Assembly: GCA_048938025.1 (NCBI GenBank)
Contig: JBHLMP010000013.1
Span: 12,004-76,003 of the forward strand
Direction: 5' to 3'
DNA from: Promethearchaeota archaeon
GTDB lineage: Archaea > Asgardarchaeota > Lokiarchaeia > Sigyniarchaeales > SOKP01
Length of the DNA stretch: 64,000 bases
Shown here: positions 1-64,000 of the stretch, piece after piece
Layout of the letters: each line of letters opens with the position of its first letter
How positions within the stretch are numbered: position 1 is the stretch's first letter
The notes under the pieces: generated by a model
Told to the model about the DNA's origin: nothing
Seen by the model: only the letters and a program-made list of their open reading frames with translations
Databases searched by the model: none
Position numbers and translations under genes: made by a program

Positions 1-316
1 TTATTAATAAAGGTTTAGTTATTGGAAAATCTAAGAAAAGCCTCAATTTTGAACGTTTATTCCTTAATTTCTTAAATTGGCTTTTCAATTTCTCTCTTCT
101 CTCCACTTGAGCATAACTTTCGAAAATTATTATTGTAGAAAAAAATAACGCAACAGTGATTCCTATAGGAATTAATATTACTACAAAATAATTGCCAATA
201 CCTAGCAGATATTGAGCTATAAAAATAAAAAATAATTGGAACATTCCGCACATACCTAACAGAAGTAGGGCAATTCCAAAAAATTCCTTTGATAACCAAC
301 GAATTCTAATCGGCAT
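1..316 (-). CDS. Hypothetical membrane protein, 3' end beyond the window (not in the supplied ORF track)
   Basis: ATG at 316 opens a frame with no stop down to position 1: MPIRIRWLSKEFFGIALLLLGMCGMFQLFFIFIAQYLLGIGNYFVVILIPIGITVALFFSTIIIFESYAQVERREKLK..., two hydrophobic helices followed by a basic stretch. Confidence 0.75.
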   Translation of the reverse strand, partial: MPIRIRWLSKEFFGIALLLLGMCGMFQLFFIFIAQYLLGIGNYFVVILIPIGITVALFFSTIIIFESYAQVERREKLKSQFKKLRNKRSKLRLFLDFPITKPLLI

Positions 317-347
317 TTTTTTTTTTACTTCATTTTTACTTTTTTAG

Positions 348-419
348 TGGGCCAAGGGAGGATTGAACTCCCGACCTTCCGCACGTCAAGCGGACGTCAT
401 ACCACTAGACCATTGGCCC
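348..419 (-). tRNA. tRNA-Val(GAC), intronless, CCA not encoded
   Basis: Reverse complement GGGCCAA TGGTCTAGTGGTATGAC G TCCGC TTGACGT GCGGA AGGTC GGGAG TTCAATC CTCCC TTGGCCC A folds as a cloverleaf with anticodon GAC. Confidence 0.95.
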
Positions 420-579
420 AATTTCGAATTATTGAAATTAATAATAAGTAATTTATATTACTAAAAAATAAATATTTTATTAAAATCATAAAGGTTTACT
501 AATATTTCTAAACACTAAGAGTTTCCTTACTTTTTCGTTATACTAATTAGTAATATTAAAAAAAAAATAAAAAATAATT

Positions 580-1800
580 TTATGGTTTCTTTTCTCGCAG
601 GGCTTTAATCATAGGTAAGTCCTTTCCGGAAAGGATCTCTAACATAGCACCCCCAGCAGTAGAAATAAAGGAAACCTCATCTGCTTTACCAGCCATAGAA
701 GCAGCAGCACCCATTTCTCCTCCTCCTATAATAGTAAGGGCATTATTTTTCTTTGTTGCCTTGACCATTGCATCTATCATTTCATTTGTAGCCTCCCTGA
801 ATACCTCTTTCTCAAAAATTCCAGGAGGACCATTTGCCACAATAGTTTTGCACTGCATTATGTAATCTTTGAATTTTTTTACGGTTTTAGGACCAATATC
901 TCCAGTAGTAGTATTATATTTCCCTGCTTCATCAACCTTAATTACCTTTCTTTTACCATTATCATCGATTATTAAGTCTTCAGGGAGAATAATCTTATGT
1001 TTATAACTTTCATAAGTTTCTTTAATCATATCTTTATTTTCCTCTAAATCCTTAACAATGATTTTACGGTTTGGTTCTCCCATATCTTTACCTAATGTTT
1101 CAAAGATCAGGATTGCTGTTAGACCGGAGCATAGAGCATAATCTAATTTATCATTGTCAAAATTATATTTCATTGCTTTAAATTTATCTATTGCTTTTGC
1201 GCCTCCAATGAGCATAGCCATCGGTCTGGCTGGTTCATCCATAATCTTCTTTAAGGTAAATAATTCTTGAGCAGTAATAGGGCCTGCTAACATTTTTGGC
1301 CATCCCACTATCGATACATGAGCTCTGTGAGCAGCACCAAAAGCATCAACGATTACATAATCTACTAATGGATACAAAGTTTTGATCATTTCTGTATTGG
1401 CAGCCTCTTCAAATGATTTATATTTTGCCATTTCTCCCTCCCACTTCCTAACATTATTTAAAACGAGAACTTCTCCAGGTTTAAGATCTTTAATTGCTTG
1501 AACTGCTTTCTCACCAAATATATCTTCCACAAATTTAACAGGACGTCCTAATTGCTTTTCAATTTCCTTAGCATGAATGTCTAAATTAGTAAAATCTTTT
1601 TCTCCTGGACGTGATTGATGTGCCATAATAATAACTGCACAATCTTTTAATTCATCTAAAGCAGGGATTAGAGCTCTAATTCTCGGTGAATCTCGTATCT
1701 CCATTTTTTCTATATCAATGTTGGAGTTGATATCAACACGCATTAATACTTTTTTACCTTTTAAATCTACATCCTTGTAAGATGTATAGTCAATCTTCAT
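580..1800 (-). CDS. pgk: Phosphoglycerate kinase (archaeal type)
   Basis: Motifs RVDINS, HQSRP, DAFGAAHRAH, GGAK, NGPPGIFE, GGGE, STAGGAMLE; 406 aa. Confidence 0.95.
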   Translation of the reverse strand: MKIDYTSYKDVDLKGKKVLMRVDINSNIDIEKMEIRDSPRIRALIPALDELKDCAVIIMAHQSRPGEKDFTNLDIHAKEIEKQLGRPVKFVEDIFGEKAVQAIKDLKPGEVLVLNNVRKWEGEMAKYKSFEEAANTEMIKTLYPLVDYVIVDAFGAAHRAHVSIVGWPKMLAGPITAQELFTLKKIMDEPARPMAMLIGGAKAIDKFKAMKYNFDNDKLDYALCSGLTAILIFETLGKDMGEPNRKIIVKDLEENKDMIKETYESYKHKIILPEDLIIDDNGKRKVIKVDEAGKYNTTTGDIGPKTVKKFKDYIMQCKTIVANGPPGIFEKEVFREATNEMIDAMVKATKKNNALTIIGGGEMGAAASMAGKADEVSFISTAGGAMLEILSGKDLPMIKALREKKP

Positions 1801-1914
1801 TTATCTCTTCACTTTAATCTAGGATTATATATTGATAGAATAGTAAATAATAATTATTTTGAATTGTTATTATCTTTTTTTAAATTTAAAAATTGAATCT
1901 AAAATAACACAATT

Positions 1915-2664
1915 TCATTCAATATCTTGCATTATGTAGAAAACGTATCCATAATATTCAGAATATTTTCTAAACATATCAATTTCTATTAATTCCTCAT
2001 CAAGTTGCTTTTCTACTTCTTCATTCCCTTGATATTTTTCCTTTAATTTATTAATTCTAACCTCAAGAGGGATATAATAATTCTCCCACCAACTAGTTTC
2101 TGGTAAAATAAAACATGAGATTAAACCATATCCATATTTCATAATCCTATCCTTATTTTCTTCAATTGTTTTTATATCAGGGTAAGCATCATTCCAGAAA
2201 TCTCTAATTTCAGCTGGGGGATTATTTTTTAACCATGAGGCTTCACTTACCACAATATAACCTTTTTTTTTCAAAAAAATATACCAATCTTTTAATGCTT
2301 TCTCAAATCCATATATATAAACTGCTCCTTCAGACCAGATTACATCAAATTGCTCTTTTTCAAAATTCATTTTAAACATAGACTTATTTATTGTATCAAT
2401 TTTATCTCGAACTCCAGCGTTTTGAGCACGCTTGTTTAACTCATCTAAAAATGGTTGATGTGTATCTATAGCGTAAATCTTCCCATCAATTAATTTCGAC
2501 AACTGTATTGTCTGCATTCCAGGTCCACATCCAATATCCAAAATAATTGGATTTGAAGGTAAACTTTCTAAAAATTTGAAAGCTTTTCGTGTCGATTCAT
2601 TATCCCCGGGAGCTTCTCTAGGTAAATTTTTATGTATTTCAAAAAAAATCTCCAATTTAAACAT
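1915..2664 (-). CDS. Class I SAM-dependent methyltransferase
   Basis: Motif I ILDIGCGPG; FDVIWSEGA post-II motif. Confidence 0.9.
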   Translation of the reverse strand: MFKLEIFFEIHKNLPREAPGDNESTRKAFKFLESLPSNPIILDIGCGPGMQTIQLSKLIDGKIYAIDTHQPFLDELNKRAQNAGVRDKIDTINKSMFKMNFEKEQFDVIWSEGAVYIYGFEKALKDWYIFLKKKGYIVVSEASWLKNNPPAEIRDFWNDAYPDIKTIEENKDRIMKYGYGLISCFILPETSWWENYYIPLEVRINKLKEKYQGNEEVEKQLDEELIEIDMFRKYSEYYGYVFYIMQDIE

Positions 2665-2819
2665 CTACTTTTTATCTATGAGTAATTTTACAAAATTAAA
2701 AAAAAGAATGATTTACAAATTGTTAAAGCACAAAATATAAGTAATTGTTTTGAATTTTATTAAACCATTAATATTTCAATTGGTTTAAATATAGAATTAT
2801 TTGATAATATGAAGAAAAA

Positions 2820-3599
2820 ATGGATAATCGAAGAAATATACTTAAACTTCTAACCGAAAAGAAAATAACTATTGAAGAAGCTGAGAAGTTTTTAAAAGCT
2901 AATGCTATTCTAGAAGTTGGTGATTTAGCTAAATTAGACATTTTTCGCAAAGTAAGAACAGGTGTCCCTGAAGTTATATATGCTCATAAAAAATCTAATG
3001 AAATGATTATAGGTATTATCAAACCATTTTTAGAGAGTAATCAATTTGCTATTATATCTCGCTATAATGAAAATCAAAAAGAATTTATACTAAAATACTT
3101 TGAAGATAACGAGGATATTGATATAGATATAAATGAATTGGGTAAAATAATAACTATTAGACAAAAACTTTTTGAGTTTGAGAAAAGAAATGGAATAATA
3201 GGGATCATAACTGCAGGTAGTTCTGACATTCCGGTAGCAGAGGAAGCAAAAGTAATCGCAGAAGCTATGGGCTGTAAAGTCTTAACTAGTTATGATGTGG
3301 GAATAGCAGGTATACATCGAATATTTTCACCATTAAGTGAAATGATTAAAAAAGAGGTAAATGTATTTATTGTATGCGCAGGTATGGAGGGTACTTTACC
3401 TGGTGTTGTTGCGGCTCTAACTGATATCCCAGTAATTGGGATTCCTGTTTCTAGTGGATATGGATTAGGAGAAAAGGGAATTGGAGCATTAACAACAATG
3501 CTACAATCATGTTCACCTGGGTTATTAATTGTAAATATAGATAATGGATTTGGTGCTGGCGCTTCAGCAGCAATTATAGCTAATAAAATAGCTGAATGA
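2820..3599 (+). CDS. larB: Nickel-pincer cofactor biosynthesis protein LarB (PurE-like)
   Basis: RTGVPEVIY, TAGSSDIPVAEEA, DVGIAGIHR, AGMEGTLPGVVA, TMLQSCSPG, VNIDNGFGAG. Confidence 0.93.
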   Translation: MDNRRNILKLLTEKKITIEEAEKFLKANAILEVGDLAKLDIFRKVRTGVPEVIYAHKKSNEMIIGIIKPFLESNQFAIISRYNENQKEFILKYFEDNEDIDIDINELGKIITIRQKLFEFEKRNGIIGIITAGSSDIPVAEEAKVIAEAMGCKVLTSYDVGIAGIHRIFSPLSEMIKKEVNVFIVCAGMEGTLPGVVAALTDIPVIGIPVSSGYGLGEKGIGALTTMLQSCSPGLLIVNIDNGFGAGASAAIIANKIAE

Positions 3600-3756
3600 T
3601 TTTAATTTATATTTAAGATGATAAAATATTCATAAGTCTGACTATACATTAAATAGCGAATATTATCATTTTAGTTTAAGCCAGTTAGAAAAATTATTTA
3701 AATATTCAAATTTAAATTTCTTTTAATAATTATAAAAAATACAAATTTTATGAAAA

Positions 3757-4431
3757 GTGAAATTTATGAACCCAACAGATGCTTCATTAGAAGCACTATC
3801 TAGACTTCGCGAATTAAATTCAGAATTAGGATGGTATGTTATTCCACTACTTGCTATAGTGTTATATATTTATGGTGTGGAAATTAAAGCAGCAAGAGAC
3901 ACAGGAAATTGGAGCACGATATTTGCTGGGTTAACTATATTAGGTCTAGATTTGATTAATGAAATCTGGAATGGACTTATTTTTGCCTTTACTAATTTCT
4001 CCGCTTTTTGGACTACACCTGGAGCGAGTGCATATATTATTTTAATTGGATGGAATATTGAAATTGCTTTTATGTTTTCTATTGCAGGTATAATATTTGC
4101 TAAGTTTTTACCAGATGAGAAAAACAAGAAAATACTTGGACTTCCTAATCGATGGGCTATGGCAATTGGTTTTACCATCTTTTGTGTTATTGTTGAAATT
4201 TTCCTGAATTGGGGTAATTATTTAGTTTGGGAATATCCTTGGTGGCATTGGTATAATCCAATTTTAATCTTTTTAATTGGATATTTTTATTTCTTTGTAG
4301 GGGCTTTTTATGTATATGATTTACCAGATAGAAAGAAAAAAGCTAGAGTAGTTGGAATAATCTATGCAATAGGTATTGTGCTATTATGCATTTTTTTACC
4401 ACTAGGTATCGCTGGAATAATCAAATTTTAA
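3757..4431 (+). CDS. Hypothetical multi-pass membrane protein (about 6 TM)
   Basis: Alternating hydrophobic segments with W-rich loops; true start may be ATG 3766. Confidence 0.7.
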   Translation: MKFMNPTDASLEALSRLRELNSELGWYVIPLLAIVLYIYGVEIKAARDTGNWSTIFAGLTILGLDLINEIWNGLIFAFTNFSAFWTTPGASAYIILIGWNIEIAFMFSIAGIIFAKFLPDEKNKKILGLPNRWAMAIGFTIFCVIVEIFLNWGNYLVWEYPWWHWYNPILIFLIGYFYFFVGAFYVYDLPDRKKKARVVGIIYAIGIVLLCIFLPLGIAGIIKF

Positions 4432-4704
4432 TATATTTATTCCTATTTTTTTTATTTTAGCTTAAATCATTTAATTAAACATATTTTTAATTAAATATCT
4501 AAATGTTTAATGAATTTTTTTGCTCCAAATAAAGGACTAGATTATTAAAAATTTTCTCTCTTTTTGATATCTTGCCCCTTATAGTTTAAGATAGATAACT
4601 ATATATATATAAATTAATATAATTATAATTGAACTTATTTTTGTAAATTTTAAAATATCAAATCTAACGAAAAACAATTCTAATGATAAGTAGTTGAGAC
4701 CCAA

Positions 4705-5247
4705 ATGGTCGCTTCTATAGATAGTAATGAACTTTTTGAAAGATCTAAAAAGTTTTTTGAAAATGGAGACATTGATAATACAATAGAAACCTATGAAAAA
4801 GCCATTCATAACATTGATCGCTCAAAACTAAAAAATAAACAAGATTATCTTCAATTTTTAGAAACTATTTTAAAACATTGTAAAGATAATGGTTTACAAG
4901 AACAAGAAGCCCTTGTTTTAAGAACTTTAGGTAGAACTCATTCGATTTTTAAACAATATCCTGAAAGTATGAAATACCATTACCAATCACTTAAAATTCA
5001 AAAAAAATTAGGAAAACAATTAGAAGTAGCTGAAGGATTAGTATTTCTTGCTGAGGACCTTGAGATTTCTGGAAACTTTGATAAAAGCATTGAAACTTTC
5101 CAAGAAGCATCAGAAGTATTTCAAAAATTAGGTAAATTGAGAAAAATAAAGGAAATAAAGAAAGAGATTTCCCGATTAGAAGCTTTTTCAAAAGACATGG
5201 TTGAAGACGAATATTTATTACATAAATTCAATATTGATAAATATTAG
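4705..5247 (+). CDS. Tetratricopeptide-repeat protein
   Basis: Helical repeats such as ALVLRTLGRTHSIFKQYPESMKYHYQSLKI and AEGLVFLAEDLEISGNFDKSIETFQEA. Confidence 0.8.
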   Translation: MVASIDSNELFERSKKFFENGDIDNTIETYEKAIHNIDRSKLKNKQDYLQFLETILKHCKDNGLQEQEALVLRTLGRTHSIFKQYPESMKYHYQSLKIQKKLGKQLEVAEGLVFLAEDLEISGNFDKSIETFQEASEVFQKLGKLRKIKEIKKEISRLEAFSKDMVEDEYLLHKFNIDKY

Positions 5248-5329
5248 ACACAAAAATAAACCTTAAATTAATTTTTAAACTCTATTTTTTTTACTTTTTT
5301 TTTCCAAATATATATTTTAATTTTTGGAT

Positions 5330-6628
5330 TTACTTATTATTTAAAATCTGTTTTACTTGCGATTTTGCAATAGTTTGTAGCTTTTTAACTGTTAACCCAG
5401 AGAGTTCACTAATCCTTTTTAGGTCTTCATATTCTGGTTTTATATTAACGATTTCTTTTCCCTTTGCTGATTCTATATATGAAATTTTAAAATTTAAATC
5501 AAAATTTTTTCCATTAATTTCAATCATTTGTTTTTCTATCTTTCTATCAATGCAAACACGTTTTATAGTAGTGAACCTTACACCTAAAGTACCCAATTCT
5601 TTTATAATTTTTTCAATTATCTCGAATTTATATTTTGGATAACATAAAATTCTGATTATATGACTGGGTCTATTTTTCTTTGTTATACTAGGTGAAATTT
5701 GCAAATCTAGGATTTTTTCTTTCTGGAAATTATTTATAAAATTACCAAGTACTTCACCAGACACGTCATCAACATCTGTTTCTAATACAGTTATTTGTTC
5801 AATATATTTATCAAATATATGCGATTCAGCTGATGTTCCTAATTCCTTACGTTCACCATAGAATAAACGTAGAATATTTAAGAAATTCTTAAAATTTTTT
5901 TGACCTGTACTATAAATTAACTTTATTAACTTCATTTCGGGGGGAAATCCTAAGAATTTTGGATTTAAATTTACTATTAACGCAGCTCCCGTAGGAGTCA
6001 CTAACTCAGAATCAATTGGCCCTCCACGGATTATTAGATTAGATTTTTCTAAAATTTTTGCTGTTGCTGGAGCAGGAATGGGTAATAAACCATGTGCAGT
6101 ATTAATTGTACCACTTCCTAAAGGTATTTCACTACAAAATACCTTGAAATTTTCATCAAAGCCATCTATTTTATCTAAGACAATAGCAACTCCTAAAATA
6201 TCAATCAGGGTATCTACAGAACTTAATTCATGTAAATGGATATTTTCATTTACTTCACTATGAACTTCTCCTTCTGCCTGAATCAATGAATTAAGAACTT
6301 TATTAGCATAATTCTTAGCGGAATCAGTGACTTTTTGACTAGTTAAAAATTCATTCAAAGCATTCTGTAAGGTTTTAGCCGTTCTCCGATCTTTAGTTTC
6401 TTTTATATCAATTTTTAATTGATTTAATTGAATTCCGGAACGTTTGGGAGTTTCTAACCTAAAATCTAATTTTAATACACCAGATAAGTGCTTTTTTAGT
6501 TCTTTTAAATCATTTAATATAACAATTGGGTCTGGAACTAATCCTAAAAGAGAAGCAAGAAGCATATCTCCTGATATTCCGGAGTTAGTCATGTCAATAT
6601 ATAAAAATTTCATTTTAACCTTAATCAC
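5330..6628 (-). CDS. larC: Nickel insertase LarC
   Basis: SGISGDMLLASL, AEGEVH, HLHELSSVDTLIDI, HGLLPIPAPAT, ELVTPTGAA, LETDVDDVSGE, KPEYED. Confidence 0.93.
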   Translation of the reverse strand: MIKVKMKFLYIDMTNSGISGDMLLASLLGLVPDPIVILNDLKELKKHLSGVLKLDFRLETPKRSGIQLNQLKIDIKETKDRRTAKTLQNALNEFLTSQKVTDSAKNYANKVLNSLIQAEGEVHSEVNENIHLHELSSVDTLIDILGVAIVLDKIDGFDENFKVFCSEIPLGSGTINTAHGLLPIPAPATAKILEKSNLIIRGGPIDSELVTPTGAALIVNLNPKFLGFPPEMKLIKLIYSTGQKNFKNFLNILRLFYGERKELGTSAESHIFDKYIEQITVLETDVDDVSGEVLGNFINNFQKEKILDLQISPSITKKNRPSHIIRILCYPKYKFEIIEKIIKELGTLGVRFTTIKRVCIDRKIEKQMIEINGKNFDLNFKISYIESAKGKEIVNIKPEYEDLKRISELSGLTVKKLQTIAKSQVKQILNNK

Positions 6629-6746
6629 AATTTATTCTAATAATTGATGAAAAAAGTGATAACAATTTTATTATTAAATTATTTCATTATTAATAATATT
6701 AAGAGTAAATAAAATAAATTAACTGTTTTAAATTTAGGGCACAAAC

Positions 6747-7481
6747 ATGAGTGAGCTTCAAACTATAAAATGCTATTTAACTCAATTACCCGCAACTCTA
6801 TTAAAATTATTAAATATTGACCCTCCACTTGATACTATTCCAGAACCAATTGAATCTATTCTAAATATGTATCAAGGTATTGAACGAATAAGTATTAATT
6901 TGATTGATAATTTCGGCTTGTTTGAAATTACATACCTTAAACCTCAATTTATGATAGCAAATTCTGAAGTAATGTTATTATTAAGTACAAAAAATCCATA
7001 CACTTTAGGAGTACTGCATCAATTAGTATATGGTGGTTTTGAAATTGAGCCAAATGGGTTTCATCTATTAAAAGAGATTAATGCAGCTGGGAAAACCTCA
7101 TGTCTTATCGGGAGGAAAAAAGATTTAGAAAGATATGATGGTGGCACAAAATCTATTCCAAAAGATACAGACATGAGTACATGGGTGGAATCTGCAAAAG
7201 CTATTAATACACACGATCTTTCTTGGATGCATTATTTAGATTTTGAAAATCTACATAAACAGCAGCAGCAATTGAAGCAAAGAACACCTGAAGATTTGAT
7301 TGAAAAATTAATAAACAGAACGGATAAATGGATCCTGAGTAATTATAAACAACTTAGGCCAAATTCATTAATGATTATTATTGGAGATCATGGACGGGTA
7401 AAACTTGATTTGGAGTATAGCGGAAAAATCGCACAATGGAGAGAAGCGAGTGTACCAATTGCTATTTTAATCAAAAAATAA
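6747..7481 (+). CDS. Alkaline-phosphatase superfamily-like protein (compact, divergent)
   Basis: LIDNFG resembles the first metal-binding Asp strand; IIIGDHG resembles the DHG motif. Confidence 0.55.
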   Translation: MSELQTIKCYLTQLPATLLKLLNIDPPLDTIPEPIESILNMYQGIERISINLIDNFGLFEITYLKPQFMIANSEVMLLLSTKNPYTLGVLHQLVYGGFEIEPNGFHLLKEINAAGKTSCLIGRKKDLERYDGGTKSIPKDTDMSTWVESAKAINTHDLSWMHYLDFENLHKQQQQLKQRTPEDLIEKLINRTDKWILSNYKQLRPNSLMIIIGDHGRVKLDLEYSGKIAQWREASVPIAILIKK

Positions 7482-7517
7482 TTTTTTCTAGTATATTTTA
7501 ATAAATATGTAGTATGG

Positions 7518-8024
7518 GTGCTCAATATAGAAGAATATAAACGTTTTACGGTTTCTCTTCCTCAAGAGCTATATGAGAAATTTGAAGAATTTAGAGAAAA
7601 ATTGGGAATTTCAAGATCTGATGCTATTCGTAAAGCTATGCATACTTTTATGATAAGTGAAGAAAATATTCCTGTAAGCTCTGGAAATGTTGTTGGATGT
7701 ATAACTTTGATTATGACTCATGAACATTTTGATATAAGACATGAACATAAAAACAACTTTGATCATGATCATCATCATAACCATGAATATAGTTCTACCT
7801 CAATGTATGCTAATGTTCAACAAACTGATGAAATCCTAAAAACAGATATTCAACATCATTTTCATGATATTATTATCTCTACTATGCATGTCCATTTAGA
7901 ATTTGAAAAATGTTTAGAAATTATTGCAGTATCTGGTCCTTATAAACATGTAAAAAGATTAAAGGAGGATCTCCAAAGATTAAAAAGCGTTATTTCAGTT
8001 GGATTTTTTATTGTTGATAAATAA
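7518..8024 (+). CDS. nikR: Nickel-responsive RHH regulator NikR with His-rich insertion
   Basis: N-terminal RHH RFTVSLP...SRSDAIR; C-terminal QHHFHDIIISTMHVHLEFEKCLE carries the NikR Ni ligands. Confidence 0.9.
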   Translation: MLNIEEYKRFTVSLPQELYEKFEEFREKLGISRSDAIRKAMHTFMISEENIPVSSGNVVGCITLIMTHEHFDIRHEHKNNFDHDHHHNHEYSSTSMYANVQQTDEILKTDIQHHFHDIIISTMHVHLEFEKCLEIIAVSGPYKHVKRLKEDLQRLKSVISVGFFIVDK

Positions 8025-8111
8025 AATAGTCAAAATATCAAATAATAAAACTAAATACTTTTTTGATTTCAAAATCCATTGTTGTTAAAATTATATTTTT
8101 AAAAAATAGTA

Positions 8112-8192
8112 AAATAAGAATAAAAAATTCCTATTCTCTAAAAAGAGTATGAGGTATAAGGCGATTTGGTAAGGAATTTTTATTCTTTATTT
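8112..8192. repeat. Imperfect inverted repeat (about 21 bp arms) between convergent nikR and histone genes
   Basis: aaataagaataaaaaattcct (8112-8132) versus aggaatttttattctttattt (8172-8192). Confidence 0.6.
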
Positions 8193-8321
8193 ATAAATAG
8201 TTGTATAGGTTGTGTGTGTTATCTTTTTTAGTGGTGTTTTACAAATTTAATACTTGATACTGTAATAAATTAGTAATTTTTTCCACGTTTAATAATAAAA
8301 TAAAAAAAAGTAAAAATAATA

Positions 8322-8350
8322 AATAGATTAAAAAAAAAAATTAATCTATT
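8322..8350 (-). terminator. Putative hairpin/poly-U terminator of the histone gene
   Basis: Perfect 10-bp inverted repeat aatagattaa / ttaatctatt around an A-run (U-run on the - strand), 11 nt after the histone stop. Confidence 0.5.
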
Positions 8351-8361
8351 AAACCAACAAT

Positions 8362-8559
8362 TTATAAATCTTTTTCTTGGACCGTTTTTCTTCCATTAGC
8401 CTTTGCCCTTCTGATAGCATGATCTAAGACATCAGTGATTGCGTTATTAAGTGCAGGTCCATCAATCAAATCTCCACTGGTATTGCATCCTTTGGCTTTG
8501 ATATATTCTCTAACTTTTGATTTAACAAATAGGGCTTCTACGGCTGCTTTTTTAGCCAT
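8362..8559 (-). CDS. Short histone-fold protein (alpha3-truncated, Bd0055/face-to-face-like)
   Basis: LFVKSKVREYIK...NTSGDLID...AIRRAKANGRKTVQEKDL with RKTVxxxD motif; GGAGG SD upstream. Confidence 0.85.
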   Translation of the reverse strand: MAKKAAVEALFVKSKVREYIKAKGCNTSGDLIDGPALNNAITDVLDHAIRRAKANGRKTVQEKDL

Positions 8560-9007
8560 TTTTTATTCCTCCTATAATATGTTTTAAGAGTAATTTAAAT
8601 TTTTTTTAAATTTACATATTGATTTGTCTTCCTTATTTTTAAACTTATTGATGAAAGTATCATAGAATGTTAATAATAATGGTCTAAATGCATTTTTTGT
8701 CTTCTTTTAAAAATTTCAATAGTTAGTTCAGTTTTCGTCTAAATTTCTAAAATATTAAGATAATGGGGAAAATAACAATTAAATGTTTGATATATGATTT
8801 CATAATTATGAATTTTAATAAAATTTAATTTTAGGGGATTTTGAGAATATTTATAAAATATCATTTTTAGTATTCACTCGCTTGATTGATCTGTTTCTCA
8901 AAAACTTTATATAAAAAACAAATTACTTAACCCATTAGATGATTATCATCACTATAAATCTAAATTATAAATTAGGTTAAATGAAAAAGCCATAATTATG
9001 ATAAATC

Positions 9008-10000
9008 TTGAAGGATATAATTTTTTCCAGAGCACCAGTTCGAATTTGTGATATTGGTGGATGGACTGATACTTGGTTTTATCCAAGAGGGGCTGTTTTT
9101 AATTTTAGTATCGATTTATATAGTTATGTAAGAGTTGTGAGCAACAATTCAAATAAAATAAACATTATTTCAGAAGATCTCGAAGTAAGCACACAAATCG
9201 TAGATTATCATAAAATAGACTATAACGGAACTTTGGATTTATTAAAAGCTGCTGTTAAAAGAATGGAAATACAAACAGGAGTAGATATTTTTGTTAGAGC
9301 TGATGCACCTCCAGGATGTGGAACTGGAACCAGTGCAAGTATTGCTGTTGCTTTAATAGCTGCTTTAGCAAAACTTACAAACAAATCACTAACACCTAAT
9401 GAAATTGCCATTCTTGCTCATAAACTCGAAATAGAAGAATTAAAATTAGAGAGTGGTGTTCAAGATCAATATGCTGCTTCTTTTGGTGGAATAAATTTTA
9501 TGGAAATAGATTATCCTTCTGTAAAGCTTTCAAGAGTTCAAATTAACGATGAGAAAATTTGTAAATTAGAAAATCAGCTAATTTTAGTATATTTTGGTTC
9601 TAGAAGTTCTAATTTAATGCATAAAGCTGTTATTGGAGATTATGAAAAAGGTGATAATAACACAATCAACTCATTTAATACTATTAAAGAATGTGCTTAT
9701 GAAATGAAGACAGCCATTAAATCAGATAATCTTGAATATATGGGAGAAATTATGAACAGAAATTGGGAAGCCCAAAAAAGTCTACATGATTCAATGACTA
9801 ATCTAACTATAAATAAAGCTGAAAAACTAGCTAAAGAAAATGGAGCAATTGGATTTAAATTAAATGGTGCTGGTGGTGGTGGTTCAGCAACGATTCTAGC
9901 TAGGGTAGGATTTGAATATAGCATTAAGAAGAAATTGATTGAAAATGGTTTTAAATTATTACCAGTTAAATTAAATTTAAAAGGTGTACAAACTTGGTAA
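9008..10000 (+). CDS. GHMP-family sugar kinase (HddA-like)
   Basis: RAPVRICDIGGWTD, PPGCGTGTSAS, GVQDQYAASFGG, KLNGAGGGG. Confidence 0.88.
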   Translation: MKDIIFSRAPVRICDIGGWTDTWFYPRGAVFNFSIDLYSYVRVVSNNSNKINIISEDLEVSTQIVDYHKIDYNGTLDLLKAAVKRMEIQTGVDIFVRADAPPGCGTGTSASIAVALIAALAKLTNKSLTPNEIAILAHKLEIEELKLESGVQDQYAASFGGINFMEIDYPSVKLSRVQINDEKICKLENQLILVYFGSRSSNLMHKAVIGDYEKGDNNTINSFNTIKECAYEMKTAIKSDNLEYMGEIMNRNWEAQKSLHDSMTNLTINKAEKLAKENGAIGFKLNGAGGGGSATILARVGFEYSIKKKLIENGFKLLPVKLNLKGVQTW

Positions 10001-10062
10001 ATCTAAATTAAATTTAAATTGAAAACTTTGTGCTTTTTATACTTTATTCTTAAAAATCTTAT

Positions 10063-10863
10063 ATGAGTATTCAAGATAAATCAAGGAAACATCCAAAGAT
10101 TAAACGATTAAATGGAAATACGACAATTCATAATTTATTTATTTTTAATAAATCTGGTATTTGCTTTTATGGCAAAAGTTTTACAGACTTTTATACTATG
10201 GAGAAAAATTTAATCTCTCCATTCTTAACAGCATTAATGTCCTTTTCTAAAGAAATGATAGGGAAAAAATTTAAAACAATAGATATGGGAGATATAAAAT
10301 TAGCAATCTTTGAAAAAAGGGAAATTTACTATGGTGTTTTATGTGATACAATTGAAAATATAATTCTATTAGATGAGCTTATTTCAAAAATTAATAATCA
10401 TCTTTTAGATTATATAAATAAAAATAAGATTAATATTACAGCTGAAATAGTTTACGACAGCAAATTAAATGATACTATAAATAATATTATTGACGATACC
10501 TTTAGTAACGAATTTGATTTAGAAAAGGAAGAGAAGATTATTGAATACTTAAAAGAGTTAACTCAAAATGATGAAATTGATGGGATTATTTTATTAACAA
10601 ACAGAGGAAAGCTCCTTTATTCCTCTTTAAATAAAATAGATTTAAGAACTTTTTTAAAAGAAGTTGATTTTCGTGTGAAAATATGTAATAATTCAATATT
10701 AAAAATGTTTTACACTTTCAAAAATAAGAAATTTATTTTTTCAGAGTATGTGAATGATTCCTATTTTGTAATTTTAGTTTTTGATTCAAAAATAAAATTT
10801 GGAATGGCAGAATTTATCTTAAGAAAAATTGTACAAAATATCAAAGTTCTTTTAATCAAGTAA
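10063..10863 (+). CDS. Longin-like plus roadblock-like domain protein
   Basis: N-terminal IHNLFIFNKSGICFYGKSF...LISPFLTALMSFSKEM is longin-like; C-terminal EIDGIILLTNRGKLLYSSL is roadblock-like. Confidence 0.6.
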   Translation: MSIQDKSRKHPKIKRLNGNTTIHNLFIFNKSGICFYGKSFTDFYTMEKNLISPFLTALMSFSKEMIGKKFKTIDMGDIKLAIFEKREIYYGVLCDTIENIILLDELISKINNHLLDYINKNKINITAEIVYDSKLNDTINNIIDDTFSNEFDLEKEEKIIEYLKELTQNDEIDGIILLTNRGKLLYSSLNKIDLRTFLKEVDFRVKICNNSILKMFYTFKNKKFIFSEYVNDSYFVILVFDSKIKFGMAEFILRKIVQNIKVLLIK

Positions 10864-10991
10864 TTTTTGGATCTTGTTTTCATTAGAAATCTTTAGATTT
10901 TTTACGAAAATTTATGAACTATAAAAACTAACTTAAAATTTGATTTAATCCAACTAAAAATTAATTATTAAAACATGAAATTAGATTAAAA

Positions 10992-11495
10992 ATGTCAAAA
11001 TCAGAACAAGATCTTAAAGATGCCTTTGCTGGTGAATCTCAAGCTAATAGAAAATATTTAGCATTTGCAGAGAAGGCAGATAAGGAAGGGTACGCTCAGG
11101 TAGCGAAATTATTCCGCGCAGCAGCAGCTGCAGAAACAGTTCATGCCCACAATCATTTAAGAGCATTGAAGGGGATTAAGTCTACAGCTGAAAACTTAAA
11201 GGAGGCAATTGGAGGAGAATTTTATGAATTCAACCAAATGTATCCTGAATTTATACAAGATGCTAAAGATGAAGGGAATAGTTCTGCAGAAAGAACTTTT
11301 AACTATGCAAATGAAGTAGAAAAAATACATCATAAACTCTATGAAAAGGCTTTAAAGGCCGTTGACAGTGGTAAAGACTTAGAAAAAAAAGAAATCTATA
11401 TATGCCCAGTATGCGGATATACACATGAAGGAAATCCTCCTGAGAAATGTCCTGTTTGTGGAGCTATTAAAAAGGTATTCAAAAAAGTTGAGTAA
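10992..11495 (+). CDS. rbr: Rubrerythrin
   Basis: AFAGESQANRKY, AETVHA, EKIH di-iron motifs; C-terminal CPVCGY...CPVCG rubredoxin. Confidence 0.95.
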   Translation: MSKSEQDLKDAFAGESQANRKYLAFAEKADKEGYAQVAKLFRAAAAAETVHAHNHLRALKGIKSTAENLKEAIGGEFYEFNQMYPEFIQDAKDEGNSSAERTFNYANEVEKIHHKLYEKALKAVDSGKDLEKKEIYICPVCGYTHEGNPPEKCPVCGAIKKVFKKVE

Positions 11496-11529
11496 TAAAA
11501 TAAATTTTTTTATTTTTTTTATAATTTAT

Positions 11530-13104
11530 CTATATTCGCCAAGGATTATAACACTCTTTAATTTTTTTTAGATAATTATTCATAGAGAAATTCAAATCTT
11601 TTTGAACTTTTCGTAATGACCCGAAATTAGCACCATTTAAATAATAATTTATAAGAAGCTCTGATATATTTTGATCTCCTAAAGAAAAAAGTGTTTGCAA
11701 TCTAGCATTTTTAACAATCTCTTTGAAATTTTTAAATTTAATTTTAATTGATGGTATCTTTTTTAATTCTTGAGTTAAACTGTGATAGTACTTGTTAAAT
11801 TTATTATAATTTTCTTCTAAATAGAAATCAACCTCTTTTTCATAAGGTGTATTTAACTTAGGGATAAAAGGATTAATATTCACTCTAAGTGAATTAGTAT
11901 CAAAACCAATATTACTTAAATTTTTAATTAAATCAATAATATCATTTATATTTTCATCTTTTTCATTTGGTAAGCCTATTAAGAAATAAAGTTTAACGTT
12001 CTTAATTTTAGATTCTTTAATTTGAGCCAAAACAGAATAAATCTTATCATTTGAAATCCTTTTTCCTAATTCGAATCTTAAGTCTTCCGTACCTGCTTCT
12101 GGAGCAATAGTTATTGTTTTAACATCTCCCTTTTCTAAAATAGCAATAATATCTGAAGTTATGTGTTCAACACGTATGGATGGTATAGTTAACCTTTTTT
12201 CTTTACTAATTATAAATTTACAGATATCCTCGAATTTGGGATGAGATGACACACAAGAACCTATTAAACTTATTGTATCAAAATTAGAATACTTCACTCC
12301 CATTTCAATTACTCTTAATATATTTTCATAACTTCTATTTCTAAATGGAAAATTATGAAAAGAAGAGATACAAAATTTACATTGAAAAGGGCAACCGCGA
12401 TTAATTTCTATGAAAAAGTTGTTTTCAAAAATGTTAGAAGTCTTTGAAATAAGTTGAAATATAGGAATAGGTGACTTATTCAAATCTTTAAGAATGCCCC
12501 TCTCGACCTTATTATTTAATGACGGAACAAAAATTCCACTTATTTTTGTTGCTTTTTCTAATAATTCTCTAAAATCTATTTTATTTTTCTTAAAATCATG
12601 GAAAATTTTGAAAAATAAATCGAAATTTGGCTCAGAATCACCTATAAAAAATATATCAAATATTTTACTTAATGGTAATGGATTTGAAGTTACTACAGGT
12701 CCTCCACCGATAATAAGTGGGTAGGGTTCTTTATCATCCTTAGCTAATATTAAACGTTCTCGAGAAGTTAATGGGATATCTGATTTTTCTAAAATCCACA
12801 GAATATTTTTAAAATCATTTTCGAAATGAAGTGAAAATCCTATTATATCGAATTCTTTTGGCAATATTTTATTTTCTAAAGATCTTATATTATTTATAGA
12901 GGAATAGTCTTTGGAAGCAGGGAATCGTATATTTTCAGGTAAAAATATACGTTCACATGCAATATTTTCATAGGAGTTTATTAGGAAATAAAGTAATCTG
13001 ATTGTATAAGATGACATGCCCAATTTGTGAATATTGGGATAAATTAACCCAAATGAAAAATCAATTGTTCGCCAATCTTTAATAATTATATTTTCAGATA
13101 TCAT
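11530..13104 (-). CDS. Radical SAM protein with B12-binding-like N-terminal domain
   Basis: EINRGCPFQCKFC (CxxxCxxC), IIGGGP, TIAPEAG, YFLIGLP. Confidence 0.88.
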   Translation of the reverse strand: MISENIIIKDWRTIDFSFGLIYPNIHKLGMSSYTIRLLYFLINSYENIACERIFLPENIRFPASKDYSSINNIRSLENKILPKEFDIIGFSLHFENDFKNILWILEKSDIPLTSRERLILAKDDKEPYPLIIGGGPVVTSNPLPLSKIFDIFFIGDSEPNFDLFFKIFHDFKKNKIDFRELLEKATKISGIFVPSLNNKVERGILKDLNKSPIPIFQLISKTSNIFENNFFIEINRGCPFQCKFCISSFHNFPFRNRSYENILRVIEMGVKYSNFDTISLIGSCVSSHPKFEDICKFIISKEKRLTIPSIRVEHITSDIIAILEKGDVKTITIAPEAGTEDLRFELGKRISNDKIYSVLAQIKESKIKNVKLYFLIGLPNEKDENINDIIDLIKNLSNIGFDTNSLRVNINPFIPKLNTPYEKEVDFYLEENYNKFNKYYHSLTQELKKIPSIKIKFKNFKEIVKNARLQTLFSLGDQNISELLINYYLNGANFGSLRKVQKDLNFSMNNYLKKIKECYNPWRI

Positions 13105-13160
13105 TAATGAATTGTTTATAAATTGATATAATTATAATAAATTTACTTTTAATGTACTTT

Positions 13161-13958
13161 TTATTTAGCAGTTCTAAGTTTTTTAATTTCTTCGACAATT
13201 AAAGGTAATATCGTGCCAGTTTTATGATGTATAACAACTTCTGCTTTTGAATCTAAATACGTAGGTTCATCGTTTACAATTATTAACTTTCCGCCTTCTC
13301 TCAGAGTATAAATTGGTAGATCACAAACAGGAGCAACCTCAAGAGAAGAACCCGCAATTAACATAAGGTCTGATTTTTTAGCAATATCTTGAGAATAATA
13401 AATTTCAAATTTAGGTAAACTTTCTCCAAACAGAATAGCTGAAGGTTTTAAAGGAGATGCACAAACATCGCAAATTGGAAAGGATTTTTTATCTTTTTTC
13501 AACTTATTTAAAATTTGTTCTTTTGTATAGCTAGCACGACATCCAAGACAAGTAAATCTATTAATATTGCCATGTACCTCATAAACTAGAACTGCACCAG
13601 CTTTCTGATGAAGTTCATCAATATTTTGAGTTATAATTGCCTTTACAATATCCATTTTTTCTAATTCAGCAATAGCATAATGACCTGGATTTGGTTTAGC
13701 ATTAAATAGTTTAGGTGCTATTTCTTCTGCCATTTTCCAAAATTTTGAGGGATCTTTTAAAAATGATTTAATATCTCCATAAATTTCAGGTTTGTATTTT
13801 TTCCAGATACCAGAATCACTTCTAAAATCTGGAATTCCTGACTCAGTTGAAATTCCTGCTCCTGTTAATACAATTGCATGTTTAGCATTAATTAGCAAAT
13901 TAGCAGCATGATAAATTTTTTTTTTTTCAATTGCTTTTATTATTTTCATCTTGTACAA
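13161..13958 (-). CDS. cobB: NAD-dependent protein deacylase (Sir2 family)
   Basis: TGAGISTESGIPDFR, TQNIDELH, EVHGN, CxxC...CxxC, GSSLEV. Confidence 0.93.
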   Translation of the reverse strand: MYKMKIIKAIEKKKIYHAANLLINAKHAIVLTGAGISTESGIPDFRSDSGIWKKYKPEIYGDIKSFLKDPSKFWKMAEEIAPKLFNAKPNPGHYAIAELEKMDIVKAIITQNIDELHQKAGAVLVYEVHGNINRFTCLGCRASYTKEQILNKLKKDKKSFPICDVCASPLKPSAILFGESLPKFEIYYSQDIAKKSDLMLIAGSSLEVAPVCDLPIYTLREGGKLIIVNDEPTYLDSKAEVVIHHKTGTILPLIVEEIKKLRTAK

Positions 13959-14193
13959 GTCATTCTTTTAATCAATTTTTATATCATATGTCAAATGTCT
14001 TGAAAGATTTAACATCGATTAAACTATTAATTTTAATATTTTTTAAAATAATTATTAATTAATAATTTTGAGGATAATATATTAGAAGGAAATATCTAAT
14101 AAATACACAAATTAAATTTAAAATCTCTAGTTTTGTAAAAATTAAAAAGAATTAAATTATCTAATTATTTTTACATTCATAACAACAATTTAA

Positions 14194-15120
14194 ATGAGAT
14201 TTCAGCCTTACAAAGTTTTCTCTATGATCTCTGGCTTTTCAATTATTTTAGAGGATGTTATTCTTTATTGTTCTAATAAAAAGAAGTATCCTTCTTTTGA
14301 AATAGTACTCTTTGTAGAAAAGCTAATGAGAAGTATAAATCCTAGAAATTCATGGCGTTTAAAGAAAATTTGTTTAACAAGTAAGAAATTAGGGAAAGAA
14401 CGGATTATTATTAAACATATAGTCACCAAGAAAAATCAAAATTTATTCTTTTGTATTGTTGGCAATTTTCTTGTAGGATCTAGTCAAGCTTTTAAAATGC
14501 TACAAGAATTTAGTAAACAAGTTAATAATCATTTTAAGAACTTGGCTGAATTAGAAGAGGCGTCAAAAAAATCTTCATTTAAAGAAATTATTAATCTTAT
14601 TACTAATTATCTAAAAGATAAATACGTTGAATACTTAAAGGAGGAAGAAATCGACCAAGATATTACTACTAGTAATAATAATACTATTCTTTATGCAGGA
14701 ATTTCTACCCAAGGTTTACCAATCATATCTCAATTATATGATAAAAATTTATTCAATAATTTAGAAAGAGAAACAACCAAAGAAAATATAGAATTATTTA
14801 TTTCAGATCTTTCTGCTAAACTAGCTACTATTGCGATGAATACTCAGATTCGAGCTAAAACAAAAATTAAAGAAATTCATTTAAATGATATTGAAGTTAA
14901 TAATAACAACAAGAAAATCATTTTGTTTGGAAGCATTAATGGGTATTCTATCGATTTTATTGCATCTGGTAATTTTTATAAGATTAAAGGTATATTTAAA
15001 CAACTCAAATCTAAAATGGTTTTAGATAATATCTTTAAAAACGAATTTTCTGGAGATTTAAAACCTTTTAAACATTTAAAGAAATATCTTAATGAAGTTG
15101 TAAAAGATTTTGACTATTAA
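14194..15120 (+). CDS. Hypothetical protein, possibly two longin-like domains
   Basis: Two beta-beta-alpha starts (ISGFSIILEDVILYCS; ILYAGISTQGLPIISQLY...LSAKLATIAM). Confidence 0.45.
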   Translation: MRFQPYKVFSMISGFSIILEDVILYCSNKKKYPSFEIVLFVEKLMRSINPRNSWRLKKICLTSKKLGKERIIIKHIVTKKNQNLFFCIVGNFLVGSSQAFKMLQEFSKQVNNHFKNLAELEEASKKSSFKEIINLITNYLKDKYVEYLKEEEIDQDITTSNNNTILYAGISTQGLPIISQLYDKNLFNNLERETTKENIELFISDLSAKLATIAMNTQIRAKTKIKEIHLNDIEVNNNNKKIILFGSINGYSIDFIASGNFYKIKGIFKQLKSKMVLDNIFKNEFSGDLKPFKHLKKYLNEVVKDFDY

Positions 15121-15148
15121 ATTATAATATATATAATTCATTTCATTC

Positions 15149-16441
15149 ATGAAAGCTGTAATCTTAGCTGCGGGAGAGGGAAAGCGTCTAAGACCGATTA
15201 CTTCAACTCGTCCTAAGACCATGATTCCTCTAGCTGGAAAGCCTTACCTTGCACATACTATTTTAGGATTAAAGGAAGCCGGAATTGAACATGTTTTAAT
15301 GGTGGTTGGATATAAGGAAAAATTGATAAAAGAATACTTTGAAACTTGCAAGAAAGTATTCGACATTAAAATTGAATTTATTACTCAGAAAGAATATTTA
15401 GGCACAGCTCACGCAGCTGGTCATGCTAAAGATTTCATTAATGATGAACCTTTCTTATTAATGTATGGTGATATTCTAGTAGATAGAACCGTTTTTAAAG
15501 AAATAATCCAAAAATTTAAAGAATTTAAAACTGATGGGCTTATTTCATTAATTGAAGTAGATAATCCTGAAAATTTTGGAATAATTTCACTCGATTCTAA
15601 TGGTTTTGTTGAGAAAATTACTGAAAAACCAGCTTCAGAATTAAACCTAGGAAACTTAGCAAATGCTGGAATTTTTATTTTTGATTCGATGATATTTGAT
15701 GCTATTAGTAAAACAGAAAAATCAATTAGGAACGAATATGAGTTTACGGATTCTATGGAACTCCTTATAAATCAATTACATAAAAAAATCTATGGATTAA
15801 TTATTGAAGATAGATTTTGGAGTGATATAGGATTACCATGGCAAATAATAGAGGCAAATGCTTACCTTTTAGAGGGTATTAAAACAAATATTTTAGGAAA
15901 TGTTGAAAAAAATGTGGTTTTGTCGGGTAATGTACATATTGGAAAAAATACAGATGTTAAAGCTGGTACCTATATCCAAGGACCATGTTATATTGGTGAA
16001 AATAGTTTAATTGGTCCTAACGCTTTTATACGACCTTTTACTTCTATTGGTGATAATTGTCATATTGGAATTTCAGAGGTTAAGAATTCCTTAATTTTTT
16101 CTAATACTGATGTTCCACATTTTAATTATGTTGGTGATTCCATTATTTGCGAAAATGTAAACTTGGGCGCGGGAACAAAACTTTCAAACTTGAGATTTGA
16201 TAATAAAAGTATAAAAATGAATATTAATGGAAAATTGATTGATTCTGGTCGAAGAAAATTAGGTGCGATTATTGGACCTAATTCACAAACAGGGATTAAT
16301 GCAAGTATAATGTGTGGTAAGAAGATAGGTGAAAATTCTATAATTGGAGCACATACATTGGTAAATGAAGATATCCCTGCGAAAACTCTCTATTACCAGG
16401 ATTTAAAAGGAAAAATTGTAAAGAAACCTATTCCTTATTAA
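15149..16441 (+). CDS. glmU: Bifunctional sugar-1-phosphate nucleotidylyltransferase/acetyltransferase (archaeal GlmU)
   Basis: AVILAAGEGKRLRPIT, LGTAHA, YGD, EKP; hexapeptide repeats with HFNYVGDS and NLGAGT. Confidence 0.92.
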   Translation: MKAVILAAGEGKRLRPITSTRPKTMIPLAGKPYLAHTILGLKEAGIEHVLMVVGYKEKLIKEYFETCKKVFDIKIEFITQKEYLGTAHAAGHAKDFINDEPFLLMYGDILVDRTVFKEIIQKFKEFKTDGLISLIEVDNPENFGIISLDSNGFVEKITEKPASELNLGNLANAGIFIFDSMIFDAISKTEKSIRNEYEFTDSMELLINQLHKKIYGLIIEDRFWSDIGLPWQIIEANAYLLEGIKTNILGNVEKNVVLSGNVHIGKNTDVKAGTYIQGPCYIGENSLIGPNAFIRPFTSIGDNCHIGISEVKNSLIFSNTDVPHFNYVGDSIICENVNLGAGTKLSNLRFDNKSIKMNINGKLIDSGRRKLGAIIGPNSQTGINASIMCGKKIGENSIIGAHTLVNEDIPAKTLYYQDLKGKIVKKPIPY

Positions 16442-16466
16442 TTTTTTAAATTTAAAATTAAGAAGT

Positions 16467-18191
16467 TTAGATTTTGTTTAATTCTCTCTTTTTAAATAAG
16501 CGTAATAATTTTGAGAATTTTAAGGCTTTACCATTATAATCTAGTTCTGCAAGTGCTTGTTCTTGATAAGCAACAAACACTTTTTCTGACAATTCTTCCC
16601 AATCTCTACAAATTTCAAGAGTTTGCTCATCATTTCTAATCAGACTCTCGTAAGACATAATTCGATGAAATTCAAAAGCTAATTGTTTTATAATGTCTTC
16701 ATCAGCACCCTTCAATAAATCACGAATAAATTCATCTGAAGAATACCAATCCTTCACTCTTTGAAAGTCCCGATGGATTTGTGTAAGTAGAACTAATCTG
16801 GGACCTTCCCAGAGTTCCATTATCATCGAATCCCTATGTAGTCGTGGAAAAGATAAGAAATCTTCCATAATTCCATGACCTCCAAAAAAAGAAATAGCCC
16901 TTCGAATCATAGCTGGTGCTTCATCAGCAACCACAATCTTTTGGAGCATTATCAATTCTCTTAATCTAAAACGATGCTTACGTTCTTCTAGATCTTCTAT
17001 CTTTTCCAAGTCCCTTATACCACTTATTAATTCTTCTCCAAAGTGTATAAATTCAGAATAAACTTTAAAAGCTCCTGCTGCTGTTCTTTTAGCAAAATCA
17101 TTTAGTTCCTTAATCTGGTTAATTAGCATAGGAAATGAGGCTACAGGGACCCCAAAAGCCGTTCTAAATTGAGTATATAAAGTTGCTTCTCGAGCCACGC
17201 GTAATGCTCCAGCAGCCATACCAAAAGCAACGTGAAGGCGTGATAGTGATAATACAATTCCAACCACATCAGCAAGTCCTTTTTCAAGTGGACCAACTGG
17301 ATAAGCTACAGCTCCATTATAAGTTATTTCTGCTGTTGCTAATTCTGCAGTTCCCAGTTTTTGCTTAAGACGATCAATTGTATATGAATTTCTGATTTCA
17401 TTCTCCTTATTCGTTGGAAGCCAAGATGGAACAACAAATGCAGCAACTCTGGTTGAGGATGATGTTCCCTTGGGTTTAGCAGTCACCAATGCATAATCAG
17501 TATGAGCTGCAGAACAGAAGAACTTTTGTCCATATAACCTCCAACAATTTGAAATGCCATCGGGACCCTCAGATTCCTCGAAATTAGCTTCAACAAGATT
17601 AGTCGGAATATCACTTCCACCTTGAATTTCGCTCACAAATTGGGCACCTCTACTATACTCTCCATCCATTCCATCTCTAACATAGCCGAGAATTTCTCGC
17701 GCTTCAGGAGATAATTGCTCTTCATACTTCTGCATTAACCAAACTAACCCATGTGTACATGCAACAGGGCACATTACTCCCGCTTCTCCATTCTCATATA
17801 ATAAGAAGATTTTAACAAATCTACTCCACGCACTATTTCTTAGAGGATCAAACAGTCCAAGGCTAAAAATTTGACGCTCTAATGTTTCAGTTTCCATACA
17901 ACGCTCTATGCGATCAATCCGATGATTATGAGCATCATAATGTTTAACTTTCGTGACTTTTATTCTATTTTCAAGCTCATTTGCTTTATCTGAAAGATCT
18001 CGAAATCTGAATGATACATAATCCGACAGTGCTCGAAGATCACGGTCAATTTTTTCAAATTCATTTCCAGTATATTTTTTAACTAGAGCTTGAAGAAATT
18101 CATCATCTCGATAATAATTAAAATGCTTTCTCACAAACAAATAATCATCAAAAGAATATGGATTATTTCTATTACCTTCTTGAGTAGACAT
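16467..18191 (-). CDS. Acyl-CoA dehydrogenase family protein (AidB-like)
   Basis: CPVACT, AQFVSEIQGGSD, GQKFFCS, RLKQKLGT, FGGHGIMED, ELWEG. Confidence 0.9.
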   Translation of the reverse strand: MSTQEGNRNNPYSFDDYLFVRKHFNYYRDDEFLQALVKKYTGNEFEKIDRDLRALSDYVSFRFRDLSDKANELENRIKVTKVKHYDAHNHRIDRIERCMETETLERQIFSLGLFDPLRNSAWSRFVKIFLLYENGEAGVMCPVACTHGLVWLMQKYEEQLSPEAREILGYVRDGMDGEYSRGAQFVSEIQGGSDIPTNLVEANFEESEGPDGISNCWRLYGQKFFCSAAHTDYALVTAKPKGTSSSTRVAAFVVPSWLPTNKENEIRNSYTIDRLKQKLGTAELATAEITYNGAVAYPVGPLEKGLADVVGIVLSLSRLHVAFGMAAGALRVAREATLYTQFRTAFGVPVASFPMLINQIKELNDFAKRTAAGAFKVYSEFIHFGEELISGIRDLEKIEDLEERKHRFRLRELIMLQKIVVADEAPAMIRRAISFFGGHGIMEDFLSFPRLHRDSMIMELWEGPRLVLLTQIHRDFQRVKDWYSSDEFIRDLLKGADEDIIKQLAFEFHRIMSYESLIRNDEQTLEICRDWEELSEKVFVAYQEQALAELDYNGKALKFSKLLRLFKKRELNKI

Positions 18192-18293
18192 ATAAAAGTT
18201 TTCCTTAAATTTGTAATTTTAAATTAAAATCAATATTTTATATAGAATAAGTAAGTAATTAAAAATTTACTTTTGATCAACTTATTATAGCGT

Positions 18294-19097
18294 TCATTCA
18301 GTTTTTTCAAACTCGCTTTCCTCAGCTGGAACTGCTTTATTTGTTTCTGTAGGAGGTGAAGGTCTAGTTTTGCTTTGAAGTTTTTTTACGTTAATACGTT
18401 CTGTTCTTCTTATTTCTGATTTTCGAGACCTTTTTATGGGAACTTCAACAATTTCAAATTCCTCTTCTTTAGGAACATATTCTTTATCTACTCCACCTTC
18501 AGGAATAGATATTAATTTACTTTTAATTATCACAGAATTAGATAATGGATATATGGTTTTTGCTACTCTTTGAATTTGGTTCTGAAATTCTCCATACACC
18601 ATGCCAACAATGAATTTCTCGTGATTTAGTGATCTAGCAAATTCTTCTAAAATTTCTCTCATAATCTTACGTATTAAAATTTGCTGAGTATTTCTAGCCC
18701 TTTTTATTGCAGTACAAATCATCGTTACACGAAATTTATAATTATCCAATGTTTTTAAATTCAAAATAATCTGGATTTTTGAACTCCCTCTCCCTATTAA
18801 AGATCTGATGTAATCATTTGTGTAACTATGGCCGACAAAAACAGTATCGCATTTCTTTGAATCTTCATTTACGTTGATGACTTTGAAACTCAATTTTAAG
18901 CTAATATCAGAATAACTATTCGTGAAATCATAAAGAAGAGTCTCAATCACCCTCCCTAAAATATTATTTTCCACTCCAATAATATCACCAATATCTTTAA
19001 AATTGAAACTTTTAGGGGCTGAAATTGTATACCAATTCTTGTCCTTATACAAGACTTTTTTAGTTTTAGGTTTCCTTTTTCTTGCTTTTTGGCTCAT
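18294..19097 (-). CDS. rps3ae: 30S ribosomal protein eS1 (S3Ae)
   Basis: KNWYTISAP, GRVIETLLYD, DYIRSLI, IYPL; directly downstream of rps15. Confidence 0.92.
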   Translation of the reverse strand: MSQKARKRKPKTKKVLYKDKNWYTISAPKSFNFKDIGDIIGVENNILGRVIETLLYDFTNSYSDISLKLSFKVINVNEDSKKCDTVFVGHSYTNDYIRSLIGRGSSKIQIILNLKTLDNYKFRVTMICTAIKRARNTQQILIRKIMREILEEFARSLNHEKFIVGMVYGEFQNQIQRVAKTIYPLSNSVIIKSKLISIPEGGVDKEYVPKEEEFEIVEVPIKRSRKSEIRRTERINVKKLQSKTRPSPPTETNKAVPAEESEFEKTE

Positions 19098-19110
19098 GTC
19101 TTTGGTCCTC

Positions 19111-19569
19111 CTATCTTGCTACCAATGTTCTAATTTTTTCTGGGTCATATTTGAAATCTACCGGTAGCTTTTTCTTTTTCTTATAATATTTAATTAATCG
19201 GTAGATTTTTGATTCTGTTCTATTAAGACCCTTTTTTGCCTCTAGATCCTTATGGTTTGATTCGAGATGTTTTCTAATAGTTAATGCTTTTTTTACTAAG
19301 TTTGAAAGTTCTTCGGGTAATGGGGCTTCTATTTCATTATCTTTGAGGATTTGACTGATTGGTTTTCCTGTCACTATTTTAACCAATGGTACCCCATAAC
19401 TATCTCGTAATACTACTCCTATCATTGAAGCGGAATAACCCTTTCGAGCAAGTTTAACAACTAGATTTTCAACTTCTTCAGCAGAATATTCTACCCATAC
19501 GGGTTTCTCTAATCTAGCAGGGCGCCTACTTCCTGCTCTACCTTTCTTACGAGAATGCATCCGAGCCAT
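19111..19569 (-). CDS. rps15: 30S ribosomal protein uS15 (S15P/S13e)
   Basis: MARMHSRKKGRAGS, IGVVLRDSYGVP, ESKIYRLIKYYK. Confidence 0.97.
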   Translation of the reverse strand: MARMHSRKKGRAGSRRPARLEKPVWVEYSAEEVENLVVKLARKGYSASMIGVVLRDSYGVPLVKIVTGKPISQILKDNEIEAPLPEELSNLVKKALTIRKHLESNHKDLEAKKGLNRTESKIYRLIKYYKKKKKLPVDFKYDPEKIRTLVAR

Positions 19570-19717
19570 TTTTTTCTTCCTGGTTCTACTTTTTACAGAA
19601 AATATAAGCTAAATAATAAAATAGATAAAGAATCATATAAAATAAAATTTTGCAATTTAAATTCTAATAGAAGAAGATTAACAAAATAAATTTTGGCACT
19701 CAATTATTAAAATAATT

Positions 19718-20302
19718 ATGAACAATAAAAATGAAATTCTCTATTTTATTACTGGAAATAATAATAAATTTAATGAAGTTTTGAGTTTTTTCGAGAAAGA
19801 AAGCTTAAATTATTTTTTAAATCAAAAGAAGATTAAAACACTTGAAATTCAAGCAGATTCTATCAATGATGTAGCTTTATTTAAATTAAATAGCATAACG
19901 GAAAAGATTAATGGCTCTTTTTTCATTGAAGATGCTGGATTTTTTGTAGATATCCCCCTCAATGGTTTTCCAGGTGTTTATTCTTCATATATATTGAGAA
20001 CCATTGGTAATGAAGGAATACTTAAATTAATTAATGATTTTGCTCAATCAAGAGCTCATTTTTGTGCAGTTATTGCTTTATATTTTAAACCCAAAGATAA
20101 GGTATACATTTTTAAGGGAAATATAGAAGGGAGAGTTTCGAGTAAAATTAGAGGTAAGGGTGGATTTGGTTTTGATCCTATTTTTATCCCTGATATTATA
20201 CCTAATAAGACTTTTGCTGAACTCTCAATAGAAGAAAAAAATCGTGTATCTCATAGAGGGATAGCATTAAAAAAATTAGTTAAATTTCTTAAGGAAAATT
20301 AA
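19718..20302 (+). CDS. rdgB: XTP/dITP diphosphatase (RdgB/HAM1)
   Basis: TGNNNKF, EDAG, GFPGVYS, GFGFDPIF, KNRVSHRG. Confidence 0.95.
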   Translation: MNNKNEILYFITGNNNKFNEVLSFFEKESLNYFLNQKKIKTLEIQADSINDVALFKLNSITEKINGSFFIEDAGFFVDIPLNGFPGVYSSYILRTIGNEGILKLINDFAQSRAHFCAVIALYFKPKDKVYIFKGNIEGRVSSKIRGKGGFGFDPIFIPDIIPNKTFAELSIEEKNRVSHRGIALKKLVKFLKEN

Positions 20303-20349
20303 ATTTATAAAAAAGCTTTTCAAAATTTGAAAAAATTAAAAGAAATTTT

Positions 20350-23325
20350 TTAAAATGTTTGGCGAAATATATCCATTATAGTTTGTCGACTTAATTTCAT
20401 TAAAATTATAAACATAAATAAGAAACCAAAAGAGATTGATACCACAAAGACAGTAATCAACACGTCCACAGGAATCTTGAAAATAACTGGCATTTCTGTA
20501 AAAAGAGCCATATTAGTTTGCAGTAGATATGCTGTAAATGTGCCTAAAATCGTTCCTAAAATTCCTGAAGATAGCATAATTACCATACTTTCAATTAAAA
20601 ACATATTACGAACATTTCGAGTTTTCATTCCCATTGATCGTAAAATACCTATTTCAAATTTTCTCTCTAACATGATAGCATACATAGTACTTACTAACCC
20701 AAAAATAGAAATGATGATTGTAAATATTAAGATTATTTGCATAAGAAAACTTTGTCTTTCAGTAGTTGCTTCTATAAAATTAATTTTAGAAATCGCATCA
20801 TCTATTATGAAATCTTTATCTTGAAAAAGTGTCTGTATTTCTTCTTTTGTGGTTTCAATATTTTCTTCCGTTCGATCTACTAAATTTATAAAAATCTTAT
20901 CAACGATCATATTTGGTTCTCCAGGGTTTTCAATTTTCATTAATCGCATATAATTCTCTAAAGAGACCATTATGCCTCCACCAGATGCCGAAGTTTCAGC
21001 ACTTCTGAAATTATAGAACCCTGGAATTCCGCCTGAGATTCCAACTACTCTAAATACTGTTCTATTTCCTATGTCTGAAGGATTTTTAGGGTCATAAAAT
21101 ATTATTGCTATTTCTTCGCCTACATCATTAATATTAAGCAAACTCGCAATGGATTTAGCAATTATGCATGTATTATTATGTGCAAACAGTTCATTAAAAG
21201 AATATTCATTCCCACTTCCATCGCTCTTCCAAATCAATAAGTCTTTATCTATTAAATTAACAAAATCCTCATCCACACCAATAAAACCAGCATCTACAAC
21301 ATCATGTTCAACCAAATCTGCCGCTGCTGTTCTAATTTTTATTTCTTCTTGGGCTAAATAAAATTCAAATAAATCAGTTATCACTTCCTCCGATGAACCA
21401 GGAGTGTATCCAACTTGTCCTTCGCTAAATTCAAGAACAATTGATAATACTGCTTGAATGTCAACAGTGTTATGAAGAGATATTGCTAACTCTTCTATTC
21501 CAGGAAGATTTCTTAAATCTTCAACTATTTCTAAAGTAATAGCATTTTCTGCATTTAATCCTTGATTTATAAGGACTAAATCAGATCCATATTGAAATTT
21601 TAAATTCAATGCCCAATTCTCAGATTCCATTTCAGTAACACTGGTCATAAAAAATATAAAGGAAAATGATATAGCAAACATAACAACAGTACTTGTATTG
21701 CGACGTCTATATCTTTTTAACGAAATACTTACAATATTACTATATTTTCTTATAGTAGGTGATATAATAGTAAGGAAAAGTTTCTGAATTAATGGAATAA
21801 TTCCAACCGATGCAAATACTAATCCTATTAATATAGCTACTAATAATCCAATAAATAACGATGCAATCAGCATAAATTCACCTGTTACAAAAATATTTGG
21901 TAAAAGTATGAAAACTATCATTCCAATCATAGCAATCGCTATTCCTGTTATAAAACTTTTAACATTCATACTTCCTTCTTTTTTTACTTCCCATCCTTCT
22001 TCTTTTGTTTGAAAGGGCGTAATTGATTTTATCAAATCTAATTTACTTGTTTTAATAGCTGGTATTAATGCGATTAATAAAGCTGTAATTGTACCTACAG
22101 TAAAAACTAAAATAATTGTATCTGGTTGAATCACAAATTTTACATCAGCAAATTCAAATTGAAAATCGTATAAATTGAATAAAAACCTAGTTATTGGCTG
22201 CAGAAAAATGAGTCCCATAATTATTCCACAGATAGAGCCTATTGTTCCCATTAATAAGCCTTCAAAGAGTACCATTTTTACCGGGAATATTTTCTTACCC
22301 CCAACAACTCGTACTACTCCAAATTCTCGAACTCTCTCCTCTACAGATGTAGAAAGAACACTGTTTATTAAAATACCAGTTATAAGCATAGAAATCATAA
22401 GAATAAACCAAAAGATAACAGTTGTCATTAATAACAAAAATTCACCTTCTTCGAGTTCTGATAATTTTGGTAGACTTACAGTATACTCATTAATATCCAG
22501 TCTTTCCTGAATATTCCTGCTAATCTTTCGCAATCTTTTAGTAGTTTTTGCTAAATCACTAGCATCATATACAGATTTAGGATTTTTTATTAGACCAACA
22601 ATAAAATTAATTTGATATGGGTCGTCACGATTTAAAAAAATCTGTGCCTGTCTTAAATTTACGATTATTAAGGCATTTTCAAATTGCATAAATTTAAGAT
22701 CTTGAACACAAATTTCAACAACTGTTAAATTTAAGTTGTATGTCTGATATTTTAAAAAAATAGTATCTCCTCTAGAAATATTCAAAGCTTTTGCTACATT
22801 CCATAAAATCACACATTCCCCATTATCTGGTTCTTCTTTATATTTTTGTTTAGTTTCCTTACCCTCCTCATCAACAATAATTAAGTCTCCTATGTGACCA
22901 TGTTCCGCTTCTTTATCAAAATCAATTCCATATAACTCAAATGTACCATTTATGTCAGATTTTTCTGAAGCTGCAGTAACTAACATCATTATACGAGGAA
23001 ACAATTCTTCTACTCCTTCTATATTTTCTAAATCATCATTAATAATATCTTCATCATAAAAAGGATCAAAAGTTAAATCTGTCTTAATTGTTTTAGTAAT
23101 CATGATATCTGCTGAACCAGTAGTGCTTGTAACATAAAGCAGATAATTATAACTAACTGTATCATTTAACATTCCAATAGTCGTCAAGAGAAATAATGAG
23201 ATTGCGATTCCAGAAATCCCAAATGCAGCTTTTGCTTTATCACGTTTGAAGTCAAGCCAAGAATGGCGAATGAATTGCAAATCTAATTTCTTCTTTAGTA
23301 TATAAAGGGAATGCCGTAAGTTCAT
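20350..23325 (-). CDS. FtsX/MacB-like ABC permease with two FtsX modules
   Basis: SVEERVREFGVVRVVG and ERKFEIGILRSMG coupling motifs; two large extracytoplasmic loops. Confidence 0.9.
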   Translation of the reverse strand: MNLRHSLYILKKKLDLQFIRHSWLDFKRDKAKAAFGISGIAISLFLLTTIGMLNDTVSYNYLLYVTSTTGSADIMITKTIKTDLTFDPFYDEDIINDDLENIEGVEELFPRIMMLVTAASEKSDINGTFELYGIDFDKEAEHGHIGDLIIVDEEGKETKQKYKEEPDNGECVILWNVAKALNISRGDTIFLKYQTYNLNLTVVEICVQDLKFMQFENALIIVNLRQAQIFLNRDDPYQINFIVGLIKNPKSVYDASDLAKTTKRLRKISRNIQERLDINEYTVSLPKLSELEEGEFLLLMTTVIFWFILMISMLITGILINSVLSTSVEERVREFGVVRVVGGKKIFPVKMVLFEGLLMGTIGSICGIIMGLIFLQPITRFLFNLYDFQFEFADVKFVIQPDTIILVFTVGTITALLIALIPAIKTSKLDLIKSITPFQTKEEGWEVKKEGSMNVKSFITGIAIAMIGMIVFILLPNIFVTGEFMLIASLFIGLLVAILIGLVFASVGIIPLIQKLFLTIISPTIRKYSNIVSISLKRYRRRNTSTVVMFAISFSFIFFMTSVTEMESENWALNLKFQYGSDLVLINQGLNAENAITLEIVEDLRNLPGIEELAISLHNTVDIQAVLSIVLEFSEGQVGYTPGSSEEVITDLFEFYLAQEEIKIRTAAADLVEHDVVDAGFIGVDEDFVNLIDKDLLIWKSDGSGNEYSFNELFAHNNTCIIAKSIASLLNINDVGEEIAIIFYDPKNPSDIGNRTVFRVVGISGGIPGFYNFRSAETSASGGGIMVSLENYMRLMKIENPGEPNMIVDKIFINLVDRTEENIETTKEEIQTLFQDKDFIIDDAISKINFIEATTERQSFLMQIILIFTIIISIFGLVSTMYAIMLERKFEIGILRSMGMKTRNVRNMFLIESMVIMLSSGILGTILGTFTAYLLQTNMALFTEMPVIFKIPVDVLITVFVVSISFGFLFMFIILMKLSRQTIMDIFRQTF

Positions 23326-23372
23326 AATACTCTTTCACTTAAATTTTCTAATTTATTTTTTTATCACTTTAC

Positions 23373-26300
23373 CTAAAAATCTAGAATACTAAACTTTTTC
23401 TTCTTTGTATCAAATTTCCTTAAAATCTTTCCTTCTTTAGCTAAAATCTCTTGAACTTCTTCTTTATCTCTTCTAATTAATCTAATACCTTCACATCTTT
23501 TATTTTTACAATAATATTTTTCACTTGGTTCATCCTTAAAATACCATTTTTTACAGTTTTCACATAGATATGCTGCAAAAATTTGATCATGGTCACAAAT
23601 CGGGCACATTATATCAAAGGTATTTGATGAAAACCATGATCTGCAAGATTTGCAATACAAGATTAATGGTTTTCTCATTTCTTCTTCTAGCTCTATAAGT
23701 TCAATTCTCTTAATTGCTTGATCCTTATCTATATCTTTTATCCTCACTTTTTCAGCGTGAATATTTCGTACTTTTTCAATCCAAATTTTCCCTTTCTTTT
23801 CAGATATAATATATAGGATAATTCCAGCAATAATAACACCAATTATTAAAAATATATACGGACCCCATGTTCTCCAATCTATAAGCCCATTATCCACTTC
23901 TACAATTATTGATTGTTCTGCTCGATTGCCTTCTTTATCAAATGCTACAATCCTTATTTCATAATTCCCATCTTTGTATTTTGTTGTATCCCACTTGAAT
24001 TCAAGAATGCCAGTTGTGCTATTAAATATTAAATTTTGTCTGTCAACACTTTTATCCTTGAGATAAATATAGATTCTTGATGTGTCTAATTCTACATTAT
24101 CAGTTATATTCGCTTTTATCGAAACTGTTGAGCTAATGACATCATCGTTTTTAGGATTGATAATTTGAATTTCGGGGGCTATAAAATCAGTTGATTTGTC
24201 ATAACCTACGTATATATTAGATAATAACCATCCCCATCCTAATCCAACAATATACTCATTGGTATCCAACGCAAATTTAATCATAATGACTTCACCTGAA
24301 TATTCTGAAATGTCAAATTTCTCACTTCCATAAAGATCTTCACTATCGTAGGTATATTCTTTTAAAACATGCCAAGTACTTCCAAAATCGTCTGAAATTG
24401 ATACAATACATCTATCAATTTGATCTTCTGGTACGAGAAATTCGTATTCATTTTGTAGGGATATTTCATAATCAAATTCAAGATAAACATCATATTCCGT
24501 ACCTAATTGTAGCGGATATGTCATTAATTGGGCGTTCCAGTCCGTTCCATAACCTTGGACATCACTGCCAAAACTTTGACCTATGCCCCCATAGAGATAA
24601 TGTTGTTGAAGACGAGGAATAGAATGCCACGTATTATCACCTCTTAACCAGGCAGTATTCTCTTTTGGCGTAGGTGTTCCAACGACAAAATAATCTTCTA
24701 ACGCTGTATTTGAAAATTCATATCCTATTAATTTATTACTATAATTTACATTAAACTGAAGTGGATTTAAATTTATAAATTCAAAGAGTGTGTTATTTTG
24801 ATTATACCAAGGGGTTGTATCAATATAACTTCCATCTGAAAAGTGAAATCTAAAAGATTGATTAACAAAATCTCCAAGTATTAAAGACTTTATGAAAAGG
24901 ATCCCATGATCGGAACTAAGATTCGAATTAGCATTCCAATCACCAAAAACATTAATCATTGTGTAATTATCATTCTCAATTTCAATATAAATATATTCAG
25001 GATAATTATTATCCAAATCGTAGTAATTACATGAAAATATAAATTTCTGATACTCTGAACCCTCAATTGTTGATATATTATTGGTCAAATTAAAATATAG
25101 GAGAGGAGGATTATTATTTGTGTAGTTCTCGACTGTAAAATAATCTAAAATAAATCCCTTATAGTTTATTGCATCAAAATCATCGTCTAATGCTGTTTCA
25201 AATCGGAATTGAATAAAATTGCCAATATATTCAGTAAGATTTATTTCTTCTAAAAACCAATCTCTTTCTTCATTAGAGTAGATTCTTAAAGTATTCCAAC
25301 CAGTCCAATTTAAATTAATCTGTAAGAAAACATAATCTCCAGAATTAATGCTCACCCTTACTCCAAATTTAGCAAAAGGTTTTGTTGTATTTTCATTTAA
25401 ATTTGTCAAATCAAATAATGGACTGTATAATGTACCATTTGGATAAGGATCTTCTGTTAATTTAATCGGTTGGTATGTATAATTGATGGGGGAATTATGG
25501 TATGTACCAAAATATATGGAATTCCATGAATTTTCAAAAATTCTAGACCGATTATCATTTGAATTAATCTGGTATAGAGTGTCCCACCCTGTTCCAGTAA
25601 TTGTCCAATTACCTAAACCTTCATTAAAAGAGTGGTTATAAGGAAATGATTCACTGTCTGTCGGAAACTCAATTTTGATTTCAAGTTGTCCAATCCCTGG
25701 ATATTTTGCTTGATATAATCCATCAGTACCGATGAAGAAGTAGTGATATGTCTCAGGTCCAGGAAATTGAATATACGGACTAATATATAAAGCACCATCA
25801 GTGTAATTATTATCAAATGGATTAAATTGAGTGAGGGTATAATTCTTAGAAATTTCTATAATAGATACGTATACTTCTTGAGGAGGAACATTCGAAGTAT
25901 CGTTATCAAAATAGTCAATATAAAATCTAAAACTATCAATACTATAATTCTTATTAGGGTTAGTTCCTAAAAACTCCTGTTGACTCATAATAGTTGTATT
26001 TTTAGATCCATCAGCATAAATTATTTCTGGAACATTTAATTCCGGTTTAAAATTATTTTCAACAATAGATACATTCAAGGCAAAAGAACTGGAACCTTCA
26101 ATTACTTTGATTACTACTATGCATTCTGTCTGATTTTTTTTTGGAGTAAAATAAAATGAATTAAAATCACCATACCATTTTTGAGAAGATTCTAGTAAAA
26201 TTGGTTCACCATAATAGTTTGATTCATTAGAGAATAAAAATAAATCAAGATCAGCGTTCTCATTAACACCTGTTAAATTAAATAGATATTGCTCGTTTTC

Positions 26301-28196
26301 AGTTAGAACAATTCTACGGGCAAAAACATGTTTTCCAAGGGGATCTTCTTGAGAACTAGTTAGTGTCCCATTAATTTTTGTATTAATAGCCATAGATTTT
26401 GTAAATGCATCAATAGCAGCTTGGATATTTAATTTTCCATAACCCTCATGAACATCTTTTAAACCAGCTGTTAATGGAGCTAAAGATATATCTGGTGAAT
26501 AATCACTTTCATCTACAGTTGTAGTAGATGGATCGTCCTCTCTTTCAAGATTCGTCTCAGATGCGGTTAACAATAATATAGCTTTAATAATTTTAACCCA
26601 ATTAGTTAAATTGAGATTATTCCATTGGTTCCAATTGTCCCATTTCGCCTCAATCAAAAGATTAATTGCTGCTGACACAATTGCAGTAGCTATTGATGTA
26701 CCATATGCTGCAGTAGGATCACTATTAGATTTACTATCAGCAGCTATTATCGATCTTGAACCAGAGATTTTACTACCGCCAGGAGCAACGAGATCTGGTC
26801 TTATAACCCCATTTCCTACATTTTTTCCCATGCTACTATAACTTGTAACTTGATCATGGTCATTTATTGCTCCAACAACTATAGCATTTTTATTAAGCGC
26901 CAATTTATTTAGAGTATTTGACTCTACACCATTATTTCCAGCAGCTATTACTACTAACACTCCGTTCTCTATAACCTCATTAATTACAGTGTTAATGAAA
27001 TCGACATCTTCACCTAAAGTTCCAAGACTTAAGCAAACACTTACTATTTTATAAAGTTCTCTATTTTGAATAACATTAGCTAGCGCTGAGATCAAATTTG
27101 AAGTATATCCAATTCCTGACTGATTTAAAATCTTATAAGCAGCTATTTTTGTGGCATTTGCTATACCAGTAAAATATGAATAACCTTCTACATAAAATTC
27201 GGGATAATAAGAAATGCTTGCATTAAAATTAAAAGTTGGATTTAAATTTGAGCTATCTGTCAAGTATTTAATACAAAGATCATAGATCCCTTGCCCTGTT
27301 TGGGAGACTTGATGGTTTAAAACATAGATTTCATTAGTATTTTGATTATATGAAAAATTAACTAAATTGTTATTATGATACAGTTCTAACCAAAAACCAC
27401 TAATTCCCGTATCATTTAGATCCCAAATCGAACTTATTATAATGTTTGAATCTTCTTTAGAAACATTAAAGGAGCAAATCTTAAATGTATAATTATCAGA
27501 GAGAAATCCACTCTCAAATAATTTTAGATGAGAATATTCTCCATGTAAGTTCAAAATTGTTGGATTTATTGAGTTATATGGATCTGTACCTGTTCCAGCT
27601 ATAACAGAAGAAATAAAGGTGCCATGACCATTATCATCAGAGATAGGATCTGTATTCACAAAATTCTCCCATCCAATAATACTTCCAGATAAGAAATTAT
27701 GATTCGAATTTACCCCAGTATCTAAAACTGCCACAGAAGCATCTGTATCGCCTTTATACCCATTTATACCCCACGTTGAATTAACAGCTTTAGATTGTAA
27801 TGTAGCATAATTCATTTGAGCTTTTATAATTTCATCAGTTTCAATATTAGCTTCAGGAAATTCCTGTTGATATAATTTGATATTTGTTTCATTAGCCATG
27901 ATTCCAGCAAAACCAGATATCGAACTAAATTGATTATTCCATTCTGTTTTAATTATACCCTCATAATATTCAACAAACCTATTTTTTACTGTAGGATTAT
28001 ATGATGATTGATTAAAAAAAACAATTATATTATTACTATTACCATTTGAATTTTTGAGGTGAATTTTTTGTATATTTTCAACTAAATAAACTTCTGAACT
28101 GTCTAAACATAATATATTGAGGATTGAAAGAATCAGAATAAACATCAAAATAATTCCTTTATATTGTCTTTTTGATTTAATCACCTTTCTCCTCAC
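23373..28196 (-). CDS. Large membrane-anchored S8 (subtilisin-like) serine peptidase with cytoplasmic zinc ribbons
   Basis: N-terminal signal/TM; VAVLDTG (Asp), DNGHGT (His), AAGNNG (oxyanion Asn), PDLVAPG, GTSIA (Ser); beta-rich domains; TM WGPYIFLIIGVIIAGIILYII; tail with CKSC, CPIC, CENC, CKNKRC. Confidence 0.9.
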   Translation of the reverse strand: MRRKVIKSKRQYKGIILMFILILSILNILCLDSSEVYLVENIQKIHLKNSNGNSNNIIVFFNQSSYNPTVKNRFVEYYEGIIKTEWNNQFSSISGFAGIMANETNIKLYQQEFPEANIETDEIIKAQMNYATLQSKAVNSTWGINGYKGDTDASVAVLDTGVNSNHNFLSGSIIGWENFVNTDPISDDNGHGTFISSVIAGTGTDPYNSINPTILNLHGEYSHLKLFESGFLSDNYTFKICSFNVSKEDSNIIISSIWDLNDTGISGFWLELYHNNNLVNFSYNQNTNEIYVLNHQVSQTGQGIYDLCIKYLTDSSNLNPTFNFNASISYYPEFYVEGYSYFTGIANATKIAAYKILNQSGIGYTSNLISALANVIQNRELYKIVSVCLSLGTLGEDVDFINTVINEVIENGVLVVIAAGNNGVESNTLNKLALNKNAIVVGAINDHDQVTSYSSMGKNVGNGVIRPDLVAPGGSKISGSRSIIAADSKSNSDPTAAYGTSIATAIVSAAINLLIEAKWDNWNQWNNLNLTNWVKIIKAILLLTASETNLEREDDPSTTTVDESDYSPDISLAPLTAGLKDVHEGYGKLNIQAAIDAFTKSMAINTKINGTLTSSQEDPLGKHVFARRIVLTENEQYLFNLTGVNENADLDLFLFSNESNYYGEPILLESSQKWYGDFNSFYFTPKKNQTECIVVIKVIEGSSSFALNVSIVENNFKPELNVPEIIYADGSKNTTIMSQQEFLGTNPNKNYSIDSFRFYIDYFDNDTSNVPPQEVYVSIIEISKNYTLTQFNPFDNNYTDGALYISPYIQFPGPETYHYFFIGTDGLYQAKYPGIGQLEIKIEFPTDSESFPYNHSFNEGLGNWTITGTGWDTLYQINSNDNRSRIFENSWNSIYFGTYHNSPINYTYQPIKLTEDPYPNGTLYSPLFDLTNLNENTTKPFAKFGVRVSINSGDYVFLQINLNWTGWNTLRIYSNEERDWFLEEINLTEYIGNFIQFRFETALDDDFDAINYKGFILDYFTVENYTNNNPPLLYFNLTNNISTIEGSEYQKFIFSCNYYDLDNNYPEYIYIEIENDNYTMINVFGDWNANSNLSSDHGILFIKSLILGDFVNQSFRFHFSDGSYIDTTPWYNQNNTLFEFINLNPLQFNVNYSNKLIGYEFSNTALEDYFVVGTPTPKENTAWLRGDNTWHSIPRLQQHYLYGGIGQSFGSDVQGYGTDWNAQLMTYPLQLGTEYDVYLEFDYEISLQNEYEFLVPEDQIDRCIVSISDDFGSTWHVLKEYTYDSEDLYGSEKFDISEYSGEVIMIKFALDTNEYIVGLGWGWLLSNIYVGYDKSTDFIAPEIQIINPKNDDVISSTVSIKANITDNVELDTSRIYIYLKDKSVDRQNLIFNSTTGILEFKWDTTKYKDGNYEIRIVAFDKEGNRAEQSIIVEVDNGLIDWRTWGPYIFLIIGVIIAGIILYIISEKKGKIWIEKVRNIHAEKVRIKDIDKDQAIKRIELIELEEEMRKPLILYCKSCRSWFSSNTFDIMCPICDHDQIFAAYLCENCKKWYFKDEPSEKYYCKNKRCEGIRLIRRDKEEVQEILAKEGKILRKFDTKKKKFSILDF

Positions 28197-31100
28197 TATA
28201 GCGTTTTGATTGATTTAATGTTTCCTTTCTTAAAATAGAATCATTCTGTTTATTGATTATGCTTAAACTTTCTCTTAATGTATGTTCTACTTTAAGAATT
28301 GAATCTCTTGAACTGAGCTTAAATACTTCTCTTTCACTTCTTCGAAACTCATGGCGTTTTGATTTGTATTTATTGATTTGCCAGATATATATTAAAAAAA
28401 TAGCCAAAACAATAATACTTGGTATAATAATATAGGATAGTTGTTCAATCCGAGATGTGTTAATTTTAATTCTGACTTCATTTGAATGTACTTCTTGTTT
28501 GAGTAAATAGTAATATGAAATTGAGGCTGGTTTCAAACTAACAATACCTTGCTTTTTAGCTTTAAGTGTATAGTTGAAGGAGAACTTTTCTCCTGGTTTT
28601 ATACATGAAATTATATTAACTAATTTTCCTTCAACTAGTTGAAAATCAGATTGCGAATAACTTATCATATCGTTTATTCTAATATTTTTAATACAAATGC
28701 TCCCTGTATGCTCAATATTAATATTAATTATTATTTTATCTCCAATATCTATTTCAACTTTATTTACTGATTTATTAAGTGAAAAACTGATAGTACCAAG
28801 AATTATTGACTTTGAACTATAGATTTGTATAGCTCTACTTTCAGAACTCTCAAAATAATTAATAGCTGGGTAGTAATATCCTTTCCAATCTTTCTTTTTG
28901 AAGGTGACATTAAAAGAAATTATCTTGTCATAAGTAGTGTTTTTGAAAGTTAAATCATTATCATCAATCCTAATCAAATCGCCAAATTGATCACCCATAG
29001 AGATGTTAAGATCAGGAATATTAAATCCAACTGGTCCTATATTTTCAATATAAACCGTCATATTGAAAATATCTCCTATTTCTGGGGCATAATCAGTTTG
29101 ATTAGAAATAAAATAATCAATTTCAATGGTTCTTACAAAAGGAATATTTCTATTATAATCCACTGGGGCTGAAATATACAATTCATTCGTTGATGCAATT
29201 AATTTTGAAGAATTTCCTCCTTCGAGATATTCTGGATTATCATAACTAATCTGAACATCACTAATGGATCTAGTATTTGGGGTGAAGAAAGAGAAGTTGA
29301 TTGTAATCTCCTCGTTAGGAAAGAGTTCTGATAAGTTATAGGTCAAATTATTATTTTTAAGCGTAAAGTCCATACTATTATTCATAATTCCTGGAATTAA
29401 AAGTGAAATACTGATATTTTTGGCAATATTAGAACCTATATTTCTAAAAGTTAAAATGTATGTATTGACATCCCCAACTTTTGAGTTATATTTCGTTAAA
29501 TAGGAAAACGCTACTATTGAAGCCATATCATATGTACTAAGAGTAATTGAGTTAGATTTCGCTTCGAAATTTACATTCCCGGATGGAGAACTAAATGCAA
29601 CTCGAGATCCTGATACGTCATAATTATTGATATCTCTTATATAAAATTCTATATCAAGATCATTAATTGAAATATTGAAGGCAACAGAATCGATGCCATA
29701 TATTTTAAGAAACAGAATATAATCATTTGGAGCAGAAGGATCGAATAGCCAATCCAAACCCTCACCATAATTTATGAATGAAAATGTCAATGAATTGTTA
29801 TTTACTTGAGAGGTTATATATGGAGTAATATCTTGGTATTCGCCAATAGAATAATTGAAAATTTCAAAATTTAAATTATTTGAGGGGTCTGAGAAATTTA
29901 TTAAAATAGATACTCTTTCCAAAGTATTATTTACAAGATCTATTAACGTATCGTTTTTAAATTGAAAATGAATCTCTATTTCATGTTGATCAACATATCT
30001 TTCCTCGGATTCAATATTCCAACTTTCGTTATCTATTTCTAAAGCCATCTGTGGATTTGTTTCTCCTATTGTGACACCTGAGATTATTGCAGGAAATTCT
30101 GGAAAAGTCTCTTTAATTGTAAAATTAGAAGTATAAAAGGGTGTAAATGTATCAATTGAATCAATTGAAAAATTTGAATAAATATATGATATTATTCCTT
30201 CTGGTTCTATTTTCCAATTATCATCATTCCAAATACTATTATTATTTGTAAAAATATCTTTAAGTTCATTAGGAGTTAAGCCTAGAGCTCCAAGTGCAGC
30301 AATTAATTGGGGATACCCTGTTATAATAATATCAATTACATTATCCATTTTCTCATTATAAGGCCATAAATTTGAAAAATTCGTAAGATCTGGAAAGAAT
30401 TGGTCAAACATACCAACTCCTAGTGAATCAAAATAAAAAATTCGTGGATCTTCGTCAAAGTTAAAAAAATTTTCTAAAGAATCGTATTGATTTGGATACT
30501 CAATTCTAACTATTTCCCAAATAGTATTTTTAAACTGATCTGCGAGAGGTTGATTTCCTAAAGTTAATAATAGAAAAATATCATTGAGGTCAAAAGGTAT
30601 AGGTGTAGGTACGCCCCAAACAGTGATATTTCCTATGTTACAAGCAGTTATATTAAACTGAAATTCACGATAAGCACCATAAGAAGCATTATCTCCAATT
30701 AGTTCTTTTGAAATTCTCATATTTTGTTCAGCATAGGAAATATTATAAGTTACTATAAAGTCACCAATTGGATTTAAGATACCCGTAGGAATAAATGTAA
30801 AACCTTTGAATCCTAATTGTCGTAAAAAGTTTACAATGTCATAAGGATCGTTTAAGTTTACTGGTGTGGTATAACTTCTCTTCACACCTTCTTCATTAAA
30901 CCAAAATAAGTCAAAAGAGTAATCTTTTAGGGCTTGAATATCGAAATCTACTCCTGCTAAATATAAAATTAAACCAATTTGCTCTAAAAGAAAATCATTG
31001 AATTGTAAATTTTGAGGATAAAAATCAATTATTTCAGTAGATAGAATATTTATTTCAATATCACTCAAAAACGCACCTGCTAAGGCAATATATATTTTTT

Positions 31101-32199
31101 CACTTGGTCCCAGTGGATCTCCATTATATCCTAATGCATCCCACAAATTGAAGGTATATTGATTTGGACCGACGTTTTTTGTCCCTTCCTCCCTACCTTC
31201 ATACTGAACCATTAAACTGGTATAATGAGAATCATTTGATAGTGTAAAAGAACCTATTAAATCAATAAATTGCTCTAATTCTTCCTCTGAAATTGTTGCA
31301 TTAAGGATATCACCATAATTTTCTATTATTGTTTCAAATTGGGCTGTTAGATCTTCAGTTTGCAGATTTTCAAGAAAAGTTAAGTCAAGAGAATCAATAT
31401 TAAAATTCACTTGATCTGTTATTATATCAAAATCACCTTCAAAAAAGTCCAGTGTATTTATAAATATAATTGTTGATGACACATGATAATTATTTAAGTA
31501 ATCTTCACTAGTTAAGCGATCGATATCTAAAGCTTTCCAATAACCATCCATTGGAAGATTAGTAGTGATCTCTCTAAGATAAATTTCCCAATTGGGAAAG
31601 TGCCCTATGAATGGAAAAAAATAGGGTTCTGATATATTGAGCAGGATAAGATCAATCTGAAATTTTCTTTTTATAATTTCAAGTGCCCGTTCTGCTCTTA
31701 ATTGAGCATCATTAGGATCCAATTCGTTATCATAATATAGAAATCCAGTAAAACCATTGAAACTTAATGCATATTCAGCACTAATATCACTATCAGTTAA
31801 TACTCTTGGAAATATCTCTGGATTAATTGCATTAGATGCACTAAGAAGAATATTGCATTTGTAAAATGCAGGATCATTTGTATCAAATTGACTGAGAATA
31901 GAAGTATCATTTGTAAAAAGTGACTGCTTAATTATTGATTTGTCTCCTGCCACATAAGCATTAATCTGCTCAGCATAAAGATCTGTTCCTGCAATATCCG
32001 AAGGCTCAAGATAGTTCTCTTCGAAGTCATCATTATCGAATTTTTCATTTTCATTTAATAAATAATTTCCAAAGTTGATCTCAAGACTGTAACTTAGAAA
32101 TGTAAAGAGGAATAACAAAACAATCAGAAAACCAACCACTTTTTTAATATATTTTATAGTAAAATTCTCCTCCTCACATAGTTTCCCTATATATATCAA
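28177..32199 (-). CDS. Large secreted/membrane-anchored protein with C-terminal Ig-like (DUF11/BatD-like) domains
   Basis: N-terminal hydrophobic segment; GDVNTYILTFRNIGSNIAKNI and GDKIIININIEHTG Ig-like strands; C-terminal TM YIIIPSIIVLAIFLIYIW; many N-x-S/T sequons; start codon uncertain. Confidence 0.75.
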   Translation of the reverse strand: MIYIGKLCEEENFTIKYIKKVVGFLIVLLFLFTFLSYSLEINFGNYLLNENEKFDNDDFEENYLEPSDIAGTDLYAEQINAYVAGDKSIIKQSLFTNDTSILSQFDTNDPAFYKCNILLSASNAINPEIFPRVLTDSDISAEYALSFNGFTGFLYYDNELDPNDAQLRAERALEIIKRKFQIDLILLNISEPYFFPFIGHFPNWEIYLREITTNLPMDGYWKALDIDRLTSEDYLNNYHVSSTIIFINTLDFFEGDFDIITDQVNFNIDSLDLTFLENLQTEDLTAQFETIIENYGDILNATISEEELEQFIDLIGSFTLSNDSHYTSLMVQYEGREEGTKNVGPNQYTFNLWDALGYNGDPLGPSEKIYIALAGAFLSDIEINILSTEIIDFYPQNLQFNDFLLEQIGLILYLAGVDFDIQALKDYSFDLFWFNEEGVKRSYTTPVNLNDPYDIVNFLRQLGFKGFTFIPTGILNPIGDFIVTYNISYAEQNMRISKELIGDNASYGAYREFQFNITACNIGNITVWGVPTPIPFDLNDIFLLLTLGNQPLADQFKNTIWEIVRIEYPNQYDSLENFFNFDEDPRIFYFDSLGVGMFDQFFPDLTNFSNLWPYNEKMDNVIDIIITGYPQLIAALGALGLTPNELKDIFTNNNSIWNDDNWKIEPEGIISYIYSNFSIDSIDTFTPFYTSNFTIKETFPEFPAIISGVTIGETNPQMALEIDNESWNIESEERYVDQHEIEIHFQFKNDTLIDLVNNTLERVSILINFSDPSNNLNFEIFNYSIGEYQDITPYITSQVNNNSLTFSFINYGEGLDWLFDPSAPNDYILFLKIYGIDSVAFNISINDLDIEFYIRDINNYDVSGSRVAFSSPSGNVNFEAKSNSITLSTYDMASIVAFSYLTKYNSKVGDVNTYILTFRNIGSNIAKNISISLLIPGIMNNSMDFTLKNNNLTYNLSELFPNEEITINFSFFTPNTRSISDVQISYDNPEYLEGGNSSKLIASTNELYISAPVDYNRNIPFVRTIEIDYFISNQTDYAPEIGDIFNMTVYIENIGPVGFNIPDLNISMGDQFGDLIRIDDNDLTFKNTTYDKIISFNVTFKKKDWKGYYYPAINYFESSESRAIQIYSSKSIILGTISFSLNKSVNKVEIDIGDKIIININIEHTGSICIKNIRINDMISYSQSDFQLVEGKLVNIISCIKPGEKFSFNYTLKAKKQGIVSLKPASISYYYLLKQEVHSNEVRIKINTSRIEQLSYIIIPSIIVLAIFLIYIWQINKYKSKRHEFRRSEREVFKLSSRDSILKVEHTLRESLSIINKQNDSILRKETLNQSKRYSEEKGD

Positions 32200-35161
32200 C
32201 TATTTTCTTTTTCCTTGCTTTTCTTAATAATACTACCATACCAACTAAAATAAGTATTAAAGAAAGGGAGAAGATTACAATGACATTAAACCATGGAAAA
32301 GTTAAAACATCAGGCATTTCAGTGAGCAATGTTAAATTTGAAGTAACAAGCCATGCTGTAAGCCAGCCTACTATTGTTCCTATGATTCCACTACTAATCA
32401 TAATAATTAGTGATTCAATTATGAATAATCGATTTATATCTCTACCTTTCAAACCTAATGTTCTAACAATACCAATTTCTTTTTTTCTCTCAATTATCGT
32501 TGAATATGAAGAAGAAAGCAATCCAAAAATACAAATAAACACGGTGGTCATCGCAATTAATGTAAAGAGCGTATCCAACACAAAAAATGCTCCCTGTTGT
32601 TGGGCAATCATACTTTGAAGATTGATCAATTCGTAATTATAATCATTTTGATAATTATCATTTATTTGATTCACGACATAATTAGTTAATGATTTTGTAT
32701 TCTCTCGAAGCTTAATAAAAACCTTATCTAGATATGGAACTGGAGGAATGTCCATAATTTCTATGTAAGTTTCATGAGAGATTAATACACCCCCCATAAC
32801 TGCTCGTTGTCTTGAACTTGCAAACTCTACTGCAAATCCAGGCATTTTTCTTGCAATACCAACTATTTTAAATACGTAGATTTCCATTTCATCCCCTCTG
32901 TGAACTACAATTCTAACGAGTTCGCCAAAATGTAATGATAGTTCTATAGAGACAGCTTCTGAGATAATGCAAGTGAATAGTTCATCATAATTAAACACAT
33001 CATTAAAAGAATTTTTAATAGTACCTGAAGTCATTTCTATATATTTATTTTTTACAGTAAAAGGATATTCTTCATCTATACCAAGTAAAGTTATTTCTTG
33101 GGTATTTAATCCGGCATAATCACCTAATTCTACTATAAACTCTTCATCATCTTCAGCATATATTTGAGTTAGCTGATAAGGTCGAGCTAAAACTGAGGAT
33201 ACTTTTTCAATTCCATCAATAGTTAATAATTCTTCTTCAATCTCTAAAGTCATAATTTTATTTAGATTAATAGCGGCTAGACCATTATGTATCTTCATCT
33301 CGTCTGAATTTATGGTTGAAAAACCACCCACAGTTAAAAATCCTTGTTCTTCCTCTTCTTCAGGTTCTTCCCATCCTAGAGTTTCTATAATTAAATCAGA
33401 ACCATAAGTTAAACTTGTCATGGCAGAACTTTGAGCAGATAATGTTTGAATAACAGTGGAAGTGAAAATGACGAAGGAAAAGGATAATGCAAATATGATA
33501 ACAGAGCTAGAATTTCTTCGCTGATATCTAAAAACAAATATTCTAATTACATTATGTAAACGTTTTGAAAGAGGCCTAAAAAGTTCTATTACTAATCTTA
33601 AAATTAGGGGCATTAACCCTAATCCTGCTAAAGTTAATCCAATATTGAAAATTAATAAAATGGCAATTAAAGTTCCTGCAAATAATGTAAGATCACCTGA
33701 AACAAGTATTCGTGGTATAACAAAAAAGACAAAACCACCATTAGCAGCTAATATAATTCCAACTAATATTAGTTTATAATTAACTGCGGCTTTTTTTTGC
33801 AAATGGTATAATGTATCTTCATGGCGATACGGGTGAATTGACTCAATAAGTTGAAGTCGCATCACTTTAAGAGCAGGAGAAATTGTAACTATCATACCAA
33901 CACTTACACCCATTACATATGCTATTAAAATCGACCACCAATTAAAAGAATAAGTTAATGCAGTAAATCCAATCATACCTTGAGCGATAACCCTATTGGC
34001 GAAGGGAATAATAATAAAACGAGTTACAACGTCAGCGGTTATGATACCTAATATTGACCCAAAATTACATAATAGAAATCCTTGGACTAAGACAATAGCT
34101 AAATTATATTTCTTATTGGCACCTAAGGTTCTAAAAATCCCAAATTCTCTAATTCTTTCCTCTACAGACGTTTTTAGTATTCCATTAATTAAAACTCCAG
34201 AAATAAGCATAGCTACTATTGACACGAAAACAAAAATAACCACAATTAGAACACTTAGAAATTCAGAATAACCTAATATCCTAAGTTTAGGTAATTCGAT
34301 ATAATATTCATTAATACCTAAGGCCAATTGAATTTTACCAGCAATTCTTTTTACTGCTCTTTCGGATTTTTCAAAATTTCTAACGTCGTAAAGCTTATTT
34401 CCTTCTTTAAAAGTTAAAATTAATTCACTACATCTTCCATCAAACTCATTATATCCAAAATATGTATATAGTGTATCAACATCAACAACAATAAGATGAT
34501 TATCACGGTATTCAGCAGGCCATTTTAAATTGTAATCAAAGATCTTATCTATTGTAAGATTTTGTGTTCTATATAAGGTAATATTCCCATGTGTTAATCT
34601 CATATTAATTTCAATAAAATCATTCTCAGAATATTTAATTACATCATTAAATCCTTTATAGATAGCACAATGACTTAATGGTAGCTCTGTTAGATCGAGT
34701 AAGTCATTTGAATTTGGCTGAATAAAAGCCCCAAATCTTATATCATTCTCTAATGTAAAATTAATTCCACAGATTGTTGTCCAAGCTTTTTCATCTGTTA
34801 AATTGGAAGTATGAAAACCTTCTGAGATATTCACATCACCACTTACTTCCATTCTTGGTATAAAATTTTTTATATCATTTGATGCATTTTGAACTTTTTT
34901 AATAATCTCATCATATTCAAAATAAGAAGATCTATCCTCTGGTTCTCCATTATAATGTCTAACAGAGATTACCGCATCTTGATTACCGGCTTCAATTGTT
35001 AGATAATTAACATAACTATAAGAAATTGAATCAGATAAAAACAAAACAACTGTAAGCAGACCTATTGATATTAGTACCCCAATTATAGCTAAAATTGATC
35101 TTATTTTCTGTTTTCTTAAATCTAAGAATGCATATTTAAAAATTAGTTTAAAATGGGTCAT
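32174..35161 (-). CDS. FtsX/MacB-like ABC permease with two FtsX modules
   Basis: SVEERIREFGIFRTLG and ERKKEIGIVRTLG; paralog of 20350-23325. Confidence 0.9.
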   Translation of the reverse strand: MTHFKLIFKYAFLDLRKQKIRSILAIIGVLISIGLLTVVLFLSDSISYSYVNYLTIEAGNQDAVISVRHYNGEPEDRSSYFEYDEIIKKVQNASNDIKNFIPRMEVSGDVNISEGFHTSNLTDEKAWTTICGINFTLENDIRFGAFIQPNSNDLLDLTELPLSHCAIYKGFNDVIKYSENDFIEINMRLTHGNITLYRTQNLTIDKIFDYNLKWPAEYRDNHLIVVDVDTLYTYFGYNEFDGRCSELILTFKEGNKLYDVRNFEKSERAVKRIAGKIQLALGINEYYIELPKLRILGYSEFLSVLIVVIFVFVSIVAMLISGVLINGILKTSVEERIREFGIFRTLGANKKYNLAIVLVQGFLLCNFGSILGIITADVVTRFIIIPFANRVIAQGMIGFTALTYSFNWWSILIAYVMGVSVGMIVTISPALKVMRLQLIESIHPYRHEDTLYHLQKKAAVNYKLILVGIILAANGGFVFFVIPRILVSGDLTLFAGTLIAILLIFNIGLTLAGLGLMPLILRLVIELFRPLSKRLHNVIRIFVFRYQRRNSSSVIIFALSFSFVIFTSTVIQTLSAQSSAMTSLTYGSDLIIETLGWEEPEEEEEQGFLTVGGFSTINSDEMKIHNGLAAINLNKIMTLEIEEELLTIDGIEKVSSVLARPYQLTQIYAEDDEEFIVELGDYAGLNTQEITLLGIDEEYPFTVKNKYIEMTSGTIKNSFNDVFNYDELFTCIISEAVSIELSLHFGELVRIVVHRGDEMEIYVFKIVGIARKMPGFAVEFASSRQRAVMGGVLISHETYIEIMDIPPVPYLDKVFIKLRENTKSLTNYVVNQINDNYQNDYNYELINLQSMIAQQQGAFFVLDTLFTLIAMTTVFICIFGLLSSSYSTIIERKKEIGIVRTLGLKGRDINRLFIIESLIIMISSGIIGTIVGWLTAWLVTSNLTLLTEMPDVLTFPWFNVIVIFSLSLILILVGMVVLLRKARKKKIVDIYRETM

Positions 35162-35209
35162 ATAGTTTAGACTTCTATAATATTTTAATTCAAAATATAT
35201 CTTAAAGAT

Positions 35210-36388
35210 TCATTGTAAGATTAATAAATCTCCTTCAATTTTTCCAAAAAGGTTATTTTCTTCTATTAATTCTGTTAAAATATCATTGAAATGCTCCGGT
35301 AAATTCATTATTATTGTAGAAGGGATATTATCTTTAATATCACTTATTCTTATTTCTGTTTTACTTTGATTGGCAAAGAGATATTGAAAGATTTTGCTTT
35401 TGCACTTTTCCTTATTAATTTCTGTTTCTTGTTGTCGTCTAATTTGCATAACCTCAGTTTCTTTTAAACCAGCTACTTTTCCTTCATGAGTTAATTTTCC
35501 ATCTCTCATATGAAATACTCTAGATGCAAATTCAGAAACAGCGGCATCATGACTTACTGCAATAAAAGTAGCACCCTTCCTATTTAAATCTCTAAGAAGA
35601 TTTAATATCATTACACCGGTTTTTGAATCTAAATCACCAGTTGGCTCATCTAATACACAAATTGCTGGATCGTTTGCAAATGCTCTAGCAATCGCTACTC
35701 TTTGTTGTTCTCCACCACTCAATTCTGAAGGAGTATGGTGTGCTCTCTCATCTAACCCAACTAACCTTAGAAGATCCATTGCCCTCTTTCTTTTTCCTCT
35801 GCGACTTAATTTTCCTGAAAAATGTAAAGGAACCATAACATTTTCCATTGCAGTCATTTGAGGAAGGAGATTATAGAATTGAAACACAAATCCTATTCTT
35901 TCTCTTCTAATTTCCGCTAAGTCATTATCTGAAAGCATGCTAATGTTGCGCCCTTCTAAAAAGATTTTTCCTCTCGTTGGAGTATCAAGTCCTCCAACTA
36001 AATTGAGTAAAGTTGTTTTTCCAGAACCAGAAGGACCCATAATATCAATAAAGTCTCCATTATCTATTGTTAAATCCACTCCTCTCAATGCTGCTACAGC
36101 CGTCGTACCAAGCAGGTATGTTTTATGTAAATTTTCAACCACAATTAAATGTTCATAATCTTTTCCTGCCATTCTATCTTGTTTAATCTCTTTTTTCATC
36201 TTTTTTTTCTCTATTCGAGATTCAGACAATATCTCAGTTTTCTGGCGCTTAATTTCATCTTTCTTTTTCTTTTCTTTCCATTTTTCAAAATCTTTTGAAA
36301 TAGTACCTCTCCAAACTGCCAGTTTTCCAGTTTCTTCTTCATATTGCTCCATTAATGAGGTTTTTTTTACTGTGAGTGGTTTAGTCAT
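35210..36388 (-). CDS. ABC ATP-binding protein (LolD/MacB type) with N- and C-terminal extensions
   Basis: GPSGSGKT, GFVFQFYNL, LSGGEQQRVAIARA, LDEPTGDLD, VSHD. Confidence 0.93.
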   Translation of the reverse strand: MTKPLTVKKTSLMEQYEEETGKLAVWRGTISKDFEKWKEKKKKDEIKRQKTEILSESRIEKKKMKKEIKQDRMAGKDYEHLIVVENLHKTYLLGTTAVAALRGVDLTIDNGDFIDIMGPSGSGKTTLLNLVGGLDTPTRGKIFLEGRNISMLSDNDLAEIRRERIGFVFQFYNLLPQMTAMENVMVPLHFSGKLSRRGKRKRAMDLLRLVGLDERAHHTPSELSGGEQQRVAIARAFANDPAICVLDEPTGDLDSKTGVMILNLLRDLNRKGATFIAVSHDAAVSEFASRVFHMRDGKLTHEGKVAGLKETEVMQIRRQQETEINKEKCKSKIFQYLFANQSKTEIRISDIKDNIPSTIIMNLPEHFNDILTELIEENNLFGKIEGDLLILQ

Positions 36389-36662
36389 TAAAAATCCCTT
36401 TTAGTTTAAATTTTTATAATATAATTTGCTTTAAAATTAAATTTCAAATTATCCAATTATATTTTATCATTATAATATTGTAATGCTGTATTAAATTTTT
36501 TTTCCAGATTTTCCTTCTTCCATGGTTACGTGAATATTAAAAATCATATAAAACTTAAGATTCTATTTTGGTAGAATGTTTGAGAAATTATCTTTTACTT
36601 ATTAATAAGTGAAATAGGAAAGAGAAATTTTAGTTTAAGTCAATAGATCTTTAGAAATAACA

Positions 36663-37397
36663 TTATTCAAACTGATTATTCTTTATATGATTTAAAATTT
36701 TGAGATAAATATCTTTTTCAGCATCTTTTTTTTTCCTAAACTCATTTGATTGAAGTGTAATTGGTAATTCTATTAATTTATTTTTATTATTATTATCCAG
36801 AATTTGTGGATTTTTTGCTATCCAGAGAGGATTATGTTCAAGACCTCTCTTTTCGAAATCGAGTTTGATAAAAATACTTGTTTTGAATTTCTCTTGCAAA
36901 AATTCTAATAGAATATTTTTATTCAAAATTGTGGAATTTTCGATAATAGCTTCAAAATCTTTATAAAATCTGTTTATAATCTTTTCCTCCACTACCGTAA
37001 GATTATAGTTTGAATCAAGGAAAATCGCACCACATACTGCTTCAAAAACATCTGCGAGAATTCTAGTATCTTTAATTTTTTGCTTTTCTGATTTGAAAAT
37101 ATATCGCTCTAAATCAAATTCTATTGCTATTTTCTTAAAAGTTTCATCACTTTCCAATGACGCTTTAATTTTTGTAATTTCTCCGGGATCATCGATTCCC
37201 ATTTGATACATCTTTAAAATTAAGATGATTTTTACTATACTATCTCCAAGAATCTCTAAAAATTGATAAGTTGGTAGATTATACTCATTCCCAAATTGTG
37301 GTGTTGTTAATGCTTGAATTAAAAATTCCTCATTATTGAATTTATAATCTATTAATTCTTGGAACTGTTCTATTTTTTCTCTTATCCTAACCATCAT
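36663..37397 (-). CDS. rnc: Ribonuclease III family protein with C-terminal dsRBD-like domain
   Basis: QALT, FLEILGDS signature, ADVFEAVCGAIFLDS; KNILLEFLQ...KKKDAEK dsRBD-like. Confidence 0.82.
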   Translation of the reverse strand: MMVRIREKIEQFQELIDYKFNNEEFLIQALTTPQFGNEYNLPTYQFLEILGDSIVKIILILKMYQMGIDDPGEITKIKASLESDETFKKIAIEFDLERYIFKSEKQKIKDTRILADVFEAVCGAIFLDSNYNLTVVEEKIINRFYKDFEAIIENSTILNKNILLEFLQEKFKTSIFIKLDFEKRGLEHNPLWIAKNPQILDNNNKNKLIELPITLQSNEFRKKKDAEKDIYLKILNHIKNNQFE

Positions 37398-37458
37398 TTT
37401 CCTAATTAACTATTATTATCAGATAAATTTAAAAATTTAATCTATTCTTAATAAATAT

Positions 37459-37884
37459 ATGGAAAGAGAAAAAATTCTTTCTTTAATAAAAGGAATTGAG
37501 GAGAAGAATTTAGAATTAGAAAACCACCTTTCAAATTTAAATATTTTATCTAGAAATGATATTATTAAAGAAATCTCACAAGACATTATTCAAAATAACG
37601 AACTATTACAAGAAATAGTAAATAGTGAGAAGCAACTTTTTTCAAGTGGAATTAAAAGACCTAGCAGCCCAATCCAACATATAATCGAAGGTTTTCTCTC
37701 TAAAATTAAAAATACTCCCTCTAAAAAGGTTATATATTTAAGAGAGTTTCTTGAGATATTCAAACAAGAAATATCCGAGAAAGATAAAGATGTAATTCTA
37801 CAATCCTTGAAAGACGAAATAAATGAAGTAGAATTAAAAGAAAAGATGATAACTTTAGCTAATACATTTAGATTGAAATTCTAA
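37459..37884 (+). CDS. Hypothetical alpha-helical protein
   Basis: 141-aa ORF filling the gap between neighbours, helical/coiled composition. Confidence 0.6.
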   Translation: MEREKILSLIKGIEEKNLELENHLSNLNILSRNDIIKEISQDIIQNNELLQEIVNSEKQLFSSGIKRPSSPIQHIIEGFLSKIKNTPSKKVIYLREFLEIFKQEISEKDKDVILQSLKDEINEVELKEKMITLANTFRLKF

Positions 37885-37933
37885 GATTAAACCGTTTTAA
37901 TTATAATTCGAAAGATTGTATATATTAATTAAT

Positions 37934-38338
37934 TCAAAGATCAAACAACTGGAGCAAAATTAATACTTTTTTAATACCACGTATCTTTATTTTTCCAATA
38001 AGTACTTTCCTTATTATTTTCCCCATTGAAACTTCATCACCTCCTAAAATTTCTAAAAATAAGGGAGTAGAAGTTTGAAACAACCCATCCCAACCAACAA
38101 CTTTCTTTTTTAAGTTCTTTTTTGGTTTATTTTCTATACCTTCAACATGTATTGTGGCTTTATCAATAATAAGCAATGCGGCATATTTTCCATCTTTCGC
38201 ATTTAAGAGAATCTTAACTTTAGTATCCTTAAATCTTTCTTTAAATTTTTCATTTTCATTTAAAGGGTCAACTAACTTCGCTACAGTACTAGCAAAACCG
38301 CGTAGTTTTTTCTTTTTTTCTTCAGTCATACTAATCAA
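37934..38338 (-). CDS. SCP2 (sterol carrier protein)-like domain protein
   Basis: C-terminal FLEILGG...KVLIGKIKIRG pattern typical of the SCP2 fold. Confidence 0.6.
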   Translation of the reverse strand: MISMTEEKKKKLRGFASTVAKLVDPLNENEKFKERFKDTKVKILLNAKDGKYAALLIIDKATIHVEGIENKPKKNLKKKVVGWDGLFQTSTPLFLEILGGDEVSMGKIIRKVLIGKIKIRGIKKVLILLQLFDL

Positions 38339-38499
38339 TTACTAAAAATATTAGCAATTTTAATACTTTTTTCAATTATAGTTAAATTACTTCTTAAGTA
38401 ACATAAAGATTTAATCTTTAAAGTTAAAAATAAGGATTCATAACTATATAAAATATTGAAGAATAAGTGACCTAATTAGAAACACTGCGAGCAATAAAG

Positions 38500-38751
38500 T
38501 TAGTATCCATCCGCTTCAGAGCTCCCAAAATAGTCTTCCCAAGCTTTTCTGTCTTCACCTGAAATTCTTTCTCCCGAAATTCTATTTTTAACTACAATTG
38601 GAGCTGATTCTTTTTCGTCATGTCTAATTGTTTTAATTATCTTAAAATCCTCTTTGTCTTTTCCTAAATCAAACTCTTTATCGCATGCTTTACAATATAA
38701 TTTTTTGCTTTTTGGGATCAGTATATTATCGCATTCAGGGCAGAATCGCAT
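38500..38751 (-). CDS. TFS/Rpo subunit M-like protein with N-terminal zinc ribbon only
   Basis: MRFCPECDNILIP...YCKAC; AGGTGATC SD 9 nt before ATG 38751 (track start at 38775 is probably too early). Confidence 0.75.
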   Translation of the reverse strand: MRFCPECDNILIPKSKKLYCKACDKEFDLGKDKEDFKIIKTIRHDEKESAPIVVKNRISGERISGEDRKAWEDYFGSSEADGY

Positions 38752-39050
38752 ACTTTCAAAGATCACCTTTTTCAATGCTTATACTTATTAAATTTTACGG
38801 TTTAGTTCATTTTTATTTTTCAGAGATATTAAAACTATTTAACCCTTATAAATTTAATGAAAATTTAACTTAATGTGCGTCAATAGTATATATAAATTTT
38901 TGCATTTATTGAATTAATAAGTCCAAAAAATCAGTTAATTAAATCGTGTCAAAATATCATATATTCTAATTAGATTTAACTAAAATTGGTATTTAATTAA
39001 TTAATTAAAAATCTATTTAAATTATTGCAAATCTTTTTACTTAAAGACTT

Positions 39051-39815
39051 ATGAAATTGGGGATATTTGAAATGGATTCTTCAGAAAAGAATGTTTTAGT
39101 AATAGCTCATAGAGGAGCAAGTAATTTAGCACCAGAGAATACACTTAAGGCTTTTCAGAAAGCAATTGAATTAGGAGCAGATTACATAGAATTTGATGTT
39201 CATCAATCGAAAGATGGTGAAATTATTATAATGCATGATGCTAATACATTTAGAATGACAGGTAAAAGTGGTATTTTAAAGAAAATGACTTTTGAAGAGC
39301 TAAAAAAACTTGAAACTAGAGACGGTGAAAAGATTCCTACCTTGCATGAACTAATTAAATTAGCAAAGGGAAAGATTGCTTTAAACTGTGAAGTAAAAGC
39401 TAGAGGATTAGAAGAAAATTTAGTAAAAATACTCCAAAAAGCTGATATTATTGAATCTACAGTAATTAGTTCTTTTAAAAATGATATTTTGTTAAAAATC
39501 CAAGATATAGAACCAAGAGTTAGGCTAGCAGCGTTAAGACCTAGTCGAATGCAATGGGTGACGAGCCTGATAACACCCCAGAAGTTAATAAAAACTGCTT
39601 TTAAAAGTCAATTTTATGCTGTTAATCCAAGGTATTTTTTTGTAAATCGGAAGTTTATTGAAAGAGCCCATAATCATGACCTCAAAGTTTTTCCATGGAC
39701 GGTTGATTCTGAAAAAAAAATTAAGAAATTAGTCAAAATGGGTGTTGATGGGATTATTACTAATAAAATTTCACAAACTAAAGCTATTCTTAGGCAATTG
39801 AAGGATATTTCTTAG
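39051..39815 (+). CDS. Glycerophosphodiester phosphodiesterase
   Basis: IAHRGAS, PENTL, IEFDV, IMHD, NCEVK, WTVD, GVDGIITN. Confidence 0.93.
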   Translation: MKLGIFEMDSSEKNVLVIAHRGASNLAPENTLKAFQKAIELGADYIEFDVHQSKDGEIIIMHDANTFRMTGKSGILKKMTFEELKKLETRDGEKIPTLHELIKLAKGKIALNCEVKARGLEENLVKILQKADIIESTVISSFKNDILLKIQDIEPRVRLAALRPSRMQWVTSLITPQKLIKTAFKSQFYAVNPRYFFVNRKFIERAHNHDLKVFPWTVDSEKKIKKLVKMGVDGIITNKISQTKAILRQLKDIS

Positions 39816-39937
39816 TATACCTTCTATAAACACATTTAGACTAAATCCATTTCCTAATTTAATAAAATATTTTAGTCAAATTATCATACCTTAATTATCA
39901 TATTTTAGAATTTTTTTTATAATCTCCTTAATAAATT

Positions 39938-41434
39938 ATGTCTGACTCAGATACAACTGAAATGGTTGATTTTAGTAAGTTATTTTACCCAAGAGCTATT
40001 GGTATTATTGGAGCTAGTTACAAACCTGCTGGAGGGGGATATTTTGTCGAAATCATGAAGGATAGATTTCGAAATCCTATCTATCTTTTTAATCCCCGTT
40101 TAGCTGATTCTGAATTATTTGGTTTAAAGGTTTATCGCTCAATCTTAGAAATCCCTAAAGAAAATCCAATTGATTATGTAATAATTGGTGTTCCCGCTAA
40201 AGTAGTCCCCAGAGTTTTAGAAGAAGTTGGCCAGAAAGGGGTACCATTTGCTACAGTTTTTACTTCTGGGTTTAGTGAAGTTGGAAATGAAGATTTAGAG
40301 AGCCAAGTACTTAGCTTAGCTAAAAAATATCATATTCGTATCATAGGACCAAATTGCTTGGGTGTTTATAATCCAGAAGCAGGATTATATATTGGAAGAG
40401 ATCAATCAAAAAAAGCGGGAAATTTTGGATCTGTGTTACAATCTGGTGGATTAGCAGTAAATGTAGCTCAATTAGCCTGTACTTATGGAGTAGAAGTCTC
40501 AAAGATGATATCAATTGGTAATGCTATTGATTTGACACATCCTGATTTTCTAGAATATTTTCTCATTGATAATCGCACAGCAATTATAGGATTGTATCTT
40601 GAAAATCTTAAAACACAAAAGAACGGTCGCCGATTCATGAAAGCAGCCAAGCAATGTAATCTAAATAGAAAACCTGTCATATTATGGAGAGCTGGTTATG
40701 GAGAAGCAACTAAGAAAGCAATAATGTCCCATACGGGAGGTTTAGCAGGAAACAATAAAATTTGGCAAGCAGTTGCTAAACAAACAGGTTGCAGTTTAGT
40801 TAATAACTCGGTTGAGCTTGCGACATTAGCTTCTGCTTTTAAATTAATTCGTTTACCCACTACACGCAATATTGGATTAATAGGAATTGGTGGGGGTTCA
40901 ACAATAGAAGCAGGAGATACTTTAGAAAAATATGATTTGAAAATTCCTCAACTAACTGAAAAAACAATTATCAAAATGAGTCGCTTTTTACCTGACGTAA
41001 ATACGAATTTTACAAATCCTATTGATCTTGGAGCTCAGGGAGCTCTTCCTCATATTTATTACCGGACAATTTTAACTCTTGATAAAGACCCTAATATATC
41101 TTGTATAGTGTTTGTTAAAGATCCTGAGCGATTCCGCAAGTTAGAAGACTCACTACTAGGTAAATTAGGATTTGATAAAGGTGTAGATTTAAATCGAGAA
41201 TTTATTAGGTACATTAGTAAAGCAAAAAGAATTTGTACAAAACCTATGCTTTGTGTAATGTTAAAAATTTCGGAAGGATTTGAGGAATACAAGAGCCGGT
41301 ATAAATTTAAGCTAAAGTTATTGAATCGTAATGTACCTGTTTTTGAGAATTTCGACCTTGCTGGAAAAGTTCTTGATAAAATGAATACTTATAGGGAATT
41401 TCTACAAATTCATGGAAAGTATCCAAAAAGTTAA
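39938..41434 (+). CDS. ADP-forming acyl-CoA synthetase alpha-like subunit (CoA-binding)
   Basis: PRAIGIIGAS, TSGFSE, IIGPNCLG, QSGG, SIGN, SHTGGLAG (phospho-His), NPIDL. Confidence 0.88.
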   Translation: MSDSDTTEMVDFSKLFYPRAIGIIGASYKPAGGGYFVEIMKDRFRNPIYLFNPRLADSELFGLKVYRSILEIPKENPIDYVIIGVPAKVVPRVLEEVGQKGVPFATVFTSGFSEVGNEDLESQVLSLAKKYHIRIIGPNCLGVYNPEAGLYIGRDQSKKAGNFGSVLQSGGLAVNVAQLACTYGVEVSKMISIGNAIDLTHPDFLEYFLIDNRTAIIGLYLENLKTQKNGRRFMKAAKQCNLNRKPVILWRAGYGEATKKAIMSHTGGLAGNNKIWQAVAKQTGCSLVNNSVELATLASAFKLIRLPTTRNIGLIGIGGGSTIEAGDTLEKYDLKIPQLTEKTIIKMSRFLPDVNTNFTNPIDLGAQGALPHIYYRTILTLDKDPNISCIVFVKDPERFRKLEDSLLGKLGFDKGVDLNREFIRYISKAKRICTKPMLCVMLKISEGFEEYKSRYKFKLKLLNRNVPVFENFDLAGKVLDKMNTYREFLQIHGKYPKS

Positions 41435-42249
41435 CCCATTTTCTGTGAATTATGTAAATGCCTAACTTCTATAGGGCGTCCAGGGCTACCTTGATAATAT
41501 GTTTTACCACTTTTTCCCCGCCAATTCTTGTGTAATACGGTATTAGGGAATATAATATTATCGTCTGTCGTCAACGCATTTGGACCTGCTATTGTCCCTG
41601 GATAAAATGTATTGTTTTTTCCTATTTTAATCTCCATCATAGTGATTTTACCGAAAATGGTATTAACTGCATGACTTGATAAAGCACTTGAAGGATAAAA
41701 AAATGTATTATCTCCTATATCAGTAAATTCTAAACCTACATACCCATCACAATAAATAACATTATGTCCAATTTTGTTATGCGAAATTTTTCGAAGTGTT
41801 CGATTTACGAGCCACGGAAATGGAGACTTTGAAGTTATCCACATAGGATATTTAATAATAAAACCTCTTTTATGATAGTATTTCATCATCTTGCCTTCTG
41901 GACTATTTATATCGTCAAGAACACGAGTAAAAACACCCTCTTGAGGTGGTGATTTTTTATGCCAATACCTAGTCCATAAAGCTACAAATTCGATTAACAC
42001 AATCAAATAGATATAATAGAGTAATAAAAGAAATCCCGGTAATATAAGTAAATGAAAGAATCGTGGAATTGAAAATAATCTAATAAAACCATATTCGAAC
42101 AAGAGGAAAAGCCCTAAACAAACATAAAGGGGAACTAAAAAACTAATAAAATTGATTTTAAAGAAATCTAACGCAGGAAGCTCCACTGTTTTTTCTTGTT
42201 TCTCTTCAAAACTTAACTCATCCTCTTTTTCCGTTTTATCGGCTTCCAT
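41431..42249 (-). CDS. Membrane protein with C-terminal left-handed beta-helix
   Basis: Two N-terminal TMs, then KIGHNV, DIGDNT, KIGKNN hexapeptide repeats and YQGSPGR. Confidence 0.65.
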   Translation of the reverse strand: MEADKTEKEDELSFEEKQEKTVELPALDFFKINFISFLVPLYVCLGLFLLFEYGFIRLFSIPRFFHLLILPGFLLLLYYIYLIVLIEFVALWTRYWHKKSPPQEGVFTRVLDDINSPEGKMMKYYHKRGFIIKYPMWITSKSPFPWLVNRTLRKISHNKIGHNVIYCDGYVGLEFTDIGDNTFFYPSSALSSHAVNTIFGKITMMEIKIGKNNTFYPGTIAGPNALTTDDNIIFPNTVLHKNWRGKSGKTYYQGSPGRPIEVRHLHNSQKMG

Positions 42250-42310
42250 AATTTAACTAATATTAGCAGATTATAAAAAATTATTTGTTAATTATTACCT
42301 ATTTTTCTTA

Positions 42311-43585
42311 TTATTTTACAATTTCTTCTAGTTTCTTAAATTGATCCTTTTGCATTAATGGTATAATCTTTTTAAAGGCCATAATGAATGCTATAAATGC
42401 GATTAAACCCATTACAAGTCCATATAAATAAGTATCAAACTCTTGTAATAAGAATGTTCCTAATAATGGACCTATAATTTGAGCAATACTATCTAATGTT
42501 GATGTATATCCATTTATTTTTCCGATTTCCTTTGGAGTAACAGTTTCAGTCACTTTACTCATTAACAAACCTCTTGCGCATGAAACTCCATAACTTATAA
42601 TTACCATTAAAACTATGAAGATCCAAGTTGTTGGATAAAAACTTCCAAAAAGTCCAAAAAGGACAAAAGTGATAACTAAAATGAGCAATCCAAGTATCGT
42701 CATATTCTTTTGACCAAATTTTCGCATACTAGGTTTAAACAATGTAAAACGTACAATTGCTCGTGATACCCCTGAAATTGTCAATAAAATACTCACTCCT
42801 ATGGTATCAAGTTTTAATATTATACCAATAAAGATTGATAAAGTTGTAACATACATAGTAAATGAGAATGTATGAAAAGCAAACTGGGTTAACAGATATA
42901 AAGCTTCATTATTTTCCCTTAACTTGATTTTTATCTTAATCTCCTTCTCCGCAATTTTTCGTTTAGATTTTGACCATGATTCTTTTATAAAGAAAAATGT
43001 AATTATAATTGTTAAAAAAGAAAGACCTGCAGCAATTAAACTAGGAAGAGCAATAGGATAATTTGGACCAAATATAAAAAATACTGATAAAAAGCCTGCT
43101 AATCCAGGAGCAACTAGGCCTGCTAGAGTATGAGCTACCCCAATATTTGTCATTTGCATACCCCGATCTTTAGGTGGAACGTTATCTGTAATAATTGCTT
43201 TAGTTATTGGATAATTGCCCCCAAAAATACCATCAACAATTCTGGCAACGAAAAGCAGAGTAAGAGAATTTGAGAAGGCTAAAATTAAAAAGGCTGAACA
43301 GGTTCCTGCTTCAGCAATTAAAAGCATAGGTTTTCTACCAAATTTATCGCTTAGTCTCCCCCACATTGGTGCAGAAAAAAGTGAAAAAATAGCATTTGTT
43401 GCTAGAAGTAATCCAATAATGACTGGTGTAGTGTTATATGTTATTATAAGAGAAGGTAAATATGGAATTATTATATAAAATCCTAAAATATCAACAAAAA
43501 GTCCTATCCATAAAGCGCTTAATTCGGGATATTTGATTTTAATTGAATTCTTTTTATCTTGACGATTTGGCAATTGTTGTTCCAT
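42311..43585 (-). CDS. MFS transporter (TetA/DHA1-like)
   Basis: DILGFYIIIP, WGRLSDKFGRKP motif A, ARIVDGIFGG; about 12 TM. Confidence 0.92.
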   Translation of the reverse strand: MEQQLPNRQDKKNSIKIKYPELSALWIGLFVDILGFYIIIPYLPSLIITYNTTPVIIGLLLATNAIFSLFSAPMWGRLSDKFGRKPMLLIAEAGTCSAFLILAFSNSLTLLFVARIVDGIFGGNYPITKAIITDNVPPKDRGMQMTNIGVAHTLAGLVAPGLAGFLSVFFIFGPNYPIALPSLIAAGLSFLTIIITFFFIKESWSKSKRKIAEKEIKIKIKLRENNEALYLLTQFAFHTFSFTMYVTTLSIFIGIILKLDTIGVSILLTISGVSRAIVRFTLFKPSMRKFGQKNMTILGLLILVITFVLFGLFGSFYPTTWIFIVLMVIISYGVSCARGLLMSKVTETVTPKEIGKINGYTSTLDSIAQIIGPLLGTFLLQEFDTYLYGLVMGLIAFIAFIMAFKKIIPLMQKDQFKKLEEIVK

Positions 43586-43765
43586 TTCAGTATAAATAAT
43601 TAGGGTTATTGCAAGTTAGATCGGAAAATTTAGAATACTTTTTAAAATTTCTATCTAGAAAAAATTACTTCTTTTTCTTGTCTATAGAGAAAGAGTAATT
43701 GAAAGGTAATTATTGATTAAATCAATAAAATAAACTTCTAAGAAAATAATCAATAAATTTAATAT

Positions 43766-44602
43766 TTAATTTCTCAAAAAATCAATTATAATCTTATTGA
43801 CTTCTGAAGCTCTTGTTTTTGGCGATTCATGACCCGCTTTTTCTATAACCTTAAAAACACTATTAGAAATGCTTTTATGCATTTCCTCCATAACGTTTTT
43901 TGGGCTTACTTTATCATGTGAAGCTGCTAATAGTAAAGAAGGACTTTTTATCTCGTGTAATCTTTCCAATGTATTAAATCCTTTCATTGCCTTTATTTGG
44001 AGTTCTATATCACGAGGAGTTGGCATAAGTATCGTACTTTCTCGGATTTCATCTTCAGCTGACCATATTCCAAAGAATTTTTTCTTAGGATTCGCTTTAA
44101 TTTCTTTTCGATATTTATGATAAAACCAAATATGAGCATTATCCCAGTATGCCTTCTCAGGGTCCACTTTAATAAGTTCTAATTGTTCTAGTCGATTTTT
44201 TTTCAAAATTTCTAAACCTACATTATCAGGACTGCCCGTGACAGTATTTATTAATACCAAATTATAAACATATTCAGGATATTGCAGAACAAACTGCTGA
44301 GCAATTAAACCTCCCATAGATACACCTAATACATGTGTCTTTTCTATTTTAAGGTAATCTAGTAGACTTCGAATATCGTCAGCTAAAGTTTCCATTGTAT
44401 AGGGTTCATTAACTCTTTCAGATTTTCCAGCCCCGCGATTGTCAAATATTATTACTTTAAACTTCTGTGATAAAGCAGGGATTTGACATTTAAAACCCTC
44501 TTTTCGCGATCCAAAACCATGAATTAAAATGATTGGGTCTCCTTTTCCAAAAATCTCATAACAGATTTTTACTCCATTGAGTTTCACAAAATATTCTGTC
44601 AT
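43766..44602 (-). CDS. Alpha/beta hydrolase (copy 1 of 3)
   Basis: LIHGFG, DNRGAGKS, GVSMGG, ASHD, AGH. Confidence 0.92.
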   Translation of the reverse strand: MTEYFVKLNGVKICYEIFGKGDPIILIHGFGSRKEGFKCQIPALSQKFKVIIFDNRGAGKSERVNEPYTMETLADDIRSLLDYLKIEKTHVLGVSMGGLIAQQFVLQYPEYVYNLVLINTVTGSPDNVGLEILKKNRLEQLELIKVDPEKAYWDNAHIWFYHKYRKEIKANPKKKFFGIWSAEDEIRESTILMPTPRDIELQIKAMKGFNTLERLHEIKSPSLLLAASHDKVSPKNVMEEMHKSISNSVFKVIEKAGHESPKTRASEVNKIIIDFLRN

Positions 44603-44664
44603 GTTAATTCATATTTAAATCATCTTTTTTAAAAACTAAAATAATTATTACATTAATTTAATCT

Positions 44665-45519
44665 CTAACTTTTAAGAAAATCTATGATATACTTATTAAC
44701 TTCTGGTGCTCTTTCTTTGTAAGAACTATGTCCTGCTTTCTCAATTACAATAAATTTACTATTAGGTATTCTTTCATGAATTTGCAGATTTACAGACTTA
44801 GGCATTTGGCGATCATTTGAAGCACACATTATTAATGTTTCACTTTTAATTTCATGCAATCGATCTATAATATTATGAGTCCCTAGCGCATGTGCTTGAT
44901 TTTCTATATCTTGTGGAGTTGCAGGGTTAATACTATCTTCTCTAATCAAATCTTCCGCTGAAAACAGACCATGAAATTTCTTTTTTGGATTTTCCTTCAT
45001 CTCTTTTCGAAATTTAAGTGTATAACTCATAGGAGTTGAATCGAAAAATGCTTTAACAGGATCTTTCAATCTTTTTTTGTAGGAAGTTATTTTTCCCTGC
45101 TTGTAGAGTTCTAAGCCAGATTTTTCTTCAGGCCATTTAGGAGTTGTATTTATTAAAACTAATTTAATTACGCAATTAGGATATTTAACAGCAAAGTGTT
45201 GAGCAATCATACCTCCAACGGAGACTCCAACAATGTGAGCTTTATCGATTTTGAGATATTCCATCAAACCATTTATATCATCAGCAAATAATTCCATAGT
45301 ATATAGCTGATTTGGACGATCAGATTTACCAGATCCTCGATTATCGAATTTTATTACCTTGAAATGTTCAGATAAGGGACCAAATTGTGCTATCCAACTT
45401 TCTTTTTTTGCTCCGAATCCATGAATTAAGAAAACTGGTACTCCTTCACCTTTTATTTCATAACATATTTTTATTCTATTAACTTCTGCAAATAATTCAG
45501 ACATGTAAGAATCATCCAT
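44665..45519 (-). CDS. Alpha/beta hydrolase (copy 2 of 3)
   Basis: LIHGFG, DNRGSGKS, GVSVGG, ASND, AGH. Confidence 0.92.
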   Translation of the reverse strand: MDDSYMSELFAEVNRIKICYEIKGEGVPVFLIHGFGAKKESWIAQFGPLSEHFKVIKFDNRGSGKSDRPNQLYTMELFADDINGLMEYLKIDKAHIVGVSVGGMIAQHFAVKYPNCVIKLVLINTTPKWPEEKSGLELYKQGKITSYKKRLKDPVKAFFDSTPMSYTLKFRKEMKENPKKKFHGLFSAEDLIREDSINPATPQDIENQAHALGTHNIIDRLHEIKSETLIMCASNDRQMPKSVNLQIHERIPNSKFIVIEKAGHSSYKERAPEVNKYIIDFLKS

Positions 45520-45611
45520 GTAATTATTTCAAGTTAGATAATCAAATCTTCATCAATATTAAAGATTTTTTCCTAAATTCTATAAATAAGAAGATTGAAG
45601 GATTTCACATT

Positions 45612-46475
45612 CTAATCTTTTAAAAAACCAATAATAATTTTATTGACTTCAGGAGCTTTAGATTTTAGATATTCATGTCCTGCTTTATCAATTATTCTGA
45701 ATAAACTATTGGGTATTCTTTCATGAATTTCTAACATTACTGATTTGGGTACTAACCTATCATGAGAAGCAGCTAATATCAGTGTTTTATGCTTGATTTC
45801 ATGCAATCTATCGAATGTATTTTGTGTCTTAAGAGCATGTGCTAAATTTTTAATGTCTTGAGGAGTAGGTGGATTAGTTCTAAAGTATTCCATAAGATCC
45901 TCAGGTGACCAGAGTCCATAAAACTTCCTTTTCGGTTCATTTATCATTTTTTTTCTAAATTTAAAGTCAAATCCTAGTAGAGTACTGTTCCAAAACGCAG
46001 CTTCTGGATCTTTTTTTAAAAGCTCTAATCCATCTAATCGAGATTTAATATATGCTTCTGGACCTCCGCCTTCTGAAATTTTTGCTATCGAACTAATCAA
46101 TATTAGTTTGTCTACTTTTTCAGGATACTTTAAAACGAAATTTTGAAGTATTGTACCACCAAGAGAAAAACCTATAAAATGAGCCATCTTAATTTTTAGG
46201 AGATCCATTAATCCTTTTAGATCATCTACAAATAAATCCATAGTATATGGCTGATCTGGTCGTTCAGATTTGCCAGTTCCCCGACAATCATACCTTATTA
46301 CCTCAAAATGTTCAGATAAAGACTCAAACTGAGCCATCCAGCTTTCTTTTTTTGAACCAAAACCATGAACTAAAAATACCGGTTTTCCTTCTCCTTTCAC
46401 TTCATAACAAAGTTTTATTCCATTGATATCAGCAAAAAATTCTGTCATAATAACCATTATTTTATTTCTTTTCAA
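45612..46475 (-). CDS. Alpha/beta hydrolase (copy 3 of 3)
   Basis: LVHGFG, DCRGTGKS, GFSLGG, ASHD, AGH; start probably at MTEFFA. Confidence 0.92.
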   Translation of the reverse strand: MKRNKIMVIMTEFFADINGIKLCYEVKGEGKPVFLVHGFGSKKESWMAQFESLSEHFEVIRYDCRGTGKSERPDQPYTMDLFVDDLKGLMDLLKIKMAHFIGFSLGGTILQNFVLKYPEKVDKLILISSIAKISEGGGPEAYIKSRLDGLELLKKDPEAAFWNSTLLGFDFKFRKKMINEPKRKFYGLWSPEDLMEYFRTNPPTPQDIKNLAHALKTQNTFDRLHEIKHKTLILAASHDRLVPKSVMLEIHERIPNSLFRIIDKAGHEYLKSKAPEVNKIIIGFLKD

Positions 46476-46484
46476 TATTCTTTT

Positions 46485-47549
46485 TTACATCTTACATATC
46501 GAGAATCCACAAAATTTACAATTTCCTTTATTATCTAAATTCAATTCACTGATACCAAAGATGACTCTTTTAATAACTATCTTAGAGCAGTTTGGACATA
46601 TAGTATGTTCATATTCTGTATTTGGCAAGTTTCCAAGGTAAACATATTTTAAGCCAATATTTTTAGCAATTTCATATGCATTATATAATGTTTTTAATGG
46701 TGTTGGGTTTTCATAACCATAATCAAAAGATTTGTAATGTGGAAAAAATCGACTTATATGAAAGGGGGTAAATTCTCCTAACTCTTCCAATATTCTCTCA
46801 GCAATATTTCTAATAATCTTCTCATCAGAATTTAAACCTTCAATCACTAAGGTAGTAATCTCTAAATGTATCCCTAATTCAATTGCTTTTTTAGCATTTC
46901 GCCATACTTTTTCTATATCTATTCCACAATATTTCTGAACCATATCTGCCCCTCCTTTTATATCAATATTAATAGCATCAAGTCCATGTTTAGCTAACTC
47001 TTTAAGAACTTCTTCGGTCATGTACCCATTGGATACATAGGTATTATATAATCCTTCCTTTTTAGCTAATTTAAACACATCTAATGAATATTCAAATAGA
47101 AGTGTTGGCTCATTAAAAGATATTGAAGTTCCCCGACAATTATTTTTTAATGCTATTTCTATAAATTTTTCAGGGGAGATAAAATCGCTCGAATTTCTTA
47201 CAAGCTCTATAATTTCTTTTGAGGGATGTGAGAGATGATGATTCTGACACCACCAACAATTAAAATTACATCCATATGTACCTACAGTAAGAGCTGTGCT
47301 TCCAGGATAAAAGTGATATAATGGTTTTTTTTCAATAGGATTAAATGATAAAGCGGGTATTAAACCATAAACAATACTGTATATTTTGCTATTTTGATTG
47401 ATTCTCGTTTGACAAAATCCAGTTTTACCCTCACTAATTTTACATTTTCTCTCACAAGTTAAGCATTGAGAAATATAATTGTCAAGTTTTTGTTGGAACT
47501 TCCCAATTTTTAAAAATTTTGAATTCAATCCTTTGATATTACTGTTCAT
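46485..47549 (-). CDS. amrS: AmmeMemoRadiSam system radical SAM enzyme
   Basis: CLTCERKC...GFCQTR, PIEKKPLYHFYPG, GCNFNCWWCQN, FNEP, HISRFFPHY, YVYLGN. Confidence 0.92.
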   Translation of the reverse strand: MNSNIKGLNSKFLKIGKFQQKLDNYISQCLTCERKCKISEGKTGFCQTRINQNSKIYSIVYGLIPALSFNPIEKKPLYHFYPGSTALTVGTYGCNFNCWWCQNHHLSHPSKEIIELVRNSSDFISPEKFIEIALKNNCRGTSISFNEPTLLFEYSLDVFKLAKKEGLYNTYVSNGYMTEEVLKELAKHGLDAINIDIKGGADMVQKYCGIDIEKVWRNAKKAIELGIHLEITTLVIEGLNSDEKIIRNIAERILEELGEFTPFHISRFFPHYKSFDYGYENPTPLKTLYNAYEIAKNIGLKYVYLGNLPNTEYEHTICPNCSKIVIKRVIFGISELNLDNKGNCKFCGFSICKM

Positions 47550-47591
47550 TACTATATGATCAAATATTATTCCTACAATTATAAGATTGGA

Positions 47592-47879
47592 TTATATTAC
47601 ATTTAAATGAAATACATCTGGTTCTTTCAATTCCCAATCTTCAAACGGATCATCCTTAACAGCTTCAACCATAGCAGGCCTTGCGGCAAGCCAATCCTCT
47701 TTAGATTCCCAAATTGCTAAACCAATAAGTCTGTCAGTATCTTCATCTTTAGTAGTATATGCCATTATCAAACCTTCTTTTTCTTTCATAGCATCGCCAA
47801 ATCTATGCATCGAATCAATTAGATATTTCTCTTTTCCTTCTTTAGGGAAATGTATAGACATATGAATAAATATTTTCAA
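47592..47879 (-). CDS. ABM (antibiotic biosynthesis monooxygenase)-like dimeric alpha/beta barrel protein
   Basis: 95 aa, EGLI...LIGLAIWESKEDW pattern; strong GGAGGTG SD. Confidence 0.75.
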   Translation of the reverse strand: MKIFIHMSIHFPKEGKEKYLIDSMHRFGDAMKEKEGLIMAYTTKDEDTDRLIGLAIWESKEDWLAARPAMVEAVKDDPFEDWELKEPDVFHLNVI

Positions 47880-47902
47880 ACACCTCCAAGAATTTTTATA
47901 AA

Positions 47903-49273
47903 TTACCTTGTTTTCATTAAAGGCATTATTAAACGAAATAATTTTGAATAAATTTTTCTTATAATTGAACTCTCAAATAAATATCTTAGTAATTTTAATA
48001 ATCTATACTTTTTTGGCTTAAAAGTACTTAATTCTCTATCATAAGTGATTCCACTGATAAAGAAGTTCTTCTTAAATAATGATATAAGTAGAGAATATGT
48101 AATTATGGTTATTATATCCCAAGCTCGTTTAATATGAACTTTAGGATAATTAAGAGATTCTCCCATAGCCATCCGAACGATCTCAATAAGATGATAAATA
48201 TCAATTTTACTACCAATTAATTCTCTTGTAGCCCACAATAGATAGATACATCCTCCACAATAGGAAACAAGGGCTCTTGCTCCTGTTTCTTCAGCCTCCT
48301 TAAATTTTTTGATTCCTTCAGAAATCATATCAAACGGGATAGATATATTTTTGACCCAAGATGCTCCTGCTCCGAACCCACAGCATAAAGAATCTTTTCT
48401 AATATGTTCCATCTCAATTATTTCACATCCACATTTCTTTAATATTTCACGGGGAAAATCCCAATAAGATCCTCCTAGAACCTTAGAATAGCAATTATCA
48501 TGCACAGTTATAGCAAAGTCAAGTTTATTTGGTAATTTTATATCTCCTGAATCTAATTTATCTAATAACCAGTGATTAAAATTAACAAACTTTTGATTAT
48601 GTTCTATTCCCATCTCTTTTGGATGTACTTCATTGAATATATACTCAACAGCATCTAATATTGCTACTATCGGGTTTACCCCCCACCCATCAAAATCCTC
48701 TTTTGTACGTTGGGCAATTTTCTGAACAACGTCTAAATATCCTCCTTGATATAAATATGCCCCTCCTTCCCATTGATCTATTCTATCAATCGGGTTGAAA
48801 AAATTTAATAACCTGCTTCCACCGATGATAAATGGAAATAAATGTGTATAATTTCCAATTAGTAAAATTTTATCACCTGGTTTAGGAATATAATGAACCC
48901 ATTTATAAATCCATCTTCTCTCCTGATTTGAAAGAAATAAATTAAGAAGCTGCCAAATATTATGTTCTTCAGTTGGACATACAAAGTGATAAAGTGGTGG
49001 AGCACCTCTTTTTTTATAAAGATCATTCCATCTTTCAAGAATTAATTGGTATGGATTAGCTTGTTTTGGACAATATAGATTACATGAAAAACATGTGTTA
49101 CATTTATAAAGAGTATATTTAGATTCCTCACCTTTAATTAATCTTTGAAATTCTTTTTTTGCTTCTTCTAAAGGTAATTTTAGAACGGGACATAAATGAA
49201 GACATTGACCACAGAGGTCACATAAATCTTCCCGAAAAGCAGGTATTCTTTTACTCTCTTGCATAATTACCAC
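47903..49273 (-). CDS. HdrD/GlpC-like Fe-S oxidoreductase
   Basis: CDLCGQCLHLCP, CNTCFSCNLYCP, HDNC, LCCGFG, YCGGC. Confidence 0.85.
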   Translation of the reverse strand: MVIMQESKRIPAFREDLCDLCGQCLHLCPVLKLPLEEAKKEFQRLIKGEESKYTLYKCNTCFSCNLYCPKQANPYQLILERWNDLYKKRGAPPLYHFVCPTEEHNIWQLLNLFLSNQERRWIYKWVHYIPKPGDKILLIGNYTHLFPFIIGGSRLLNFFNPIDRIDQWEGGAYLYQGGYLDVVQKIAQRTKEDFDGWGVNPIVAILDAVEYIFNEVHPKEMGIEHNQKFVNFNHWLLDKLDSGDIKLPNKLDFAITVHDNCYSKVLGGSYWDFPREILKKCGCEIIEMEHIRKDSLCCGFGAGASWVKNISIPFDMISEGIKKFKEAEETGARALVSYCGGCIYLLWATRELIGSKIDIYHLIEIVRMAMGESLNYPKVHIKRAWDIITIITYSLLISLFKKNFFISGITYDRELSTFKPKKYRLLKLLRYLFESSIIRKIYSKLFRLIMPLMKTR

Positions 49274-50556
49274 GCCTCACCGTATTCAGGGGGATTTTCG
49301 GGTATCTCAGCCAGTTTAAAAGTCTTTTTAGAAAGGATCTTAGGGACTTGTTTTTTCATAATTCCCCAAAAAATATGTTTACCTCTTTTCTTTTTAGCTT
49401 TCTTAGTCAAAGATGGTTTTTCTTCCAATGCCATCTGTATTAATTCTATGATATGATACACCTTGACCTTTCTGAAATATAGTGGCTTGTTTGTGTAAAA
49501 AACAGCTAAACAACCAGCACAATATACACAAACTATATCAGCCTTGGTCTTCCTAAAATCTTTAAAGTTCCTAACCGATGATTTTCTCATTTTAAAAGGT
49601 TGATATGCAGAATCAACAGAAAATCCAGCTCCTATCCCACAACATCGCATACTTTCTCTGCATGCTTTGGTCTCTAAAACTGTAATACCTAGTTTTTCTA
49701 AGATTTTTCGAGGGAGGTCCATATACTCATCTCCGAACATCTTTGAGTAACATGAATCTTGAATTGTAGCAGTTAAATTCAATTTCCTTTTTACTTGAAT
49801 TTCTCCATTTTCAAATTTTTCCCATAAATATTGGAGATATGATTTAATGGATTCAAATTTATAAGTTAAACCATAATGAGGAAGTATATTTTTAAAAATA
49901 TTTGTTCCAGCTGTGCATAATACTAATAGATTTTTTGGTTTCAAAATATTAAACCAATTATCTAATCTTTTTGCAATTTGAAATAATTCATCTTTATATC
50001 CTGTCCGGAATAATGTTTCTCCACAACAATATTCAAGTCTGCCTCTTATATCTAAATCTTTAAAAAAGCTAGTTTGTGTAAGTTCAGCATATGTTATTAT
50101 ATTACATCCAGGGTATGTTAGTGTATCCCCTTTCAAGGGTCTTAATTCAGCCCAACTTCTTACTAGTTCTTTTGTTTCTTTCGGTAAATGTTCCATAACA
50201 TAGGATCGAAAATTAGGATAATGAGGATACAAGGTCATGAAATATTCCGCTCTTTTTCTTAATCCTTTTCCTTTATATAGTTCATTCCATCTTCGCAGTA
50301 TTAATTCAGTAGGATGAGCATTTTCAGTACAATAAAAATTACATGAGAAACAGCTTTGGCAATCATTTAATACTTTTTTAGTTTTCTCTCCCGCAATTAA
50401 TCGCTTCATTTCATCGATAGATTCTTCTACAGAGAGTCCCATTATGGGGCATTTATTAAAGCATTCACCACAAAGAGTGCAAGCATCCTCATTAAATGGA
50501 GAGAAGAACTCTATATCGACAGGTTCTATATTAGTCATATTTTCAATCAATTGCAA
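49267..50556 (-). CDS. HdrD/GlpC-like Fe-S oxidoreductase
   Basis: CTLCGECFNKCP, CQSCFSCNFYC, YPGC, YCCGE, QDSC, RCCGIG, YCAGC. Confidence 0.87.
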   Translation of the reverse strand: MQLIENMTNIEPVDIEFFSPFNEDACTLCGECFNKCPIMGLSVEESIDEMKRLIAGEKTKKVLNDCQSCFSCNFYCTENAHPTELILRRWNELYKGKGLRKRAEYFMTLYPHYPNFRSYVMEHLPKETKELVRSWAELRPLKGDTLTYPGCNIITYAELTQTSFFKDLDIRGRLEYCCGETLFRTGYKDELFQIAKRLDNWFNILKPKNLLVLCTAGTNIFKNILPHYGLTYKFESIKSYLQYLWEKFENGEIQVKRKLNLTATIQDSCYSKMFGDEYMDLPRKILEKLGITVLETKACRESMRCCGIGAGFSVDSAYQPFKMRKSSVRNFKDFRKTKADIVCVYCAGCLAVFYTNKPLYFRKVKVYHIIELIQMALEEKPSLTKKAKKKRGKHIFWGIMKKQVPKILSKKTFKLAEIPENPPEYGEAW

Positions 50557-50658
50557 TAATTTTTTAAAACATCTAAAGTTTAAAGTTTAATTATTGATAT
50601 ATGAGCTTAAAAAAATATAAATCTTAATAAAATAATTTAGACTGTAGAATTTGAGTTA

Positions 50659-51468
50659 TTAGATAACGCCAGCCATTTGAATAGTAATTAAACAAATAAA
50701 ATATAACATTAAAAAATTTCCTATTAAGATTCCCACATCTTTTACTCCTTTAGAGGATTTGGTGGGTCTCCTGAAAGTGAACATAGTACCAATTGGCATG
50801 AAAATAAATGGAAAAAAATAATATTGCTCTAAAATAACAAATGCCCAAAGGGCTAAAATTAATGTAAATATTGCAGAGGTCCAAATTATAATCTGACATT
50901 GTCGCAAACTAAAAAACCTCGTTAAGGCATCTGAATCTATAACTTCATGAACAAATTGACCTGTAACCGCAAATCCCAAAATTGTAAACATTAAGATCCA
51001 TTCAGATGTAGACATTAATGATAATTCAGCATCAATCTTTATCATAAAATAAGGAAAAATTACATGAGAAGCGCCCAATAATATGTGATTTAAAATTGGG
51101 ATAGGTTTAAGCCATTTAACATATAAAAGAACCATGACTATTATTATACCTAAAAATAAACCATTAATCGGATATGTAAAACATGTGCGCAATAATAATG
51201 AAAAACCAAAAATAAAACTAGCGAGCCCTATTGTAAATATTTCACGTGGATGATATCCTTCCACTCGTTCAAGAGTTTCTTTTTCATTAGGATCTTTCAT
51301 ATCGACAACATCATTCCAAGTATTCCCAGTAATAGCTAAAAAGATAAAACCAACGATTATATCAAAATGCTCAAACGGATTTAAATTATTTAAATAAATC
51401 GCAATTAGTATAGGTATAATAACACTAAAAGTATAATCAAGCCTTAGAAGTTCAATCCTTTTTGACAT
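50659..51468 (-). CDS. UbiA prenyltransferase family membrane protein (divergent)
   Basis: ELLRL start, NTWNDVVDMKD (NDxxD), LYVKWLKPIP, HEVIDSD; multiple TMs. Confidence 0.7.
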   Translation of the reverse strand: MSKRIELLRLDYTFSVIIPILIAIYLNNLNPFEHFDIIVGFIFLAITGNTWNDVVDMKDPNEKETLERVEGYHPREIFTIGLASFIFGFSLLLRTCFTYPINGLFLGIIIVMVLLYVKWLKPIPILNHILLGASHVIFPYFMIKIDAELSLMSTSEWILMFTILGFAVTGQFVHEVIDSDALTRFFSLRQCQIIIWTSAIFTLILALWAFVILEQYYFFPFIFMPIGTMFTFRRPTKSSKGVKDVGILIGNFLMLYFICLITIQMAGVI

Positions 51469-51526
51469 ATAAAATGAAATGCTTCATATTATTTATTGTT
51501 TAAATTTCTTTGAGTATAATTTTTTT

Positions 51527-54500
51527 TTATCGCGTGCTTTGTATAAATTGCATATCTTTTTTTTGCTCTTTTTCCCATCTCTTACGCTCCGATCGCAATT
51601 TGAATATATCAACATCTTTATAAATCAAACCCTCTTCTTTAGCAGGAATCATTCGTTCAGTACGATCTTTTTCAGGAGTGTATATAAGAGATTCTCCAAA
51701 TTCTGCAACATTGACAAAGAAGCAGTAGGCATATATAGATCTACGAGCATCAAAATGAGCCGCTTTAAAATCAGCTGTGACAGGAGTGAATGCAGGATTA
51801 ATTACAATATCAACAGGAGGTTCAAAATTTTTTAATTCCACTCTCAAATCCATATCAAGGAAATCCCGGCAAATAATTATAGCAATTCTTCCAAACTCAG
51901 TATTACATATGGTTGTATTTCTTGGATAGGAACTTGTTTCAATTGCTTCTTTAACTTTTTTTCCTTCAATGTGCATCGTTGCAGGGATATGTTTTTCCTG
52001 TTTCCACAGAATACCTTCGGGACTAATTACGACACTTATATTTTTCTTAGATTTTTCATCGTGATAAGACCCCGGAATAATATATATACCATAAATTTTA
52101 GCATAGTTCATCAAATCTTCTAAAATTTCACTATAATTTAAATCAATCATCATTTCTGGAAAAATAAGAATATCAACTCCATTAGAATTAGCCTTTTCAA
52201 TCATTTCTTTATAGGTCGATCTAAGTGAATTTAATACATCTTCTTTTATTCCTAATAATCCAAGCTTTTTAATATCAAAAAACTCTTTTAGAATGTCTCC
52301 AGATTTAGATAATCCAATCTGAGCAATACCAATTCTGCATTTATTTCGTTCAATTTTAGAGTATTGCTTTAGTAAATCATTATATAGTAAATTATATTTG
52401 GTTGTTTTCTCCAAACTTTCCGATAATCCACTAGCTTCTACAGTTAATTGATTTATCTCGCTTAATCTTGGTGATAAACTGGATTCTAAGGGACACGCGG
52501 GAGCAACTATCCCTGCTGTACTTCTTGAAATTACAGGATTGCTAATTGTACTTAAAGCAGAATATAAAATCATTTCTTCTTTTGCTATACGATTTAATTT
52601 TTCCTGAATTTCTTCTTCTCTTTCTCTATATCCTGATTTTTCAAATATATCTGCAGCAGATTTTAGATATTTAATACCAACTTCTAACTGTTTTTTTCTA
52701 TTATCAAGCTCTAATTCTTGATCTGCTTTGATTAAATGCCACAAGGCATCGAAATAGGAAGAAGTAGCTAAAGCCCAGTCTGCACCACCATTAAATCCTC
52801 CTCTTTCATAAGAACTAGATGCTTTTCTTAACATCATTTTTACTTTTTTATAATAATCTGCTTTTTTTTCTATATCTGTAGATTCATCAAATTTACAACC
52901 GTTTTCTAATGCTAAACAGACAGAAGAATTACCAGAAGCTAATAGTTTTAGCTTGCTATCCATGAATAAATCACTAGCTTTTAAAAATAGTTTTGAAGCT
53001 TCTAAAAACCTCTCTGGTTCTTGATAGTTCTCAGCGAGTTCCATCCCTTCCCAAGCTCTACATAGATGATAAATTGCTTCTAATTCCTTCCTCTCTCGTT
53101 CAATCTTAAATAATGTACAAATATCTCTAAATTGAGAGGCTGCCAAAGCGAAATTCTCGGCAGCAGATAGATGCTTACCTTTCTTTTGGAGAATTCTGGC
53201 TTTCTCAAGGTTAATACGAGCTAAACAGTAATTAATTCTTACGTTAGCTACTTTTTCCAGTTTTGATATTCTTTCTATCTCAATTTTATTAGAAGACTGA
53301 GTTAAAGCTTCTTTTAGTACATCTATTGATTTCTTGAAGCATTCTTTTGTAATATTATATTTATTAATTGCTTCTTGGTGTTCTTCATTCTTACTTGCAT
53401 TTTCTGAAACTTCTAATGATGCCCAAGATGAATAATATGAAGCTTCATATTGATATTTGGATATATTTTTTAAGATCTCACAAGCCATATCATATTGTGA
53501 TTTTGCTTTTAAATGATCCTCTTTTTTATGATTCGCTTTAGCATTTTCAATCAATTTCCAAGCATTATCATATTCAATCTTTTCTTTTATTCGATCTTTT
53601 AACAATTTAAATTGAATCTTTTCTAATGATTTTATGTGAGCTTTACTTGCCATATCATATTGTTGAGCAGAAGCTAGGTGATTACCCAATCTATCTTCAA
53701 TTCTCGCTAAATATTCATGAGCAGCAGCAGTGTGGTAATAATAACCCTTTTCTTGAGTATCTTTTATTAAATGAAGAAATATTTCTCTTGCCTGAGCTAA
53801 TGGTTCTTTTTTCTTAGTAAGGATAGCCAAATCCTCATATAACAATCCAAGATGCATCTGATCAGCAACAAAATCTCTATAAGATTCAATTGATAATTCA
53901 ATATGATTCTTAGTTGCATCTATTGCAGTTAATAAATTCTTTACTTTTTCTTGTTTATTTGTTAAAATCTCAGATAAAGTCTTATGAGCTCGATATAATG
54001 AAAGATAGCCAGCAGCTCTACTCATCCCTGCTTTATACTTGTCCCCTGCATTTTCGGCTGCATATGCACAATCAAACATATTTTTGATAAATTTCTCACG
54101 ATTTTCTCCTTTGGGAGTTAGAAGAACTAATTGTGAATATAGATTAGTTAAAATCTGATATGATAAAGGTAAAAATGGTCCAAAAGGGAGTCTTTTCAAC
54201 CCATTTTCTATTTCCTCGATTCCCTTCTGAGCATAAGTTCTTCTTAAGTCTGGTTTTAAAAAACTGCTTTGAGTAAAATTTTGATAATATATTGCTGCCA
54301 AAAAATTAGTCAAAAAACCCCAAAAAGAATATAAGTTTTGATAAATTTTTCCCTTTTCTTTAATTTCATTAATATCTGCTAATATTCTTTTTTGTAGATC
54401 TTGGAGTCTTCCTAAAACAGCAAGATGGTAATCCAACCAAAATATAAAATGTATAAGTAATGGTTTAATTTTTATTGCTCTAATAATTTCTAAAGATTTC

Positions 54501-55372
54501 TTGCAAAAATTTATACCTTTATCAGCAAGATCTTTTTGTTCTTTCTCATCATAAATAAACCTAGCCGCAATTTGGCAATTTACAGAACCTTTCGAATGGT
54601 AAATTAAAGCTTTATTGTATTTGTCGTCGCATTGTTCAACATACTTCAAAGCTTCATTACATTTATCAAGGGACTTAATAAGGATCTGTTCCTGTTCACT
54701 GTGCATCCAAAAAAGTTTATCTGCTCTGGAAAAACTTATCCATGTTTTGATGCCAATAATAAAACTATTTATGAATAAGAAAGTTCCTATATATTTCTTA
54801 TAATCTAGTTCATATGATAAATTCAAACCTCGTTCATTTATTTCATCACCATTTTGACATAATTGCTCAAATTCAATAGGATCGTCGCAATATTGTAATA
54901 AATAAGCTAAAGTTATTGAAGATTGGTTTAAAATCCTCAATAAATTACTCTTATCATTTTCTTTATTATAAATTTCACTAACTTCCAAATATTTTTGAAA
55001 AGATTTAAGAAAATTTCCTTTACAATATTCAGGAGATGTTCCCCTATCTGCATTAACTCTTAATTTTCCTGCTTTGCACTCTAATTCTTTTACTTTATCA
55101 TTCATTTCTTTATAAAGATTTATTGCCATATCATATGCTTCTATAGAATTTTCTATCCATTGTGTATGTTCTTCTTCTGTATCAGCTGTTAGATTTGCCA
55201 TTTGGTAAACATTTCCTATTTTTTCGTAAATTTTAGCTTTTAATTTTAAATCTTTCTCATCTATTAGAGATTCTAGGAGTTGTTCATACAATTTTGCGGC
55301 TTCTATCAAATTATAATTCTTTTCCTCTGCTTCTGCTTCTATTAATAATTCTGCTGGTTCTATTTTTACCAT
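51527..55372 (-). CDS. Large TPR-like alpha-solenoid protein fused to a C-terminal carbon-nitrogen hydrolase (nitrilase) domain
   Basis: About 960 aa of helical repeats, then RIGIAQI, ILIFPEM (Glu), QEKHIP (Lys), IIICRDF (Cys). Confidence 0.85.
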   Translation of the reverse strand: MVKIEPAELLIEAEAEEKNYNLIEAAKLYEQLLESLIDEKDLKLKAKIYEKIGNVYQMANLTADTEEEHTQWIENSIEAYDMAINLYKEMNDKVKELECKAGKLRVNADRGTSPEYCKGNFLKSFQKYLEVSEIYNKENDKSNLLRILNQSSITLAYLLQYCDDPIEFEQLCQNGDEINERGLNLSYELDYKKYIGTFLFINSFIIGIKTWISFSRADKLFWMHSEQEQILIKSLDKCNEALKYVEQCDDKYNKALIYHSKGSVNCQIAARFIYDEKEQKDLADKGINFCKKSLEIIRAIKIKPLLIHFIFWLDYHLAVLGRLQDLQKRILADINEIKEKGKIYQNLYSFWGFLTNFLAAIYYQNFTQSSFLKPDLRRTYAQKGIEEIENGLKRLPFGPFLPLSYQILTNLYSQLVLLTPKGENREKFIKNMFDCAYAAENAGDKYKAGMSRAAGYLSLYRAHKTLSEILTNKQEKVKNLLTAIDATKNHIELSIESYRDFVADQMHLGLLYEDLAILTKKKEPLAQAREIFLHLIKDTQEKGYYYHTAAAHEYLARIEDRLGNHLASAQQYDMASKAHIKSLEKIQFKLLKDRIKEKIEYDNAWKLIENAKANHKKEDHLKAKSQYDMACEILKNISKYQYEASYYSSWASLEVSENASKNEEHQEAINKYNITKECFKKSIDVLKEALTQSSNKIEIERISKLEKVANVRINYCLARINLEKARILQKKGKHLSAAENFALAASQFRDICTLFKIERERKELEAIYHLCRAWEGMELAENYQEPERFLEASKLFLKASDLFMDSKLKLLASGNSSVCLALENGCKFDESTDIEKKADYYKKVKMMLRKASSSYERGGFNGGADWALATSSYFDALWHLIKADQELELDNRKKQLEVGIKYLKSAADIFEKSGYREREEEIQEKLNRIAKEEMILYSALSTISNPVISRSTAGIVAPACPLESSLSPRLSEINQLTVEASGLSESLEKTTKYNLLYNDLLKQYSKIERNKCRIGIAQIGLSKSGDILKEFFDIKKLGLLGIKEDVLNSLRSTYKEMIEKANSNGVDILIFPEMMIDLNYSEILEDLMNYAKIYGIYIIPGSYHDEKSKKNISVVISPEGILWKQEKHIPATMHIEGKKVKEAIETSSYPRNTTICNTEFGRIAIIICRDFLDMDLRVELKNFEPPVDIVINPAFTPVTADFKAAHFDARRSIYAYCFFVNVAEFGESLIYTPEKDRTERMIPAKEEGLIYKDVDIFKLRSERKRWEKEQKKDMQFIQSTR

Positions 55373-55568
55373 CCTTGATTATTATTTCGTCTTATATTGA
55401 AAAGTTATTATTCTTGGTTTTCATATCTTAACCTTTAAGTATAATAATAATGAGATTTCTCAATTTATAATTCTTTACGTTTTTATTAAGTATATTGTCC
55501 TTAAGATTTCTAAATTGAGAAAGAGTATCCAATTAAATAAGATAAAAAAAACTTTTAAAATAATTATT

Positions 55569-56903
55569 TCAATGTTTTAATTTCCTTTTAATGATTATCC
55601 CTATTATTAACATACTACATAAAACCAAAAGAGATAGATCATACGCATGTATTTCCATACCATCAGTTTTATCAACTGACATAGAATATTTTGCCAGCTC
55701 TACATCAACATCACCCGCACCAAAACTTCCTGTCAAACCTGCCAGAAAAATATTGTTAGATGAATCTACTGTGATAGCACGCCACTGATCGTGTTTTGGA
55801 CCCCCCCATGTATGATTATATTGTTGCTCGCCATTAGCATTGAATTGTACCAAACAGAAGTCATTTAATTGAGCAGCAGAATAATTTACAAATCCAGCAA
55901 GATATATTGTATCTTCTGAATTAATTGCAATATCCGTTGTAATCTCCACACCAGTCTTGCCCCATGTTCGATTCCATAGCATTGTACCTGCATTATTATA
56001 TTTGATAAGAACCATATCATAGTTCGTTGGTGATCCAACCAGAGTGATTCCAGAAACATAAACATTCTCAGATGAATCCAATGCTATTCCAGTCCCATAT
56101 TCAAAATTATTTTTATCCAATGTTCGATTCCATTGAAAAACACCTAAATTATTATATTTCAAAAGGCATATGTCTGTTCCACTGGATCTTGCGTATTGCC
56201 CCGTGAGATAAATATTGTTTGAAGAATCCAATACAATACGAGAACCAAAATCTTCTCTATTTCTCCCCCATGTATAATTATATTGAACATTTCCTAAGTT
56301 ATCAAATTTGATTAAAATTAAATCACTATCAAATTCATTACTCATGTTAAATGAGTATCCTGTAGCATATATATTTTCAGCGGAATCTAATGCTATCCCA
56401 ACGCAAACATCATTGGGACCATTATCCCATGTAATATTACCTAGATAATCTCCTAGATTATTGTATTTTATTATTATTAGATCATTATCCCCATTGTCTT
56501 CTGAAGTTCCCCCTACATATATATTATTTCCGGAATCTATTGTAATTGAATAAGCAATATCATCTCCCTGCTGATTAAATGTTCGATTCCATTGAAATTG
56601 ACCCAAATTATTAAATTTTGCCAAGAATATAGCTAGAGAGGGACCTAGTCCCTCTATAGTGGGATAATATCCTGTTATATAAATATTACCTAATGAATCT
56701 AACGCTATTCCTCTTCCCACTTCATTTTCAATACCACCCCAAGTATAGTTCCATTCTAGAGTAATCGAATTGTCAATAGATGAATTCGATAAATTTTTAT
56801 TGATAACTTTTTGGTAGATATCAAATCTCTGACTCAGTTCATCAATAAATCCTAAACATAAAACAAGAAGTAAAATCACTAAAATAATTTTTTTCACTTT
56901 CAT
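55569..56903 (-). CDS. Secreted SBBP beta-propeller repeat protein with C-terminal sorting/TM tail
   Basis: Seven repeats WNxTWG...GIALDSxxNIYxTG...LxKY; signal peptide; C-terminal IHAYDL-hydrophobic-KRKLKH. Confidence 0.88.
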   Translation of the reverse strand: MKVKKIILVILLLVLCLGFIDELSQRFDIYQKVINKNLSNSSIDNSITLEWNYTWGGIENEVGRGIALDSLGNIYITGYYPTIEGLGPSLAIFLAKFNNLGQFQWNRTFNQQGDDIAYSITIDSGNNIYVGGTSEDNGDNDLIIIKYNNLGDYLGNITWDNGPNDVCVGIALDSAENIYATGYSFNMSNEFDSDLILIKFDNLGNVQYNYTWGRNREDFGSRIVLDSSNNIYLTGQYARSSGTDICLLKYNNLGVFQWNRTLDKNNFEYGTGIALDSSENVYVSGITLVGSPTNYDMVLIKYNNAGTMLWNRTWGKTGVEITTDIAINSEDTIYLAGFVNYSAAQLNDFCLVQFNANGEQQYNHTWGGPKHDQWRAITVDSSNNIFLAGLTGSFGAGDVDVELAKYSMSVDKTDGMEIHAYDLSLLVLCSMLIIGIIIKRKLKH

Positions 56904-57054
56904 AATTTTTTAATCTCACTTACTTTTTTGTCTCTAATGGTCCTTCACATAGAAGGGTTTGGTTTGTAAAGAAGATAGAGTCTTATTTAAGTTTTTCTCA
57001 AGAATTTAGAATTATGAAAATTAAAGAAAATAAAAAAATAGATAATTTAAGTTT

Positions 57055-57285
57055 TTATTTTAAATCTTTAAAACGGAAAACATGTTTTTCTTGATTTAAA
57101 AGAAAATATCCCATTGAATTTTTCCACTTTTTGTCATCTCTTCGCTTCTGTATTAGGTCAACTTCTCTTTCCTTTACAGGAATTTGCTTAACCCTTTCCA
57201 TAGTTTCTTTTTTAATTTCTTCTACTATGATATATTTAGGAAATTCTTTTAAAAGTGGATAAATTACTTTTTTACTTACTGTCAT
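57055..57285 (-). CDS. Small hypothetical protein
   Basis: 76 aa with GGAGG SD upstream. Confidence 0.6.
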   Translation of the reverse strand: MTVSKKVIYPLLKEFPKYIIVEEIKKETMERVKQIPVKEREVDLIQKRRDDKKWKNSMGYFLLNQEKHVFRFKDLK

Positions 57286-57287
57286 TT

Positions 57288-57440
57288 TTAATTTCCTCCA
57301 TTGAATTTTTTTAGTTGATATAAATATAAATATTTCTTTCCATTACTGCCATAAGGAGAAATCAGATTTCTCGAATTATTATCTGAATTCCTTAAAACAT
57401 TTTTCAATATTTCATCAATTTCTTCTTCACATGTTATCAT
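57288..57440 (-). CDS. Small hypothetical protein (50 aa, not in the ORF track)
   Basis: MITCEEEIDEILKNVLRNSDNNSRNLISPYGSNGKKYLYLYQLKKFNGGN; GGAGG SD upstream; stop 2 nt before the next ATG. Confidence 0.5.
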   Translation of the reverse strand: MITCEEEIDEILKNVLRNSDNNSRNLISPYGSNGKKYLYLYQLKKFNGGN

Positions 57441-57525
57441 TTTTTTACTTCCTCCATTCGATTTTAATTTTTTTTATTAATTAATATAATAAGAAATATA
57501 AACAAATATATACATATTGTATAAA

Positions 57526-57556
57526 TAATATATACGGAAAAAAAAAGTATATATTA
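57526..57556. promoter_or_regulatory. Candidate operator: 10-bp inverted repeat with 11-bp spacer upstream of the PhoU-type regulator
   Basis: taatatatac-N11-gtatatatta; similar half-sites aaatataaac (57494) and aaatatatac (57504); AT-rich context lowers significance. Confidence 0.4.
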
Positions 57557-57577
57557 CATTATTACAATATATTATGT

Positions 57578-58468
57578 ATGGAAAGAATTTTTAGGAAATT
57601 GCAGGCTTTAGGTGGTTCGCATGTTATTAGTTTACCAAAAAATTGGGTTAATAATTTTGGTTTAGAGAAAAATGATCCCTTAGCAATAGATATTCGAAGT
57701 GATGGTTCTCTAATTATTTCTCCAAAATTACAGCATAGTGAGGAAGATTTGAAAGACGAATTAGTGCTTCACTCAAGTCCGTATGTTGGGAGAGAGCTTG
57801 TAAAAAATTGCCTATCAGGACAAACAAAGTTAGTTATAATATCAGATAAGGAAATTGAAAGCAATTTAAGAAATGAAATTCGTTGGCTTGTTAATGGTCT
57901 TCCTAACACAGAAATAACGGAAGAACAACGGCAGAGAATTGTAATTCAAAATTTTGGTTATAAACAAATTCCCACGAAAAAACTAATCCAACGTTTACTA
58001 TACTTAATTGCTGATATGTTTGAGTATTTGAAGGATGGGTCTATTGAGGAATTAAAATACAATTTTATACAATTGCGAAAGTTTTATTTTATATTAGTTA
58101 CTCATATTAGAACATACCTTAGAACTGGAGTGTACGTTTCAGAGGATCAGGATTTTACTCCACTAGAGGCAATGGATTTTCGTATGTTCTGTGAGAAAAT
58201 TCAAGAAATTGGCAAAATCTTAAGAGACATGCGTCTTAGCGAAAATGTCATGGACTTTTTTAATGAAATCCATCAATATTTTAACGATGTTATGAACTCC
58301 TATTTAAAAAAAGATCTAATTGTAGCCCATAAGTCTTGGTTAAGGAAAGATAAATTAGTAGAAAAAGCAATATCACTGATAGAGAGTTTAGATTATGATG
58401 ATAAAGCCAAAGTGAAAGACATGATACGGATTGCTGAGAATTGTAAAGATATGGCAGCTTTTATTTAA
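57578..58468 (+). CDS. phoU: Archaeal phosphate uptake regulator PhoU family (AbrB-like N-terminus)
   Basis: RKLQALGGSHVISLPKNW AbrB domain; helical PhoU-like repeats ending RIAENCKDMA. Confidence 0.8.
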   Translation: MERIFRKLQALGGSHVISLPKNWVNNFGLEKNDPLAIDIRSDGSLIISPKLQHSEEDLKDELVLHSSPYVGRELVKNCLSGQTKLVIISDKEIESNLRNEIRWLVNGLPNTEITEEQRQRIVIQNFGYKQIPTKKLIQRLLYLIADMFEYLKDGSIEELKYNFIQLRKFYFILVTHIRTYLRTGVYVSEDQDFTPLEAMDFRMFCEKIQEIGKILRDMRLSENVMDFFNEIHQYFNDVMNSYLKKDLIVAHKSWLRKDKLVEKAISLIESLDYDDKAKVKDMIRIAENCKDMAAFI

Positions 58469-58501
58469 TATTGCAAGACTCTAAAGTCTAATATGGTGAA
58501 T

Positions 58502-61500
58502 TTATGGATTTATTTCATTATTACAAGTCCAGCATTTTTCTCCGTTTGCTTTTAGTGAGTAAGCACATGTCAAACAATAATGGGTTTTGCAATTCGGACA
58601 AATGTATACGGTCCCTACAATTTGTCCTTTATGGACAACGCAAATGAACTTTTGTTCTTCAACTTTTATCTCAGATTCAATTTTTTCTAATTCTTTTCTT
58701 TCTTTAGCTGTTAAATCTGATATTTTTACTTTCTTCTCAATTTTTGCTATATCTTTAATCTCACGTTTCTCTTTAATCTTAGTCGCAGCCTCAGTTAATC
58801 TACGTACTTCACCTAAATTGGGTGATAAACTTGTCTCTAAAGAGCATGCTGGTGCGATTATCCCGCTTGTACTTCTGGAGATCGAAGGCTTCCGAATGGT
58901 GTTTAAGGCTGAAATTAAAATTTTCTCTTCTTTTTCAACCATATCTAATCGTTCAAGAACTTCTTTTTCCTTATCTTTATAATTGTTTTTTCCAAAAAGT
59001 TCGGCAGCAGATCTTAAGTACATTGCTCCGATTTCTAAAAATTCTTTCCTTTTATTAAGTTCTAATTCTTCATCTGCTCTGATTAAGTGCCATATTGCGT
59101 CAAAATAAGTAGAAGTAGCTAGTGCCCAATCAGCTCCTCCTTCAAAACCTCCTTTTCGATATGATGATGAGGCACTCCTAAGCAGCATTTTAATTTTAGT
59201 ATATAAATCTGCTTTTAATCTTATATCCATTTCTTTATCAAAAATAGTTCCTTGTTCAAGTGCTTGACAAAAAGCCGAATTACCTGCTGCCAATAATTTC
59301 ATTTTACTGTCAGTAAAAAAAGTACTTGCCTTTGTGAATAAATTTCCTGCTTCAGAATATTTATTAGGATCACCATAATTTTCTGCTAATTCCATATTTT
59401 CCCAAGCTTTACATAGATAATAAACAGCTTTTTGTTCTTCCTGCTCCCTTTTCATTTTAAATAAATTACAAATCTCCCTAAATTGGGCGGCTGCTGAAGA
59501 AAATTTTTCAGCAGCAGTAATATGTTCCCCTTGTTTTCCTAAAATTCTTGCTTCTTCAAGGTTTATTCTTGCAGAACAATGATCTATCCTTACTTTAGCT
59601 AATTTCTCCAATTTTTCAATTCTCTCTTTTTCAAGCTTTTGTTTGGCATCTTTAAATGCATTTTCTAACTTTCTTATAGCTGTACCAAATTGCTTTCTAG
59701 CTTCTTCATAACATCTAATAGTTTCTTCGTATTTTTCCTGTTTACTAAATTCTTCTGCAGCTTCTTGAGATATCCAAGCAAGATAGTAAGGCGCTTCATA
59801 GTTATAATTTGGTAAATCATTTAATATTTCATATGCTCTTTTATAATTATCCTTGGCTTCAAGGTGATTTTCTTTTTTATGATTCGATTTTGCATTTTCA
59901 ATTAAATTCCATGCATGTAAGTATTCTATTTTCTCATTAATTTTATTTTTCAATGATTTAATTTTGATAGCTTTAAAAGACTTTTTATATGCATTCTGTG
60001 CTTCTTCATAATTTTTTGAGGAAATCCTGTAATTCCCTAAGCGATCTTCTAAATGAGCAAGATATTCATAAGCAGCAGCAGTGTAGGAATGAAATTTTCT
60101 TTTACTGCTCTCATCAACTACCAGTAGAAATGCCTTCTTTGCTTGCTCAAATGGTTCTATATCTCTTGTTATAATACCTAATTCTTGATATAAAAGCCCT
60201 AATCGTAGTTGAAAAGCAATATTTCCAGCGGGAGACTCAACTTCATTCCCAATATAATTCCTATGGGCCTTAATAGCTAAAGTTAAATATTTATTTTTCT
60301 CTTCTGGACTTGTTGATATGTCTGCTAAAGTTTTATAAGCACGATAAAGAGAAGAAGAGCCTGCAGCCGAAGCAAATCCACCTTCATAATTTTGCCCAAT
60401 ATTATTGGCTTTTTCTGCATAATTGAGCATTATCTTTGCATATTGCTTTTGTTCTTCTGAAGAATCAGTTAAATTGATTAATTGAGAAAACGACCATGTA
60501 AGCATTTGATATGACCATGTAAAGAAAGGCAGAAAAGAAAACGTTTCTAACGATTTTTTAGCATATTGAATTGATAACTTAGCATATTTTATCTGTTGAG
60601 ATACAGTAAAAAAACTTCTCTGAGCAAGATTAGTGTAATAGAATGTTGGGAGGAGATTTCTGTAAAAATCAGATATAATATTTAGACCTTTGTATATTTT
60701 TCCTAACTTTCTAATATCATGAAGGTCTTGAAGCATTCTTTTTTCTAAATATTTGAATCTTCTAAAAGATATTGCCATATAATTGCTAAACCATATCACG
60801 AATACTATTAATTCTTTATCCATCGTCTTTTTGCTTAAAAAAACTGAATGTTCGAAATATTCAAATGCCTTATCCGCCAAGTTCTTTTGTTCTCTAGCAT
60901 CTTCTATATATTGTATTGCATAGCCACTATATATCCCTCCAGCAAAATTATAAAGAAGTCCAAGAGTTCTATAATCCTCAGAATCTTGTATAAGCTCTAA
61001 AGATTCATCAACTTTCAAAATGTATCTCTCAAAGGTTTTTTTCCAATTTTCATCTCTCTTAAAGGGAATAATAAAAAGTTCAGTAAAAAGAAGCCTTCCA
61101 ATAGATTCTACTGATTCACCAATGATCTGAAAATTTTTAATATCTTTTGAAATATCAAAAGCTTTTTCTCCTATTCTCCTACCATTATCGCAAGCCTTAA
61201 GAATTTCACTTTTTTTAGTATAAAAACATGTCATAAAGTAACAACTCATTGCTGCTCTGTTTAATGTTCTAGCAAAACCCTCAGAATTATCTAGCTTAGA
61301 GAAAAGCTTGCTAGATTCAAGAAAAAGTTCATATGAGTATTCTATATTCTTTTTTCCTTCCGTAATTGAATTTGCGATAAGTCCTGTATAAAAACATGAT
61401 TCTGCTTCACATTCTAACTCATCAGATCTGCTTTTAATCTGTTTATAAAGAGATTTTGCTTCATTATAGGCATCTATTGTAGACTTGGTAAAACTTAAAT

Positions 61501-61717
61501 ATTCTTCTTGATTATCCGAAGTATTTGCGGCTCGAGAATATGCTAAACCAAGCATCTTATAGATCTTTGCAGCTTGTTCTTTCATCTTATTATTCAAGTA
61601 TCTGTGTACTATCTCTAGGTATAATTCCGCTGCTTTTTTCCAATTATACTCTTTTTCCTCAACCTTTGCTTGTTCTAAAATATTTGAGACTTCTTCTTCT
61701 ACACTCATGTAAAACAA
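58502..61717 (-). CDS. Large TPR-like alpha-solenoid protein with C-terminal RING-like zinc finger
   Basis: Paralog of the 51527-55372 core (EDRLGN, GADWALATS, APAC); ends CVVH...CPNC...CLTC...CWTC. Confidence 0.85.
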   Translation of the reverse strand: MFYMSVEEEVSNILEQAKVEEKEYNWKKAAELYLEIVHRYLNNKMKEQAAKIYKMLGLAYSRAANTSDNQEEYLSFTKSTIDAYNEAKSLYKQIKSRSDELECEAESCFYTGLIANSITEGKKNIEYSYELFLESSKLFSKLDNSEGFARTLNRAAMSCYFMTCFYTKKSEILKACDNGRRIGEKAFDISKDIKNFQIIGESVESIGRLLFTELFIIPFKRDENWKKTFERYILKVDESLELIQDSEDYRTLGLLYNFAGGIYSGYAIQYIEDAREQKNLADKAFEYFEHSVFLSKKTMDKELIVFVIWFSNYMAISFRRFKYLEKRMLQDLHDIRKLGKIYKGLNIISDFYRNLLPTFYYTNLAQRSFFTVSQQIKYAKLSIQYAKKSLETFSFLPFFTWSYQMLTWSFSQLINLTDSSEEQKQYAKIMLNYAEKANNIGQNYEGGFASAAGSSSLYRAYKTLADISTSPEEKNKYLTLAIKAHRNYIGNEVESPAGNIAFQLRLGLLYQELGIITRDIEPFEQAKKAFLLVVDESSKRKFHSYTAAAYEYLAHLEDRLGNYRISSKNYEEAQNAYKKSFKAIKIKSLKNKINEKIEYLHAWNLIENAKSNHKKENHLEAKDNYKRAYEILNDLPNYNYEAPYYLAWISQEAAEEFSKQEKYEETIRCYEEARKQFGTAIRKLENAFKDAKQKLEKERIEKLEKLAKVRIDHCSARINLEEARILGKQGEHITAAEKFSSAAAQFREICNLFKMKREQEEQKAVYYLCKAWENMELAENYGDPNKYSEAGNLFTKASTFFTDSKMKLLAAGNSAFCQALEQGTIFDKEMDIRLKADLYTKIKMLLRSASSSYRKGGFEGGADWALATSTYFDAIWHLIRADEELELNKRKEFLEIGAMYLRSAAELFGKNNYKDKEKEVLERLDMVEKEEKILISALNTIRKPSISRSTSGIIAPACSLETSLSPNLGEVRRLTEAATKIKEKREIKDIAKIEKKVKISDLTAKERKELEKIESEIKVEEQKFICVVHKGQIVGTVYICPNCKTHYCLTCAYSLKANGEKCWTCNNEINP

Positions 61718-61852
61718 TGTAAAATCAATAATAATTGTATTAAATTATAAATATAGAAATTCTAATTTTAATTCTATTCTTTAAATCTTTTCCAATACCA
61801 TAAATCTTTTCTTCTTATATTCAATACTTTTTCGATCTTTTAATTTCTGATT

Positions 61853-64000
61853 TTAAGGATTTATTTCATTGTTACATGTCCAACATTTTTCTCCGTTTGC
61901 TTTTAAGGAGTAAGCACATGTCAAACAATAGCATGTTTTACAATTTGGACAGATATATACAGTACCAACAATATGTCCTTTATGGACAATACAGATAAAT
62001 TTTTGTTCTTCTACTTTAATCTCAGATTCAATTTTTTCTAATTCTTTTCGTTTTTTAACTGTTAAATCTGGTTTTTTTGCATCTTTCTTGATTTTTACTG
62101 GTTCTTTAATCTCACGTTTCTCTTTAATTTTGGTTTCTGCTTCAGTTAATTTGTGCACTTCACTTAAATTCGGTGATAGACCTGACTCTATTGGGCAAGC
62201 TGGAGCACTAATTCCTATAGTACTTCCCGATATTGATGGCTTTTTTATTGTATTCAAAGCTGATATTAAAATACTTTCTTCTTTCTTGACCATTTCTAAT
62301 TGCTCAAGAACCTCTCGTTCTTTATCTTTATATTTAGCTTTGGAAAAGAGTTCTGCTGCGGATTTTAAGTACGTAGAACCAACTTCTAATAGTTCCTTCT
62401 TCTTAGTAAAGTCTAATTCCTCGTCTACATTTATTAGATGCCAGAGAGCATCGAAAAATGTTGAAGTTGCTAATGCCCAATCTGCTCCACTTTCAAAACC
62501 ACCTTTTCTATATGAAGAGGCAGCATTTCTGAGCATCGACTTTATTTTTGTATATAACTGTGATTTAAGTTTCATATCAGCTGTTTTATCGAAATTTGTG
62601 CCACATTCTAAGGCTTGACAGAAAGCTGAATTACCTAAAGCTAAAAATTTTAGTTTGGTTTCAGTAAAAAGATTACTTGCTTTTGTAAACAGTTCTGCAG
62701 CTTCTGCGAATTTAGGAGGATCTTCATAATGTTCCCCATATTCCATGCATTCCCATGCTTTACAAAGGTAAAAATTAGCTTCGAGTTCCCTACGTTCTTG
62801 TTCAACATTAAAATGGGTACAAACTTCGTTTAATTGTAAAGCTGCGCTGGCGAACTTTTCCGCTGATGCAATATGTCTGCCTTGCTTTCCAAGAACTCTT
62901 GCGTTTTCAAGATCAATTCTGGCAGAACAATAGTTCATCCTTATTTGAGCTAATTTTTTGAGTTTTTCAATTCTTACTCTCTCTTCTTTGTTTTTAATGT
63001 TTTTATAAGCTTCTTCTAGATCTCTAATTGCTGTTTCAAAGCCACCTTTAGTGAGTTCAAAACTTTCAATAGCTCCCTTTTGGTTTTCATTTTTACTAAA
63101 GTTTTCTGCTTTTTCTTGTAGAGCCCAAGTTGCATAATAACAAGATTCATAATAGAAACTCGGTAATTCTTTAAGGATTTTGCTAGCAGTCTTATAATTC
63201 TTCTTAGCATTTGAATGGTTTTCCCTTTTATGATCTTCTTTTGCTTTTTCTATAAAATTCCATGCTCGGGTATAATTTATCTTTTCTTCAACTTTATTTT
63301 TTAAAAGTCTATATTCAATATGTTTCAATGACTCATTATAAGCATCTTGAGCTTTTTGGTAATGTTCTGAAGAATTCAAGTAATTTCCCATTCTATCTTC
63401 AATGCGTGCAATATACTCATGGGCAGCAGCGGCATAAGAATGGTATCCTCGTTCATAACATTTTGATATCACGTTTGAATATATCTCCTTTACTTTCATC
63501 AAATTATCAATCTTACCTGTTGTAATTCCTAATTCTTCATACAAAAGACCTAACCGCATTTGTGCTGCTATAATGCCAGTTCTAGACCATACTGCATGCT
63601 CCATATTTTTTTCAGAGGCATCTATAGCAGCAGTTAACATCTCAACCTTTTCTTGTCTATTAGTAGCATTATCTGAGAGAGTTTTATAAGCTCTAAATAG
63701 AGATGAGTAACCTACAGCTCTCGAAAATCCTCCCTTGTATTTTTCACCAATATCATTGGCTTTTAAAGCAGATTGAAGCATTTCGTGGATATATTCTTCT
63801 CTTTTTTCTTTAGAAATATCGAGATTGATTAATTGTGAGTAAGACCAAGTTGACATTTGATAGGGCCATCCAAAATAAGGTCTAAAAGCAAGTTTAATTA
63901 AAGCTTTTTTAGCATAGTCGATGCCCTTTTTAGCATAAGACTTTCTTTGATCTAATGTAAAAAAACTCCTATGTGAAACGGTAGCATAATAAAAAGCAGG
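61853..64000 (-). CDS. TPR-like alpha-solenoid protein with C-terminal RING-like zinc finger, 5' end beyond the window
   Basis: Frame stays open from 63856 to 64000 (PAFYYATVSHRSFFTLDQRKSYAKKG...), aligning with the paralog's PTFYYTNLAQRSFFTVSQQ; same C-terminal finger. Confidence 0.85.
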   Translation of the reverse strand, partial: PAFYYATVSHRSFFTLDQRKSYAKKGIDYAKKALIKLAFRPYFGWPYQMSTWSYSQLINLDISKEKREEYIHEMLQSALKANDIGEKYKGGFSRAVGYSSLFRAYKTLSDNATNRQEKVEMLTAAIDASEKNMEHAVWSRTGIIAAQMRLGLLYEELGITTGKIDNLMKVKEIYSNVISKCYERGYHSYAAAAHEYIARIEDRMGNYLNSSEHYQKAQDAYNESLKHIEYRLLKNKVEEKINYTRAWNFIEKAKEDHKRENHSNAKKNYKTASKILKELPSFYYESCYYATWALQEKAENFSKNENQKGAIESFELTKGGFETAIRDLEEAYKNIKNKEERVRIEKLKKLAQIRMNYCSARIDLENARVLGKQGRHIASAEKFASAALQLNEVCTHFNVEQERRELEANFYLCKAWECMEYGEHYEDPPKFAEAAELFTKASNLFTETKLKFLALGNSAFCQALECGTNFDKTADMKLKSQLYTKIKSMLRNAASSYRKGGFESGADWALATSTFFDALWHLINVDEELDFTKKKELLEVGSTYLKSAAELFSKAKYKDKEREVLEQLEMVKKEESILISALNTIKKPSISGSTIGISAPACPIESGLSPNLSEVHKLTEAETKIKEKREIKEPVKIKKDAKKPDLTVKKRKELEKIESEIKVEEQKFICIVHKGHIVGTVYICPNCKTCYCLTCAYSLKANGEKCWTCNNEINP

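Follow-up and report, generated by a model that had tools for sequence, protein, structure and literature searches.

A family of large alpha-solenoid proteins with exchangeable C-terminal modules in an Asgard archaeon

Three genes in a 64,000-nucleotide stretch of a Promethearchaeota archaeon genome (hereafter the window; GCA_048938025.1, contig JBHLMP010000013.1, positions 12,004 to 76,003) encode members of a protein family in which an all-helical solenoid core of ~950 residues is followed by a junction peptide, a linker and one of several unrelated C-terminal modules. The first-pass annotation of this DNA had proposed that the scaffold is constant and that the output domain varies past a fixed junction, and the wider family bears this out: five kinds of tail follow the junction in close relatives, the core tree is at odds with tail type, and three different tails are found on cores whose DNA is 80-93% identical. 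The interpretation favoured here, tentatively, is that the solenoid recognises targets and serves as a scaffold for plug-in output modules connected with ubiquitin-like (Ubl) signalling. A literature search retrieved no description of the solenoid family.

The three genes are all encoded on the minus strand. Paralog 1 (P0001, 51527..55372, 1281 aa; defined by its ORF, translation, Pfam and a structure model) combines the solenoid core, junction and linker with a nitrilase-type module. Paralogs 2 (P0002, 58502..61717) and 3 (P0003, 61853..64000, 715 aa), both defined by ORF and alignments, end in a charged linker and a RING-like zinc finger. The 1071 residues of P0002 are counted from a TTG start, the ATG at codon 4 (61708) being the likelier initiation site, and the 5' end of P0003 is missing where the contig stops at the end of the window. 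P0001 is 43% and 47% identical to the other two copies, which share 62% identity with each other, and the E-values among the copies (1e-245 to 1e-296) exclude a chance likeness. These figures agree with the initial description of three co-oriented paralogs with a long shared helical core, and all the core motifs quoted at that time are found in the window copies. The proteins were also described as cytoplasmic and devoid of an NTPase. In line with this, no 19-residue Kyte-Doolittle window exceeds 1.6, which argues against a hydrophobic N-terminus or a transmembrane segment, none of 122 family proteins possesses a Walker A motif, and no Pfam NTPase match was obtained in the family proteins scanned.

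The P0001 core (52538..55372, minus strand, residues 1-945) is predicted to form a TPR-like solenoid of about 34 helices, with a mean pLDDT of 84 for a 1200-residue model. Its best Foldseek matches are the long eukaryotic TPR scaffolds Ctr9, SKI3/TTC37, IFT-A subunits, Naa15 and Ypp1 (E 1e-9 to 1e-5), all of them protein-assembly platforms. At about 10% identity and TM values of 0.18-0.33, the modelled likeness is that of a generic superhelix, and common descent is unsupported. Variability is concentrated in the N-terminal ~430 residues, in contrast to a conserved C-terminal half. Among seven paralogs of the source genome (six solenoid-nitrilase proteins and P0002), identity is 19-20% at residues 140-235 and 52-69% at residues 732-981; the N-terminal half as a whole is 19-38% identical, and the nitrilase 62-93% over its C-terminal ~200 residues. 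Gene conversion was considered as a cause of this high nitrilase identity and ruled out: four-fold sites are saturated in the paralogs compared, which points to purifying selection on the nitrilase.

The core leads into a junction peptide identified in alignments of the three copies, PxISRSTxGIxAPACPxExSLSPRLSE in P0001 (52454..52537, minus strand, residues 946-973), where it is modelled at a pLDDT of 65-80. Its counterparts lie at 58805..58888 in P0002 (minus strand, residues 944-971) and 62156..62239 in P0003 (minus strand), and the APAC motif itself occupies 52493-52504, 58844-58855 and 62195-62206, as first reported. The cysteine of this motif had been called invariant. It is constant only in the three window copies: of 161 sequences examined, 143 have the motif, 117 of them with Cys and 26 with Ser at this position, and the residue is missing in distant relatives. 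Since it is neither invariant nor retained at a distance, a role of this cysteine through its thiol appears unlikely from the alignments. The point of exchange likewise needed correction. Similarity of copy 1 to copies 2 and 3 is indeed lost shortly past LSPxLxE, and the APAC junction had been named as a possible recombination boundary; among relatives, DNA identity falls to about 40% only ~30 codons past AP.C. The swap boundary is thus a predicted disordered linker ~30 codons downstream of AP[AS]C, represented in P0001 by residues 974-991 (52400..52453, minus strand, pLDDT 40-48) and followed by the tail. The corresponding charged linker of P0002 spans residues 972-1023 (58649..58804, minus strand).

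The tail of P0001 (51530..52399, minus strand) is a nitrilase-type (CN-hydrolase) module with a KYxLxYxDLL leader and a conserved C-terminal FIQSTR, assigned by Pfam, PADLOC and fold matching. Pfam CN_hydrolase (PF00795) covers residues 1053-1259 (E 4.4e-9, 36.5 bits; cut-off 23.2). E98, K152 and C193 are invariant in 8/8 aligned nitrilase tails. Of 120 homologs, 119 have the motif FPE, 117 have KH.P and all 120 have CRD. On the basis of HMMER alignments to Nit-type enzymes and of what is typical of the family, we take these motifs to be the Glu-Lys-Cys catalytic triad. The model has an alpha-beta-beta-alpha sandwich fold, with Nit2 (2w1v) as a Foldseek match (E 2.5e-6, TM(target) 0.61) and further matches to NitFhit, an amidase (6ypa) and 2vhh, beta-alanine synthase being among the nearest. 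The best sequence match in the PDB reaches E 5.6e-4. The best match in the profile libraries is PADLOC RTasNitrilase (E 4e-13), a defence model of RT-associated nitrilases, which counts against the Ubl reading. Nitrilases are generally active only after self-association, and the most conserved stretch of this one is of low confidence when modelled as a monomer. The module had been seen as a single odd fusion, while homologs show that nitrilase is the default tail: six full-length solenoid-nitrilase copies occur in the source genome. It is also found on unrelated heads, namely a MalT-like TPR protein and a GTPase protein.

A similar order is known from DRT1 (UG1) and the other class 3 UG/Abi defence reverse transcriptases: helical repeats precede a C-terminal CN-hydrolase whose catalytic residues are intact and whose extreme C-terminus is conserved. 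DRT1-type proteins consist of an RT, alpha-helical repeats and the nitrilase (PDB 9yfd), whereas no RT domain was detected in P0001-P0003 by Pfam, NCBIfam and PADLOC scans; the helical part here has three to four times the length, and the host is archaeal. DRT1 itself matches the nitrilase by profile with E 0.08 only and is not among the best 50 fold matches. The DRT1 nitrilase needs tetramer assembly, conserved C-terminal residues completing its active site (PMC13275509). In class 3 UG/Abi proteins a phosphohydrolase can stand in for the nitrilase (PMC9226505), a swap loosely similar to the tail exchange described here; the phosphohydrolase of UG24 belongs to COG3294, however, while that of the solenoid family is calcineurin-like.

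The second tail type, borne by P0002 (58505..58648, minus strand) and P0003 (61856..61999, minus strand; assigned by sequence and alignment), had been annotated as a zinc finger. The finger stands and is refined by profile comparison with the PDB to a RING-like one. Both copies follow the pattern C-x2-H...C-x2-C...C-x2-C...C-x2-C. Alignment of 13 fingers reveals eight zinc ligand positions in four pairs with cross-brace spacing; seven of the eight are invariant cysteines in 13/13 fingers, and only the second varies, between Cys and His. The profile matches the RING of RNF4 (E 3.1e-5), TFIIH p44 (E 5e-4) and other RINGs (1e-3 to 5e-2); the RINGs matched include those of RBBP6, TRIM37 and Mdm2. 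The P0002 finger is modelled with a pLDDT of 84; the top Foldseek matches are RING and ZZ domains (TM 0.5-0.66), none at E<=0.001, and the Atlas lead for a RING-like finger is 0.88. Pfam zf-RING_2 scores 15 bits against a cut-off of 27.3, as measured on a paralogous finger. In the RNF4 alignment the finger has an Asn opposite the linchpin Arg of RNF4. The sub-threshold score, this Asn and the lack of a Foldseek match at E<=0.001 count against the Ubl reading. The finger also occurs on unrelated heads, MalT-like TPR proteins (79-85% identity) and multi-pass membrane proteins.

Beyond the window, the tails found past the junction in close relatives are nitrilase, RING-like finger, TIR, metallophosphoesterase and an unnamed alpha/beta domain, so that several unrelated domains occupy the same site; the closely similar cores mentioned above carry nitrilase, finger or TIR. 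TIR_2 was detected at 65.5 and 54.6 bits (cut-off 28; E 8e-18 and 2e-14) and at 49.9-56.7 bits in three representatives, and Metallophos at E 2.9e-12. A census of 150 listed representatives, 129 of them scorable, yielded 13 classes: beta-sandwich only (56), beta-sandwich plus wHTH-like (27), KaiC (13), AAA (2), nitrilase (1), cyclase (1) or DUF835 (1), nitrilase (8), TIR (6), alpha/beta (3), finger (3), metallophosphoesterase (2), and an unassigned class (6) later read as an alpha/beta tail. Bathyarchaeial relatives, with cores 28-31% identical, have a beta-sandwich and after it the wHTH-like, KaiC-like, AAA, cyclase or DUF835 output; none of these five outputs was found in the Asgard subfamily. 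Mapped on the core tree, tail labels change 24 times against a minimum of 10, and a single clade of finger-tailed cores is rejected (p-AU 2.8e-12). The finger tail alone forms 31 clusters, from many independent assemblies.

The source genome has three Ubl clusters: C13 comprises a Ubl ending in VIGG plus 3-4 residues, a ThiF E1, an E2 with HPN and Cys, and a JAB, and the partly seen C76 and C22 hold subsets of these genes. This genome has 13 finger-bearing ORFs, of which six are <=10 kb from an E2 gene in the three clusters, where the fingers are carried by membrane proteins. A gene made of an N-domain, a GTPase, the last ~290 solenoid residues and the nitrilase lies <=6 kb from a cluster E2 in 8/11 genomes checked, and in three of those eight it is directly upstream of JAB-E1-E2 and co-directional. 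Across the phylum sample, this E2 type was present in 33 genomes, and in 16 of them a match to the solenoid family lies <=11 kb away, full-length solenoid arrays being near the E2 in three of the 16 (G084, G232 and G138). Against the Ubl reading, no Ubl gene adjoins the three window genes, whose neighbours encode a beta-propeller protein, an AbrB-like protein and metabolic functions. Solenoid-family members are also present in genomes in which no cluster-type E2 was found (14 genomes of the source organism's own family and 17 outside it). Nor does any family of neighbouring genes recur among the 12 solenoid-family loci of the source genome (11 core-bearing ORFs and C51), and nitrilases are not known to us to act in any Ubl pathway.

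Tails of the TIR, metallophosphoesterase and nitrilase kinds are typically met in antiviral effectors rather than in Ubl pathways, a further point against the Ubl reading. The main rival, less probable than the Ubl reading but a serious one, is a stand-alone sensor-effector against viruses or mobile elements. The variable solenoid would sense an invader component, the proteins would oligomerise, and the tail would kill or arrest the cell, acting as a DRT1-like nitrilase, as a TIR NADase or as a phosphoesterase, with the RING as a signalling variant. The TIR_2 and Metallophos tails, the better fit of the nitrilase to RTasNitrilase than to the general Pfam model, the fast-evolving N-terminal half and the repeated tail replacement all suit such a role, as do a patchy spread (58/301 genomes of the phylum; within the genus, between 0 and 10 matches in each genome), the tandem arrays and the internal stops of some copies. 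The low-confidence stretch of the modelled nitrilase would fit a fold completed between protomers, and DRT1 defence needs its nitrilase, activated through oligomerisation (PMC8632793, PMC13275509). On the other side stand the lack of an NTPase or other known switch, the distance to DRT1, a window that is no defence island, the absence of PADLOC hits in P0002 and P0003, the signalling-type tails of relatives (wHTH-like, KaiC, cyclase), and the RING and GTPase links, which suggest Ubl signalling. STAND/NLR-like prokaryotic sensors such as Avs and its relatives join a repeat sensor to an NTPase and a variable effector. The solenoid family resembles them in its diversifying, putatively sensing repeat part, interchangeable candidate effectors including TIR, and patchy spread, but has no NTPase and places the effector at the C-terminus, past a conserved junction peptide. 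In polymorphic toxins, too, C-terminal domains are recombined at a conserved junction of a constant body; the solenoid proteins differ by having no signal peptide or transmembrane segment, by tails that include such non-toxic kinds as the RING and the alpha/beta domain, and by the absence of any small downstream gene recurring as a candidate immunity protein at the 12 loci.

Two further explanations are weaker. That the proteins are general signal-transduction scaffolds, related neither to immunity nor to Ubl, with the solenoid as input or assembly part and ordinary outputs as in one-component systems, is improbable: it accommodates the Bathyarchaeial outputs and the fold matches to eukaryotic assembly scaffolds, but Asgard tails are enzymes of other kinds, and the Ubl-cluster neighbourhood is left unexplained. 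Very improbable indeed is a metabolic nitrilase or amidase for nitrogen scavenging with a chance TPR extension, the other tails being rare fusions or assembly chimeras. Database names ("nitrilase-related carbon-nitrogen hydrolase", "predicted amidohydrolase"), the nearest folds, and the reading of Heimdallarchaeial nitrilases as nitrile users in a metagenomic paper (PMC11193907) are compatible with it. The presence of six full-length copies in a single genome, their fast-evolving 950-residue head, a nitrilase far from characterised enzymes, alternative tails in many independent assemblies and in-frame, sharp breakpoints, not expected of chimeras, argue against it.

Under the Ubl reading, the finger would be compared with RING E3 ligases, with which it shares the eight-ligand cross-brace and homologs beside Ubl, E1, E2 and JAB genes. 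It departs from them in its C-x2-H first pair, in ligands 3-4 (C-x2-C, not C-x-H), in the 950-residue solenoid head and in an E2 binding that is only putative. Fusion of a repeat-type recognition domain to a ligase domain is known from TPR and U-box ligases such as CHIP. Among archaeal RINGs the comparison is with the small RING finger protein that the Caldiarchaeum Ubl operon encodes; in vitro, E1/E2-dependent ubiquitylation needs a small archaeal RING protein (PMC5654768).

The link of the finger and nitrilase modules to Ubl clusters is new here and fits at least as well as the analogy with immune receptors or polymorphic toxins. The TPR-like solenoid would serve as the recognition or scaffold part, its variable N-terminal half binding a protein or ligand, and the junction peptide and disordered linker would couple it to plug-in modules swapped by recombination. 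The tail would then act on the bound partner, or because of it: nitrilase copies may act on an amide bond, by cleavage or transfer, and would probably need self-association of the tails to do so, and RING copies, as the gene neighbourhood of homologous fingers suggests, may be E3-like adaptors carrying E2~Ubl to the cargo of the solenoid.

The three paralogs of the window had been described in the first-pass annotation as co-oriented genes with a shared core, followed once by a nitrilase tail and twice by a linker and zinc finger, and this organisation is confirmed by open reading frames (ORFs), alignments and Pfam. P0001 (paralog 1; 51527-55372, minus strand) is an ORF of 1281 aa. P0002 (paralog 2; 58502-61717, minus strand) is 1071 aa long counted from a TTG, an ATG at codon 4 being the likelier start, and P0003 (paralog 3; 61853-64000, minus strand), 715 aa long, is interrupted by the contig end, which coincides with the window end. 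P0001 is 43% and 47% identical to P0002 and P0003, respectively, in alignments spanning the entire shared length, and the latter two share 62% identity. Downstream of its core, P0001 exhibits a CN_hydrolase domain (Pfam, E 4.4e-9, above cut-off); P0002 and P0003 both end with a charged linker followed by an eight-ligand zinc finger. The sequence motifs first quoted as common to the family are all found in the three proteins, and the positions assigned to the APAC motif are exact. The reported lack of a signal peptide and of an NTPase also holds: a Kyte-Doolittle scan detects neither a hydrophobic N-terminus nor a transmembrane segment in P0001, P0002 and P0003, and Walker A is present in 0 of 122 family proteins.

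Neither a defence island nor a recurrent partner gene was found around the window or around any paralog locus. The sole repeats there are an SBBP beta-propeller protein and alpha/beta hydrolases, near two nitrilase-tailed genes. The SBBP repeat protein of the window (55569-56903, minus strand) is located between paralogs 1 and 2, and its homolog adjoins the TPR-nitrilase gene of another contig of the source genome G000 (G000:C51:14213-16486); an alpha/beta hydrolase is present at both SBBP loci. Directly upstream of paralog 2, a gene on the opposite strand (57578-58468, plus strand) encodes 296 aa and has an AbrB/MazE-type domain at its N-terminus (E 5e-6). The window also harbors three alpha/beta-hydrolase paralogs in tandem (43766-46475, minus strand; 278, 284 and 287 aa), an RNase III-like protein in this archaeal genome (36663-37397, minus strand; Pfam E 3e-16), and a row of giant genes (20350-36388, minus strand) encoding two FtsX-type permeases (991 and 995 aa), an S8 subtilase with an Ig-like domain (1607 aa), a DUF11/TRAP-beta-like protein (1340 aa) and an ABC ATPase.

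An AlphaFold model of P0001 (residues 82-1281, mean pLDDT 84.1, pTM 0.68) displays a solenoid core of ~34 helices, whose top-ranking matches by fold are long TPR scaffolds of eukaryotes, namely Ctr9, SKI3, IFT-A, separase, Naa15 and Ypp1 (E 1e-9 to 1e-5, TM 0.18-0.33, identity ~10%). Among the seven full-length paralogs of G000 (six nitrilase-tailed, plus P0002), identity is 19-20% over residues 140-235, 35-47% up to residue 480 and 52-69% over residues 732-981, and climbs to as much as 93% within the nitrilase. Core and tail are equally saturated at four-fold sites; it follows that the paralogs are old and that strong purifying selection acts on the tail, and gene conversion is rejected as the source of nitrilase conservation. 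The exception to this saturation is the pair on contigs C6 and C33, whose nitrilase tails are 79% identical in amino acids and reach 0.61 at four-fold sites, as compared to 51% and 0.27 for their cores. Such values suggest a tail exchange inside G000.

The core includes the junction peptide P-x-I-S-x-S-T-x-G-I-x-A-P-[AS]-[CS]-P-x-E-x-S-x-S-P. Its cysteine, previously thought invariant, is a Cys in 117 and a Ser in 26 of the 143 sequences with the motif (161 examined), and the distant relative P0210 has Thr-Pro-Thr in its place. Because of these substitutions, an essential thiol chemistry at this position, as metal ligand or thioester, is unlikely; the Cys/Ser may instead be a candidate nucleophile for self-processing. 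In the P0001 model the junction has a pLDDT of 65-80, and the ~20 residues that follow (972-991) drop to 40-48, a predicted flexibility that matches a zone of tail exchange.

The source genome (3.52 Mb, 88 contigs) is an Asgard (Promethearchaeota-type) MAG, to go by how near-identical database proteins are named. It encodes six full-length solenoid-nitrilase proteins (C82, whose positions 12004-76003 are the window, C6, two on C27, C12 and C33) and two finger-tailed solenoid proteins, both in the window, which makes the nitrilase the default tail and the finger a variant. Two solenoid fragments lie at contig ends (C43, C6). Both modules are also tails common to other heads. In an 871-aa protein of contig C13, an alpha/beta domain forms the N-terminus and is joined to an Arf-like GTPase, then to the final ~290 residues of the solenoid with the nitrilase as tail, and a MalT-like TPR protein of C51 bears the same nitrilase tail. 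The finger is found on 11 more ORFs of G000, of which seven encode multi-pass membrane proteins (344-414 aa) and two encode MalT-like TPR proteins, the remaining two being short. Beyond this genome, a search of public proteins with P0001 residues 480-1281 matched 785 clusters; nearly all of the 120 matches listed are ~1275 aa long with PF00795. In a phylum sample of 301 genomes, the core is detected at E ≤ 1e-10 in 58: 40 of 68 in the family of G000 (itself not counted), and 6 of 76, 6 of 21 and 5 of 6 in three others, the last at only 23-26% identity; no match at this threshold was found in the remaining families of the sample. Genomes of the same genus contain 0 to 10 core matches, with tandem arrays of up to five. 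No description of the solenoid family was found in the literature, the supplementary tables of Asgard genome papers, which could list it as an orthologous group, lying outside the search.

The family combines a constant solenoid, a conserved junction and a disordered linker, acting as exchange zone, with many unrelated tails. Several distinct effectors at a fixed junction had been named as an outcome that would support this modularity, and relatives do carry a nitrilase, a finger, a TIR, a metallophosphoesterase or an alpha/beta domain. At 20 loci fetched from length classes other than 1275 aa, a deliberate and non-random pick, the junction is followed by the nitrilase (10), the finger (5), TIR (3), an unnamed alpha/beta domain (2) or a calcineurin-like metallophosphoesterase (1). 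TIR_2 of Pfam matches the two TIR tails scanned at E 8e-18 and 2e-14, and the metallophosphoesterase is identified at E 2.9e-12. A Roadblock/longin identity considered for the alpha/beta tail was not confirmed: Pfam has no match to it, a PDB profile search gave nothing below E 0.5, and the Atlas offered a weak lead, with Fuz_longin_1 at a score of 0.83 in 34% of one cluster. Core residues 480-975, searched exhaustively with HMMER, retrieved 404 cluster representatives, of which 235 reach E ≤ 1e-30. Among the 150 matches listed, 129 with at least 60 residues past the core end were scored, the other 21 being truncated or devoid of the last core segment. With classes checked by Pfam confirmations, these 129 comprise 56 tails with a beta-sandwich only and others in which it is followed by a wHTH-like (27), KaiC-like (13), AAA (2), nitrilase (1), cyclase (1) or DUF835 (1) domain, besides nitrilase (8), TIR (6), finger (3), metallophosphoesterase (2) and alpha/beta (3) tails and 6 of a second alpha/beta type. 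The beta-sandwich tails belong to Bathyarchaeia (L040-L042, proteins P0162-P0272), where ~115 residues of this fold follow a solenoid whose core is only 28-31% identical, and wHTH-like, KaiC-like, AAA, DUF835, cyclase or nitrilase domains come next. In these relatives the superfamily has a second branch that is likewise modular.

The core tree also disagrees with tail type, in line with a check proposed in the first-pass annotation. The tree was built from the last ~300 core residues of 80 non-randomly selected sequences (89 collected, 80 with enough aligned residues). Tail labels require 24 changes on it, versus a minimum of 10 and a shuffled mean of 39.4; they are therefore clustered, but have been exchanged repeatedly. 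Forcing the ten finger-tailed cores into one clade costs 187.8 log-likelihood units (p-AU 2.8e-12), for a group set by tail and tested once the tree had been seen. The sharpest evidence for tail exchange is a breakpoint at the DNA level: in four genomes, genes bearing a nitrilase, a finger, a finger and a TIR are 80-93% identical across core, junction and ~30 further codons, and identity falls to ~40% beyond. One finger-tailed gene retains the first ~20 residues of the nitrilase leader. P0210, with a core 28% identical and a nitrilase tail 61% identical, exemplifies the movement of this module between distant core lineages, and MalT-like TPR heads of 638-794 aa carry the finger tail and its linker at 79-85% identity.

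The nitrilase conserves the Glu, Lys and Cys motifs. By sequence it is far from all solved structures (best E 5.6e-4), its nearest folds being Nit2, NitFhit, an archaeal amidase and beta-alanine synthase; its best library match is the PADLOC RT-associated nitrilase (E 4e-13). Its extreme C-terminus is conserved, reading FIQSTR in 101 of 120 sequences and IQSTR plus one residue in 18. The most conserved stretch, P0001 1192-1241 (window 51650-51799; 93% identity among paralogs), is modelled with the lowest confidence (pLDDT 38-51) and may fold only between protomers. A profile of 13 finger sequences matches RING E3 domains, RNF4 at 3.1e-5, then RBBP6, TRIM37, Mdm2 and RNF113A, as well as the RING-like domain of TFIIH p44 (5e-4); Pfam matches are all below threshold. 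The finger model (pLDDT 84) is closest to RING and p62 ZZ domains (TM 0.5-0.66), none at E ≤ 0.001.

Both modules are shared with ubiquitin-like (Ubl) clusters. An E2 (PF00179) search of G000 gave five matches above cut-off, three of which adjoin finger-bearing membrane proteins. The complete cluster on contig C13 (L013, G000:C13:1-20000; genes 5406-17656) encodes, in order, a Ras-like GTPase, the N-domain/GTPase/partial-solenoid/nitrilase protein, two membrane-finger proteins, an N-domain/GTPase-like protein, a JAB, a ThiF-type E1, an E2 with HPN and the catalytic Cys, a Ubl ending VIGG+NYKR and two more membrane-finger proteins. It thereby couples small GTPases with a Ubl operon, with two N-domain/GTPase proteins and four multi-pass membrane proteins bearing the RING-like finger. 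Smaller versions on C76 (L018) and C22 (L019) have Ubls with the ends VIGG+FLKT and VIGG+YLY. Five other genomes of the genus repeat the order Ras, nitrilase gene, JAB, E1, E2, Ubl, each with a membrane-finger gene at the locus, and three of the five have the nitrilase gene immediately upstream of JAB in the same orientation. In 8 of 11 genomes the nitrilase gene lies ≤6 kb from the cluster-type E2; in the other three the two are on different contigs. This E2 occurs in 33 of the 301 genomes, all in the family of G000, and 16 of the 33, including G084, G232 and G138 with full-length solenoid arrays, have a solenoid-family match on the same contig at ≤11 kb, a count that overstates independence as the genomes are kin; a rough chance expectation, from ~three copies in ~3.7 Mb, is ~2% per genome. 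Within the family, 26 genomes have both solenoid and cluster-type E2, 14 the solenoid only, 6 the E2 only and 22 neither; outside it, 17 genomes have the solenoid without this E2. In three genomes, short ORFs of ~343 aa that match only the solenoid C-terminal part (G126:C110:20951-21511, G218:C17:226997-227557 and G252:C161:11757-12305) are found at 1.5 kb from the cluster-type E2. Archaeal Ubl operons of the C13 kind are known, and the small RING protein that they encode is needed for ubiquitylation in vitro (PMC5654768).

We tentatively favor a scaffold linked to Ubl signalling, at somewhat less than an even chance. The variable half of the solenoid would recognise a target, and the tail would act on it or become active upon assembly; P0002, P0003 and other RING copies would serve as E3-like adaptors. 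Two roles compete for the nitrilase. Since its gene shares an operon with small GTPases, JAB, E1 and E2, it may function in the Ubl pathway. By analogy with DRT1, it could instead be an effector depleting an essential metabolite once oligomerised: the DRT1 nitrilase is described as required for defence and active only as a tetramer, completed by conserved C-terminal residues (PMC8632793, PMC13275509, PMC9226505). A stand-alone antiviral sensor-effector, to which the TIR and phosphoesterase tails point, is possible and on the unlikely side. A general signalling scaffold, favored by the wHTH, KaiC and cyclase tails that Bathyarchaeial proteins carry, is a quite improbable account of the family. 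Plain metabolism is very improbable; it is the role in which Heimdallarchaeial nitrilases are treated in PMC11193907, and the database names among the 120 public matches listed are only "nitrilase-related carbon-nitrogen hydrolase" or "predicted amidohydrolase". These readings are not mutually exclusive.

Among known organisms, Asgard archaea are the nearest relatives of eukaryotes, and the way in which their Ubl systems choose targets has to our knowledge not been described. A large, fast-diversifying family of candidate recognition scaffolds offers concrete candidates for this selection. The RING and nitrilase modules, common to Ubl clusters and swapped for TIR or phosphoesterase, link ubiquitin-type signalling with effector domains of prokaryotic immunity. 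The family is an example of a one-protein "sensor plus cassette effector" design that has no NTPase switch, and the junction peptide with its linker is a defined natural boundary for domain exchange. A bolder version of the Ubl-linked scaffold, which we consider unlikely, would make the family the target-recognition arm of the Asgard Ubl system: dozens of swappable "substrate receptors" carrying an E3-like RING or a nitrilase, the latter a previously unknown Ubl-pathway enzyme that might form, move or cleave an amide or isopeptide bond via a Cys acyl-intermediate. If true, the family would foreshadow in archaea the many E3 receptors typical of eukaryotes, perhaps in the service of immunity.
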